From NCBI RefSeq assembly GCF_009914755.1, contig NC_060938.1: a stretch of 64,000 nt of DNA; one strand, written 5' to 3'. Positions 1 through 64,000 of the stretch are shown one piece after another (position 1 is the stretch's first letter; each line of letters begins with the position of its first letter). This DNA is from the human T2T-CHM13v2.0 reference genome, Homo sapiens. Below the pieces are notes generated by a model that worked only from the letters and a program-made list of their open reading frames with translations, was not told the DNA's origin and did not search any database. The translations under genes and the position numbers were made by a program.

Positions 1-590
1 CAGAAAATTAAGGTAATTTGTTCATCACGGACAATTTTTGAAAAAAGACTGGTTACATTCTGGTATTTCCATGCATTGAAATAACACAGCTATTTTGAAA
101 AGAATTCAGTAAATCTGAAAGTTCAATTCAGAATGATCTCCAATATTGAGGGGGAGAAAGCAGAATAACAGAAAAAATGCATAAAGTGTACCCAGATATA
201 TATAGACAAATAAAAAAGAGCAAGATAGACATGGGTGATACAAGATGCATGCCCGGGTAGGCAGACACTCCTGCAAATTTAAACATCAACTTGTAAGAAA
301 TGTCGCAACTGGTAGGTGAACAGGTTCAAGGCCAGAGGAAGAGAGATCTGTCTTTCAACGTATACTCTGTGTACTACCCAAACATTTAAAATATGTTTAT
401 ACAATGCCTTTTGAAAAATAAATTTTAAAACATTGTGAAATTGCATCATAGGCCATCAGTGAAATGTAATGAGATAATATGGAGGGAATATAGACGATAT
501 TTTATTCTCTTTGCACATTGCATTTAAATTTCCTACAAAGATTCAATAATGATTGTATAATCAGAGAAAATAAACTAAAATAGAAACAAC
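1..590 (+). mobile_element. Ancient L1 (L1ME/L1MC-like) 3' UTR remnant
   Basis: Degenerate match to L1M 3' motifs (ttccatgcattgaaataacacagctatt...aagaat; gtataatcagagaaaataaa). Confidence 0.55.
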
Positions 591-659
591 TTTAATGCAA
601 GTGGAAGCGTAATTTTTAGATAAGTAGCTTTTCATGTAAATATAGGAAACTAAGAGCTT

Positions 660-704
660 CAGCCTCAAGAAGCATAAAATCGCAGCCTCAAGAAGCATAA
701 AATC
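660..704 (+). repeat. 23-bp tandem duplication
   Basis: cagcctcaagaagcataaaatc exact at 660-681 and 683-704. Confidence 0.95.
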
Positions 705-1455
705 TCAACCGACGCAGCCACGTGGAGACATGCTTGTGATAGAATGTTAAGTGGAAAGGAAGAGACACATTTAAAATGAGAAATACGTTCCATTTAGAAT
801 TGCTTAGTCACAGTTGCCCCTCTGAGCAAGAAGTGGTTGTTGACATGGCAGCAAAATAGCGGGTCAATGTTGAGGACAAAAATGCATCAAATCCATCGTG
901 TGGCTTTACACGTGAGTAAGAAGCTGCTGATGTTTGGTTTTGCTTTGTTTTTCTTTTATATAGATTCACAGAAATCCTTGTAGGAACGCTCATCATTTTC
1001 TTACACGAAAGAAATCTCAGAAAACCTTCCTGGCCATAGATGCTAAGGAGGGCAATGTTCAGATGCCTGAACAGCACCAGGCATGCAGTGAAGTCTCAAA
1101 CGCGATCTGCCTACAGAGGCTTCATCTGCCAGCTCCTTATACGGAGCGTTGGAAGGAGCCGTTAACTCCAGGAAGGCATTGCTTCACCCTCGACTCCACT
1201 CCTAATGCTTTCCGGTAACTAAAACTCCTCTGAGTGTCCTCATTGAGGAAGTATTTGCTGTTCCCTGGCCTCCACCCATTATGAGCCGGGTCTCCTGACC
1301 TGTTCCAGTTCCCACTGCCCAGTGGTTTAATCCAACACATCCCTTCTCACCTTCTTTAAACACTCCCCTTACTTCTTGACCATCTAAAACCTGGCTACTT
1401 CTGGAATAACACCACTCTGCCTTCATTTAGGCATCTAATAAGCATGTTAAACTTT

Positions 1456-1735
<280 letters not shown>

Positions 1736-2280
1736 AAGCACGTTCAACCTAACCAAAGAGTCCACACAGACCTCTAGCTTTTCCATGTAATACTGTTCTG
1801 CCTCTCCTTCCTCATGTCAGTCCACAGAACCACCCAGAAGCTCCAGCCAAAATCACAGGCAGCCTTATTTCTCTCTTTGCCTCACTACTCACATCAGATC
1901 CAGAAGCAAGTTCTTTCTGTTGACTCTATTCCCAAATATATCTGAAATGAGTTCGCTCACCCTCCCACCCCCATGGCTGCCATTCAGTCTGTGCCACCTC
2001 CCCACTGCCTCCCACCTGAGGCAATCTGCATCCTGGCTCAGCGTCATCTACCTGGAAACCTTACCTGTCACCTTTTATAGCAGAGTCCTCATCACCCTGA
2101 CTTTTCGGGTAAATCTTGCCTTTTTGGAGAAGTTTGCAAGGCTACTCAGCCTCTATCCTTCTTTAATGTTTTTTTATGGAGCACTGAACTCTTCTTGATT
2201 GATTGACTGATGGATTGCCTGTCTCTGCCATTAGACTCTAAGCACAGTAAGAATGGGGGCCCTTGGCTATCTTGTTCACT

Positions 2281-2313
2281 AAGAAATTCCCAAGAAATTC
2301 CCAAGATATTCCC
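2281..2313 (+). repeat. 11-bp unit x3 inside L2
   Basis: aagaaattccc aagaaattccc aagatattccc. Confidence 0.9.
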
Positions 2314-2619
2314 AGAGGTGAAGACATGGCTGGCACATGGTAGGTCTTCAGTAAATGCTTGATGAATAAATGAACAAATTAAAATGTTCTGTTTACATTC
2401 TGGTCATCTCTGCTGGATTGTCAGCACCTTGAGGACAAAAGCAGCATTGTGTGGACACCTGTGTTCCTGTCACCTGGTACCCAGAATAGGACATCAGTAA
2501 TGTGTATCGGATTAGTGAGAACTGGGGCATATATTTGTCAATATTTAATTGCATGAAGAGATATAACTGATCAACAAATAACCCACCCCTTAGCCCCCCA
2601 CTTCTATAAATAATTCTCC

Positions 2620-2850
2620 TAATTATATGGCATTTACAAAGGGCTTTCTGTGTATCAGGTACTATCCCGCATGTCTTATCCATATTAGCTCAGTTAATTA
2701 TTTGAACAACCCATAAGGTAGGAATTATTAGTATCTCCACTTTAGAGATAAGAACACTGAGCCACAGAGAGGTTGAGTATATCAATGGAGGAAGTAAATT
2801 AAAGTTGACATGGAATTCAGACTCCCTGATCACCAGGGCACTCAGATTCT
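2620..2850 (-). mobile_element. MIR
   Basis: Reverse MIR core (ccataaggtaggaattattagtatctccactttagagataagaacactgagccacagagaggttgagt). Confidence 0.85.
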
Positions 2851-2915
2851 GATCCACTTTGCCAAGCTGACCACCAGTACTTTTGAGTCCTTTCTAAGTT
2901 CTATTTACCTTAGAA

Positions 2916-3097
2916 CTCTGCTATCCAATGCCGCTAGCCACAGGGGTACTTAAATGTACATCGATTACAATCAAATACATTTTAAAAATCCAGTTTCTTG
3001 ATGTTATTGACCACCTGTCTTCTCACTAGTGGCTGCCATATCAGAAAGCACAGATATAGGACATCTCCATGGCAGAAAGCTCTCTTGGATGGAGCTA
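2916..3097. mobile_element. MER3 (hAT-Charlie MITE)
   Basis: ctatccaat...ctagccac start, agtggctgccatat...cagatataggacat...gaaagctctcttgga end; possible 8-bp TSD ccttagaa/cctacgaa. Confidence 0.75.
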
Positions 3098-3877
3098 CCT
3101 ACGAATACTGATCCTTCGAGGACAAAGATCATATCGCACATTGATCATAACTTTTTTTGGTGAGGTGAAAGAGTCAGCTCTAATAATGAGCATAGTAGAA
3201 ATCCTTAATAAATATTAGCTATTCATTCCTGAGGCATGTCTTTGCCACCTAATGGTAAACCAAGATATCTTGTTGCTAATAAGTGAGCATTCATATAAAT
3301 CAAGTTCTTCATTCCTGACTGAAGGGGGAAAAGGCTGAGGTGCTTGTGTTCCCAGTGTTGCTAACTATGGCACACATCAGAGCCAGCTCCCTTTACTTGC
3401 CTATTCTACTCCTAATTAAGGATGTTTATTGTGTTCTTTGTTCATATGGATTTTTTTCTCAACAAATATATTTGACTATTTAGCAGCTCTGAACTTTCCA
3501 TACCCTGGAGAGAAAGCTCAAAATTGAGATCTATTAAGGATGCATGCAACGCTCAGAGTTTTCCAAGACTGTGATTTTATTTTATTTTATTTCACTGCTT
3601 TTTTCACTAGCAGTGTTCAAATCCCATAACATTCTGACAGGTTTCCAGGAGGATGTTAATTAAGACCTTCAGCTTCATTGTCAAGAGCCAGGAACGTATT
3701 CCACAGTTCAAGACAAGTAGCACGTACTGAGACCCTTCCATGTGCCACCCTATGTTAGGCACAGGGCTTTGGAGAAGTACTACCATGTCTCTGATCTTGT
3801 GCTAGGAACTGGGGATTTGGAGAAGGACCCTGGACAACTAAGGACTTCCCATTCTATGGAAAAGAGGGGGTGTATAA

Positions 3878-4565
3878 ACATTCATTCATGTAATCAATAT
3901 TTATTAAGCAACTACTAAATACCCAGCAGAAGGCTAGGCAGTGAGGATCTAGAAGAGGGCACGAAACAATTTCTGCCTTTGTGGAAGTTGCAGTGGGGAA
4001 ACAGCCCAAAAGCAAATGCATGGACATATAATATGTCAAGTGCCAATAAAATAATGCTAAGGAAATAAAGCAGGTTGTGGGGGATGAAAAGCATGGTTGA
4101 AAGCAAGATTTTACAGCGAGCAACAGGAGAGTCTGAGGAGGTGATGGGAATACAGTGGGAGAGGGGGCCATGACATCATACAGCAAAGAGTACTCAGGGT
4201 AGAAGCACTGGAAATGCAAAAGCCTTTCAGTGGGAGGGCACTGGGCATGTCTGGGGAAGAACTGGGGAGGGGAAAGGGAAGAAAGGATGACAGGACATGA
4301 GGTCACATATGCAGGTGGGGCAAAATAAGAGGGGGTCTCATCGATGTTGGAAGGACTTTGGGTTTTATTTTCAGGATTCTGAGCAGAGTTGGGACTTCAT
4401 TGACTTATATTTTAGAGAAATCTCTCTGTGCAAAGAATAGACACAGGGCAGCAAGGATGGAGCAAGGCCACCAGGTGGAAGACAACCACAACAACGGAAG
4501 GGAGGGGTCACTCTGTCTGGGGCCAGGGTGCTGGAAGCCCAGAGTTTTCCGATGTGAAGTATGAG
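3878..4565 (-). mobile_element. L2a
   Basis: ttcattcat...atatttattaagcaactacta (reverse L2 3' end) followed by about 650 bp of L2 body. Confidence 0.85.
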
Positions 4566-4656
4566 CAGAACAGCATGATAAATAAATGCATGCATGGGAG
4601 TGCTTTGATAGGGATGTGCATAAGCATTAGGGACACACAGAGGAGGGACACCTGAC

Positions 4657-4838
4657 TGGCTGCCAGATTTAGCAGATAAAAATTCAAGAGGCCCAGTTAA
4701 ATTTGAATCTCAGATAAACATTTTGTTTTAATCCTCAAATGTTTCATGCAGTATTAGGGACATACTTACACTAAGAAATCATTTGTTGCTTATTTGAAAT
4801 TTAAATTTAACAGGTAGATCTGTATGTTATCTGCAATG
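4657..4838. mobile_element. MER53 palindromic hAT MITE
   Basis: tgccagatttagcagataaaaat...cccagttaaatttgaat / tttaaatttaacagg...tgttatctgcaa inverted arms. Confidence 0.85.
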
Positions 4839-6866
4839 TAACCAATGTGCTGGTCACACCCAAGGTAGGTATTGAAGGACAAGCAGGACTTGGCCAGGTG
4901 AGTAAGGAGGAAAGGAGTCCCAGGCAAAAGAAATTACATCTGTCCCTTCTCTGAATTTCCATGGACCTTTCAGAAAGTAGAACTCAAACACCTGCGGGAG
5001 AGGGAGCAGCACCAGCCCACCACTTCCAGTGCCTCTAAAAGCCAAAGTCAGGTCAGTGACCAAAGTTCAGGGAGGCAGCCTTCAGCTTAGTTCTAGGAAG
5101 AGTGTCCTCTCAAAGCCTGTAATGCCAAAGATTCATGTGAGCTTCTCACAAATAAGTGGTCAAGATGGCCACCACCATTTTCCCCCAGGCTAAAGGTCTG
5201 CCTTGCAGAATTTGAGCTGGATCTTGGATGGATAGGATTTAGAGATCCGTGAATACTCATAACCATTTGTGCACAAATACTCATGGAGGGCTTGCCACAT
5301 TTCAAAGGCTGCATTAGATGTCTTGCTCAAGTCTCACAGAGGGGACAAACAGTAGAGCAGGGCTCACACCCAGGCCTGCCCAGCTCAGACCCTTCCCACC
5401 TCTTTCTACATTGCTTACCCCCACCCCCACTCTCCCCAAAATGGCACCAACAAAGTGAGAAGGGGAGAGCTTGTTGAGCTGGGCAAATTACTTGAAAAAA
5501 GGTACAGTGGTGGAAATGCATGTTGTGGTCCAGAGGATAGTGAGGAAATCTGTCTGATTTGAAGATAATGCAGGAGATAGTTGAGGCCTCGGGCGAGCCA
5601 CTGAGTGCTTGGCTGCCGTACATCCCCATGTGATGGAAAGTTTGGAAGACCTTGGAGATGGAGAGAAACAGAGGAACAGCGGGGAGGAAAGCCAGAGAAA
5701 TATTCTGTTTCCCAGAGCCTATTCACAGAGGTAGCCAAGGGTGAGAATGAGAAAACACCCTGCCTTCGTGGGATTTTTATTAAGAAGCAGAATAAGACAT
5801 TAAGTAATGGCTTATTTGAGTGCACATACTCAGCAGGGAAACAACCAGTGATTTCAGAGAGCTATATTATTACTTTGTGTTTGCTTATCTTTTTCTCTCC
5901 TTACCTGATAATCATCTGTAGCTCTATCTGTCTTTTTAAGGACATGTGAGAAAATAGAAAAGGTTACAGAGGACATTCAAAGAATTGCATATTATTACCT
6001 GGCTTTCCAGAGCTGACTGTGCAATTGTTTGTTTTTGATGAGATAACAATGAAGATAGAATTGTTCAAAGCAAATGCTGTTCAAATTTCATCAAGCCATA
6101 CCTCACTACCCCACTCTCACGCACGCCCCCACCCTGCACTGATGACTATTGGGAACACCCTGGCCACTGCCAATGGAATGATCGGTGAGAAGTAAAATTT
6201 TTTTTCTTTGATCTCCCTGCCCACTAGAACCAATGACATTTCTGGATTATTCAGATGGCATTAATTTCTAGTGATGGCATCAGGTTCTCACCCAGGGTTT
6301 CCCAAGTAAGCCCTATCGCTGCACCCCTTAATACCTTAGTATGCTGGCCCTTCCTTCCCGGTGAAACGCCCTCCTGCCCTTCCCCAATCTGCCTTTTTCT
6401 TTCTTTTCTTTCTTTCATCACTGCAAGCATATTTAATCATCATTTTCTTTGTCACATGGATGCAGTACATTTCGTACTCTCTCCCCTGCTTGTTTCTAGA
6501 TCTACTTTCCCATTGGCCATCTTTTTGGGATTATTGTGTATTTCTGGAGCATCATGCCTGCACAAAGTTACCACTCCTTGAGTTTTGTCCAATAAATGAA
6601 CAAATAACAAAAAGTAAATATTTACCAGGAGTAGAGGAAAAGTATTATTTTAGGAGTCCTCTATATGTTGTGTGACGGGTGCTTCATGGTATTTCTAGAG
6701 CTCTACTGGATGCCTTTGCATTTCAAAAGAGAATCATGTTGATTCTTCATGAGCAGTGTTGCAGATGAGTCACCTGCACCATTGACACAATGAAGGGAAC
6801 ATCTCTGCATGAGACTAGCCATCTACATTGCTTTTCAATCTCACCCAAAAGACGGTTCAAAGATAA

Positions 6867-7112
6867 GTGTTAGAGACCATGGCTTTGGAGTTCAAATGCT
6901 CTGGATTCGGACATATGTTCTGTCATGACAATTCTGTGCAAGTTTTGGCAAGTAACCTTTCACCTCTGTCAACCTCTGTTTCCACCTATGTAAAATGAGA
7001 AAAATAAAAGTATTAACCTCATAAAAATGTTGTGAGAAAAAGATGAGCTAATACACTTGACACTTAACACAGTGCCTGCTATAGAAGTGTTTCAATACTA
7101 GGTGTCATTACT
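6867..7112 (+). mobile_element. MIR, near full length
   Basis: MIR core ggcaagtaac...ctctgtttccacctatgtaaaatgag and 3' acacagtgcctg. Confidence 0.85.
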
Positions 7113-7742
7113 GGTACCTCTTTTATTTTTATTCATGCATTCATTTATTTATTAGTTTATCCCTTGAGCAAGTCAGTAGGTCTAGCATTGTACTACACAG
7201 TAGTCCCCACATGAAGAATGGTCTTCCTAAACCCTTGGGAAGTTCTTGGGCTCAGTCCAGAACTGTCGCTCTGATGCCTCCTCCACTCCACTATCCAGAC
7301 CAACGCTGGTCTGGGACCCCAGTGGGTACCTCTCCATCTCTTCTGTTCCCAGATCTGATAACTCACCCAGGGATTGTCTCTGACTTTCCAGTCTTGTTAT
7401 CTTGATAGCAAGATTGATTCAGTGGCTTCCTCTACCTGCTTCAATGCCACCAAATATTATATCTGAACTAGTCCAGCCCCCCCAGATCTCACATCATGGT
7501 GCAGAGTGTCACAAGTGTTGTACCCCTAGATTAACCATAACAGTGTGGCAGGAATCTAAACAATTCCTTCCAGATAAATAAGGAGGTACCAAGATGGAGA
7601 GTTTCATAGCATCTGTATTCTTTATAAATAAGGTCAAATACAGGTAAACTTTTGGAAGTGATCTATTATAGTCTATTTCTAGCTGGGCTAATGGCGGGAG
7701 GGGGTGGGATGAGCTGTGTAGTGGACTTTGGCTGGACATTCA

Positions 7743-7850
7743 GTACTCCAGTTACCTACTGTTGCATAACAAAGACTCCAAAACTCAGTGGCTTAATACA
7801 ACGATTTACTGTGACTACAACTCATGAGTCTGTGAGTCAAGAATTTGGAA
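7743..7850 (-). mobile_element. MLT1 (MaLR) LTR 3' fragment
   Basis: gttacctactgttgcataacaaagactccaaaactcagtggcttaatacaac. Confidence 0.75.
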
Positions 7851-8923
7851 CATATATACACAGGAAATATGTAGAAAAAATATATAATACTATTATAATA
7901 TCTTTTCAAGTCTTATCAAAGTCTTACCTCCTGAAGTTATAATTAGATTAGAGAGAATAAAAATCTTAACTCAGATTATATTAATTAGCATGTGGAAATA
8001 GACTCTACAGCTTAGCAACAGTACAGATCACCAGCTAACATGCATGTTGATAACAAGATTTGTCCATCAGATTACATAGGGTTGTTCCAGAAACCAGCCC
8101 TGCATTATTCAAGGAATCCAGAAAAAATAGGCAATGGAATTATGCTGATTTTTAAGTATAATTTTCCAGTAGTTTAAAAAGAATAAGTTTTTCATTTAAA
8201 AAGCCAGCGGGATCAGCAGGCAAATAAGTTCTGTTTTAGTTGGAAATCAGTGGGTGGGAATATAAAGCCACATTTTTTTTCCTAAATGGAACTAGAGAAG
8301 CAACAGATCTAACAAGTTGTAATCAGCCAAATTTCTTTTTTTATAAATATGTGAGTAAGGAGTTGGAGTTCTCTTTTTACAGTATATATGTTTTTAATCC
8401 AACATAGCAGTAACAAATCACCTTTGCTAATCTCACCTATGCTCATTTCTTTTTGTGCACAGAAACCTTTATTTGGGGGAAGTCAAAAGAACTTCCTTTT
8501 AAACCTTAAGAATCTATGAAAAATCAGAGATTTAAAAGACCAAAATAGCCCAAGGCCATTTGCATCTGAAGGTAAAGGAGTATGATTATCTAATAGTATC
8601 TCTCCTGTCCTCCTGCCCACAGGGTCCTAGGCTGGGCAGCTCAGGGGCACCAGCTCCCTGGACTGAGGCTGGAGGTCTGAAATGGTCAGTTGGAACGAGT
8701 TAAGCCAGGGGTCAGGTAAAACTGGGGACCTGAGAAAGGAAACTGGGAGTCAGGGAATGAGAAAGAGTATCACCCAGTGGCAGCAGAATATGGATGGAAT
8801 GGGTTATATTGGCCATTGTTGTTCACCTTCGTCCAAGAGCTTCACATTTCTGGACAAGTTTCTTCATTGGCAAAGTAGGTCTTATAATGCCTACATAGCA
8901 ATTATTTAAAAATTACGCATTAA

Positions 8924-9696
<773 letters not shown>

Positions 9697-10246
9697 AAAA
9701 TTAAGCATTAAAATGCATATAAAGGGCTTGGCCTAATTCTTGGCACATAGAAGTGTCAAAAGTCCAAGAGGCAATGGCAAGTATAGAAAAATCTGATGAA
9801 CTAATAGCTTAAGATCGAGCTGAATGCCCTGGCAGGGAAGGAAGCAAAAAGCAAACTAGGAAGATCTCTAGAGGATCCCAGACTTTGTTTGGGGTACCCC
9901 TGAGGGTATTTTTGGGTAGGGGTGTTGGACTGCCTACTGCTAGAGACATTGACTGGGGACAGACAGATGCTGTCACTCCCAACATAACAATGAAATCTAA
10001 CGGTAATAGGCCTTCTTTCATGCCACAGATCTCTTCCTCAATAGCTTGCGTGTGTGTGCCTTTTTGTGTGTGCATGTGTGGCAAGGGAACTATTTAACAA
10101 ATCCTATGGTAAGTTCACTAAGATAGTTCAATAGAAACATGAAGTGAATCATTTTGTAAAGCAAAGAATCTTTTGGCCAAGTAATTATCCAGCGTGTAAT
10201 TTTTCTTTTGTGCACCTTTCATTGGCGTGTTTGGTTATACCGCAAG

Positions 10247-10490
10247 GCAGTATTAAGGGTGTGGACACACACATTGAAATATCAAGGTGAAAATTCAAAT
10301 TCTGGGTCTTCAACTTAGGCAAGTGATTTCAGTGCTCCATGACTCAGTTTCCTCATTTTCAAATGGGGATTATACCAGTTCCTACCATGTATGTTTTTAT
10401 CAGAATTAAATGAGTTTGGGCATGTAGAACACCCAAGATAACACTTGGCACATAACTTAAGTACAACGAACATTAGTTATGTTATTCTAT
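10247..10490 (+). mobile_element. MIR
   Basis: ggcaagtgattt...ctcagtttcctcattttcaaatgggga core. Confidence 0.85.
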
Positions 10491-10509
10491 TTTATTTCAT
10501 CTTATTGTT

Positions 10510-11100
10510 TTAGCACCACCATCATTCACTTCCTTGGCCCAGAAATCTTGTAGGTGACCTTGACCTCCTCCTTTCTACCACCTTGCATAAAATTCCTTTC
10601 TACCAGAGTGCATACAATTTTATCACCAAGTCCTGTGGATTCTACAACCATAATGTGGTAGAGACAGTGCTTCTTGTCCTTCTTTCACTGCCTCTGTCCT
10701 AGTGCAGGCCATCACTCTTGCATGCTGCATTTTCAATGACAGTCCCACATAACCCTCCATACACCACCTTCCACGTTGCAACCATAAAGAACCCCAAAAG
10801 CCACCCAGAGCTGGCGTGTAAGCCACCTGAAGCTCCCCAGGGCCAACCTTGACCTAGTTCCATTTGCCTATTGCCTTATCTCAGATCTCAGGAAATGTCC
10901 CTCCTAGGGCCCTCAAAGCCATCTGCACAGGTCTTCTCGCTATACAAAGAACCCATGCTCCTTCTGGTCACTGGCACAATTTACTTTGCATTTAAAAAGA
11001 TGAGCTATTTGCATTTATTGCAGCAACCATATGGAGGCATGTTTTCTGGTTCTGTATTTCAGTGCACTTAGTGACCATTTAATAAATACAAGTTAAATTT
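10510..11100 (+). mobile_element. L2 fragment with internal diverged 25-bp tandem duplication (10570-10619)
   Basis: L2 motifs (atcaccaagtcctgtggattctac); cctttctaccaccttgcataaaatt / cctttctaccagagtgcatacaatt. Confidence 0.6.
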
Positions 11101-12059
11101 AAAAAGATAAAATGCAGTCACATTCTATAGGACAAACATCTTGGTGTGAATTCCAAGAAACAGTCCCTGAGTCAAAACTAACATGGGAATCCCAGGGAGA
11201 ATCAGCCAGCCCTACTCCTTGATTTGTCTGTAACTAGACTATGATGAAGAGCCTCAAAGCATGTCACAAAGAGCCATCTCTTTGGAGCAGAAGCTCTGCT
11301 GTCTTTGAGGTACTTCTGTGGCACTCTAATCTTATATTTTAAAATATTAGATATATTTCAGTCAAATGTAGGCCACCACTCTTGATTTCCTTCACTGTGG
11401 GTGAACAATAGAGATTTGAGTGGTGCCAAACATTGGGAAAGCACACAATTAGGTATGCTCTACTAGATTATAATTTAGTTGCATTTGGCATGATCAGTAT
11501 ACTCTTACAGAGCACTTAATATGTACAAAACTACAAATGCATTCAGGGCATATACAAATGCATTAATTATCCAGTTTGACAAGACTGTCAGGGGCTAGTA
11601 GGCACCTGTGGAAATGCCACTGAAAAGGTAATTTAAGGTGAGATCATAGAAAGACTGAAAAGTGCCAACTGAAGAGTGAGTTAAATCACTAACAAGGAGC
11701 CTGGGATGGATTACTAGCAGGGTGGATCTCATCTCTCTTAGTAGGTGTGGACATCATGTCCTTGCAACATGACTTCTGCCTTGTTATTCCAACTGAGATA
11801 TTATATGGCTTAAAGCAAATGCAGAAACAAAGCGCAGGCCTCTGCTTTTCTTGTGTCCTGATATGGAATGTTCACAAGTCAGGCTGCTTTCCCAGCTTGA
11901 CACTCTGGAGAAAATGCTTAGAGCCCAGGTAATGGGCCTGAACCCCTGGGTCCTGAGAAAGCAGCTTACACCCTCCAGCAGTGGAAGCCCAGATGATGTG
12001 GGGAGCAGATGTGGGAAGCATCAAGGAGCTGCAGATACCTGGTACAGTCCGTCGTCAAG

Positions 12060-12200
12060 GACACAGTGCAGTGGACAGAGACTCCCATAGCCACCAGCAT
12101 GAGTTCAAATTGTGGCTCTCATTGATTTGCCTTGTGGCTTTGAATGCATCATTAACTCTCTGCATCTCTAATTACTCATCTATAAAATGGTAGAAAACAA
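12060..12200 (+). mobile_element. MIR fragment
   Basis: gagttcaaat...ctcatctataaaatgg. Confidence 0.7.
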
Positions 12201-12278
12201 ACATTCCTGGCTAAATGGACATTTACCTTTGTTTTCTTTTTACTTTCTAAATCGTGCCTTCAAAGAATATAGACCCAT

Positions 12279-12942
12279 TGTGATAGTTAATACTGAGTGT
12301 CAACTTGGTTGGATTGAAGAATGCAAAGTATTGATCCTGGGTGTTGTCTGTGAGGGTGTTGCCAAAGGAGGTTAACATTTGAGTCAGTGGGCTGGGGAAG
12401 GCAGGCCCACCCTCAATCTGGTGGGCCCAATCTAATCAGCTGCCAGCAAATATAAAGCAGGCAGAAAAACATGAAAAGGTGAGACTGGTCTAGCCTCCCT
12501 GCCTGCATCTTTCTCCCATGCTGGACACTTCCTGCCCTCAAACATCAGATTCCAAGTTCTTCAGTTTTGAGGCTCACACTGCTCTCCTTGCTTCTCAAGC
12601 TTGCAGACAGCCTATTGTGGGACCTCGTGACCTTGTGATCATGTAAGTTAATACTTAATAAACTCATATATATATATATATCCTATTATAAAGGGATAGT
12701 TAATAAACTCCCCTTTTTATATCTATCTATCTATAAAATAGGGGATAGAATATATAATAGGGGATATAATAGGATATAAATATATATCCTATCATATAAA
12801 ATAGAGGATATAATAGGATACATATATATATCCCATCATATAAAATAGGGGATATAATAGGATATATATGTATATTATATAATATCCTATTATATGATAT
12901 ATATGTATATTTTATAATATCCTATTATATAATATATATCCT

Positions 12943-12996
<54 letters not shown>

Positions 12997-13035
12997 CTAT
13001 TAGTTCTGCCCTGCTAGGGAACCCTGACTAATACA
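12279..13035 (+). mobile_element. MLT2A2-like (HERV-L) solo LTR with internal AT-rich expansion
   Basis: tgtgatagttaatactgagtgtcaactt...accctgactaataca; TG...CA ends; perfect 5-bp TSD cccat at 12274-12278 and 13036-13040. Confidence 0.95.
12666..12993. repeat. Complex AT-rich minisatellite ending in about (TA)24
   Basis: Interspersed atcctatt / aataggat / ataggggata units in both orientations. Confidence 0.95.
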
Positions 13036-13171
13036 CCCATTTTTCCAATCATCAATTGTTCAAAATAAAAATACAAGTTAAATCTGGACTCAGAATCTAC
13101 GGCTACAGTCTATTACTAGATGAGAGCACAGTAGCAGCTCCAGAACTAGAGGGCTTTCATGGAAACACAAT

Positions 13172-13255
13172 CAGAGCTGCATTAGACCCAGAGCATTATA
13201 CCCAGAGCTGCATTAGACCCAGAGCATTATACCCAGAGCAGCATTAGACCCAGAG
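13172..13255 (+). repeat. Higher-order minisatellite, 31-bp period (17+14)
   Basis: cagagctgcattagacc-cagagcattatacc x2, then cagagcagcattagacc-cagag. Confidence 0.95.
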
Positions 13256-13373
13256 TGGCTATGGTTACTATGACAAACTGGTTGCTCAACCTCTTTCCTT
13301 TTCACCTTGCAGAATAAATAGAGGGTGCACACAGGGCTGTTATCAAAGGTCCCACATGCTATGAGTTACTGCT

Positions 13374-13401
13374 ATCATCATCATCATCATCATCATCATC
13401 A
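13374..13401 (+). repeat. (ATC)9 microsatellite
   Basis: Direct read. Confidence 0.98.
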
Positions 13402-13479
13402 CCAGAAGTTCAGGCCCTGGGGGAACATATAATTGTGACCCATCTCTTCCAATTTGCTCATCTATATATTTACCTACAC

Positions 13480-13790
13480 TTATTTACCTAGACCCTACAT
13501 GTTGTTAGAGAGGATGTAAGGCAGTTTACAACAACTATAGTGATGGCATGAAATGAAAATAAAAGGAAATTGAAAAGAGTAACATGAAAAAGGGAGCATG
13601 CCGTTATTTGTGGTATAAGAGTTAAGATAATTTCTATGCCTTAAGCTCCTAGCAGCTAACACAAAGAGGAGAACATGAGGAATCCATCACTTGTGTTATC
13701 ACAATGGAAGACCTCGGACAGTTCCTCAGGAGAAGAGAATCTTTCCCTGATCTTCAATCCTGATATAAGTGTTTCTAGGAGTTCTGTGGT
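13480..13790. mobile_element. Possible L4 (RTE-X) remnant; related fragment at about 17680-17850
   Basis: Shared degenerate motif agctcctagcagctaacacaaagagg / gagcttcctagaggccacagaaaaagag. Confidence 0.4.
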
Positions 13791-15014
13791 CAGAGGTAAA
13801 TTCTAGGAGCCCAAAGAAGCAGCGGACCCTGGCTGGGTTAAGGCCCAGGGGCAGAAAAGGCTTTCAGGGAGCTTAGGTGAGTCTCGAAGATGACCAGACA
13901 TGGACAGGAGGGAACCAGCAGCCTAGACAGGAACCAGTGTGTGCAGGCACCAGAGGTGAGAGCGTGCACCAGCAGGATTGCACTGACTGATGGCAGGAAG
14001 GAGCCACGCTGGAGTCATGGCAGCCCGCTGCATTCATTGGCACTTGTGGGTGACTATAAATATGTGTCCTGTGGAAAAAGCCAAGGAGAAATGAATAAAT
14101 CTGTCTGGAAAATAAAACCAATGTACTAGTTAGCTCAGAAATTCAACCATGCCAAACATCTCTGCTTCTTCCATGAGTTTAGTGTGATTTAATAATATGA
14201 CATGGACAGGCTTTATGCTGAAGCACTCTTTGTCTTTCTCTTGCTGTAATCTTTGTCCAAATAGTGCCAAGCAGTATGGATGCTTCTGGAACATTCTAGC
14301 ACCTTAATGCTTCCCCAGCAGTGATTGACATCAGTAAACTCTCGGATGGTAAGTGCTACAAGACTCTCCTCCAGGTGACAAATCCAGAATGACTTTTTGA
14401 ATAAGAGAATCTGAAAAACTCCCAAAGCACCTCGTTGATTCGCTGCCACCGATTCTTACTGAATTTCGTCAGCTTATCCTCTGAAGCTTGATGATGCATC
14501 AGATATTGACCCTGGCATAGCAGAGTTAAGCAATTAATAATAGCTAACAATTAAGAGCTCAGTTGTTGTTTATTTAACAATCTAGGAAACCTGGCTTCTA
14601 CTGAGTATTAGGCCATGTAGACATTAGGGATCTGGAGATTAGTAAACCATTGTCCCTTCCTTCTTCCAAAGCTCACAGCTTCTCCCTATGCATAACCCTA
14701 TTGGCTACACCCTATCCCAGACACTTCTGCCTCTTTGCCCTCTCCCACTCCAATTCTCTCACTCTCCTTTCTCTCTCCTACTCCTTTCTCTCTCTCTCTC
14801 TGAAAACATTTAAGATATGTGTTTTATCCTCAGGGTTTCAAATGTCACATTGGCATGTCTAGGAATAGATCATTCTTCATTCATTCTCCTCCCTCTGGGA
14901 AAACTCATTCAATCCAATTACTGACATATCTTTTCAGCGTTGCGGAAAAAAAATCTATCTGTGTGACCATTTCTGACTCATTTTTTTCTTTGCTTTCAGT
15001 AACTCATATATGGC

Positions 15015-15519
15015 TGTCGTTGGCAGAATAATGGTCATCCAAAGATGTTCACGCTCTAATTCCCAGAACCTGTGCATGTGCTAGGTTGTGTGGCAAAGGG
15101 GAGTTCGGGTTGCAAATGGAATTGAGGTTGCTAATCAGCTCTCCTTAATGTAGGAAGAGTGTCCTGAATTACCCAGGTGGGCCCAATGGAGTCATGAGAT
15201 CCTGAAGAGCGAATGGGGGAGTCAGGAGAGGAAGTCACAGGATGGAAATATGAGGACTCAAACTGCTGTTGCTGGCCTTGAAGATGGAAGAAGGGGCCAC
15301 AAGCCAAGAATTATAGGTAGCCTCTAGAAACTGAAGAAGGTAAGAAAACGGATTCTCCCCTAGATCTTCCAGGAAAAATGCAGCCCAGCAACACCTGACT
15401 TTTAGTCCAGTGAGGCACAAGTTGGAGTTCTAATCCACAGGACTGTAAGATAATAAATCTGTGTCACGTGAAGCCACTATTTGTGTACTTTGTCACAGGT
15501 ACAGTAGGAAACTCATTCA
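15015..15519 (+). mobile_element. MLT1D solo LTR
   Basis: ggcagaataatgg...gttgctaatcagct...ccttgaagatggaag...ctgtaagataataaat...ggaaactcattca. Confidence 0.9.
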
Positions 15520-15539
15520 CTGGGACTCTTGGATTAATG

Positions 15540-15900
15540 CTCTACAGCTCTTATAATTCCTATCAATATTCTTATTTATTTAGGAGTTGTCTTTGACTTT
15601 AACTTCTGCCATTTCTATCCAGCTATTTCATTTTATTGGTTTGACATTTAATAAAGAGTTTTCTTTCTTCTTTTCTTTTACTGTGGCATTTTTTTCTTGT
15701 TTTATTGATGCAATATCATTTCAAAGAACTTCAAGCCTAGAGGCGATTGCTTCTGAATTTTCTCTGATTTATTTCCAGATTGCATGTTGATCTTAATCTC
15801 TTTCTTTTGTTACACTGGTTTCCTTCAGATGTTTAGTGGCGTTTGGTTATCTCTCCATATTTAAGCATGAAGAACATGGTTTATTCTTCTAGGTAGATAG
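15540..15900 (-). mobile_element. Ancient L1/HAL1-like fragment
   Basis: T-rich strand bias with L1 ORF1-like degenerate motifs. Confidence 0.4.
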
Positions 15901-16349
15901 CAATCCCCAGAGGAGATTTGGACTGTCCCCTGGTCATCTGTGCACTGTTCAATGAGAGGCCATTGACACTGCTAAGTGACAGGCTGGCAGAGTGGACAGG
16001 AAAAGGGAGGTAGAGAGTTGAGTCTTCTCCAGGTTCCCCTCCCTCCTGGGAATGCCAGTGGTTGGCAATTTGCAGAACATCTCAGAGAAAACACAATCTT
16101 GGGGACAAATTAAATGTAGTTTACACAGTCTTAGAACCTGGGCTTCGAACAAGAGTATGAATAACAACAACAACAACTAGCCTTCTTCACTATCATTAAG
16201 AGAGCTCAGGCAAGAAGAGACCTCCTTGTCATAAAAGTGCACCACAGTGGGACACAGAGAAGGTCCATGTCCTTGATGAGGAAAAAAAGACTTGGTAGTA
16301 TTTTTATAGATCATATGACAGCAGCCAGTACTGCAAACTATACACAGTT

Positions 16350-16670
16350 CTCACGTCAGCCCCTAGTACAGTGCCTGGCATGGAGTTGATATTCAATGAT
16401 GTATTTATTGAATAAATAATTCCAATGGTAGGTTTAATTGTTATTTAATATTTAAATAATATTATTAATTAAATAGGCACACATATGAATCCTAGGTCTA
16501 CCACTTGCTAGTGGGGTGACCCTAGGCAACTTGCTTACCATTTCTGAGCTTCAGAATCATGTGGGTGATAATACTTTCCATGTAGGGATGTTGTGAGGAT
16601 GAACTTGAGTTTGAAATAGTTAGCTCAGCACTTGACATTGATAGGTGCTCAGTAATAATGGCTAGTGCTC
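16350..16670 (+). mobile_element. L2 3' end (about 16350-16420) followed by MIR (about 16480-16670)
   Basis: cctagtacagtgcctggca...ttgaataaat; ccacttgctagtggggtgaccctaggcaac. Confidence 0.75.
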
Positions 16671-17209
16671 ATTTCAGCGGAAAACTACATATAGTTAGGG
16701 GTAGGTATCAAGGCCCAGTAGAGACTGCCTGATTCTGATTCCTGGAGACAGAAAAATCAGGACAGTATTCCAACATAGAGAATTGTTATAATAGATCTTT
16801 TTCTCTCATTTTCATCTAAATACGCTTCATGTTTTCAGCGCACAAAATGGGAGCTCAGGAATGATGACCCCACAGCAGGTAGAATGGGACGCAGAGTTCT
16901 TTCCAGACCCCTCACCCACCCCACTGGCAAACACCTTTCACTCACATCTGTCAGAGGAAGAAGAGGGCTCAGACATCACCCCATTTGGCTTTATAGAGGA
17001 GATCTCAACAGAAGGGAATGAGTATTTCTTGAGCAACTACTAGCCCCTCAGGAAAGCTCTCGGACTGTATTCTGTGACTTTGCAGCACATGGCAACAGAT
17101 TGTTGAATCTCTAGAAGCCAGAATTCTGAATTTCATTTAGCATTTAATTAACTGGAATAGACCAAGAACTGCATGGCAGCCCCCTGATTGCAATCTGTGG
17201 ATGGATGGG

Positions 17210-17475
17210 CATTTTTATCTGAAAATAATGACCAGCTTATCTTCTGTCGTGCAGCGATCACACATGATATGTATCTCTAGTTATCTCACCCAATCAAACA
17301 CAGGAAGTTTATTAAGATTCTATCATTCGAAGTTATCACCAACTATAGGATTTTTTATCTGAATGTGCTTGTGTACAATACCGTATTTTGCCTAAGAGAC
17401 CCTCAGGGAGAATAAGAGAAGGAACGTTATCATTTATGAATATGCTATGACTCTGCAGTCAATGACTAAGCAACT
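17210..17475. promoter_or_regulatory. Candidate GATA/NF-E2/ETS enhancer
   Basis: YTATCW at 17215, 17237, 17281, 17320, 17333, 17355, 17427; caggaagt 17301; TGACnnnGCA at 17448 and 17463. Confidence 0.5.
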
Positions 17476-17542
17476 TAAGGAGTACGGCCACCCAGATGAC
17501 TCTAATAACCAGATCACTTTAAAAGATGTCTATTAACTCTCC

Positions 17543-17631
17543 TTTCTTTCCATGTTTATGCTATGGAATAGAATAGCATAGCAAAAGTGGTTTCAATTCT
17601 ATTCTATAGAATAGAATAGCATGGAAAGAAA
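17543..17631. repeat. Nested inverted repeats
   Basis: tttctttccatg 17543-17554 / catggaaagaaa 17620-17631; perfect 22-bp palindrome attctattctatagaatagaat 17596-17617. Confidence 0.92.
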
Positions 17632-19027
17632 TCAGTGTGATCCTATAGTAAGAAGGAAAAAAAAACTATTGCTTAGGTAAGTAACTGAAAATGCAAGCCA
17701 GATGGTTCCATATTTTGCTAAAAGTAGGCTCTGAGCTTCCTAGAGGCCACAGAAAAAGAGCAATGTGATCAATTCTGAGATTTGTGGAGCCCCTAAAATG
17801 ACTGCTATCCATTATTTATGAGAAGACAGTTATCATTCAGGTCGGTTATACATAGTAAATTCAGAAAAAGAAAATTCACTCCCTTAAACATCAGATATTA
17901 ATTTATACAATCAATAAATCGTTTTTGAATTCTCACTTATGCCACTTGCCCTATTGGTGCTGGGTTTTCAGTGCTGAATCAGACTTACCTCCCCTCTTAG
18001 TGTGGACAAGCCACTCCATTGAACAAAGGGGCAGTAAGACTGCCACAGAATGTGGGAGTGCTTCCACGGAGGTGTGCACAGCACCCACCAAGGACCCAGG
18101 GCTTAGGCTGATCTCCCCTACTTTGTGCAATTGGGGTTATTTTCACAGGCAAGACAGAACTTTACAAGAGAAATTCATCATCTAGGAGATGAGGAAGGCA
18201 ATGCAATGGAAGGCACCAAGGTAAGAAAACAATTCTGCATCATAACTAATGTCCACATGAGGGGTTGTTGATAAGTGTCAGCTGCTCTTCCCAGGCTGAA
18301 AGCTCCTTGAAACCACTTTGGCTTTGCTCTTCAACGTCACGCTCCCAGCACCAGCACAGGACCTCACATGCAGTAGATGCCAAACGGGTTCTTGCAGAAA
18401 GAGTGATGGAAGCAAGAGACACACCAAGGAAAGCAATGGCAATCTGGAGGTGCAAAAGATGTCGTTGGTACTTGGACAACCAGGATTACCTGTTTGCCTT
18501 AAGTTTTCATCTAAATAAATTGAGCAGCACTGCTGTTCTTTTGAGGCTATTCAGAGAACCACAAGGAGAATTGCTGCAATTTTTCTAGAGACCTCTGGAG
18601 TTTACAAAACTGTTCACATCCTTGGTCTTAGTTGATGCCCACAACCATCTGGTAGGGGAAATAGCAGCCTGGTGGGAGAGAAGCCTGGATATAAATCTGG
18701 AAGAAATTCTACTTTAACTTTTCCCATGATATATTGTTCTTGGGGTGCATATCTGCCTCCCCTGCTGAGGCTGTGAGTTTTCTGAGCCCAAGACAGCATC
18801 TGCATTTTTATAGCAAATTCTGAAAGTGTTGAGCAGAATCTGAGTTGTACCACAACTGGGAGCTGTGTGAGCCCTGGGCAAATAATTAAACCTCTCTGAG
18901 TTTTAAATCCTTCCGTTTTCAAATACAGACTCAGGGGATAAATTAAGTCAAAACACAGTTGCAAGTCACCTTATGTCCCCAAATTCATATACCTTTCCTA
19001 CAATCTTTAATCACCCCTTCTCCATCT

Positions 19028-19338
19028 TTTTTTTTTCTTTTTTTTTTTTTTTTGTCAGAGAGTCTTACTTTGTTGCCCAGGCTGGAGTTCAGCGGTATGA
19101 TCACAGCTCACTGTAGCCTTGACCTCCTGGGATCAAGCGATTCTCCCACCTCAGCCTCCTGAGTAGCTGGGACTACAGGTGTGCACCAACACGCCCTGTT
19201 AATTTTTGTACTTTTTTTGTGGAAACGGGGTTTCTCCCTGTTGTCCAGGCTGTTCTCAAACTCCTCAGCTTAAGCAATCTGCCCTCCTCAACCTCCCAAA
19301 GTACTGAGATTACAGGTGTGAGCCACCATGCCCAGCCC
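19028..19338 (-). mobile_element. AluJ (Jo-like)
   Basis: Full dimer with T-tail; gatcacagctcactgtagccttgacctcctggg. Confidence 0.95.
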
Positions 19339-19779
19339 CACTCTCCATTGTTGAAACTCTCCTTACTTACCTGAGAGCAGTCTTGAAAGACTCTGCTCCT
19401 GCACTTGCATTTCTTTCTCCCTATTCCTATACAAATAATAGTGTGCAAGCTCCCCATGGGCTCTCCGTCTTCCACCTTCAACATCTCTCCAGGGCTGCAG
19501 GACTCCCATCGTTCTCAGCATTCTCCTTGTCTTCCTGACTCTTTACCTAGCCTGGAGACCTATCTCCCTAATTTTTCTACCTTCCCTTTCTAGAGCCATG
19601 GGGGCCACTTTGAACACTCCAGGCTCTGCCTCCTGGCTCCATAACTCTTCACTATTACCTCGAAACCTCTGACAACAGCTCCTCCTCGGCACTCATTAAC
19701 TTGGCTTCTCCATTAATTCATTAGCACTCGGGAGCCCTGGCATGATCTTTCTCTTCCTCCCGCCGTCTCTATCCTTACA

Positions 19780-20070
19780 AATTTCATTTCTGAGGTTTCT
19801 CTCACATTCCGTTTATTGTGACATCATTTATGAAGTTCTCCCTCGACAGGAGAGGAGAGAAAAAAATAACTATATATCATTTTAAATTGCTCTGGTTGGT
19901 AACTCTACATTTTAAGCATATCAAGGAAAAGAAGTGTCTAATGACAGGGCTACAAGTGGATAAAGAGCTGACAGGGTAATTGCACTACCAGATGCTTCCA
20001 TACACCAGTTAGCTGCTTCCCGGGCCTATTTGAAGCAACGGGTGTCAGGTCAGTAATTAGGCTCTTGCAG
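19780..20070. promoter_or_regulatory. Candidate conserved non-coding element
   Basis: Repeat-free; two TGACAG motifs, catttatga, taattg, taatta. Conservation not tested. Confidence 0.3.
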
Positions 20071-20609
20071 ACAAACTGGAAGTGCCATCTGATCTCCTAT
20101 GAACACCCCCATCACTCCCATGTATGCCAAGTTCAATATGAAACACAACGTCACCATCCTTTTCCCTCAAGGCTGCCAGAAGTTCCCAGGGACATCTCCC
20201 CCCTTCACTCTCACACGAGCTAATGAAGTCAGTGCTTCCCCCACCTGTCAAAGAACTTGCTCCTCAGATGGCAGTACGAGGGTGCCCATCTATAACGACA
20301 ACGCCCAATAGCAGCCTTGATTCTGCTTTTGATTCTTCTCTTCTGATTGTAGGCTGGCTGACATATTCACACTCGGAGCTTCTTTATGTTAATTTCTTTG
20401 TTTGATTTTCCAGTGTCGTTGGCTCTTTGGAATAGTGCAAAGGGCAGGTGAGCCTAGAGAACTGGCTGCAAGTCCCAGAGGAGCCATTTACTTGCTGTGG
20501 GGCATTGGTCGTGATCTGATGCCCGTTGGATCCGTCCCCATTTATTGACCCAGGTTGGGGTTAACGGGGAAGGAATGGGACATGGGACCAGACAGAGCCA
20601 TTGGATGAC

Positions 20610-20758
20610 TGTATAATTGGTGTTCCTGGAGAAAATAACCAAACAAACTATTCAATGCTGTCTTAAAATAAAATTTTCTGAAATAAAGACTAGAAGATTT
20701 CCATCTGCTCCAGCTCACTTTGCCCCTGTCCTTCTTCATACCATTTGTCTGTAGATAG
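20610..20758 (+). repeat. Composite dispersed copy of 26144-26224 fused to a copy of 25203-25272
   Basis: Direct by-eye alignment of both halves (see findings). Confidence 0.9.
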
Positions 20759-21024
20759 CAGAGCATGCAGGGAGGCTTTCTTGTCCATTATTCATGGTTA
20801 AGAGTCACAAGGTAGAGCAACAGCAGGTGATAACCCAGGTGGACCATCTCTGTTAGAGGGAGGGTAAAGAACTCCAATATGAAGGAGAAAAAGTGAACAG
20901 CTAATCCTTAAAAGTGTTTAAGATCAGTCATATTTGGAGAGGTCTGTCGGCAGCCTTCAGGGCCGGACTCCAGGCCAAGCGTAGTCAGGGATAGAATGCC
21001 AAACCAGGGTGAGAGAGGGCAGGA

Positions 21025-21516
21025 GAGACATCTTGAGCATCTGCTGGTTTGCCCACACAAACTCTATCTCCCCTTTTTCTGATAACGAGCATCCATGACT
21101 TCTCTTAGGAAAATTTACTCTTCCTCTCTCAGTCCATATGGTTCAGGTGAGGTTGACTTACCCCATTCCCACATACCTGGGGATGAGTGTGACTCTCACT
21201 CGGGTCCAATGGAGAAAGCACTGGAATTTGGAGGGGGGAAGGAAGCTTTCTTTCTGATGATATTGCTGAGTTTGTTCCAGCAACTAGATGAAACTAGGGG
21301 GTGGCTTAGGGGGCACCAGAAGGAGAGAGAGTCCCTAAATAGAAAGCCAACGTGGAGGAGAGATAGAAAGAAACCAAGCCTGAATAATGCTACGCAGCCC
21401 CCTGGAAGCACCATTGGACTTTACAGCTCTGGACTGCTGCAAGTCTCCTTGTATCTAGTTTAAGCCCATCTCCATTGAGTTTAATTCACTGCCAAAGGAA
21501 TAGTCCTAAATAATAA
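21025..21516 (+). mobile_element. Old MLT1 (K/L-like) LTR
   Basis: ctctcagtccatatggttcaggtgaggttgact...tttaagcccat...gtcctaaataata. Confidence 0.65.
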
Positions 21517-21769
21517 GGTTGAATAGAGCTCATTCCTAAAGCAATTAGGTAGTGGTCAGTTCCATAAGAACTCTCAGAAACTTCAGCTAAAACTAAAAAT
21601 GAGTGTGCGTCCCAGAACAAAGAAGAAACATGGTTACCCAAACTAGGACATGAAACAAGTCATCACGGGGGTTGATTCTGAGTCCCAGAGGGTCAGGGTC
21701 TTCAAATGGCTACCACTCAGGCCACAGTAGGATGGGTTTCCTTGGTGGGGCTGGGAGTGCAGCTGTGAG

Positions 21770-21915
21770 GGTGCAGACGCTGGTTTCCTTATTCACACTA
21801 AGCCAGCCTGACCCAGGAAGTTTGGACAGGCCATTTTCTTCCCTTGGCCTTGGTTTTTCCATCTGTAAAATAAAGAGGCTAGATCAGTTGCTCTTCAGAT
21901 GCCCTTCTAGGTGTG
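21770..21915 (+). mobile_element. MIR3/MIRc
   Basis: ggccttggtttttccatctgtaaaataaagaggctagatcag...cccttctag. Confidence 0.7.
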
Positions 21916-24034
21916 AAAAACCGTAGCCTCCTGCTCCCACCCGGTCCCACTGTGAAGCAGTGGCAAAACCAGAAGAGGTAACACCCAGGATGGCTGTGAG
22001 AGCCTCAGAAGGACAGTTCCTGGAACTTGAATGAAGGTTGTTTGTGAGCAGGGACTCTGACTTCTACACCCATCACGAGAATCTTCCATCTTTCTCTCAC
22101 CTTTCAATTCATCTTCCACACAGCTATCAAAGAGTAGACCCTGAAACACCAATGACATCTTCTTGTGTCTCTTATTTCTTTGACCATGCTTGGCCAAAAA
22201 TGACATTTGTTGAGTTTGAGGATGGAACATCCTGTCAGCTGAAAATTTGGAATTTTATAAAACTCCCATATATAATGCCCTTTTACATTCTTTAAAACAA
22301 AGATGTCAATGGCATCTATAAATGTTACATGGTATAATTTTATATGGTGTGAATTTTATTATCTTATTTTTATTTAAAGTTTCTATAAAATCTTTAGAGA
22401 AGCAAAGAACATGGAAAGTTAGGACGTGTATGTGTCAAGATGTGGGTATAAATGCATGACGGCCTCTCACTTTTATAGCACAGTATCATTGCCTCAATCC
22501 AATCCTGTACTGAGTATGCTATGTTGGCCGAAGTTTTTAACAGCCATGAAGAGAGAGGTTACTTGACTTCTTGATCATTGGAAAGTCCACTCAAGGTCTG
22601 GATATGGCAACACACCATCTTGATGTTGAGAACCACTGGTAATGAGATTGGCCTCCCAGAGAACTGCTGCTAGGGTGGAACCCTGGAAGCTACAGTCAGG
22701 TCCTGCAAGGAGCAGTTAGGAGAACTGCCTCTCCACCCATCCTCTTGTGTATTAATCTCCAACCTTCAGTAGGTTCACGGGTGTCTGCCCACGGTGTGGC
22801 AGGCTTAGGAGCCACGAAGCAGTCAGGTTCCCTCTCCCACCACTCTTTAATCATGAAGCCGTTTTTTCAAAGAGTGTTCTATAAATATTAGCTTTTTCAT
22901 GATGCCCTGCAGGAAACATTCTCTAGACAATCAATTTTTTGCTGGTTTCTGGACTGGATACTGAGGATACAAGTGGAAACTTCTTAGAGAAGATGGGAAC
23001 TCAAGGAACACCTTAGAGAGACAGAACCACACATAGGTAAGTTCAATATTAAGTGGCAAATGCTATGCACCAAATGCTACCAAGCTATGTACCACCAGAG
23101 GAGGTCAAGCTGAAAGTACCGTTTTAAGGTGGGGAAGTAGATATTTCTGGTGGGAGAAGGAGGAAAGCAAGTTTTTGAAAATGGTCAAATGTAACTTGAA
23201 TTTAAGCACATTTTCTTAATAATGTCTTACTAGTTTCTATCACTGAAGCTTTTGGTCACCTATGGAAATGTTTCTAATGATGATGTGAAAATAATCACTC
23301 GATTCATTTTTTTATTAAAAAACTTTTTTAAATGTTTAAGCAAATACAAAAGACTAAAGGACTGTAGAGTCACAACCCTCACCGTGCCTCCATGACAAAA
23401 GCAAAGCAGAGACTCTGCTGGCAGACACCTGTGAACCCACTGAATGCTGGAGATCAATACACAGAGGAGGGCTGGAGGGGCAGTTCTCCTAACCAGGTGG
23501 TAGGTTATCCCCTCAGCCGACACCAGATACAGCAAGAAAAGAAACTGGGTTAGGAGATGCACCATGAGGAAGTGAGAGAATGTGAAGATGAAGACAGTGT
23601 GTAATCACTCTCATTGTGTTATTTGCAATTGCTGAGTGAGTGAAAGGATGCTGTGGCCAGAGTTCAACTTTACAAAGTTTTTGAAGTTGGTTCTCTTCAG
23701 CCTAGCATAGAACATATTGATTGGAAATAGACCAAATTATTGAACCAATCAATAATAGCTATAAAAGTACAAAAAAAGCCCCTTTCTCATCCAGGCACAC
23801 TTAACAGTTCCCGTTATACACTGGTTAGTGAATGGACACTGATAATAAGTGAGCCCAGGGAAAAGTACCCATGAGGTGCCGCTAAAATAGCCACAGAGAT
23901 TAAACTCAAAGCAAAGGGCATGAGGAAAAAGAAATTACTAGGGTTTGCTGAAACTTCTACTGAATTAAAATTTTATTTTTAGACTTCACATATTGTCTAT
24001 AGAGAAAAATAGGAGGAGGAATCAGGAAGTGAAA

Positions 24035-24380
24035 CTCACTTGATTTTGAATGCAAGCTCAGTGATTTATCATCCAGGCACCTGATCTTTCATATTCTCAC
24101 TTTTCTCTTTTTCCTCTGGTAAAATGGGGTTAACAAACCTCACCTCAGCAATGTGGCCTATGTGTAGCCAGTGGTTCTTTGATTAAGATTCTAGAATTGT
24201 TTGCAAAATATAGAAGAGGTGGCAATGTCCTTCTGGAGATCCCATCCAAGAATATAAATTGTCTGGAGAAGTGTGGGCTGCAGGTTCTTGTTTGGATTTG
24301 AATTGAAATAAGCAAAGCATCAACCAAGCTCCTGGACCATCATAGGCATTCAAGCAGCTATAGTCAATATTATCATTGTT
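24035..24380 (+). mobile_element. MIR split by a 138-bp templated insertion
   Basis: 5' half ends gtaaaatggggttaacaaacctcacctcag; 3' half resumes gttcttgtttggatttgaattgaaat...cctggaccatcataggcattcaa. Confidence 0.7.
24147..24284 (+). repeat. Dispersed direct copy of 24822-24971
   Basis: 50-bp identical core tggttctttgattaagattctagaattgtttgcaaaatatagaagaggtg; about 93% identity overall. Confidence 0.97.
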
Positions 24381-25360
24381 ATGCTCAAATTCCTCCTGAC
24401 AAAACTTATTTGGGCCACATATAAATATTGATCCTACGATCCCTTGGCTCTTAGCCTAAATTCTTAAGCTAAATTTGCATCTGTCTTACAATTAAAATCG
24501 GGAGATACAGAAGCCCTAGATTATCATCTCTCTTAATCTAAAAGTCACAGGAATTGTTCATTTGAAGATGGTTAAGAAAGTACATTTTTGCTTGATGCTC
24601 AACTCTTAAACCTACCAAAAATAATAACATTTTTAAAAAGGAATGAGAATAAGAGAGAAGATGACACAAGGGAAGCACCACCACAAACTGAAAGCTATGG
24701 GACACACCTGCCAAACAACATCTAGTTTAAAACCTAGATGGTGGAGGATACTAAGCAAAGAAAAACTCCACCAGCTTGGATATCAAGCGGAGTACGTTGT
24801 CCCTAAAATGCCAACTTTTTGAGCAATGTAGCCAGTGTGTAGCCAATGTGTAGCCAATGGTTCTTTGATTAAGATTCTAGAATTGTTTGCAAAATATAGA
24901 AGAGGTGAGCAATGCCCTTCTGGAGATCTCATCCAAAAATATAAATTGTCTGAAGAAGTGTGGGCTGCAGGACTCATGGCCTCATTGTCTCTTAGCAGAT
25001 AAATATTGTGGAGGTCAAAAGGATCCCAAGAGGGAGAGCAGGTGGGAATTCAAGATGGCAGCACAGAGAATCTGCAGCCTTACTCTTAGCCACAGCAGCA
25101 TTTGAACATTAAAAACTGAGGCAACAAAAAAAAAATGCCTTGTATCTCCCAGGATACAAGACATCCTAGGTATTGTGAAGAGGATGAAAGATTCACTTTG
25201 TCAGACTTGAGGCTTCCATCTGCCCCAGCTCACTTTTCCCCGTCCTTCTTCATACCATTTGTCCGTAGGTAGGCTGAAACAAATTTTGGACATAATACAT
25301 GTTAATGATACTAAAAAAAAAAAACGAAAAGAAAAGAGATATAAAAAAGAGATAGGTAGG

Positions 25361-25649
25361 GGCAAGGTACTGTGGCTCACACCTGTAATATCAGCACTTT
25401 GGGAGGCCAAGCCAAGTGGATCGCTTAAGCCTAGGAGTACAAGACCAGCCTGGGAAAGATGGTGAAACCCTATATTTACAAAAAACAAAATTAGCTGGAT
25501 ACAGTGGCAAGTTCCTGTAGTCTGACCTACTCAGGCAGCTAAGGTGGGAGGATCACTTGAGACCAGGAAGTCAAGGCTGCAGTGAGCTGTGATTGTGCCA
25601 CTGCACTCCAGCCTAGGTGACAGAGTGAGACCCTGTCTAAGAAAAAAAA
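25361..25649 (+). mobile_element. AluJo; tail decayed into (GA)n and TA-rich microsatellite to about 25790
   Basis: ggaggatcacttgag...gtcaaggctgcagtgagctgtgatt. Confidence 0.95.
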
Positions 25650-26585
25650 GAGAGAGAGAGAGAGAGATGAACATATATATATATTTATATATCCATGCAT
25701 ATGAATATATCCATATATATTCATGTTGAATATCCATATCCATATCTATATATTTATATCTATGTAGATGACATAGATATAGATAGATATCAGGAGGAAT
25801 TACCCATAAGGATAAAAAAATAGATCACAAAATAATTATACGTAGCTTTGAGGGGATTTTTCTCTATAGAATTGAACTCAAGGAAGTTATACAATGGTGC
25901 AAAGAAGAGGTTATCAGACATAAAAACAGCTGATAATCTGGAAAAGAAAGAAATGTAAAAGAAAATGATATTAGAGATGAAAATAGTTTTGGAAACAAGA
26001 AAAAAGATAAACACAATTCAGAACCAAAAAAACTTGGAGAGTAAACTTCAGGAAATGGCACAAAGTAAAATGAAAAGAAAAGCAACAAAAATGATTACAT
26101 AGAGGATAATAACATATAAAAGAGCTAAACAAGAGCCAATAAATGTATAATTGGTGCTTCTGGAGGAAAAAAAAATCAAACAAATTATCCATGGCATCTT
26201 AAAAAAATTCTGAAATAAACACTAAAATCTACAAAACAAATAACATGTTATATTTCAGGAAAAAATAATAAAATCCCAGTACTACGACTGACCCTCAAAG
26301 AGAAACAAAACAAATCATGAAGATATCTAAACAAGAGAATCAAGTTACCCAGAATGAACCTCAGCTATTCAATGTCAGAAGAGAGTTGACCGTTCCAAAC
26401 AAAGTTTTGAGGGAAAACAATGTACTCCTAAATTGCATAGAGAGCAAGCTAGTCTTTAGCCATAAAAACAATAGAAGGTATCAAAGGATGGAGTACTTGA
26501 GGACTCTAGCAGCCCTGACTCATTCTTTTAAAATCTGCTGGACTCTAAACCCAGTTAACAATGCTGGGAATAAAAAAACAAACTT

Positions 26586-26877
26586 GGCTGGGTGCAGTGG
26601 CTCACGCCTGTAATCCCAGCACTTTGGGAGTCGGGGCGGGCAGATCACTTGGGGTCAGGAGTTCAAGACCAGCCTGGCCAATATGGTGAAACCCCATCTC
26701 TACTAAAAATATAAAAATTAGTTGGGTGTGGTAGCATTCGCCTGTAATCCCAGCTATTCAGGATGCTGAGGCAGGAGAATGGCTTGAACCCAGGAGGCGG
26801 AGGCTACAGTGAGCCCAGATCGCACCGCTGCACTCCAGCCTAGGTGACAGAGTGAGACTCCATCTCAAAAAAATTAA
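26586..26877 (+). mobile_element. AluS (Sx/Sz)
   Basis: Full dimer; TSD aataaaaaaacaaactt 26569-26585 / aataaaaaaacaagctc 26878-26894. Confidence 0.96.
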
Positions 26878-27699
26878 AATAAAAAAACAAGCTCAGGAAT
26901 AGAGAAGCTATGTTAAGAAGACTAATAAAAGGCATTGAGTTCATTCAAACGTAAACGTGTCATTAAACAATTGTAAAAAGTATAATTAACAAACTCATAA
27001 ATGTAAAAAACATATAAACTGTAAAAATGACACAAAATTCAAATGTAAAATTAATAATGTAACTGACAAAAATCAGGGACTAGAGGAAGGCATAAAAGAA
27101 AGCACAGACTTGCTAATTTTTTCATCTTTTATAGAAAAAATCAGTAGGTACTCTTTAAAGTTGAGAGAGTCTTCTAAAAATTCTTCAAGTTTTTCCATAA
27201 TGAATCTCATTTTTAGATGAAGAAACATGTGTCTATAAATCAAGTTGTTCAGTTTCTTGCTGCTGTTTTTGTAGTGAAGCAAAAAATATGCATTTGATTT
27301 TATAAAAACCAGAAATATAATTTGTACTAGCAATATGTACTTTCTAGCTATATTTTAACTTGTTTCCTATTATATACACAAAAGTGTCCAACTGATGATT
27401 ATCAAATGTTAGATAATTGTTACTTCTGAGTGATTTGAAATGACAATTTTAAGTTTCTTTTCACTTAACCGCTTGCATTTTTTCATAATTATCAGAGTTT
27501 TCAACAAAAGAAAAATTGTTTATCCCTACCACCAAATGCCATCCCCATTTTCTTATAATTTATTGGACACGAGTTGCATGACAACCACCTAAGTGGTCAT
27601 CTAATGTTCTACTTGTCAGTTGAAAACAATACTCTCACATCATTCTTTACTGAGCCATGTGACCAGCCAGGGGCATCTGATCCCCAGAGCTCCCACCCT

Positions 27700-28440
27700 T
27701 GAGAGGAGAGGCTGATGAAGAGCCATCCTGGCCCAGAGGCCTCCATGCTCCTGCCGGGTCACCCTCCGCAGCACTGTCCAGTGTCTTTCATCCAGCACCC
27801 CCTGCCACGTCCTGCAGGGCCCGCGAGATACACACACTGCAGCCTCCCTGCTCCTACAACCCCTTCGGCATCGGTGCCTCTTCCTGAATGCTCCAAGCTT
27901 GTGCTCCGTTTAGATCCTTTGCTTTTTCTTTGGCTGGAGTGCGGTTTCCCCTGATCTCCACAACATCTCATCACCTAGACATCAGCTCACCGACTCAGTA
28001 ATGCCTGATTACCTATTCCATCCCACCCTTGAAAGTTTTAGGTCCTTCTTAGCACTCATTATTGCCTGAAATCATCTCATTCATTGATCCCTTTACTTGT
28101 TTATTGTATCTTCCCTCCAACCACCCCCACCCAACACCCAAATAATTCAGGAGAGGAGGGGGGCACCTCTTGCTTGTTCACTCCTGTATACCCAGTGCCT
28201 GAACTGCTGGTGGCATATAGTAAGCACATAATAAATACCTGTGGAACCAGGGCTGGCTTCATGGGCACATGATCTGTGCCATTGCACATGGCCCCAAGTC
28301 CAGAATGGCCCTGCACCTAATTAATGCTCTGCTGTTGCTGTCTTGAAATTTTTAACAATTTTGAAGGAAAGGTTCTATATTTTTATTTGTCCCATAAATT
28401 TTGTAGTAGGTTCTATGTGAATGAATGAATGAATGAATGC
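27700..28440 (+). mobile_element. L2a 3' part with (GAAT)n end, interrupted by MER91A
   Basis: cttgttcactcctgtatacccagtgcct...catatagtaagcacataataaatac; (gaat)5 at about 28418-28438. Confidence 0.8.
28248..28415 (+). mobile_element. MER91A (hAT-Tip100)
   Basis: cagggctggcttcatgggc...ttaatgctctgctgttgctgtcttgaaatt. Confidence 0.85.
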
Positions 28441-28444
28441 TACC

Positions 28445-29480
28445 TAAGTGATCTTGGGCAGGTCACTCCAGACTTGAAGCCTGTTTTCTGAAAAGTAGGG
28501 ACAATAACCCCTCCAGTGCCTGATTCACAGAGCCTCATAGGATCACCACAGAGGACGTAAGGAAAGCTCGCCCAAGACATGCACCTCCCAGACACATAGC
28601 TCATCTACCCAACTAACCACGCTCAACCTACACTTCTGCCGCTTTAAGCAGATTTTTTTTTATCTTCAAAGTGCTTTTCCTTATACTGTTTTCCATTCGA
28701 AATGCCACCCTGTTCCCTGTCGGGCTGGCTGCTCATGTCTATCAGGACAAAGAGAGGGTATTTCCCGCTCTAGAAAGCCTTCCCAACCCAAGAGGACTAG
28801 TAGACCCTCCTCTAAACCCCCTCAAAATTCTTTGCTTGTGTTTTTCACAGTGCCATTACGTTCTTAGGCAGGGCTGTCATTTATTCATTTCACAAACCTC
28901 TCTTGCTTTTCTACTCAATACCTGGTCCTTTGATTGACACCTGAGAGCCGGAGAAGCCTGAGGCTGAACCTGGCAGGACCGACAAATATCCCATCTTTTC
29001 TGCCATTGTTATGAGCCCATAAGGGGTGCTCCATAATCATTTGTGGAATGATTGATTGACTCAAAGGCAGGATTGGGACTTGGGAGACCTTGTGTCTAAC
29101 CAAGACTTTGCCACAAATTTGCAGGCTGACCTTGAAAAAGTCAATGGTCCTCTCATGTTCATAGTTTCTCCTTCTGCAAAATAGGGAGAGGGAAGGGCCA
29201 GACTAGAAAACCTGTTTCTTGTCTTCTTTTTGTCTAAACCCTAGAGTCTATAAATGTGGATCAAATGGCAATAGAAGCAGCATCGTGAATAATATCTCCT
29301 CCAGTCATCACAAAAACCTTGTAAAATAGAGAATTATTCCAGTTTTTCAGAGGACAGATGCATGGCTTAGAGAATTTAAATACATTTACTTGCTGCTGCA
29401 CAACATATAAATGACCACTCTAAGATCAGAATTTACCTACCTGCCTCCAAAACCCATGTGTCAAGCCACTCCACAAGGCT
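28445..29480. mobile_element. MIR fragments (28445-28570 +, 29065-29250 +, 29290-29480 -)
   Basis: Degenerate MIR cores. Confidence 0.6.
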
Positions 29481-29869
29481 TCTAATCCAATCCTATCCAA
29501 TCCAATCTAATCTTCATTCCTCAGGCCCCTGGCTGGTCTCAAAACAAAAAGCACATATGAGTTAAGAATAGAAAATATAAGACTGCATACTGTAAATAGT
29601 TTTTCCCCGATCACCATCTAGTTAGCCAGGATTTGAAAGCAGGGGATTCCCCTCTTCTGGCTGGCATGAAGCATCATCAAATCCATGAGCGTCAATCTCC
29701 AGGGCCTTGCTGTAAATCACTCCCACAACATAGAAAGCCTGGTACTCACATCCATATGGGTCAAATAGAAGAGGTGATCTTGCCCCAAGAAGCTGATTCC
29801 CAAGTTCCCTGTCCGTTGATCCAAGGCATCCACTCAGGTGCTTGTGTTGGTGACAAAAGAGCTCCCCAG

Positions 29870-30410
29870 AGGGCTGTCAGGAAGCTGATCATGTGATAGA
29901 TCCTCTGTGTAGCTCTGGCCCTTTCACCAGCCTCACCCTTTGACAGTTATTACTGCTGCAATAAATTCTTCAGTAAAACAAACAGGCACGCTGTAAATTT
30001 ATTAGTCTGGGCACTCTGTGTTACTTAACGTAACGGCCAGTCTTAAACAGGTAACTACTGCAGTAAATAAACCAGTTTATTTAGGCACTGTCAGCCCTAA
30101 GTGTTCACGGGGGCCTGGAGAAATGGCATTGGCCTTTATAAGCATGATATATGCCTACATAAATTACACTTGCCCACTCAGATATTTGATGGTAACACAC
30201 CACCTGGGAAGAGTGTGACAGCTCAAAACATCTCTGTAAACTTCAAAAAGTCTATTTACAGGGGACATGGTACTTTATATGGAACTGTATATATAAGTAG
30301 AATTTGTATATATGGTCTCAGTATAAAATAAACCAGTGCCCTGCATTTGCATATTATGTGAATGCATGCAAAATTGACTAAGGTTTTCTGCTGAGCTGTT
30401 TGCAGAGGGC
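29870..30410. promoter_or_regulatory. Candidate developmental enhancer (FOX/MEIS/OCT motifs)
   Basis: TGACAG x4 (29874, 29941, 30088, 30216); inverted taaataaac-ca-gtttattta 30064-30083; atttgcat 30345. Confidence 0.45.
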
Positions 30411-30574
30411 TAAGTGGAGAACAGAAATAAGAGAAGAAAGAAAGGAACTCATATTTATTGAACCAGACCAATGTCTAGGCATCTCCAGACACCAAGTTCA
30501 AGCAAATAATAAATTCTGGGCCTCTGTGCCAGGTTCTGTGCTAGGCTTTCCATAAAAATATTTGTTGGGTAGTA

Positions 30575-31204
<630 letters not shown>

Positions 31205-31209
31205 GATAC

Positions 31210-31400
31210 ATGTGTCAAAGTGCTTTGAAACGTATTATCTAATTTTACCCCTGCAACACCATGGTGGGTAGGAATTCTCATACCCATTGCACAGATGAGG
31301 ACACTGAGACTGGGAGAGATTGAATAACTTCTTGAACATTTCAGAGCCAGTAGTTGATGGAGGCAGTGTTCCAACTCAGTTCTGATTCCAGAATCCACAG
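31210..31400 (-). mobile_element. MIR
   Basis: cccattgcacagatgaggacactgagact core. Confidence 0.85.
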
Positions 31401-32169
31401 GGCCCCGAAAGGCAATTCTCTGTACAGTGCTTGATCCACATGAAGTTTCCTTTATTACCCTCTCTTTAAAAAGCAGTGTGTCTGTGTGTTTAATGGGGAT
31501 AATTTCACTGAAAAACGTAGTTGGAATTGTTTAAAGGACAATTGCAAAAGTTAAAAGAATCAGCGCCAGGAGAAGAAGACAGTATATAACAGAACTAAAG
31601 CTTTCTCCAGGCCATATTTGGATTCAATTGCCTGTTACCCAGAGCCCTGAAAATAAATGTACTGATAAATAATTATTTCCTGCCCCACACATAACCAAAT
31701 ATGACTATGCCTGGCCTGGTGGCCAAGGAGACAACCCATTGTTCAAATGCCTGGCCCCACTCCCCTTGGCTGCAAAAAAATGTGGCTTCACTTTCCTGTG
31801 AATCCCAACTCAAAAAATAGAATGGCATATAGTCAGCAAATGCCTCACGTTGGCTCACCACTGCCCAGCCCTGGGATCAATTAGATAAACACAGAGCAAA
31901 GAGGCTTCCTCCGAATATGGTCAGGAAAACAGTCTCCTCTGGGTCTGGTGATTCTGGCACCTTCTGCTTGAGAAATGATGCACAGAGCCCTACAATTGGA
32001 CAGCATCCCATTCACAGTCACCCTTCTCCATGGAGTGGCCATTGGAAGGTGCACTGTGACAGTCCACAGCATCTTGCCTTGGAGTAAATTCTAAGTGAGA
32101 GTCAGGACAGTGGGTGTCAACTAGTCCTACCCAGGGAGGCAAAGTGCAAGGATAACAGCAACAACAACA

Positions 32170-32950
32170 AAATGCATGGGATTTTTGGACCAAATCAGTC
32201 TAGGTTTCACACCTATTCTGCTGCACACTGGCCTTGAGATCTTGATCAAGTCACTTTATCTCCTTGGTGTCTACTTCTTTGTATAACATGAATGGTACCC
32301 ACCTAACTATAGATCGAATAAGCTAACATTGTTAAAATACTTAGCCTAGGGGTGGACTTAAACTCTCTCATTAGATCCCTTTATCCCCTACTCAACAAAC
32401 AGGGAAACGAAGGTGAAGGTTGATCATCTGAGGCTAGAGTCAAGGTTCTACCCCAGATCTCCATTACAGTCAAGGCTGTGCTGTCCAGAGTGGAAGCATC
32501 TTATCTCCCTAAAGGATGCTGCCTTAAAAAGGTATATTTTGGCCCCAGTATCTGTACTCTCAAGTGATCTTAATTCTAAACTCTGCAACTATCTGTGTGC
32601 ATACCCCTCTGCCCCACTAGACCATAAGCTCCTCGAGAGCATAAACCACTTATTATCCATCTCGGTACACCAAGTGCCTGGCAGACAGCAAGCCAAGGTT
32701 TCTAATGAATCCTTATTGAGTGACTGAAGCAGATAGAAACTCTTCTCATGTCCCATACCACCTGCACTTCCCCCACCCCCCTCTACCACCACCAATGGCC
32801 AGGGCCATTCTGGGGCATGACTGCTTGTCTACATATCCTTCCTCAGAAGACTCTAAGAGCCACGGTGGCTGTGTCTAAGTTGCTGTCAGTCACATTTCTG
32901 CAATGGAATGGAATGCCTAGCACATAGTAGGTGCTTGAGAGCTAGTAGCT
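32170..32950 (+). mobile_element. MIR (32170-32350) and L2 3' fragments (32570-32730, 32840-32950)
   Basis: ctagaccataagctcctcgagagca; gcctagcacatagtaggtgct. Confidence 0.65.
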
Positions 32951-33006
32951 GAAAAGTGGTTGACAGCCATGTAACAGCGCACTGGAGGAAAGGAGGGGAG
33001 AGTGGA

Positions 33007-33279
33007 TTTATTTATTTTTTTATTTTTATTTTTATTTATGTGAGTGCATAGTAGGTGTACCTATTTATGGGGTGCATGAGATGTTTTGATATGGGCATGC
33101 AATGAGTAATAATCCCATCAAGTAAAATGGGGTCTCCATCCCCTCAAGCATTTATCCTTTGTGTTACAAACAGTCCAATTACACTCTTTTAGTTATTTTT
33201 AAATGTACAATTAAATTACAATGGACTTTGGTCACCCTGTTGCTGCACTATCACCTACTAAGTCTTATTCACTCTTTCC
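33007..33279 (-). mobile_element. L1MA2/3 3' end
   Basis: catagtaggtgtacctatttatggggtgcatgagatgttttgata...cctcaagcatttatcctttgtgttacaaac. Confidence 0.9.
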
Positions 33280-33284
33280 ACGTG

Positions 33285-33510
33285 AATTTAGTTTTATTGA
33301 ACACCTAGCATGTGCCAGAGGCTCTACCTGGAGCCTCTTCATGGTTGATCATTACAGGCACACCTAGGCACACGCACACAGCAGACACCATCCCCGTTTC
33401 TACAGATGAATAAGATTGAGTTTGGAGACTTGAGCCAACCTGTTCAAGACCACACAGCTAGTGGCTGTCAGAGTTCAAATGAAGCTCACGTCTGACTGCA
33501 AAACCCTTGC
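33285..33510 (-). mobile_element. MIR
   Basis: tttattgaacacctagcatgtgccag...tacagatgaa...accacacagctagt. Confidence 0.8.
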
Positions 33511-34493
33511 AATGCCACACTGTTTCTTCGAAATCCTGCAGAAATTTTTGCTTCCTTTGCCATTTTTCCTAGAGCCAGCTGGGAGGTTCTCACTGTCTGA
33601 CCCCTTGCCATCGCTGGTGGGAGGAACCATGGGGGCCAGCCTGGCTGAACAATGGATTGTGCTGGCTGCAGGAACAAGGGAAGGGCTAGGTCTTCCTACC
33701 AATACGCCTTTAGCATCCCAGGTCCTTATTTTGCACAAGTCTGGACCCCTTGGACTTCAGGGCCAGAGAACTGTGGGTGTAGGGACATGGGACTCCCCGC
33801 CCTCCCAGAGCCCTGCAGGGAGATAGACCCATGTGCCAGCGTGAGTTGAGCCTCGTGCATTGGTGCATGTCCCTGTGGCCGGCTGCCACGAGCCGGGGGA
33901 TGAAATGTTACTTGTGGTGGCCATGGTTTCTACAGGCATGTGGGAGTCCCCTTCACAGCATGAAGTCCAGCCTCCACGTCTGCGCCTGCTCACCAAGAAG
34001 CCCCAGTGCAGGGGCAGGGGGACTGCTGGCAGCATTGGAGAGTCATGAAGATAAATTGACCAGAGGCATCCACACATATTTAGGGAGGAGGAGGACCAGC
34101 AGCCACAGTATTAAATAGAGACTGAGCATGGGTTTGGCCCTCAGCCAGGCTCCTTACTCTGCCCACCCCATTCAAGCCCCAAGGCAATGCCTTGATAGCC
34201 ATTTTGCAGATGAGAAAACTGAGGACCATCAGATGCTTAGAGAAGAAAATGATGGAGGGGAATGTTTCTATTCCACCGTCAGTATTAACATTGGGAGCAA
34301 GAAGCTTAAACCTGAATCCAGAGATTTCTTGACCAGATCAAGAATAATCTGAGAGTAAACCTGTAGAAAGGGGAGCTATCCTGTCCTCTCGTTTCCTTGG
34401 TGTGAAACCCAACAGGGTACAAGTGTTCACCAATATGCACTGCTTGCTGGAGTTCCCTTCTTTATCCACTTTGAAGAGAACTGGCAAACTTCT

Positions 34494-34529
34494 CATAGTG
34501 CTATGACTTCACATAGTGCTGTGACTTCA
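34494..34529 (+). repeat. 18-bp tandem duplication
   Basis: catagtgctatgacttca / catagtgctgtgacttca. Confidence 0.92.
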
Positions 34530-35289
34530 CGCAGTTTCTTCAGGGGCTAGGTGGTATGCTCTAAAAGTTACATGTATTTGTTCACCTGCAGATGTTTGTC
34601 CCAGGTTTTCAGAATCTCGTCGGTCATTATACAAAGCACATGGCCATCCATGGGCTCCCATCTTTGTGAAGTAGAACCACACCCATCTAATGGTGAGAAA
34701 AAGAGGCTTAGAGAGCCAGGAACACTGCCCAGGGCTGAAGAGCAGCAAAGAGCAGACTCTGTTTCCTCCTCCAAATTGCTTTGCCCAGAAGGGTCTGGAT
34801 TCTGTGGTCCAGGGAAGCTCCTCAGAGAATCTCTTGTTTGTTCCCACCCATGAGGTCTATGGTCTCCAATCCTCCCGTTGGGTCTGCTTCCAAGTTCCTC
34901 TACAGACATGACCTGAGCAAACTGAACTTCCCCCTTCCTCCTCCTTCTCCTCCTCCTTCTCATCTCCAGCATGCTGGACACATCAGCCTGACATGTCTTT
35001 CCAATTAGGCCAGTCCTGAGCTGCAGGGAAACAGGAAACCTCAGACCCATCCAGACTCAGGAAACCAGTCAGAGACAGTGGCGGCCCTGGCCGTGGCGTC
35101 AGCCGGGAGACACAGCCCAACACAGGCAGCCTCTGCCTGCCTCCTCCTAGACACTGCCCACCCCTCCTGCTGCAGGCCAAGGGCCTGGCCCGAGGAATGG
35201 AGATGGGTGAACATGCCTTTAGATCTCCCAGAAATGACCCCCAGCAAGAGTGGGCTGAGAGGCTGATCCTAGATGGAAATCTAAGAAGC

Positions 35290-35930
35290 TAAACAGCCCT
35301 GTGTTATGAGCACTGGCTTTGGGGTCATGTGGACATCAGTTTGTACCCAGCTCCACCACTTTGTAGCTGTGAAGCCTTGAGTGGACTTCTCCTTCTCTCC
35401 TGATGATTCCTGCAAGGTGGCATGATCCCCATTTTGAAGGACCATGGTAGAGATACACACAATGAGATCATGTTTGAACAGCCCAGCCCAGCACCTGGCA
35501 AGTGGTAAGTGCTTATTTGTCCCAAAGAATGGGCAAGCTCTTCACATAAACCAACCCCTTGGCTCCTCACAGCTGCTCTGGGAGGAGGGTATTTGTGGTT
35601 TCTTTTTACAGATAAAACTGAATCCAGATCTATGTGAATTGCAGTGGAAGAAGCATGGAATTCAAAATCAGGTGGATATGGATGGAAATCCCAGCCGTGT
35701 CATTTGCTAGTTCAGGGCTGATAAATGTGACTGTTTAGACCATACCCACCGCTGTGCTTGAGCACATCATCTCGCATTCCTAAGTCACACCCTTCGGAGG
35801 GTGTGCTGGCCTGTGTTCTACAATGGAGGCATTTGAGGCCCAGAGAGTTTGCCTAATAAGCCCAAGCTCCTACCCAGGAGTGGAGGAGCTGACATTTGAC
35901 TTGGCCGTCTGTGGCTTGGAGGCCATCTCT
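35290..35930. mobile_element. MIR cluster (35290-35520 +, 35640-35720 +, 35760-35930 -)
   Basis: Degenerate MIR motifs. Confidence 0.6.
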
Positions 35931-36229
35931 GCAGCTCCCCAAGCTTCATCTTCTCCTGTGTAACGTGTCTAAAAATCTCTCTGTGAAGGCTCTGGCAAAG
36001 AATTCACAGTACCTGGTACTCCAGGACATTTACAAAGAACAAAACTGAAATGCTCAAGCAACTGGGGTCTGCGTGGGAGTGGCGCTGAATCAGCAGTGTC
36101 CATGACAGAACAGATGGCTCAACCCCTCGAAGCCTCTTGCAACCCATTTTGCCTCTGAAGGGCCTTCAGATTTGCCCTGTGCAGATCCACACATCTGCAG
36201 ACCCCAGGTCAGAACTCAAAGGCCAGCTG

Positions 36230-36822
36230 ACAGTATGGCAGTTCCTCAGAAAGTTAAACACGAAATTATCATGTGAGCCAGCAATTTCTCTTCTGGGAAT
36301 ATACCCAGAAGAATCGGAAGCAGGAACTGGAATGCAGATTTGTACACCCGTGTCCATAGCAGCATTGTTCACACTAAACAAAAGGCAGAAGCAACCCATA
36401 TGTCCATTCATAGTCAAATGGATAAACAAAATGTGGTATACATACAATGGAATATTATACAGCCTTAAAAAGGAAGGAAATTGTAACACATGCTACAACA
36501 CAGGCACTCCTTGACACCATTGTGCTGAGTGAAGGAAGCCAGTCATGAAAGGACAAATTCTGCACAATTCTACTTATAGGAGGCCCCTAGAGTAGTCAGA
36601 TTCATAGAGACGGGAAGTAGAATGGTGGGTACCAGGGGCTGGTGAGAGGGGAAATGAGGGGTTGTTCAGTGGGGACAGAGTTTCTGCTTTGGATGATAAA
36701 AAAATTCTTGGAAGTAGATAGTGATAGTGGTTGTACAATATTCTGAATTGTACGTTTAAACATGGTTAAAATGATGAGTTTCATGTTACGAGTATTTTAT
36801 CACAATTAAAAAAAAAAAAAAA
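36230..36822 (+). mobile_element. L1MB3-like ORF2 end, 3' UTR and poly(A)
   Basis: ORF 36137-36514 carries L1 ORF2 C-terminal-like peptide (WQFLRKLN...PAISLLGIYP...AALFT...WINKMWY). Confidence 0.93.
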
Positions 36823-36827
36823 GAAAA

Positions 36828-37133
36828 GGCCAGGCGTAGTGGCTCAGCCTTGTAATTCCAGCACTTTGGGAGGCTGAGACAGGCAGATCACGAGGTCAAG
36901 AGTTCGGAACCAGTCTGGCCAACGTGGTGAAACCCTGTCTCTACTAAAAATACAAAAATTAGCCATGCATGCTGGCAGGCACCTGTAATCCCAACTACTC
37001 AGGAGGCTGAGGCAGGAGAATCACTTGAACCTGGGAGGCGGAGGTTGCAGTGAGCCAAGATTGTGCTACTCCACTCCAGCTTGAGTGACAGAGCAACACT
37101 CCGTCTTGGTAAAAAAAAAGAAAAAAGAAAAAA
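36828..37133 (+). mobile_element. AluS inserted in the L1 poly(A) tail
   Basis: Full dimer directly after the A-tract. Confidence 0.96.
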
Positions 37134-37984
37134 GTCAGGTGAATGAATTTACCAGGGATTCTCCTCCCAAGAGTTCACATCTGCACTTGCATGACTTGGT
37201 GCCTTGATGGTGTGATTGGCAGCTCAGCACATCCTGGTGTGGCCCCCGTGGAAGAGCTCCCTGCACAAAGGGGCCAACAGAAGAGAGAGGGCTTCTCTGC
37301 TGGGGACCCTCCAGGAAAGCCCCACATGCTGCCCTGGCCTGGCCCCCAGGAACCCGCCCCCTCAGCGACCCTCAGCGTCCTGTCTTTCCACAAGACCTGT
37401 CCCTGCAGATAGGATGGGGAGGCCCCTGGAGAGTTAGGGTGCAAGGAGGTGGAGCTGTGTTTGGTGGGAGAAAAGAACTTTGGAATGAAGGTAGACAGGT
37501 TGGTTCAGATTTTCTCGGAAGGTGCGGGGAAGGGTTAATGGGCAAAAGAAAGATCAATGTTTCTCCCTGAAATTTCAACAGTCATAGATTTTAATGCAAT
37601 GAAGCTGTGGAGTGTAAGCTGGGAATCTCTGATGAAAACGAATACAGCAAGACCAATGCCTTCCACATCGACTGCACCTACCTGGAGTGCCGGCCCTCTT
37701 GCAGAAGGCTCCAGTACCCACTTACTCACAGAAAGAATGGGAGGGCTGAGTGTTGGGCCCCCTCCAGTTCTTTTACTTTAACTAACTTTTTTTTTTATTT
37801 AGGAAAAAAAATCTACTAAAATAAAGCAAAATAAGAAGCTACAGGTATTAAACCTGATGTGTTTAAACCCCAATGAATAACAGACTTCCAAGTCAAGAAT
37901 AGTGCTAAGAGCATATGGTTATGACATAACCCTCTCCCTGCACCCCACCTTTGCTTGTAGGTGGCCATGTGCAAACTGTGTCTG

Positions 37985-38008
37985 CACACACACACACACA
38001 CACACACA
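37985..38008 (+). repeat. (CA)12
   Basis: Direct read. Confidence 0.98.
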
Positions 38009-38028
38009 GCATTAGTTCTTTCATTCAG

Positions 38029-38100
38029 CTGGACTCTGGCTTCATTTCATATTGTCATAAAATGCATTTAATAAAATTTAGGTCTTTGGTATTTGATTTA
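38029..38100 (+). other. Candidate 72-nt cryptic exon
   Basis: ttctttcattcag acceptor and gtaagt donor, stop-free in frame 0. No expression evidence. Confidence 0.25.
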
Positions 38101-38102
38101 GT

Positions 38103-38104
<2 letters not shown>

Positions 38105-38132
<28 letters not shown>
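38105..38132 (+). repeat. (GT)14
   Basis: Direct read. Confidence 0.98.
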
Positions 38133-38133
<1 letters not shown>

Positions 38134-39539
38134 CACTTGGTGTGTGCAGCTACCTTGCCAGTACATGGGCAGAGCTTTACATTTATAGATGCAAACCTTC
38201 CCCACAGCTGGAAGGAACCAGTGCTCTCTAATCTGGAATACATTTCCAGAGGGAAACTGAGCCTCAGAGTTCATTAACTTGTCCAAGGTCATTTAAGGAG
38301 CTTTCCTTCCTCCTCATCTACTTGACCTTGACTCTGCTCTCTGGCTTCGGTTTCAAGAGCAACTTGAACCTGAAGACTGGGCCCAGTGAGCTGCCCCAGA
38401 GCCAGACAGCCTTTTCAATATTTATCTAAGATGCTACACTATTTTAGCAAATACAGTTTTAAACAGCAATTGTACCTCTCAGATTCTATCTTCTAGAAAT
38501 AAGTCGGCACCTCAATATGATATTTGTGACAAAGCAAAGAGTTGTTTTTACTCTACATTCCATTTATACTTGTTTCACAGACATCCACTAATTTTTGATT
38601 CATAATATTTCCTCCTCTGTTCTTAACCAGAGTCCTGCTCCAGGTCTTCCACACCCTATCATCAAGGTGTAATTTTTCTGCAGTCATTTTTTTTAGAAAA
38701 AATCAATAAATTGTTTGTGATTCCTCTAACTGAGACCACATGGCTTTAGTGTAGAAATTCAACATTTACGTTAAGCAGTAAATCTATTCTGTCAGCCACT
38801 ATGATGTGGGAGTTGTTATGAAAAGATAATGATATTTTTCCAGGCGCACATACACGTACACACAGCAGTTAAAACTGGCTTCCATAGAGAAGATGCCCGG
38901 TGTGTTTCACTGGCTCTTTCTAGCACCCAGCAGGTCACCGCGTGGACATCCACAGACGTTCGGTGGTGTTCACTTATCCCAGCTCGCTTCTCCAGACCTG
39001 ACATTCCTTCCTGTTTTGGGTATGAGTTGATCTGGATCTGGAAGCTTATTGAGTGGCCATTGATGAAGCGGGAAGAGGACTGAACTAGGAACCAGGGGAC
39101 CCAGGTTCTAGGCCACAACTTGCAGTAACAATCATCAGTGTGACCCCTTGTTCGGGGGCACCTGGTAGGTGGCAACTGTCTGTATATTCCTGAGAGCGCC
39201 AACAGCCCCTGTTTATAGGGGAGGAGCCTGAGCTTACAGGAGGTCCCCAAGGTTACCCAGCCAGATGATATTGGTGCCAGCCTGCTCCAATGTCCATGCC
39301 TTCCCACAAAAGATCCCATGGCCCTTGGGATCCGTTGGCCTTTGGAACCTCTTAGCTTCTTGGATATTCTGTGTCTTCATTTGTAAAATGGGAGGGTTGA
39401 AAAAAAAGATTTTAAAAGTGTTTTCTGGCTCATAACTATGACATGCTTGTTCAGCTCACAGCATCATCACTTGAAATGGTCACGTTGCCATCACTCTTCA
39501 CCTCAATGCTTTTTCGTAAGCAGATCTAGAAAGCTCACA

Positions 39540-39815
39540 GGAGCATCCCAAGAATGCCCCCCAATTATTCCCCTCCCCATATCCACAACCTTTGCACTAT
39601 GAGCACAACACCTTCCATCAAGGGACAATGAATCTACTTCCCACACCTTGACTCTGGGCTGGCCGTGTGGTCACAGTGGAAGGAACACTGTGCCCATTCT
39701 CAGAGAAGGCCTTGAGAGGCCCTGCACACTTCTGCTTTGCAAAAAAAGCTGCCTGGTTACCATGAAACAAGCCCAGGCCAGCCTGTTAGAGAAAATCAAG
39801 GCCACACAGAAACGT
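39540..39815 (+). mobile_element. MLT1F/G-like LTR 5' part
   Basis: ccttgactctgggctggcc...ggccttgagaggccctgcac...ccatgaaacaagcccaggccagcctg. Confidence 0.75.
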
Positions 39816-39834
39816 TGCCGCAGCTGTGGACATC

Positions 39835-40135
39835 TCCTCTGGTTCCCCATCGCTATGTAACAAACCACCCCAAATTCTACGGCTTAAACCATGGTGCCTC
39901 AAAATTCTGATCAAAGGAGATCTTTTAGAGCCTTGTCATATGGCCCCAAGTATTTGTTATTCTCTTTCCTGGTTCCTCATATCTCTCTCGTGTCTGCAGA
40001 CAAATGACAGCCAGGGCGGAAGTCATCTGAAGGCTCAGCTAGGTTGGACATCCAAGACAGCTTCCTCCCTACAAGTCTGGTGCCTCACCAGGGTGGCTAA
40101 GGCAGTCTGGGGTTGGCCGGGCACCTCTCTTCACT
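39835..40135 (-). mobile_element. MLT1G/H-like LTR 3' part carrying a 67-bp templated insertion
   Basis: gtaacaaaccaccccaaa...ggcttaaa; agtcatctgaaggctc...ggacatccaaga. Confidence 0.75.
39889..39955 (+). repeat. Dispersed direct copy of 41217-41282
   Basis: ccatggtgcctcaaaattctgatcaaaggagatcttttagagccttgtcatatgg vs ccatggtgtctcaaagttctgatcaaagaagatcttttagatccttgtcatatgg. Confidence 0.95.
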
Positions 40136-40439
40136 TCTCACTTTCTTCTCTCTTCTCTTTTCTCTCCCCTTCTCCTTTCCTCCCTGATCCCCATCCTCTG
40201 TCCCTCCCTTCTTCCCTGTCTCTCTCCCTCCCTCTTCCTCTCCAAAGAACAAGGATTGTACCTCCCTCGCTTCCATCTGCCCCCACCTTAACCCAGCGTC
40301 TGGCACCTGGAGGCATGTCATGTGTCTCCCTGGCCGTCTGCCACTGCATTCCTCCAAGGTTGGGTTTTCTCCTTGGGACTTAGTCTCAGTCTGAGAGTTA
40401 CCACCCCAGCGGTGCCTCTTCTGGCCTGTGGAGTGAGTC

Positions 40440-40920
40440 AGAAAATCTCCAAGTAGGAGATCTTTCAGGGGACAGAGGGCATGATTCTAGCTCCAGAAGC
40501 CCCATCTTCAGCAAACCGAAGAGCTCCCTCAATGGTCCTCGAGTCCCACAACCATCCCAGCAGGCCTCTTCCTACTGTCCTCCTGGAGGTCTAGACAGCT
40601 GCTGAAATGCATCACCCAAGCAGAATGCAACCCTCAGGACATAACTGATTTGAGTCAGGCACACTGACACCAGCACCTCCCTCATTCTAAGAATCATTCT
40701 TCCGTTCATGTGGCCAAAACCTGCATTACCCTTCTTGAAAACCACGCTGGTAACATGAGATTTTGTAAACGCCAGTGCTTCCCAGAGCCAAGACTTTCAG
40801 GGTCCCAAGGGCAAATGCTTATTATGCTATTTCTTTCCCTTCCTCAATTAAGGAAATTGTTTATTTGTTTGTTTTGCAAGTCCTCACATCTGGAACTTGT
40901 CTCCACTCCTGTTAAAGGGA
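40440..40920 (-). mobile_element. L3/CR1 fragment
   Basis: cacctccctcattctaagaatcattcttccgttcatgtggccaaaacctgcatta resembles reverse CR1 ORF2. Confidence 0.55.
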
Positions 40921-40939
40921 AGATAGCCCTATTTTACAA

Positions 40940-41190
40940 AATAAGCAGAAGACTTGGAGTCACAGATCCAGGCACGAGTCCAGGTTCCAACCTTCCTCAC
41001 TGTGTAAGAGGCCGGGAGCACCTTATTGCTAACTCCTATTTCCTAGTCCAGAAAGTCGGGGCAGCTGTGCCTGCTCTCTTCTCATCAGGAGCACCAAAGC
41101 ATTTCAGGTGCCCAGCACAGCGTCTGACCTAGAGTGCTCTGAATAAATGGAAGATGTTAGAATTAACAACAGTATTAACAATCATGAAAA
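40940..41190 (+). mobile_element. MIR
   Basis: gacttggagtcacagatcc...gcccagcacagcgtctgacctagagtgctctgaataaatg. Confidence 0.65.
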
Positions 41191-41399
41191 TGATAACAAT
41201 TATATGATGATATATTCCATGGTGTCTCAAAGTTCTGATCAAAGAAGATCTTTTAGATCCTTGTCATATGGTCCAGGTATTTTCAATTCAGCTTCTTGTC
41301 CTCCGCAAACTTGTAACACTGTCAACATTTTCAACTGACTTATTAAGAGCACCTTTGAATCAGACAGGGATGATAAAGCCTTCGGGATGCTGTTGCATC

Positions 41400-41930
41400 T
41401 CCTAACTAGTATTTGTCATGGGCAGTTTTTGAAATAGTTTTTTCATCTCCCTAATTTTACTATCACTCTGTCCATATTTCTCCATCATGGCTGCATAATT
41501 AAAAATCAAAGTAAGATATTTAGCTCTTAAATTTCTTTAAGGCTGTCACTTTATTTTCCTTCTATCCCTGGAGCATCCTTCACCTCCGTACCGGCTCCCC
41601 CACAGGCAACTTCAAATGAATGTAATCTTCCCGTTACCTCCCCCTCCCGAAATCGCAACTCGACACCCCCTGCTTGGCCTGCCCTCTTTGTTGGAATATG
41701 TTCAGTTCCTATTGTCTGGTAGATAGGGAATTTTTAAAAGTTGCTTTGTTAATAAAACGCTTCAGTTTAAAAAGTTTGCTCAGCAGCGTGTGTCTCTTAA
41801 TATGTGTCAACTTCTGTTTGGATCAATTGACGTGGGATGCTATATTAATTATTCATTTTTGCAGAATGGAAATTAATTATTGTGCATGAAATTCTAAACA
41901 CATATGGCAACAGTGCCGGCTGGACTGGCC
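41400..41930. promoter_or_regulatory. Candidate conserved enhancer (homeodomain/SOX/TCF/MAF/bHLH motifs)
   Basis: taatta 41496, atcaaag 41505, cctattgt 41708, ctttgtt 41744, taataaaa 41750, tgctcagca 41777, attaattat x2, catatg 41901. Confidence 0.45.
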
Positions 41931-42299
41931 CCCCTGCCAGCATTTCAGAGATTCAGATTCAGAGGTAATATGTTGTTTTGCAAAGCCAAGACCTCCTAAG
42001 GGTTCCAAGATAGAAGAATTGAAAAACTGACATGTTTCTGTACGTGGTCCAACTCCTGCGCCTCCTTGAATGCACCCCTGACTTCCCTGCTATCTCTTCC
42101 CAAATCTGTGCTGATGAGGGGAACTATTCGAGTCTATCACAATAGCTGCAACAACCTAAAACCTTCAGAGTCATTATCTTTGCCTCCAAATCTGTCTTCC
42201 TGCAGCAGGTGGTACCATTAACCACTTCTCCCTGAATCCTTCCAAGTGAATCTTCCTGGAGGGGATGACTGGGTCCGGGGTGTTCCCTTTACAATGGGT

Positions 42300-43130
42300 C
42301 CTACCACTCTTATTTTGTTCATCATGTTGCAATGGAGATGTCTGTGTGTGCGACTATCACAGCTACCATTTGTTGAGTCCTCTGTGGGTAGGAATTGTGC
42401 CTCGTTCCTTCTCATATACTCTCATGCCCTCTGAAGATAGGGAGTTTATTAAACTGAATTGAACCTATTCATTCCATGGGGGGGAAAAGGCTCACAGAAG
42501 TGCCTATCCTTTTCAAGGAAAATGAAGAAGGAAGACAATTCCTGGTAGAAGAGGAGGCAGGGTGCACGTTTTAAAGCCAAGAGAAGTTACTGAAAATTTT
42601 GGATATACAGGAAATGTGCATCTAGACCTTTTGGCATGGAAGAGAAGAAATATTTCAGAGCAAGCAAACAGACACTGCGTAATTTCTCAGCCCCTGTTAT
42701 CCCATCCTCTTTCTTATTGTGTTACCACCTAGCACAGTGCTGGGCAGGAAGCAGCAGCTTCACAAATATTTGCTGAATTGATCAAGACATGAAAGAATGA
42801 ATACATGAAGTTAGGATTGTTCTGGTTGCAAATGCCAAAAAAAAAAAAAAAAAAAAAAAAAGCCCAATCCTAAATAGGCTGAAAAGACACATTGTGGTAT
42901 TTTCAAATACTCAAATTCCAAAGTCAAAGATAGGAAGGCAAAGCAAAGTGAAGCCTTTGGCAGGTGTTTTGCATGAGGTAGCAGGTCATGCTATGAATCT
43001 GCAACGTTGCAGCTCAGCTTTGGATCTCAGAAGGTGACATTTCGTGTAATTTCCACACTTGAGTTCTGACCCTAAGCTCTGTGAACACACAGAGAGGGCC
43101 TAAACCTCTCTATTAACCACCATGTCCTCA
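42300..43130. mobile_element. L2 3' fragments (+) and old MLT1 fragment (-, from about 42810) with an A25 run at 42837-42861
   Basis: cctagcacagtgctgggca...aaatatttgctgaat; gttaggattgttctggttgcaaatg. Confidence 0.55.
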
Positions 43131-43597
43131 TCATGAGATAATGCCATGCCCATGCTGGTCATCTCCAAGATAACCCAGATGTTGCTCTCCTTCCTCAAAC
43201 AACATGGTGCTCTCTCTCCACCTCTCCTCTTTCATGAGTCACCAGTTTGCCCTCCATCTCTCTTAGGAAATGGAATTGGGGAGTGCAAAAGAGTGGTTCT
43301 CAACAAAGTTTATGTCTATAAAGAGAAAATGTATGATAGAAATTAGAAAAGGGAAGAAGGCAATCATGAGAGCTCATTTGGTTGATTTAATATCAAAGTT
43401 GGATCCAGAGTTTCCTGGTGGTAATGGCAAAAAGGGAAATACAACATTTAACACCGCAAGTTGTCAGACTAGTAGAAACAACAGCCTCTCAATGTAGGGA
43501 GCAGTGGGGGCAAACATGTTCCAAACAATAAATCATGACAGATGTTGCTTATGTAGGGGCATTAGGTAATGAGCTAGACAATGTGACTTCAGCATAG

Positions 43598-44436
<839 letters not shown>

Positions 44437-44559
44437 TCTTACTTTGTTAAATGCGAATTTCTCTTAAAGCAACCCAAACTTATTTTTATTTCAATTCTGT
44501 TGTATTAGAAATATTCTGGTATTGACTATGATCAACCTTACAGTCAACTAATAATCTCT

Positions 44560-44656
44560 CAGACTTCTGCTTATTAAACCTATTAAATCACAACCTAACC
44601 CCTCTCTTCAATTTTTCTGCCCTTGTTTTTGTTCTTGGTGTGTTTGTTTTCAATTT

Positions 44657-44715
<59 letters not shown>

Positions 44716-45010
44716 TTTCCATGTTTAATGAATTTTCATCTTGTTTATGTCACCATGATACTCGAATCTACTAGGTCTTCCTGGATTTTGTCAGCCAGCA
44801 ACAGGGCTTTCTCTCCACGCCTGGTCTTCTTCCCAAATTATTCCCTGTTGTTGTTCACATTGGTGATAAAATTATTGAACAAGGCAGAGTTGAGGACTAA
44901 GTTCCAGGCTCAAAGATCTAGAACTTTGAACTTTGTTTTGGACCAACTAGAGGCCAGAGCCTGCCTTTTCATCCAACCACATCCTTTGCTTTGTCTGACT
45001 TCATTTCCCC
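44560..45010 (-). mobile_element. L3/CR1 fragment
   Basis: aattttcatcttgttta...ggtgataaaattattgaacaaggcagagttgaggac. Confidence 0.6.
44661..44713. repeat. Pure (TA)26
   Basis: Direct read. Confidence 0.99.
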
Positions 45011-45299
45011 CAGCTGCCAAAAATGGTATAATCCAGCCCAAGCCTTCAGTAATGAGGATTGGAGGCAGAACGGCATAATTGTCAACACATGCCTGAAATT
45101 ACATTTCTTAGCATCAATGTCTCAAGTGAATTTGTATCTGAGTCTCTAGTTTTGAAGAATTCCTTGCATCCCACAAACATGTACGGAATAACCACCGTGG
45201 GTCAAATTTGTCTTCTTTTTTCTTCTCTTTAATTCATTGTTCAATTACAATCAGAAACTTCTTAAGCTGGCAAAGAGGGAGGGAACTTTCAGTCCCATA

Positions 45300-45730
45300 T
45301 GGGTGGTTGAAGATGGACCCCGAAGTGGGGTCTGGGTGTAGCTCCAATGCTGTCTTCCTCTCACTGGAACCCTCTGGCAACTATCTTCTACTGACTTGGT
45401 GTTAGCTTCGCACATGTGTAAAACAAGGGGGCTCTAATTAAATGGTATCTAAAGTATTTTTCAGCTATGGCATGATAATTGGGAAGGATTCAGGGAGGGA
45501 GAGAAAGACAGAAAACACACAGTGTTAGCAGTAAGCTAGATCCTTCGTATGCTATCTGCTCCAAGTTGCCTTACGAGTTAGCAGCGGCCATCCCATTTTA
45601 CAGAGGAAGAGACTGAGGCGCCGAGGCTGCATGGCACGCTGCAGTAGTTCTCCCAGCACGGACAGCATGGAGAAGTCCGAACATAGGTTTATGACTTCAA
45701 AGTTCATGGTACTCCTTCCACTGCACAAAT
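45300..45730. mobile_element. MIR3 (+) and MIR (-) fragments
   Basis: cccattttacagaggaagagactgagg core. Confidence 0.65.
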
Positions 45731-46493
45731 ATTTTTCTCTTTCTCATTTTAATGCTTTCCATCTTATTAAATTCCATTTAGAGGAAAATATACTCAGGCT
45801 TTAGATAACTGAAAACCTGTTTGAAAAGTGGTTCTATTAGGAAATTACTGGAAAGGATGTCATATCCACCCTTCTGAAAATCTCAATGCCGGCTTATGAC
45901 TTTCTACTTTAATAGGGCAGCATAGGGAACCTGGAAACCGGTGGGCTTTGACAGGTCTAGAACCATGAGTTTGCCCGGCTCAAAGATAGCGGCTTAAGCT
46001 GTGGTTAGCCCATTGACCTGATTCACAGGTCCTCACTGGGGAGAAGTGGAGTTAAGGCTTTGGCACTAAAGAAAGCAGTGATGTGACAGTCCAATTATTG
46101 AACCTGACAGACAGAAGAAGCAGACAGAGGGGGCTGAGCCTGGCACTGACCAGGGTGCACCCTGTCTTGTACACTGTCACTGGTCTACATGCTGAAGGAC
46201 TTCCCAGACATGTTCCCAAAACGTGGTGGGTTTAAATTTGAAAACATTGAGGAGGGGAGGGAAGAGACAGGGGAAGGAATCTGTGAGATAGTGATACTAT
46301 CGTCAGGGTGAATTTTTTTTTCCAAAAGCTCCTGGCAAACATAACTTTTTCAAAGGATGACACTGAATACACAGAAGATTAATAATAGCTGCGATCAATG
46401 TATTGAAGGGCTGCATTGGGAGACATTCCTTCTGCTTGCCACAAAAACTCCATGAAAAAGCATTGTTTTCCCCAATTTAAAGATGCAGAGACA

Positions 46494-46792
<299 letters not shown>

Positions 46793-48153
46793 AAAAATGC
46801 AGAGACAGAGGCTTACAGAGAGTACATAGTCTTCCCCAAGTCGCAAAGTTAATAAATGGCATTAAAATTCTGTCTTCTTGATACTGAGCCCATGACATTT
46901 CCAGTGGTCATCGTGACTGCTGTGGTACCCAAATGACTTGAAAAAGAGCATATTCGGGTTTATAGCACACATGTACACACTCCTACACCGGCATACACAA
47001 ACACACATACACACTATTTATTTGAACTTCCAAGATATTTATGATCTAAAAAACTGTAATAAGCTGTCAAAATTATTTCTTAAAAATAAAGGTGAGAATT
47101 TACCACCAACATACTTCACCAAAGAAACGTATAAATGATGTACATAATTGAGAAGGGAAAAGATGCAGCAATGAGGTCTGAGATACAAGAAGGAACCATG
47201 AACAAGATTGGAAAACACAAAAGGAAAATCTAAGCAAACACCAATTGAGTTCAACAATAATAATGCTAATGGATATGATTAAATATAATATAAAACTACG
47301 TTTCTGGAAAACAACAGAGTAGAGTGGCTGCTTCCATCCTAAGGATGTCATCTTCCTGTGTATCCTCTTGGTAGGTAAAGACCAGCTAGAGAGGCTCAAG
47401 ATTTTATAGGGAAAACAACATTCAGTAGGCTCAGAAGTAAGACACAAACTATGGGAAACCTTACACATATTTGTGTGTTTACTGAAATAGAACGCATTTT
47501 GTAGATGAAGACATCTAAATAAAGAAAAGAGCAGTGAAAGTTTGTGTTACTTGCCTTAGCAATAATTGGTACTTTACTAGTCAGGTTTCACAAAATGAAA
47601 GCCCCATGAGGACAGCAGGGACTGTGTCTCGCTCCCATCTACATTCCAGTTCCCAGGCGAGAAGCTGGCAAAGTCAGTGCTCAAAAGGTGTTTCTGAATT
47701 AATATACGAATTCTATTGATTAACTTCGAATTCTCCTCCCGGGAAGACGCATACATCTGCCAGAGTTTTCTCTGTGGAAGTTCCTGCTGATCCGATGTGT
47801 TGGCACCATCACTGGCATACGAACTCCAGAAATTAGTGCTTCCATTTACTCTGATACATCTGGCAAGAATATGCATTCAGGTGCCAAGGCAAGAACTGAC
47901 TCGCAAGGCTCCCGCCCTGGACACAGAAGAAACCTTCTGTGACTTCTATCCAACGTATATGGAAGGGCCACCAGAATTTCTTCTTCTTCTTCCTGCGTTT
48001 CTATGTTAACACCAGTTGCTCTCTTCCTGGCCACCAGAATGGTGTCCACGTGCACAGGAGAATGGCCAGAGGACCAGCCTAGCGGCCCGATACTTCCACC
48101 ATGTGCGCCGTGCTGTCCTGTTCCAGGCACTGAACACCTTCCACATGGTTGGT

Positions 48154-48327
48154 CAGAGGTGGTTTCCTGGGGTTCAACATGCACAGTTGAACAGGGCCCT
48201 GTGCTTAGAAGGACCCTGATCTTGGTTTAATGCTCTGATGTCACCATCTTGAAATTCTTAATTTTTGAACAAGGGACTCAGCATTTTCATTGTGCACTGG
48301 GTCCCACAAATGATGTAGCAGGTCCTG
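48154..48327 (+). mobile_element. MER91A
   Basis: cagggccctgtgcttagaaggaccc...ttgaacaaggg...gtagcaggtcctg; degenerate 8-bp TSD tggttggt/tgcttggc. Confidence 0.88.
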
Positions 48328-49339
48328 TGCTTGGCACTCTACTTAGCCCTCATTTCCCAAAGATACATCAAGTCTTCCAGGGAAGACCCTGCAGTTTTAT
48401 CCACAACTCAGACATGTGAGCAAGCAGTACAGATACCGAAAAAAAAAAACCTCCTCTCCTCCAGCTGCCTGAACTGGTCCCCCAAATGCTATTTCCTTGG
48501 GGCCCCTACTCACCCCTCCTTGTGGCAGTAACTCACGTCAGACCCTCCTCCTGGCAGGCCGCCCCCGCTCAGCTCTCAGGTTCCTCATCTCATCCCACAG
48601 CCCACCTGTTTACAGCGACCCCAATCGAGCGTGGGCTGTCTCCTTTCTTGGCCTCCCTCTAGCTTCCTTCCTGGACCTGCAGAAGTTAGCTCAGGGGCTG
48701 TTTCCTCTAGGACTCCTTCTCTGACTTCCATAGTATGGTCAAATCACCCTTTTCTGTCCTCCCACAGTGCCCTTGGCTTTCCTGCTTTCCGTCTGTTTTG
48801 ACAGCACTCCCATTCCCTACAGTCACGCCTAGAGCATGTGTCAGTCTTCCCCAGCAGATTCTGAGCTCTTTGCAACAGGGATGATGCCTTTTCTCATTGG
48901 AACCCTGATGCCTGGCAGGACCACAGTCATTGTTTGTGGAGTAAAGTGGTGAGGAGCAAGACTCTTTGGCAGGTTCCCTCGTGTACAGGGCATAACAGGA
49001 AAAACAGCCACCCAGGGACGCACCTTGCTTTGGTGCCCACATTGAGATCTGCTCACACGTTGACCTCGACTTGGCCATACTTCCCTGGAAGGGAAGCCAT
49101 CTTTGCAGACAGTCCTCTGTCTCCCGGCAAAGGCGCTTTCCCCACCAATACCCCCTATTGTGGAATCAGATTTTCAACGCCCGTCCCACTGCTGAATCTG
49201 AGCCCACTTGTCACCTCTGTCTGGGCCACACACAGAGTCTAACGCCTTGTTTTCTCCTACAGGCGGCTGCCTCCTGAAGCAGGGATCTCCTCTGTCTTTG
49301 GCGCAACCCAATGTATACTCTGAAAGCTCTCAGAAATGC

Positions 49340-49590
49340 CATTAATTATAATAATAGTGACACTCTGTACTTTTATAGCCTCTTTCATCAGAAGATCTCT
49401 GAGCACTTAAAAAATATTATCTCATTAATCCTCACAACACCCTCGTGAGACAGCTGGCAGGTAAACCTATCCCAGTTTATCAGGAAAGGGAACGGAGACA
49501 GAAAGATGATGGTTAGAGAAGGGACTAGGATCAGACAAAGAGATGGAAGCACTTGGGACCTTGCACCCAAGCTGGCTGCATCATAAACCC
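49340..49590 (-). mobile_element. MIR
   Basis: atctcattaatcctcacaacaccctcgtgag. Confidence 0.8.
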
Positions 49591-50429
49591 AGTCCATGGA
49601 CCAGCTGGACATGTGCATTCTATAAAAATGTATCTGCATCGCATGAGTGAGTAATGGACATGTCTGACATTTCATTGGTGTTTAGGAGATGGTATCAAAT
49701 CACTGACATCTTCAAAAGTCACCCTTTTGTTTCTCAGCAAATACTTCCAGAGCATATGCTCAACACCAGCTCCCACTGGCAATACAGATGGGCGAAGCTT
49801 ATCAATAATGTTTAAGAATCCTTCTTCCTAAATTTATCTGAGCGCTAATGAAGCTTCCAGCAAAAAGGAAACAGTATAATCATATACGAATCCCAAGCCC
49901 CTTTCAACATCAGGAACACAAAGCAAGCACCTGAGAAAAAATATTAATTATGTCTTTTAACGAGGAATCAGGACTTCGTGCCACTGAGCCTTCGTTTACA
50001 TTCCTAGCTCTGAGCTGAGCAGGATTTTGAAGTTATCTGGTCTAACCCTCTCATTTTGCAGAAGGGGGAAAAAAGGAGCCGCGAAGATCTTGGGGGGATC
50101 CCCCTGAGTCACAGTGAGTAGAGGGCAGAGGTCAGATGAATTTTTTTTTGTCTTTTTCTTCTTCTAAGAGGTGAAAGGTTTTTTTCTCTGCTATTTGGGA
50201 ACACCCTTATTTATCAACATAAACACCAAAATACACCTTTGATAGCATTTGAGAAAGTTCTGGTAAACATAAGTCCTTTCATTTTTACTTCCAAAGAGTT
50301 GTGGGTGTTGAATTGAGGGGTGGGAGGGGGCAGGAAGCTTCCCGCCAGCCCTCAGTGAAGGGCTTTGGCCTGGGACACACACAGGCTAGGAGGAGAGAGC
50401 CTCCCTCTCTGAGTGAAACGAGCCCAGGA

Positions 50430-50770
50430 GCTCTAATGCATGCACAATGTATAATAGATACCTGTCTGGTATAATTAATTGTATTTTTCCTAAATTTAAC
50501 ATTGCCCGAAGGGGAAAATCATTTTGCTTGATAAAACCCCTCCTGCCACACAGCTTCTATGAGCTGGCCAGATTTAATTGCTACGATAAAAACCACAAGA
50601 AAGACCAGGTTCCCACTCAATCTATAACCACATCTACTAAAGAATAGCTTTAATCACCTCTGAAAGGGCGACCACAAGATAATTAAAGGGGAAGGGTGCT
50701 CATTGGGAATTATCCAGAAATATCAAATTTCCGTTTATCGCGAAGTTTGACTTAAAATATCTTGGCATGG
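50430..50770. promoter_or_regulatory. Candidate homeodomain-rich conserved element
   Basis: taattaattg 50472, tttaattg, gataattaaa, several gataa; repeat-free. Confidence 0.4.
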
Positions 50771-50899
50771 CTTTGTTCCCAACCCCCACCCTGTTTTGAG
50801 TTAAGCCGTTGTGTTTCCCATTATTTAGTGGTGGAGGAAATGGGCCTGTTCCACAAGTCTATGTCCACTAACAGGTTGAAAGAGGGAAGGAGGCAACTG

Positions 50900-51070
50900 T
50901 CAGCTGAGAAGAGCATGGAGTTTGGGGAAGGCCACACAGAGACCAGAATCGTCTTTCCTCTATGACCTGTGTGCTGTGTGACCATGGGCAAGTGGCCTAA
51001 CCTCTCTGAGCCTCCTTCCAAAAGTGAGGGTCATAGTGGTTATTCCACAGGATTATTTCAGCTGAACGCC
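50900..51070 (+). mobile_element. MIR
   Basis: gctgtgtgaccatgggcaagtggcctaacctctctgagcctc. Confidence 0.85.
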
Positions 51071-51878
51071 CAGTATATCTGAATCCCTTTTCTTCTGCAG
51101 AATATCCACCCACCTCTAGAAACCAAACAAAATGCATAAAGGCCTGAAACCAATGGGGCAGATTATCTGAGGAGCTGTGAAGGAGTGGAGAGGACGAGGG
51201 ATGCGTGTGCCAGTGGGGTTGGCTTTCCAGGGCTTGATTGATTTTCTCCTTCTGTTGATGCTCTTCCACATTGCCCAGGGCAGGGCTCTGAGGGGCAGGC
51301 GCAGGAACCAGTGGAGCGACATTCTTGGCAGCCTGTTTGTGCTCCCAGCAGAGAGGCTTTGTTCTAGGCCCAAATTCCCAGGCCTCCCGCTGTCTGGGGA
51401 GGCTGCCCAGGAAGTGCACATCTGCCTGGCCTTCACCTCCCTGAGGCTCCCCCCGACCGGCCCCAAGTGCAAGCACAGGCTGAGTGCTTATCTAAACTCC
51501 TGGGACAGAAGAGACTATGCCCAGCACCTGAACCCCTGGAGGAGGGAAGCAGGGGACAGCTTGGTTTTTCCCTCACCAGGAAGAGAACACTGATACCAAT
51601 TTGTATATTCATTGAGTTCTCCATCCATGTAACCCAGGTGGTCACTGTGCCCCTCCCCCACCCCCAGCTATTCACACTTAAACTTGTCCCAGGATTTCGA
51701 GAGTCGCAGCCCTGGGCCTATGAGCTCTGCTTGTCTCTGCAGCTCACTTCCTGCTTCTGTCTGCCTTGGTGCTCCTGCATGTAAATGCAATACCTACCCC
51801 TGCCTCCACCCCCAGCCCCAGTATCCAGTCATGAAGAATACTTGCTCCCTATTTTTAAAATAATCCACTTGTGTCTTC

Positions 51879-52341
51879 TATCATAGGTAGAATAATGTCC
51901 CTCCCAAACATATCCATGTCCTCATCCCTAGAACCTGTGAATGCTACTTCCTATGGTAGAATGAACTATGCCGATATGATCAAGTCAAGGATCTTGAGGA
52001 AAAAGATCCTGATGGTCTGGGTAGACCCAGCGCAATCATGAGTGTCGTTATATAAGGGATGAAAGAAGACACAGGCTCAGACAGTAGGAGTTGTGACAAT
52101 GGAAGTAAGCAGTGGTCCGAGTGATGCGAGGTGGGGATCTTGAGCCAAGGAAGGCAGGCGGCCTCTAGAAACTAAAAAAGGCAGGGAAAAGGATTCTCAC
52201 CTGAACCTCCAGAAGGACCCATCCCTGCTGACAACTTGATTTTAGAATTCTGACCACCAGGGCTGTAAGAGAATAAATTTGTGTTGTTTTAAGTCACTGA
52301 GTTTATGGTAATTTGTTACAGCAGCAATAGAAAACATTACT
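51879..52341 (+). mobile_element. MLT1C/D solo LTR
   Basis: aggtagaataatg...gaacctgtgaatg...aataaatttgtgttgttttaagtcact...ttgttacagcagcaatagaaaac. Confidence 0.9.
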
Positions 52342-52569
52342 CTCCAAAATTTGGGGAGCCATGCGGTCCATAGTGTCACATCCTGGAGTACCTGGCCTTC
52401 TATAAACAACCTCCCCACCCCGTTTCCTCCCCCATTTTCCCCAAGAGCATCAGGTGGAAGTGCTTTCATTGGCGGGGAAGGGAAAATCTAAGCGCCAGCG
52501 CCCATGCACCTAACTCATTATTTTCCCCACACAACCAGGGCGTGCAGGTCAACGTAGGCATGGTATGAC

Positions 52570-52910
52570 GGCGGTTCTCAAAATTCTTCACTCAGGATGC
52601 CAAGGAGGCTGCTGTGACTTTACAAATTATATTGACACCAAATTCTAGAAGAAGGGGTTGGGCATGGTGCTAGATAGGTCAGATCAGAAAAGCAGAAGTT
52701 TTCCCCAAAGCCTCCAGAGCTGCCCTATCTTTTGGTCTCATTATCAAAACTGGGTCCCACAATCACCGCTTGTCTTCAAAGAAGACCAAAAATTAACAGG
52801 ATGGGATGATCATATCTCGCTTAGTCCACATGTGATTCGTTGCCTTGACACACTGGTGTTGCAAACAAAATCCATTTTTATGAACAAGGAAAAAAATGTT
52901 GGGTGTGTGG
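52570..52910 (-). mobile_element. Old MLT1 (K/L-like) fragment
   Basis: ggtctcattatcaaaactgggtcccaca...aacaaaatc...aacaaggaa. Confidence 0.5.
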
Positions 52911-52911
52911 A

Positions 52912-53324
52912 TGTAGCAGACACATTGGTGTCCCCATGATCACTGCTCTCCTGCAGTGCACACCAGCCCAGCTTGCAGCTGTGCTCGTCTGCTAGGAGGA
53001 GGGAGAAGCTGGATGGTAAGAGACCTAGCCCTCCACGTAGATCTGTTCCCCCTGGGCCTCCACCATGATGGATGGACGATGGGGAATAGATCCCCAGACT
53101 TTCTTCCCTACCTAGGTGGGATAGCTCAGAGATAGGCTCTGTGCTGTCTCCCAGGGTGCCCCATCAGGGTTAGCCTCTAGGTGTGTCCACAGGAAACACT
53201 TGCACAGAAATGACCTCGTTCTTGGCCACCTCCAGGAGGTCTCCCTGGACCACCCTCCAAACTATGTCCTTGCACACAATCCTCTGTCTCAGCATCTGCT
53301 TCTGAGGGGCCTCAAATCAAGACC
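52912..53324 (+). mobile_element. LTR16-family (ERVL) solo LTR
   Basis: tgtagcagacac start; cttgcacacaatcctctgtctcagcatctgcttctgagggg...aagac end. Confidence 0.8.
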
Positions 53325-54295
53325 GCCAGTATTTTCATTTTCTCTCAGCCCCATCCTCATGCAGAAACTGGGGGTATCAATGCCTACCCCCAAATGGTCT
53401 TTCCAATGCAACTTCTCAACAGAGGTGAGGATTTTGTTACAAGGATTTCTTCCACAAGTTGCCTGAAAGTGAGAGTAAATGTCATTGCACGTGCATTTGT
53501 TTACCAATCAATCGCCGGGGGTCAACTGGACCCGAGTCCAGGCTGTTTGTGAGGTTTACTAAGGTATACCAGATATAATCCCCGCCTTCAAGGAACAGCC
53601 AAACTGGAAGAGAAGGGAGGAGAGGTGAGAAGACCAGGCAGCCCAGAGAAGAAGGGATTAAGCTTGCCTGACGGAGTCTCATTGGGAGCTGAATAGAAGA
53701 TAGCGAGAAAGGGGTTATTTCAGCCCAGGCACAGCATAGAAAGGAGAAAGAGTAATGACAGAAGGAACTCGTGGCACAGCCTGCTGAGTGGTGCAGAAAG
53801 GTAGGGGAGAGTAGGGCACATACTGGGAGGAAGACAGAGCTGGGGAAGGCAGATGTATTTGGAGACACAACCCGCCCACCTGGAAGAGCTTCATCCTTCA
53901 GCTGAGTTCTAAATCCTGGTGTTCATGAAACCAGCCCACCTCTGGGTGAGGCGGGTATTACTGAACCCTTTCGTTTATACAACTATTTATAGGGTTTTGT
54001 AATATAGAGATTTGTATTAAATCTTCTCCACAAACTTTTCTGCCTATTTCTCAATGAGAAAGTAAACCTCAAAATGCCAGTCTTTCCTAAGGCCACGGAG
54101 ATAACAGGTGAAACCTCCACCATTTGAACAGAAGCCTCACGTTCTTTTTAAGGGACTCTAGCCACCCTCCTTTCAACTGGGAAAACAAAGGGACAGAAGA
54201 CAAAGAATCCATTTGCCTAACACACCTGGTTTCATTCATGGCAAGTCTCCATCTTTATGAAAAGTTATTTTATCTTCTTGCCAGGTGCTTCAAAT

Positions 54296-54641
54296 TCTAC
54301 TGTCCAATAGAAATATAATGTAAGCCACAATGTAATTTTTAATTTTCTAGTACCACATTTTTTTAAAAAGTAAAGCAAACAAGTACAATTAATTTTAATA
54401 ATATATTTTAATTAACTCAAAATACCCCAAATATTATCATTTCAACATATATCAATACAAAAATCACTCATTATTAATGAGATACTTCTATTCTTTTATT
54501 TATACTAAGTTTTAAAAATTCAGTGTCTATTTTACACTCATAGCACATCTCCATTTGAACCAGCCCCATTTCAAGTGCTCACCAGCCACATATGGTAATG
54601 GCTGCCATATTGGAAAGGGCTTCCATATTGGACAGGACAGC
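54296..54641. mobile_element. MER33 (hAT-Charlie)
   Basis: ctgtccaatagaaatataatgtaagccaca...catttcaagtgctc...atattggacag. Confidence 0.9.
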
Positions 54642-54848
54642 TCTAGAATTGCATGTGAAATGGCAGAGTGGTTTGTGTCATGACTTGGAGTTGTGAGGTC
54701 CGGCTTGGCTTTCTCTCTTTATCTTTGTTTAAAGCCACATTGTCAGCTTTTCCAAATATTCAAGAGTGGAGAAAATGGGATCATTATGCAAGGCAAAGCC
54801 ATGTTGACTCATAGATTTAATGGTAGATAAGAGACCAATGATCTAGGT

Positions 54849-55055
54849 CAGAGGTCAGCAAACTACAGCCCATGGGCCAAAATCAGCCCCAGCCGGTTTT
54901 TATATGGCATATGAGCTATGAAAGCTCTTTAAATTTTCATGGGGTTGTAAATAAATAAATAAAATTTTATAAATATGCGACCACACTCTACATGGCCTGC
55001 AAAGCCTGAAATATTTATTAGCTGGCCCTTTACAGAAAAATGTTCCCAGCCCCTC
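54849..55055. mobile_element. MER58A
   Basis: cagaggtcagcaaactacagccc...ggccctttacagaaaaa; 8-bp TSD atctaggt / atctagct. Confidence 0.92.
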
Positions 55056-55292
55056 ATCTAGCTAGTCATATTATTATTTTTACATCAATTGGTTTTTTAA
55101 TATTTGCATTCCAATCTATAACCATAATTCCTACATGATTTTACTATTAATCTAACATCTCTATAGTCTCAATGCTTACCACCAGTCTTTCTCTTCAGCT
55201 TCCCCATTCTTGAGTTCTTCATTTAATTCATCGCTTGGTTAGTTGAAATTTGCTGTCAATTTCTTTCTTGTTTTTTTCAAGAAAGGCACTTA

Positions 55293-55323
55293 TGGGAAAA
55301 GCCGGGTTGAGAGGGTGAAAAAA
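55293..55323 (+). pseudogene. 5'-truncated retrocopy of pre-miR-320 (3p arm), A-tailed, TSD-flanked
   Basis: 55297-55318 aaaagccgggttgagagggtga matches miR-320a-3p AAAAGCUGGGUUGAGAGGGCGA at 20/22 (recalled sequence), preceded by precursor-type (c>t)ggg; exact 12-bp TSD aagaaaggcact 55279-55290 / 55324-55335. Confidence 0.88.
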
Positions 55324-56873
55324 AAGAAAGGCACTAACATGCTGTGTTTCTTGAGATTCTACTGTTCGATTGATAGTCCATGTTTTCTGTTTGTTTGTTT
55401 TTGATCATTTGTGTCATTATACTTACGGAGAAAAATCAGACTTAGCCCCTGCCTTCAAGTGATCTGGCTGGTTGTGAAATCTGGAGCTGGAAGTCACATT
55501 TATTTCCCTCAGAACTTTATATATCAGCCTTCTGGGGACACTGAAGGCTGTGCAACCATCTTCTGATCACCTTCTGATTTGCTGGACTTTAACATAGAAC
55601 ACTATTTCTTCCTAAGGCCTGACAGGACTCTATTGCATAACTTCTTTCAGGTTTCAGAATATCTGCCTGTTGCATTTATACCTGAAATACAACTTACCTG
55701 CAATGAGATTCTTGATTCATACCTCATATCATTTAGAACTCTATGTACTGCTCCCTGTCTTTGGGTGTGACATGTTGCTGCGGGAAAATCTAAATCTTGA
55801 TTTTTTTCTCCCACTCAGATGTCTGAAAAATTCCACATGCTTTTGGTGTTCAATAAACTAAACAGGATATGTCTTGGTGTCAAATGTTCTTTATTGACTT
55901 TTTGTAAAACGTAGTGTGGTCTTTTAATATGAATAAATTTCTTTCCTCTCTTCAGGAGAATTTTTTCCTCTAATTAGGACTATGAACAGTTGTCCCATTT
56001 GTTGATTTCTAGATTTTAGGGCCACAGATCAGTCATATAAGACATTATCTTTGTCTATTATCTTTCCTCTGATTGAGTCAATCTCTTTTTTCTGCATTCA
56101 TTTAGATTTTCTCAAGCATTTTCCCAATATCAGTTAATTCAGTATTTCAACCACATAGTTCTTTTCTTTGTTGTGATTTATTTATTGATTCTGGCATGCT
56201 GTTGTTTCAGTAATCATGTGGTTTTCTTAACTTTATCCTATCATGTTCTTTCCATCTTGTGATGTCACTAACACCTTGTTGACTACCTATTTTACTAAAC
56301 CTATGATCATATTATATTTTAGATAACACAAAGCAGCAGTTGCTAAGGATTTTCTTCAGTTTCTGGGATTATGTCTTCCTCATCTGTATTTGATATATAA
56401 TGGTCTTTAATTTTTTTATAATTGTCTTTTGATGTAGCATATTTCTAGAGTGGCCAAATTATTTCTTGTCACCTAACTTATCCTAAACAAGTGCATCGCT
56501 TCCCAAATCTTCTGTTTTCTTAAATAAAGAAACTTCTTGCTGTGAAACCGGGATCTGCTTCTTCCTCTGAGCCCCTAACAGATGTGCATGACTGGCCCCT
56601 CCACTCTTTATTAATCCACTTCATTTTCCTGGCAAGGCTAGACACTCCAGGTGGAAACAAGTTTCATAACTCCAGAAAGAGATTAGGAATAAGCAAATTT
56701 AGCTCCAACTCTATCCTGTTGCTACCTTGACTGATATAGACTGGTGTTACCTGGAGAAAATGCAGTGAATTTTCCCTGATGTTTCCTAAAGCTGCCTATT
56801 CATCTCCTCAGTCTACCTATCTCAAAGTTAGGAAATGGGGCTTTTGCCAAAAAATATCGGAGAATTTGGTTGA

Positions 56874-57187
<314 letters not shown>

Positions 57188-57479
57188 CAGTTGACTCATT
57201 TTTTTATGGGATAGTTATTATTTGGGGGGTTGAAGTAAATATGCAGACAGTCATTTCAGAATCTTACATTTCTTTTTTTGACTCCACTTCTGCATGTAAA
57301 TAGCATGAGATTGGGTCTAGTTCCTTGCTTTATTGCAATTATTCATTCTTGGCTGCTTTTTATTAATTTTTATTCATTTAATTAAATGTTATAGAAGAAA
57401 GGCTCTGTGGTCCATCTTTATTCCATCTATTTATTCAAAGTGTCCCCCTCTTTCTTAATCCCAAATCTCCGTAAATTGA

Positions 57480-57850
57480 AATCTACTCCTCCTTCCTCTC
57501 TGTGTTCTCCACAGTGGTCCTTTTATCAGCAGCACCTTTCCCCCATCTCCAAATACCCAAGTCGTAACCACCCTTTAACACCCAGATCAAATGACACAGC
57601 TACATGAAGACTTCCGTACTGCAAATAATGATCTCCTCACTTGCTTGAATTTCCCCCATTATCTGTTCCATTTTTGTACCAGTCACCACTTTCTGACTTG
57701 TCCTAAATTTTCCTATGTCCATGTTGGTCTCTTTCACTACATTGTCATCACCATGATGGCAAGGTCTGTACATTATTCAGATCTGCATCCTTTATATGTA
57801 GTGAAATATATAACAGAGTAGGACCTCGACTAATGTTTGTCAAGCGAGAT
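57480..57850 (+). mobile_element. L2 3' part
   Basis: cccagatcaaatgacac...ccatgatggcaaggtct...cagagtaggacctcgactaatgtttg. Confidence 0.65.
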
Positions 57851-58074
57851 AAAATTTTGCTAAGCAGAAAATGATTTGCCTTATGTCATTGTGCATATAC
57901 AGAAAACATGAAGGGATATGAAGTGGAGCTCAAACAGCAAATTTGGAGTCCACAATGAATTCCACTGTAATTACTATCATCAAAGCAAAGCACTCCAAGT
58001 GACAATTAGATTTCCAGCTGGACCATACAGCCCATTTGCTTGCAGCATGATTTACACAATAACACAGGTAATAA

Positions 58075-58310
58075 CGATAATGTAGATTGACAACCATATT
58101 TACCTGTTATTCCAGAGTCATCAAAATGCCTTCACATTTCTTATCCCATCTAAATCTTGCAATAACCTGGGGAAGTCATTCATTTCAGTCCAGTTTTACA
58201 GATGAGGAAAGTGAGGTGTAGAAATGTCAAGTATTCATTCAAAGTCATATCCTTAGCAGGCAGCAGAGTTGGCACCTGGCTAAGTCTGTCTGCTTGTCCC
58301 ATAGAATCTA
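58075..58310 (-). mobile_element. MIR
   Basis: ccagttttacagatgaggaaagtgagg. Confidence 0.85.
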
Positions 58311-58355
58311 AGATGTTCCTCTAAACAGTACCTGCCACCACTCACTGATGGCAGG

Positions 58356-58543
58356 CAGGACTGCCCCATAGGTTATACAGGTTGTTAACTGCTGGGGTCA
58401 TCTGGATAAGAGGCCAAGTGCAGAGGAAAATCCAGTCTATGCTCCTCTTGCCAAGCTGTGTGTTCTGGCAGAAGGCCACCTCTGCTTAGCAAAAGCCACT
58501 TCCTGTAATTTGCATGAAGCTAGAAGGGGAGCTAATGGCAAGG
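58356..58543. mobile_element. MER45A (hAT-Tip100)
   Basis: caggactgccccataggttatacaggttgt...aaatccagtctatgctcctcttgccaagctgtgtg. Confidence 0.75.
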
Positions 58544-59394
58544 ATTGTGTCTTACTAAGTTCTGCCTCCCCAAGGACCTGCTGTGTGCCAAACACACAGT
58601 AGGCAGGCATTCATACGTTGCTTTATTGAATGAACATGTTCTCATTTGCAAATTTCATTTTCATAAACAACTTCATTCAGTTCCCATAAAAAATTCCCAA
58701 ACAGACAAAACTCTGAGAAACATAAAGGCTTTCTCATGTACCCCATCCCTTCTAGTGATGGGATTTGACCAGGAGGCTCCATGGGGAGTGTAGGATCACC
58801 TCAAAGTCAGAGAGAAAGGGTGCTCCTCTTTGGCCCCAGAGGAAGACAAGAGTAAGAGCAGTTCTCCATCCTGCTATCTCACATCTCACCCAGCCCCAGA
58901 TGAGGGCAGTACGTTCTATGATCTTTTAGGGTTAAATTTCCCAAAATTGTCCTACCATTTGCACAAGTGAAAACAAGAAAATGGAATGAGCCATTGTCTT
59001 CATGTAATCTGACGTGCACAAATTTTCTGTAAATGCTGCAGATATGTGGACCCCAGCCATTGGAAACCCAGGTCAACAGCAGACTGAGTGGACGACAGTG
59101 CCACGTATGCAAGACAAAGAGGAAGAACTTAGAAAGCCCAGGAGAAGAGCGAACAGAACACAAGTGGGAAGTGATGATGGAGAGAGGGGTCAGGGGAGGG
59201 CTGAGGAATGGCAGGTGGGACTCACTGTCAAGGAAAAGGGCAGTAAAGTGGAAGTGGGTAAAATCCATGGAGCTGGATTTATTCTGATTTTCAATAGAGA
59301 AAGAATCTGCTTCCTGAGTCCCAGTTTGATAACCTGGGAAAATATCTCTGCTTTTTCAAGCTATAGTATCCATTTACTGAAAGAGTAAAGAAGA

Positions 59395-60970
59395 CCTCAT
59401 TCATTCATTGAGCAAACACTTTCACTGTGTCCTCAGTATCAGGTCCTGTGCTGGGTACCATGACACAGAAGGTAAAGACATGATCTCAGCCTCGAGGAAG
59501 ATATATTCTGATGGGCAGATGGGCCTGGCACAAGTATCTCCATGAGAAGTTAGAAATGGTCAACGCTAGCAAAATGGAGAAGAGAAGAAATTGAGAAGGG
59601 GGCATTGTAGGCAGGATGCAGGAATCCCCTCAGAAGGCATCTTCTCATGAGGCTAGATGTGAGGTGGGCCTGGTGGGTTCTACACATCACAGAAGTGTTT
59701 GTAGCCTTCATTTAGCTCTACCTGGATCTCCACAGCCCACGTCATTCTCTTATTGGCATATCACATCATAAACTCTAAGTCTTCAGTTGCAAAGGGAAAG
59801 AGGGAACAGGTTGGGACACCCAGCCATCCGCAACCCTTCATGCCCTATGGCATGATCTTCACATGGCAGCAGCTGGCATGTGTTGCTAAGTACCAGGAAC
59901 CATGCTGAGTGCTTTCCTTGTATGATCTTATTGAATACTCATGCCCTCTGCAGAGGGAGACCCTAGCTGAGGCCACATGAACAGAGGCTGAATGAGGCCA
60001 AGGAGCACGCCCTGCAAGCATTTGGGGGAAGAGGGTGCCAGGCAGATGGGAGAGTAAGGACAAAGGCTCTAAGATGACAGCATATTTGGAGTCTGAAGAA
60101 AAGCCAGGAGCCCAGCATGGGCTAGGTAGAGAGAGCAAGGGGATGGGCCAGAGAAGCAGTGGGAGCATTACCCTAGTGCTGGAAACTGCTAGGTCACTGC
60201 AAGGACCTGGGCAATGACTCTGAGAGAGATGAGAAGCCATGTAGAGAATTTGACAAGAGCAGTGACATGATTTTATCTGAGCTTTGGAAGGATTGATATA
60301 ATGTAATTTAGACCTCAAGACACTTTTCAAAGGGTTATTTGGCTGCTGTGTTTTTAACAGACTTGGGGCAGAGGAGTACAGGTGAGGGCAGAGAAGCCAG
60401 TGAGAAGCTACTTGTAAAATACAAAGCATCGTGCAAGGCACAGAGTGGGCATGAGTGCTTAGAGGAGGACGTTATCATGGCCAACCATGGGTTGACGTAC
60501 TCAACCCAAGCTGGGTGTGGCTAACATGAAGAAGACTGACAGCCGATCTGTTCCATGGCCTCTATATGGTAAAACACAGTTTTCCTTTGCTAAGTGTTTA
60601 TCGAATAAATGAATAAGTCACCCCCTGTGTAATTCAGTTCTAGTGGGGAGACCAACAGGGCAACAACTGAGATGTCACAGCAGGGCACCAGAGGAGGGGG
60701 CAGAGAACTTTTCTGGGGAGACAAGTGAGATGTGAGCAAATGCTTCACAATGGCAGTGAAATTGAGATGGGCCTTGAGGAGTGCATAGGAGTTTTCCAGG
60801 CAGATGGGATACCAAAGACACACCACAAAACGGCAGCTCTAGCAAATGTGCAGAGACAAGTGTGTGAAAAGTTTACAAACTCATGAAATTGTTCTGTACC
60901 TGGAACATAGTAGGTGCTCAGGACATATTTGTGGCATGAATAAATGGTTGCTATGGGACTAATTGGATGC
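59395..60970 (-). mobile_element. Cluster of L2 fragments (mostly minus strand)
   Basis: tcattcattcattgagcaaacact; gagaagccatgtagagaatttgacaagagcagtgacatgat; ttgagatgggccttgagga. Confidence 0.7.
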
Positions 60971-61159
60971 ATGGTTGTGAAGACAGCCCAGGGCCAAGCA
61001 CAGGTGGGCTGTTCCTAGGAGCACTTTCCTAGGTACTTAAATGGAAATTGATGGGAATATCATGTGTCCTTTAAGCAAATCTGGGGTGAGGGAATAATTG
61101 CATTTTTGTCATTGCTGTATTCAAAATGCAAAATTAGGACATGAAACAGAGTAAAAGAT

Positions 61160-62495
61160 ATTCACTAGCAACTGTACATTTCTATATCAAGCCCCAGCTT
61201 CTCTCCCTGAGTCCTGGGCTCTAATACCCTAGTGCAGTTATCCACTTGGATATTCAATATTTACCACATACAAGGAAAAACTCCTTATCTCCCACTCGGA
61301 CATGTGCCTCCCCTGCAGTAGTAGATATCCTGGTACTCACAAATATCTGACTCATATCCCCTTCTTGGTGCACAGTTTGTCTCCCGCGACTGGTTCTGGG
61401 CAGGGAGCAAAGAACCAAAGTGACATGTGTCTCTTCTCAGCCAGAGCATAGAAGAGGGGCTGTGGGATCTCCATGCTGTCATCCTTTCCACACTGCAGTC
61501 ACTTACATGGCCACATGCCCTAGAAGGCACAGCTGCCAGATGGTGTCTCTGCACCTGCACTGAATAAAAGCATGAAAACAAATATTTGTTGTATTAAGGT
61601 ATTGCAACGTGGGGGGTTATTTGTTACTGCAGCACAACCTGTCCCCGCTGATGAATACACCATGTCTTGCACAGTCTTCATTAATAGTGCTGCTCAGTTA
61701 CTCAGGCCAAAACCTATGATGCCCCTCTTTCGTGTCCCAGCCTGACACACTTTTCTGACCCATCGCTAAGTCCCGGCAGATCTACCTTCAAAGTGTTTCT
61801 GGAACTGAGTGTTTATCACTATCTCCATCCCACCCCGCCTGGCAAAGCACCAGCAATGCTCCCTGGGAGGACTGGAGCAGCTCATCCACTGATCCTTCTG
61901 CTTCTCCTCTCATCTCCACATAGAAGCAAGAGAGACTTTTTCCAATATTTACTATTTCTAATTTTCCTTGCTTATGGTGACCCACTGTCTTGAGAACAGA
62001 TCTGAATTCCATACTGTCGCCTGCAAGGTCCTGTGTGCCTTGGCTCCACATTGCTTCTTCAGTCCCATCCATGACAATTAATTACACCCTGTGCTGATTC
62101 CTTCCCCTGTCACCCTTGCCTCCTTGATGGCCCTCCCACCTCAAGGTCTTTGCACCAGTTGCTCCTGTTACCTGCAGTGCCCTCTCCACCAGCTCTTCCC
62201 ACACTTGACAACTTCTCTTCATCTCTTCTCAACTCCTTAAAGAGGTCTTCCTGGTACCCCTTTGCTAAGCCAACCATCCTCTCTCCCCAGTAATGCTACA
62301 TCATATTTTGTTCTATTATCTTCACAAAACGTACCTCCAATGGAAGCTACCTTTTCTTGTGCTTACTGAATTTTTGACCCTGTGTCTCTATCAGAATATT
62401 GTATTCACTAGACCCCCAGCACCTAGGAACAGTCTTGGCATATAGTAATCTCTCCATATATGGTCAATGAATGATTGAACAAATGAATGAATCTA
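61160..62495 (+). mobile_element. L2 split by an MLT1 LTR
   Basis: tatccacttggatatt; tcaaggtctttgcac; cagcacctaggaacagtcttggcatatagt...gaatgattgaacaaatgaatgaat. Confidence 0.8.
61314..61659 (+). mobile_element. MLT1H/I-like LTR
   Basis: gggggttatttgttactgcagcacaacct...atgaataca 3' end. Confidence 0.7.
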
Positions 62496-62659
62496 CTAGC
62501 ATAAGCTTAGCTGTTGGTAGAATAAAATGAGACTGCAGCAAACTTCATTGAAAATGATGACTTCTTGGACCTGCCATTGTGTTACGATTCTATTCCCTCA
62601 TCCAAGATGAAGAAGGATAAGAAAGGAAAGGAGGGAAGGAGAGAGAATAAGAGTGAGAA

Positions 62660-63060
62660 TAAAAAGGCATTGTTCATGATCCTGTTCGGGGTGCCTCTCA
62701 TGCCTGACAAATAATGAATTAGAGAGAGATCAGAACATCCAAGACCAAAACAGTCATTAACTGCCACTCCCCCCAGACCCCCTCCCAGAACATGCCGGCT
62801 GCCAGAAGCCGGCCCAGACAGTCCAGTTAGGAAACAAAAAGATGGAACAGAAAGGCCTCTTTGAGCAGCCTGGTTATTAAGAGCTCTAGACAGGGAGAGA
62901 GAGTGTGTGCAGCTTAACTCAAACATTTGTGCTGAAATGTAAAAAACAATTATGACATTCAATTATTCCATTAAGTGAAATTAACCATTCTTCTTGTTCT
63001 TTGAAAAGACCAAAAGGAAGCACAGATCTGAATAATTAGGTCAGTGAAGAATTGTGAAGA
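62660..63060. promoter_or_regulatory. Candidate conserved element (SOX/homeodomain motifs)
   Basis: cattgtt, taatgaatta, aacaattatg, caatta, taattag; repeat-free. Confidence 0.35.
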
Positions 63061-63117
63061 AAGGATGTCTGGACTTTTATTTTCATTTGAAAGTAGGAGG
63101 AGGATTTTGCGTTCGGG

Positions 63118-63118
<1 letters not shown>

Positions 63119-63152
<34 letters not shown>
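63119..63152 (+). repeat. (TG)17
   Basis: Direct read. Confidence 0.98.
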
Positions 63153-63153
<1 letters not shown>

Positions 63154-64000
63154 TGTCCGTTTGCTCTAAGAACGCCTTTGAATTCCCGGGGTGGTCATAT
63201 GCGAGACTCTGCCCTGGCAGGTATGGCCAAGTCTGGATCAAGGAGTGGCATTCCCACTTTGATGTTGACTGTCACGCTCGGCTGCTTGACGATCTCTTTG
63301 GCTGCCTGCAAGTCTGTTGTCCTGGGCGACCAGGTAAACCCGGCTGGGAATGCAGACCCTGCCTCTCAGTCCTCCTTGGCATCCCTTGCAGAGGAGAGAT
63401 ATGTAGGTGGAGACTTTTCTCCTTGTCTTTCAAACTCCCAGGAGGGATCTTCGCCCCTAAGAATCATCTGCTGAGGCTATGTTACCTGGTGGCACATCCG
63501 GACGACACATATGCATTTAGCTGTACGCTCACACGTGTGTGTGGACATGCACTCACATACCACACACATGGCTCAACTGTGAAGACAGGGAGTGAGGATG
63601 GAGTGCAAAGACAAGGGCCACCACTGAGACCCCTGGTGTGTTAGTGAGCCCGTGACCTCTGTGTCAGTAGCTACAAATAAGGCTGTGCTAATATCCACCT
63701 GACCTGGGGTGTAGGCATTAAGGAAGCCACCATATCTGCCCTCCAACCTGCATCTGACTTTCCACAGTGTGGCTTCTCCGAAAAAACATTATTTTATTTT
63801 TCATGATGTCATTTGCCTGCAAATATTAAGTATCAATACCATGTGGGTTTTTTTGTTTGTTTGTTTTGTATTTTTTAATCATCTGTTGAGTGGTCCATTG
63901 CTCCAAGGATACTTGGGACATCAAGCCTGCTTATCTGTGATAAGGGCCTCTGCAGTTTGTTCTAACAGCCTGCCCTGTGATAGATCCATAAGCGTATAAT

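What the first reader, a model, noticed from the sequence alone, without database searches (positions are those of the whole stretch)
20593..41282. Recurrent short templated insertions, always direct and upstream of the donor
Seen: four segments of about 60-140 bp have same-strand copies nearby: 24147-24284 from 24822-24971 (0.68 kb), 20687-20758 from 25203-25272 (4.5 kb), 20610-20692 from 26144-26224 (5.5 kb), 39889-39955 from 41217-41282 (1.3 kb). Three pairs are about 90-93% identical, none has a poly(A) tail, and all show short junction microhomology. In the two cases where a host repeat shows the direction, the upstream copy is the insertion. Three donors lie in one old L1/HAL1-like element. 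Established: microhomology-primed template switching (polymerase theta end joining, MMBIR/FoSTeS) produces templated insertions, and short paired duplications occur in mammals. Inference: similar divergence and shared polarity suggest one complex repair episode or a directional local bias.
Basis: partly seen in the sequence, partly recalled or inferred. Interest (0 to 1): 0.72.

Follow-up and report, generated by a model that had tools for sequence, protein, structure and literature searches.

The report
Short DNA copies pasted by repair
Four short stretches of human DNA (67-160 bases) each have copies 0.6-5.5 kb away, one of them reversed; they are likely scars of old chromosome-break repairs that copied nearby DNA, a known and ordinary process, here somewhat crowded together.

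Summary
The four pairs are real (82-203 alignment-level support far above chance: 66-203 bits vs at most 41 in 30 resampled windows). The headline is not. A fifth pair, 22715-22789 / 23420-23493, is inverted, so 'always direct' fails. That leaves four events. The upstream copy is the insertion in three, and probably in the inverted one, but 4 of 4 has P=0.125. The nearest catalogued event, 168 kb away, has the opposite polarity and one inverted donor. These are repair-mediated duplications as described by Pace et al. 2009 (824 in human, donors within 5 kb, no poly(A), two-donor chimeras, both polarities). Their 5-14% divergence is the usual value for that class, so it is no evidence for one episode. 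None of these four is in that paper's table. Density is higher than in 20 random 10-kb stretches (4 events in 64 kb vs 1 in 200 kb, P 0.014-0.043, post hoc). A single episode for the three events within 5.7 kb is not excluded. Primate alignments would decide it.

The parts
24147..24284 (+). Event A, inserted copy (138 nt)
   Evidence: 126 of 133 columns match 24838-24971. It splits a MIR-like SINE: profile positions 56-123 lie at 24076-24147 and 126-231 at 24282-24379. The only other match in the genome search is the local donor.
24822..24971 (+). Event A, donor; holds three copies of an 11-mer at 24827-24859 where the insert has two
   Evidence: its flanks give no hit to the SINE profile
24076..24379 (+). 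MIR-like SINE remnant interrupted by A (family name recalled)
   Evidence: Profile of 36 copies built without this site: left flank alone 8.2 bits, both flanks together 18.4 bits
20593..20598 (+). Left copy of a 6-nt direct repeat (likely target-site duplication) bounding the B+C insert; 5 of its 6 nt match the start of donor C
   Evidence: a repeat of 6 nt or more at both edges occurs at 190 of 20000 random sites; 9 copy edges were tested
20599..20695 (+). Event B+C, first templated part (from donor C)
   Evidence: 80 of 93 columns match 26132-26227. It sides with the local donor against a distant copy of the same repeat at 18 columns vs 1.
20687..20758 (+). Event B+C, second templated part (from donor B). 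The switch zone 20687-20691 matches donor B 5 of 5 and donor C 4 of 5.
   Evidence: the only genome matches of 20400-21000 are the two local donors
20759..20764 (+). Right copy of the 6-nt direct repeat
25203..25272 (+). Donor B
26132..26227 (+). Donor C, inside an old A-rich dispersed repeat (26066-26467; L1/HAL1 ORF1-like by recall only)
   Evidence: A copy on contig C3 aligns across 26066-26467 (score 119, null maximum 53) but only across 20594-20694 at the upstream site. Pfam and PDB searches gave no significant match.
22715..22789 (+).
   Evidence: 66 of 74 columns match the reverse complement of 23420-23493. Its flanks 22708-22713 and 22790-22793 repeat 22807-22816, which happens at 17 of 1500 random sites (post hoc statistic).
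23420..23493 (-). Event E, inverted partner; probably the donor
   Evidence: no such flank repeat
39889..39955 (+). Event D, inserted copy (67 nt) inside an old LTR-like dispersed repeat (about 39831-40130; MLT2-like by recall), with loss of roughly 20-50 nt of host
   Evidence: 60 of 66 columns match 41217-41282. Ten other host copies were found. The spacing between two anchors is 148 here and 101, 115, 122, 131 in the 4 of 10 copies that hold both anchors.
41217..41282 (+). Event D, donor
   Evidence: a MIR-like piece lies to its left (41099-41172) and does not span it

Best explanation
Four short inserts, 67-160 nt, each match DNA 0.6-5.5 kb away (three direct, one inverted, one built from two donors), and they likely arose as separate germline break repairs in primate ancestors in which a broken end copied nearby DNA and was then rejoined. 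Shown: the pairs; which copy is the insert for A, B+C and D; a 6-nt edge repeat and a 4-5 nt switch microhomology in B+C; host loss at D; no poly(A). Inferred: a double-strand break, priming on 2-5 nt of microhomology, 67-160 nt of synthesis, release and end joining (the SDSA-like repair-mediated duplication model of Pace et al.; the polymerase is not identified), an age of tens of millions of years, and independence of the events. The shared side is taken as chance. The crowding is taken as chance seen after selection, or as a locally break-prone stretch.
For: Size, distance, missing poly(A), junction marks and the two-donor form all match Pace et al. 2009: 824 events within 5 kb, mean 162 bp; 0 of 39 proximal events with poly(A); microhomology 2-9 nt; target-site duplication 4-21 nt; 20 two-donor chimeras, 5 with both donors local. 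Local donors are the best or only non-self genome matches. C sides with its local donor 18 to 1. Polarity in the catalogue is 75:67 in 142 rows counted. The catalogued neighbour 168 kb away has upstream donors, one direct and one inverted. Divergences of 5-14% are typical of the catalogue's 'All primates' rows (mean 10.0, SD 3.3, n=73), and A differs from B+C (P=0.043). A similar event occurs in 1 of 20 random 10-kb stretches.
Against: Four events in 64 kb, three of them within 5.7 kb, is more than my small control gives (conditional P 0.014-0.043). It would be expected in under one window genome-wide if the true rate is 2 per Mb or less, and the catalogue's minimum is 0.62 per Mb of repeat DNA. 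Divergences are not significantly heterogeneous overall (P=0.27). All four inserts appear to lie upstream of their donors. Pace et al. saw no trend to cluster, so this window is atypical. No outgroup genome was available, so empty sites and dates were not seen. The host loss at D (about 20-50 nt) exceeds their 1-15 nt range.
Confidence: 0.68

Rival explanations
1. A, B+C and E (20.6-26.2 kb) come from one germline episode: a nascent strand filling a long single-stranded tract, or a stalled fork, jumped ahead, copied 70-140 nt and returned several times. Only DNA ahead of it is single-stranded, so every insert lies upstream of its donor (FoSTeS/MMBIR, local n-jump type).
For: Three events lie within 5.7 kb, all with the insert (probably) upstream; the donors of A, B and C lie within 1.4 kb; divergences are not significantly different overall (P=0.27); B+C already shows one template switch. 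Single-event local clusters with mixed orientation are described in tumours (passages) and at germline deletions (passages).
Against: A is less diverged than B+C (5.3% vs 12.3%, P=0.043) and than C (P=0.031; uncorrected). It needs three accurate returns with kilobases of untouched DNA between them. D, 15 kb away, has the same form and would need its own event. Shared polarity is within chance.
Confidence: 0.17
2. The events are independent, but the region has a lasting directional bias, for example from replication fork direction, that puts donors on one side.
For: 4 of 4 inserts upstream within the window; the window has a non-zero strand skew (S=-3.8%, bootstrap -6.1 to -1.2).
Against: P=0.125. 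The neighbour 168 kb away has the opposite polarity while its skew has the same sign (-11.9%, noisy: SD 8.1 for 10-kb stretches); 4 of 5 gives P=0.375. By the recalled sign convention a negative skew means leftward forks, the wrong way for a jump-ahead model.
Confidence: 0.07
3. The pairs are independent fragments of old, low-copy repeat families, or for E the terminal inverted repeats of a DNA transposon, and not copies of each other.
For: C's donor lies in a dispersed repeat, and a distant copy scores almost as well as the upstream copy (59.9 vs 66.2 bits). The genome search skips common words, so 'no match' is weak.
Against: A, B, D and E found no partner but the local one. C sides with the local donor 18 to 1 (P=8e-5) and its match stops at the insert edges. 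The whole E stretch 22560-23600 has no second copy.
Confidence: 0.05
4. The inserts are RNA-templated (retrocopies, or repair from the predicted lncRNA LOC124903403).
For: Donors A and B lie in the predicted last exon, and donor B ends at 25272, one base from the predicted exon edge at 25273 (and the annotation given). B+C has a 6-nt edge repeat.
Against: No poly(A/T). The bases after B in the insert do not match the next exon. Donor C is intronic and comes before B in the insert. D and E's upstream copy lie outside the transcript.
Confidence: 0.03

Closest known systems
Repair-mediated duplications (Pace, Sen, Batzer, Feschotte 2009, PMC2671141)
   Same: Inserts of 50 bp or more with one local donor, mostly within 5 kb; no poly(A); microhomology, deletion or short target-site duplication; two-donor chimeras; about 10% divergence for the primate-wide class; donors on either side.
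   Different: Four events in 64 kb against a catalogue minimum of 0.62 per Mb of repeat DNA. None of the four is among the 63 chr14 entries of Table S1. Donor C (5.4 kb) is just beyond their cut-off, and D's host loss is larger than their 1-15 nt range.
Short paired duplications or 'doublets' (Thomas et al. 2004; paper not held, known here only through Pace et al.)
   Same: Short local non-tandem duplicates in mammals, attributed to imperfect break repair.
   Different: That survey used identical or near-identical copies; only A has a long exact run (50 nt; the others 13-22).
Polymorphic inverted duplications and locally templated inserts at complex deletions (Sudmant et al. 2015, PMC4617611)
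   Same: Stretches under 1 kb inserted within 5 kb of the other copy, inverted (as E); local templates within 10 kb at 53% of complex deletions (as D).
   Different: Those are recent and polymorphic; these are 5-14% diverged.
Polymerase theta-mediated end joining; FoSTeS/MMBIR local n-jumps
   Same: Microhomology priming and template switching, as at the B/C junction.
   Different: Typical theta inserts are shorter and templated from within tens of bases of the break (recalled). Local n-jumps (Li et al. 2020) are single somatic events with larger segments. The enzyme cannot be read from sequence.

Membership tests
Repair-mediated duplication (Pace 2009) | Insert of 50 bp or more copied from one other place | tested here: met
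   67-160 nt; local partner is the best or only non-self match. The search has limited sensitivity, and donor C sits in a dispersed repeat.
Repair-mediated duplication (Pace 2009) | Donor within 5 kb (for chimeras, at least one donor) | tested here: met
   Gaps: A 0.55 kb, E 0.63, D 1.26, B 4.46; C is the second donor, 0.86 kb from B
Repair-mediated duplication (Pace 2009) | One copy interrupts older host sequence | tested here: met
   A, D, B+C. E is only suggestive.
Repair-mediated duplication (Pace 2009) | No poly(A/T) tail | tested here: met
   Longest A or T run near the ends is 4
Repair-mediated duplication (Pace 2009) | Microhomology, deletion, filler or short duplication at the junctions | tested here: inconclusive
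   Direct at the B/C junction; 6-nt edge repeat at B+C; host loss at D; 2-4 nt at A inferred only from a degenerate SINE profile; not determinable elsewhere without an empty site
Repair-mediated duplication (Pace 2009) | Empty orthologous site in an outgroup genome | not testable with these tools
   No related genome is held for this window
Single complex episode (FoSTeS/MMBIR, local n-jump) | All junctions of one age | tested here: inconclusive
   Homogeneity P=0.27; A vs B+C P=0.043
   E is inverted; the neighbour event has one inverted donor
   4 of 4 P=0.125; with the neighbour 4 of 5 P=0.375
Polymerase theta-mediated end joining | Dependence on POLQ | not testable with these tools
   Needs experiment
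Polymerase theta-mediated end joining | Short insert templated from within tens of bases of the break (recalled feature) | tested here: not met
   Donors are 0.55-5.4 kb away and inserts 67-160 nt
L1-mediated retrocopy or transduction | Poly(A) tail, or a spliced template | tested here: not met
DNA transposon with terminal inverted repeats (for E) | Other copies of the element in the genome | tested here: not met
   22560-23600 matches only itself (limited sensitivity)
L1/HAL1 element as host of three donors | Donors A, B and C lie in one LINE copy | tested here: inconclusive
   Only 26066-26467 aligns to a distant copy; no repeat match around A or B; Pfam 0 of 5 stretches; no repeat library was available

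The most novel reading that the evidence does not exclude
A, B+C and E are the fossil of one germline repair episode in a primate ancestor: one synthesis tract of at least 5.6 kb that jumped ahead and returned three times, switching template four times and once to the opposite strand, and became fixed. That would be a kilobase-scale germline counterpart of the local n-jumps of tumours, recognisable by inserts that all lie behind their donors, and repair-mediated duplications would then come in same-age, same-side clusters genome-wide.
Probability: 0.17. Interest if true: 0.5.

Novelty: new member of a known kind. Interest (0 to 1): 0.2.

Why it matters
As read here it matters little. It adds four uncatalogued examples, one of the rare kind with two local donors (5 of 824 in Pace et al.), to a class described in 2009, and suggests that the catalogue undercounts it. 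If the three close events share one branch and such clusters recur, single germline repairs with repeated jump-and-return copying would be shown to fix in evolution, and donor side would record the direction of repair synthesis. That is testable with existing primate assemblies.

Tried and rejected
'Always direct' was rejected by the self-comparison. An RNA template was rejected. A transposon reading of E was not supported. C as an independent repeat fragment was rejected by the three-way count, with only one distant copy available; a search for more found none. L1 ORF1 identity of the C host was not confirmed: Pfam 0 of 5 stop-free stretches, PDB best E=0.67. Single-sequence searches of 14 flanks found no colinear host repeat, and a first motif-based test of A's host was uninformative (2 of 4). 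A first SINE profile also picked up Alu and gave no hit at A; the cleaned one did. Its null joins often scored high because they held real SINE copies, so the evidence is the colinear split, not the score. Strand skew gave no support for a fork-direction bias. Rfam: 0 matches in 19500-42000. Background: 100 random 10-kb stretches were drawn and only 20 could be analysed; no sequence adjoining the window was analysed. At looser thresholds 3 more of the 20 stretches had weak pairs (28 nt inverted, 33 nt direct, 92 nt at 71%), left out of the count for being under 45 nt or under 55 bits; the same filters dropped C in the window. Thomas et al. 2004 was not held. Searches for the Abyzov and Onozawa papers (recalled) did not return them. 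Earlier scan findings were not available.
Full report
Observation. A: 24152-24284 vs 24838-24971, 126 of 133 columns; it extends to 24147/24822 if an extra 11-mer in the donor is allowed for. B: 20687-20758 vs 25203-25272, 63 of 70. C: 20594-20695 vs 26132-26227, 80 of 93 plus five gaps. D: 39889-39955 vs 41217-41282, 60 of 66. E: 22715-22789 vs the reverse complement of 23420-23493, 66 of 74. BLAST scores are 66-203 bits; the best chance score in 30 locally resampled sequences was 41. E is inverted, so 'always direct' is false.

Uniqueness. In searches of the whole genome, A, B, D and E found no partner but the local one. The tool warns that it skips common words, so this does not prove rarity. 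C's donor also matches a copy on contig C3 (59.9 bits against 66.2 for the upstream copy). That copy aligns to the donor region over 400 nt, on both sides of the C segment (26066-26467, score 119, null maximum 53), but to the upstream site only over 20594-20694. In a three-way count the upstream copy agrees with the local donor against C3 at 18 columns and with C3 against the donor at 1. So C was copied from the local donor.

B and C are one insert. They overlap at 20687-20695, where 20687-20691 match donor B at 5 of 5 and donor C at 4 of 5. This is the one junction where microhomology can be read directly, because both templates are known. The insert is bounded by an exact 6-nt direct repeat (20593-20598, 20759-20764), and five of its bases match the start of donor C. 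A repeat this long at both edges occurs at 190 of 20000 random sites; nine copy edges were tested. The window therefore holds four events: A, B+C, D, E.

Direction. A: a profile built from 36 MIR-like copies, leaving this site out, matches positions 56-123 left of the upstream copy and 126-231 right of it; the downstream copy's flanks give no hit. D: four of ten other copies of its host repeat hold both of two anchors, spaced 101-131 nt against 148 here, so 67 nt came in and about 20-50 nt of host were lost. E: the flanks of the upstream copy repeat a 10-mer 17 nt further on (17 of 1500 random sites; none at the downstream copy). That is suggestive and post hoc. The family names MIR, MLT2 and L1/HAL1 are recalled; no repeat library was available, and Pfam and PDB did not confirm an L1 ORF1. 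Only donor C was shown to lie in a repeat. No insert has a poly(A/T) run.

Polarity. With E, four of four inserts lie upstream: P=0.125. 'Upstream on the + strand' must be near 50:50 genome-wide by symmetry, and Table S1 of Pace et al. gives 75 donor-downstream to 67 donor-upstream in the 142 of 824 rows I counted; chr14 gives 9 to 12 in 21 rows (counted by eye). The nearest catalogued event (hg18 chr14:98,157,320) was found in L046 with the listed geometry, 168 kb before B+C. Both donors lie upstream of the acceptor named in the table, one direct (90%) and one inverted (92%). This also fixes the coordinate offset: the window is about hg18 98.304-98.368 Mb, where none of the 63 chr14 places in the table falls. 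Strand skew has the same sign at both places (-3.8% and a noisy -11.9%), which gives no support to a fork-direction bias.

Age. Divergences are A 5.3%, B 10%, C 14%, D 9.1%, E 10.8%, with wide intervals. Homogeneity is not rejected (P=0.27), but A differs from B+C (P=0.043, uncorrected). The catalogue's 'All primates' rows in part 2 of the table average 10.0% (SD 3.3), and 59 of 73 lie at 5-14%. Similar divergence is thus what unrelated events would show. The age (primate, tens of millions of years) is inferred from this comparison.

Density. One pipeline gave 4 unique pairs in the window (A, B, D, E) and one event in 20 random 10-kb stretches (L038 3694-3998 vs 8089-8445). I drew 100 stretches and could analyse 20. 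The conditional probability is 0.014-0.043 depending on how exposure is counted, and the window was chosen for this feature. The control rate is 5-8 per Mb with an interval of about 0.1-46. Windows with four or more events expected genome-wide: about 0 at 0.62 per Mb, 0.5 at 2, 7 at 4, 33 at 6. Whether this window is a true cluster is therefore open; it is the one surprising thing left. Pace et al. saw no trend to cluster. Meiotic break hotspots raise indel and structural-variant rates 100-1300-fold per break (passages), so an old hotspot is a possible cause; that is inference and was not tested.

Mechanism. Most likely (0.68): four separate germline breaks. In each, a 3' end primed on a few bases of microhomology 0.6-5.5 kb away, copied 67-160 nt (switching once in B+C, using the opposite strand in E), let go and was joined to the other end, leaving a 6-nt duplication (B+C), a deletion (D) or a near-clean join (A). 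Rivals: one jump-and-return episode for A, B+C and E (0.17); a regional directional bias (0.07); unrelated repeat fragments (0.05); an RNA template (0.03).

Comparison. The events meet the testable features of repair-mediated duplications (Pace et al. 2009): 824 human cases within 5 kb, mean 162 bp, no poly(A) in 39 of 39 proximal cases, 20 two-donor chimeras of which 5 had both donors local. The empty-site test could not be run. Inverted local copies like E are common among human polymorphisms (54% of 229 sequenced inversions; passages). The long donor distances are unlike typical polymerase theta inserts (recalled).

What I read. Pace 2009: parts 1-5 of 8 of the main text, the methods section on identification, passages, parts 1-2 of 15 of Table S1 and all its chr14 rows. 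Sudmant 2015, Hinch 2023, Li 2020: passages only; their supplements were not opened. Thomas 2004: not held; its list of doublets may include A. One search on the locus names listed four papers whose titles and abstracts do not concern these duplications (listing only). That is too little to say the events are not in print.

Verdict. Real, of a known kind, with the two headline regularities either false (orientation) or within chance (side). Interest 0.2.

Noticed in passing
L046 3005-7099 (G000:C14:92849005-92853099): The two-donor event of Pace Table S1 row 123. The table gives no orientation: the first donor is direct (90%), the second inverted (92%), and the two parts overlap by 5 nt in the acceptor. 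Two of the rare both-donors-local events thus lie 168 kb apart.
   Followed up: partly
window 20594-20695 vs 26132-26227: Changes since the copy are lopsided: 7-10 on the insert, 1 on the donor (P 0.02-0.07). This could be error-prone copying, or bias because the outgroup copy was found with the donor as query.
   Followed up: partly
window 25272-25275: Donor B ends one base from the predicted splice acceptor of LOC124903403; the insert does not continue into the next exon, so this is likely chance.
   Followed up: yes
L038 3694-3998 vs 8089-8445: A direct local duplication of about 305 nt, 4.1 kb apart (85-94%), in a random control stretch; it covers the end of an LTR-like repeat and flanking DNA.
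   Followed up: partly
window 24827-24859: Three copies of an 11-mer in donor A against two in the insert: one unit was gained or lost at or after the copy.
   Followed up: no
window 12650-13000: AT-rich, partly palindromic tandem array (periods 2, 12, 19, 44, 45) with inverted self-matches of about 250 nt at 71%.
   Followed up: no
window 660-704 and 13172-13255: Perfect 23-nt tandem duplication, and a 31-nt unit in 2.7 copies at 98%: likely recent tandem duplications.
   Followed up: no
window 24001-56000: Persistent excess of C over G on the + strand outside masked repeats (-5 to -10% per 8 kb).
   Followed up: partly

What the first reader, a model, noticed from the sequence alone, without database searches (positions are those of the whole stretch)
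55279..55335. Tiny L1-mobilised retrocopy of pre-miR-320 with an altered seed
Seen: aagaaaggcact-ta-TGGG-AAAAGCCGGGTTGAGAGGGTGA-aaaaa-aagaaaggcact, i.e. about 31 bp of insert with a short A-tail between exact 12-bp direct repeats, at a tttc/aaga site resembling the L1 endonuclease target, inside an old antisense L1/HAL1. Established (recalled): miR-320a-3p is AAAAGCUGGGUUGAGAGGGCGA, preceded by CGGG in its precursor; miR-320 is a Microprocessor-independent, capped Pol II pre-miRNA with dispersed paralogues (320b-e). The insert matches 20/22, and two of its three differences are CpG-type transitions. Inference: it extends 4 nt 5' of the mature end, so the template was the precursor rather than the mature miRNA, copied by L1 target-primed reverse transcription and 5'-truncated. 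The seed changes from AAAGCUG to AAAGCCG. The U-rich upstream flank (55255-55278) might supply a weak GU-rich replacement 5' arm, and minus-strand transcription would give a near-complementary miR-320 site. Too short for usual repeat or pseudogene annotation, so it may belong to an uncatalogued set of micro-retrocopies.
Basis: partly seen in the sequence, partly recalled or inferred. Interest (0 to 1): 0.85.

Follow-up and report, generated by a model that had tools for sequence, protein, structure and literature searches.

The report
Truncated retrocopy of the miR-320 precursor
A 33-base fragment of the microRNA miR-320 precursor was pasted into chromosome 14 by the LINE-1 copy-and-paste machinery; it is a dead molecular fossil rather than a working microRNA gene, and one of about twenty such copies in the human genome.

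Summary
AAGAAAGGCACT occurs at 55279-55290 and 55324-55335. The 33 nt between are TA, TGGG, a 22-mer matching the 3p arm of the chr8 mir-320 locus at 20 of 22, and five A.

Rfam mir-320 is the only meaningful hit (36.3 bits, below the 55.5 cut-off). The insert alone gives 34.3 bits, so the T-rich upstream flank is not a 5' arm. The + strand folds no better than shuffles.

The same genome holds at least 18 other dispersed mir-320 copies. They start at one point (GCC...), end in A-runs, and 11 of 18 have their own flanking duplications against 6 of 108 decoys. The short precursor RNA is therefore a recurrent LINE-1 template, and this locus is a 5'-truncated member.

It is the only truncated copy I found: 80 of 81 other core matches were inspected.

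Not supported:
- the host "old L1/HAL1";
- a replacement 5' arm;
- a wider set of miR-320 micro-copies.

Not testable here:
- the empty site in other primates;
- expression.

The insert lies antisense in exon 1 of predicted lncRNA LOC105370658, giving a near-perfect miR-320 site.

Verdict: a real, ordinary retropseudogene fragment.

The parts
55275..55282 (+). Insertion target TTTC|AAGA. On the bottom strand this reads TCTT/GA at the presumed first nick.
   Evidence: sequence. It departs at two positions from the L1 endonuclease consensus TT|AAAA (consensus recalled, not tested).
55279..55290 (+). Upstream copy of the target-site duplication, AAGAAAGGCACT
   Evidence: 12 of 12 identical to 55324-55335.
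55291..55292 (+). Two bases (TA) at the 5' junction that match neither the source nor the target
   Evidence: alignment: the source has GT here. I infer junction filler.
55293..55296 (+). TGGG, the last 4 nt of the precursor loop/stem before the mature 3p sequence (source CGGG)
   Evidence: This shows the template was longer than the mature miRNA.
55297..55318 (+). 22-nt miR-320-3p-like stretch, 20 of 22 to the chr8 source. Seed position 7 is T>C (55303); position 20 is C>T (55316).
   Evidence: Rfam RF00736 alignment.
55319..55323 (+). Rest of the A-run. Counting 55318 there are 6 A after GGGTG, and the source has 5 A here.
55324..55335 (+). Downstream copy of the target-site duplication, AAGAAAGGCACT
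55180..55491 (-). Exon 1 of predicted lncRNA LOC105370658 (XR_007085000.1). It contains the insert in antisense, which gives a site pairing to the source 3p arm with 20 Watson-Crick pairs plus 1 G:U of 22.
   Evidence: Exon coordinates come from the hub's annotation. A GT donor sits on the minus strand at 55179-55178. Duplex energy is -37.1 kcal/mol against -42.9 for a perfect site. Expression was not tested.

Best explanation
The element is a retropseudogene fragment. An RNA carrying the 3' half of the miR-320 precursor was reverse-transcribed at a staggered nick in chr14 by the LINE-1 machinery (target-primed reverse transcription). The RNA was transcribed from the chr8 mir-320 locus or from a copy of it.

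Proposed sequence of events (all inferred):
1. The primer was the T-rich end of the nicked bottom strand, annealed to the A-run that follows the 3p arm.
2. Copying stopped, or the template ended, 4 nt before the mature 5' end. That left 26 nt of precursor plus the A-run.
3. Two filler bases were added at the 5' junction.
4. Repair of the 12-nt stagger produced the duplication AAGAAAGGCACT.
5. After insertion, both source CpGs decayed to TpG and one T>C change hit seed position 7.

Shown directly: the anatomy, the homology, the lack of a 5' arm and of a hairpin, and the existence of a family of like copies. Inferred: the enzyme, the order of events and the post-insertion timing of the three changes.

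On the + strand it does nothing as a miRNA gene. Its only plausible activity is passive. In the minus-strand lncRNA exon it reads as a near-perfect miR-320 target site.
For: - Anatomy: an exact 12-nt duplication abuts a 33-nt insert that ends in an A-run.
- Homology: Rfam RF00736 mir-320 is the top hit, with local E = 6.9e-7 for 55246-55330 and 4.3e-7 for the insert alone, covering model positions 37-76. The 22-mer matches the chr8 locus at 20 of 22, and the 26-nt stretch at 23 of 26.
- Family context: RF00736 finds 14 loci over the cut-off and more below it in this genome. In the alignment, 18 non-source copies lose similarity to the source upstream of GCC. 0 of 18 keep the source's C before it, and 9 of 18 have an extra G there. 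They run into A-rich tails.
- 11 of the 18 have a flanking direct repeat scoring 8 or more, against 6 of 108 decoy positions in the same loci. The chr8 locus has none of these marks and sits behind a GC-rich promoter-like flank.
- This copy differs from the source at 3 of 26 positions, inside the 2-6 range of the other copies.
- No hairpin: z = +0.12 against -4.43 for the source.
Against: - The A-run is short (6 A) and 5 of those A are present in the source, so a true poly(A) tail is not shown.
- The target TC|AAGA departs at two positions from the recalled L1 consensus TT|AAAA.
- The empty site could not be examined. No primate genome is on hand, and the flanks have no paralogue.
- With only 26 nt of homology, I cannot tell the short capped precursor from a longer read-through RNA as template, or the chr8 locus from a paralogue as source.
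- No copy in the genome carries both TGGG and GTGA together with the C at position 7. The three changes are therefore assumed, not shown, to have arisen after insertion.
Confidence: 0.88

Rival explanations
1. A miR-320-derived RNA or cDNA fragment was captured as filler during repair of a double-strand break, independently of the L1 endonuclease. The 12-nt repeat would come from fill-in of a staggered break.
For: The A-run needs only one untemplated A. There are two filler bases at the 5' junction. The target fits the recalled L1 consensus only partly.
Against: A 12-nt duplication beginning with AAGA directly after a T-run is the typical L1 outcome (recalled). In the same genome, 11 of 18 copies of the same RNA show flanking duplications, most of them beginning with A-rich sequence. 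One mechanism for all of them is simpler.
Confidence: 0.05
2. A once full-length mir-320 copy whose 5' arm has decayed into the T-rich tract 55255-55278. The 12-nt repeat would be a later local duplication.
For: cmscan aligns the whole model (positions 1-76) to 55246-55330 and places the T/C-rich flank on the 5' arm.
Against: - The flank adds only 2 bits (36.3 against 34.3 for the insert alone).
- The alignment needs a 12-nt loop insertion that is exactly the first repeat copy.
- The stretch does not fold.
- Every clearly full-length copy aligned and scored by cmscan reaches 41.8 bits or more, apart from the two internally deleted ones (33.2 and 27.8 bits).
Confidence: 0.02
3. Chance resemblance of a purine-rich 22-mer next to a chance direct repeat.
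For: The miR-320 core has many near matches in the genome: 98 at up to 2 mismatches in 19 nt, some inside L1 ORF2 sequence.
Against: At 25 nt with up to 3 mismatches there are 8 hits against 0 control, 6 of the other 7 being family members. Of 80 other core hits inspected, 4 are followed by A-rich sequence and 0 of those 4 has a flanking repeat of 7 nt or more. This locus has both.
Confidence: 0.02

Closest known systems
The dispersed human mir-320 paralogues. By recollection these are MIR320B1/B2, C1/C2, D1/D2 and E, plus unnamed copies at chr8:48.27 Mb, chr6:114.89 and 115.36 Mb, chr9:4.38 Mb, chr1:172.92 Mb, chr11:66.65 Mb, chr18:65.52 Mb, chr4:154.75 Mb, chr10:74.49 Mb, chr16:10.34 Mb and chr22:28.36 Mb (T2T coordinates).
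   Same: Same source RNA, same A-rich 3' end, own flanking duplications, same decay of the source CpGs.
   Different: Those copies are full length or have internal deletions, keep both arms, and mostly pass the Rfam cut-off. This one keeps only the last 26 nt, has no 5' arm, scores 36.3 bits and cannot fold.
L1-mobilised retropseudogenes of small non-coding RNAs: snoRNA retroposons, hY RNA and U6 retropseudogenes (recalled from the literature, not read here).
   Same: A short non-mRNA template, flanking duplications, an A-rich end, an A-rich target.
   Different: The template here is a roughly 60-nt RNA polymerase II precursor of a miRNA, and the copy is far shorter than the usual annotated examples.
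Class 1 templated sequence insertions (short L1-type insertions with duplication and A-tail; recalled, not read here).
   Same: Tens of bases of a distant transcript inserted with a duplication at an L1-like site.
   Different: Those were described as polymorphisms from mRNAs. Fixation status here is unknown, and the source is a miRNA precursor.
'TE-derived miRNA' listings of mir-320 paralogues.
   Same: They concern the same family.
   Different: A table in PMC10136691 (passage read) assigns 320b-2 to L2, c-1 to RTE, c-2 to a DNA transposon, d-1 to L1 and d-2 to CR1. PMC7345915 (passage read) assigns d-1 to L1MEd. Five unrelated host repeats for one sequence family fit insertion into those repeats rather than origin from them.

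Membership tests
L1-type processed retrocopy (retropseudogene) | Flanking target-site duplication of about 7-20 nt | tested here: met
   12 of 12 exact, 55279-55290 and 55324-55335. Background of such repeats in the window is given.
L1-type processed retrocopy (retropseudogene) | Untemplated 3' poly(A) abutting the downstream duplication | tested here: inconclusive
   6 A are present, but the source has 5 A at the same place. Only 1 A is certainly untemplated.
L1-type processed retrocopy (retropseudogene) | Insertion at an L1 endonuclease-like site (TT|AAAA, recalled) | tested here: inconclusive
   The site reads TC|AAGA after a run of seven T. That is two departures from the consensus.
L1-type processed retrocopy (retropseudogene) | Homology to a transcribed source that ends at the transcript's limits and lacks the source's flanks | tested here: met
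   23 of 26 to chr8 L009. No similarity past the A-run, where the source continues GGATGAGG.
L1-type processed retrocopy (retropseudogene) | Empty site with one duplication copy in genomes that diverged before insertion | not testable with these tools
   No primate genomes are held. The flanks have no paralogue in this genome.
mir-320 miRNA gene (Rfam RF00736) | Score at or above the gathering cut-off of 55.5 bits | tested here: not met
   36.3 bits. No family passes its cut-off anywhere in the window.
mir-320 miRNA gene (Rfam RF00736) | Stable hairpin with a 5' arm pairing to the 3p arm | tested here: not met
   -15.7 kcal/mol, z = +0.12, and the 3p stretch is not paired to the flank in the centroid structure. 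The source folds at -43.3 kcal/mol, z = -4.43.
mir-320 miRNA gene (Rfam RF00736) | Family seed at positions 2-8 | tested here: not met
   Position 7 is T>C. 16 of the other 18 copies keep T at that position.

The most novel reading that the evidence does not exclude
The retrocopy created a near-perfect miR-320 target site in exon 1 of the spliced minus-strand lncRNA LOC105370658. The site has 20 Watson-Crick pairs plus one G:U of 22 and is fully paired across positions 9-12. Abundant miR-320 would therefore slice this transcript, or be titrated by it. That would be a miRNA response element born by retroposition of the miRNA's own precursor. More broadly, the roughly 20 genomic fossils record the start (GCC..., with an extra G in 9 of 18 that would fit a copied cap) and the 3' end of the capped precursor RNA. 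They would also show that the mir-320b-e 'genes' are retrocopies rather than TE-derived miRNAs.
Probability: 0.12. Interest if true: 0.5.

Novelty: new member of a known kind. Interest (0 to 1): 0.4.

Why it matters
On its own this is a small, inert fossil. Its value lies in three points.

1. It shows that L1-type insertions of only about 30 nt from a miRNA precursor exist. They can be recognised from raw sequence, yet they fall below the size that repeat and pseudogene annotation catches.

2. It led to a genome-wide picture. The short miR-320 precursor RNA has been copied back into the human genome about twenty times. The copies start at a common 5' end and often carry an extra G there. This bears on how the named paralogues mir-320b-e arose, and on tables that list them as derived from five different transposon families. 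In nine word searches of the held open-access library I found no paper that states the retrocopy origin. The key biogenesis paper, Xie et al. 2013, is not held, so the point may already be in print.

3. Near-identical copies and antisense copies matter for mapping miR-320 isomiR reads and for predicting targets.

Tried and rejected
- Empty-site test through paralogous repeat copies. Genome searches with 54950-55650, 55100-55290 and 55324-55520 gave only self hits for the flanks. The only repeated part is 54990-55061, about 220 nt upstream. No test was possible.

- Host-repeat identity. Stop-to-stop frames in 55050-55750 show nothing L1-like. This was dropped and the host stays unidentified.

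- Replacement 5' arm. Rejected.

- Other truncated miR-320 copies, first scan. The 19-nt core at up to 2 mismatches gave 98 hits against 26 for the reversed control. The control contains a CpG and so undercounts. 17 hits are family loci including this one. 80 of the other 81 were fetched and inspected; the chrY hit was not fetched. 4 of the 80 are A-rich downstream, and 0 of those 4 has a flanking repeat. Several are L1 ORF2 pieces, by my recognition of the sequence.

- Other truncated miR-320 copies, second scan. A motif for the 3' end plus A-run at up to 1 mismatch gave 21 hits against 17 control. 6 are family loci. None of the other 15 extends the homology upstream with a clear duplication.

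- Variant-specific reads. The 19-nt variant string occurs in 0 main texts of the library. Supplements, where isomiR tables sit, were not searched.

Full report
**Observation**

The window reads ...TTGTTTTTTTC AAGAAAGGCACT TA TGGG AAAAGCCGGGTTGAGAGGGTGA AAAAA AAGAAAGGCACT AACATG.... The repeat finder reports one direct-repeat family in 55100-55500: two exact 12-nt copies at 55279-55290 and 55324-55335.

**Identity of the insert**

I did not use any remembered miRNA sequence. Two tool results carry the comparison:
- Rfam's mir-320 model (RF00736) is the only meaningful match in 55150-55450, at 36.3 bits with local E = 6.9e-7. That is below the family cut-off of 55.5.
- No Rfam family passes its cut-off anywhere in the window.

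The same model run over the whole assembly puts chr8:22.5 Mb first at 92.3 bits. That locus has a GC-rich upstream flank, no A-tail and no flanking repeat. I take it as the parent gene; by recollection it is MIR320A.

Against it, the 22-mer at 55297-55318 matches at 20 of 22 (position 7 T>C, position 20 C>T). The preceding TGGG matches CGGG. Homology therefore starts 4 nt before the mature 5' end. Two of the three differences are C>T at source CpGs, and the third creates a CpG.

**Is the upstream T-rich flank a 5' arm?**

It is not.
- cmscan does align the flank to the 5' arm. The insert alone (55291-55340) already scores 34.3 bits, so the flank adds 2 bits.
- The alignment needs a 12-nt loop insertion that is exactly the first repeat copy.
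- The 85-nt stretch folds at -15.7 kcal/mol, z = +0.12, and 104 of 200 shuffles fold at least as well.
- The chr8 locus folds at -43.3 kcal/mol, z = -4.43, with 0 of 200 shuffles as good.

The + strand is not a precursor-like hairpin.

**Family context**

RF00736 finds 14 loci over the cut-off, and further recognisable copies below it. I aligned 18 non-source copies with the source. The results:
- Similarity to the source begins at GCC TTCTC... in 14 of 18 copies, and within a few bases of it in the rest.
- 0 of 18 keep the source's C in front of that G.
- 9 of 18 have a G there instead.
- All run into A-rich tails soon after the 3p arm, often after GAAAAG, which matches the source's GAAAAAGG.

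A scripted search finds a flanking direct repeat (8 nt or more exact, or 10 nt or more with one mismatch, ending within 8 nt of the 5' end) in 11 of 18 copies. It finds one in 6 of 108 decoy positions placed 500-1100 nt away in the same loci (examples). The best examples are 15 exact nt at chr1:223.4 Mb and 13 exact nt at chr8:48.27 Mb.

These are the marks of L1-type retroposition of one short RNA with a fixed 5' end. From memory, not tested here: the miR-320a precursor is a capped RNA polymerase II transcript whose 5' end is the transcription start (Xie et al. 2013, not held). An extra 5' G on retrocopies is usually read as a copied cap.

The chr14 element fits as a 5'-truncated member. It differs from the source at 3 of the 26 shared positions, within the 2-6 range seen in the other copies.

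**Chance**

- The 25-mer of the insert with up to 3 mismatches has 8 genomic hits against 0 for the reversed control. Six of the other seven are family loci.
- The window has 16 non-simple exact direct repeats of 12 nt or more at spacing 20-80, mostly inside tandem arrays.
- Of 80 other near matches to the 19-nt core, 4 are followed by A-rich sequence, and none of those has a flanking repeat. This locus passes both tests with the same script.

**Is there a set of such micro-copies?**

For miR-320 there is not, at the stringency I could use.
- The core scan gave 98 hits against 26 control. The reversed control holds a CpG and undercounts. Several extra hits sit in what I recognise as L1 ORF2 sequence.
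- 17 hits are family loci. 80 of the other 81 were inspected; the chrY hit was not.
- A second scan for the 3' end plus A-run gave 21 hits against 17 control, 6 of them family loci.
- One of the rest, at chr2:82.89 Mb, could be a still shorter copy with a 9-nt repeat at one mismatch. It is within chance.

**Host sequence**

The flanks have no paralogue in the genome, and I see no L1-like frame. The 'old antisense L1/HAL1' is therefore unverified, and the empty site could not be inferred from paralogues. A repeated element does lie at 54990-55061, with at least 39 other copies at 79-94% identity.

**Mechanism**

The best reading is target-primed reverse transcription at TTTC|AAGA, primed on the A-run after the 3p arm, with early termination. 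Weak points:
- only one A is certainly untemplated (6 A against 5 in the source);
- the target departs at two positions from the recalled consensus;
- the template's 5' extent, and the choice between the chr8 locus and a paralogue as source, cannot be told from 26 nt.

Capture at a double-strand break independent of the endonuclease remains a minor rival.

**Possible activity**

According to the hub's annotation the insert lies in exon 1 (55180-55491, minus strand) of predicted lncRNA LOC105370658. A GT donor follows the exon end on the minus strand. That RNA would carry a site pairing to the source 3p arm with 20 Watson-Crick pairs, one G:U at position 7 and one mismatch at position 20. The duplex energy is -37.1 kcal/mol against -42.9 for a perfect site. 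Whether the lncRNA is expressed or targeted was not testable.

**Literature**

Nine word searches combining mir-320 with retrotransposition, target site duplication, retropos-, retrocop-, capped/paralog, primate-specific, retrotransposed, processed pseudogene and LINE-1/paralog gave no paper that states a retrocopy origin. I judged this from the listings, and from passages read in PMC11941479, PMC10136691, PMC8317110, PMC8071448, PMC8728216, PMC4838339, PMC7345915 and PMC3088569.

Two tables list the paralogues as derived from L2, RTE, a DNA transposon, L1 and CR1. I read this as the hosts they landed in. Subscription papers and supplements were not searched, so the point may be in print.

**Verdict**

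The element is real, well explained and inert. It is a new and unusually short member of a known kind, the L1-type retropseudogene of a small RNA. The more useful by-product is the family-wide retrocopy picture.

Noticed in passing
Loci L010-L025, L029, L032 (T2T chr1:116.68, 172.92 and 223.45 Mb; chr4:154.75; chr6:114.89 and 115.36; chr8:48.27; chr9:4.38; chr10:74.49; chr11:66.65; chr13:39.95; chr16:10.34; chr18:21.87, 24.52 and 65.52; chr19:49.53; chr22:28.36; chrX:139.24 Mb): All dispersed mir-320 copies look like retrocopies of one short RNA. They share a common start at GCC, have A-rich ends, and 11 of 18 have their own flanking duplications against 6 of 108 decoys. 9 of 18 have an extra G at the 5' end where the source has C. 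About 11 of them are not named miRNA genes as far as I recall.
   Followed up: partly
Passages in PMC10136691 and PMC7345915: Published tables list mir-320b-2, c-1, c-2, d-1 and d-2 as derived from five different transposon families. This fits insertion of retrocopies into those repeats rather than origin from them.
   Followed up: partly
window 54990-55061: A repeated element with at least 39 other genomic copies at 79-94% identity. From memory it looks like the 3' end of an L2-type LINE. It was not identified with a library.
   Followed up: no
L086, L096, L104, L109, L118, L120, L069 (various chromosomes): Pieces that I recognise as L1 ORF2 coding sequence resemble the miR-320 3p core at 17 of 19 positions by chance. 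This inflates genome-wide near-match counts (98 against 26 control) and could matter for read mapping and target prediction.
   Followed up: no
L149 (chr2:82892872-82892890, +): A possible still shorter miR-320 fragment: GTTGAGAGAGCAAAA between AAGTGCTGG and AAGTACTGG, after TTTA. It is too short to tell from chance.
   Followed up: no
L033 (chr21:31264292-31264359, -): A weak RF00736 match (25.5 bits) ending in GAGAGGGT followed by a pure run of about 27 A. This is a diverged body with a long clean tail, and I saw no clear flanking duplication.
   Followed up: no
window 17566-17622: GAATAGAATAGCAT occurs twice, 43 nt apart, with a partly palindromic spacer. There is no A-tail. It is unexplained.
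   Followed up: no
window 47966-48040: GGCCACCAGAAT occurs twice, 63 nt apart, around a T/C-rich stretch. There is no A-tail. This is probably chance or a small duplication.
   Followed up: no
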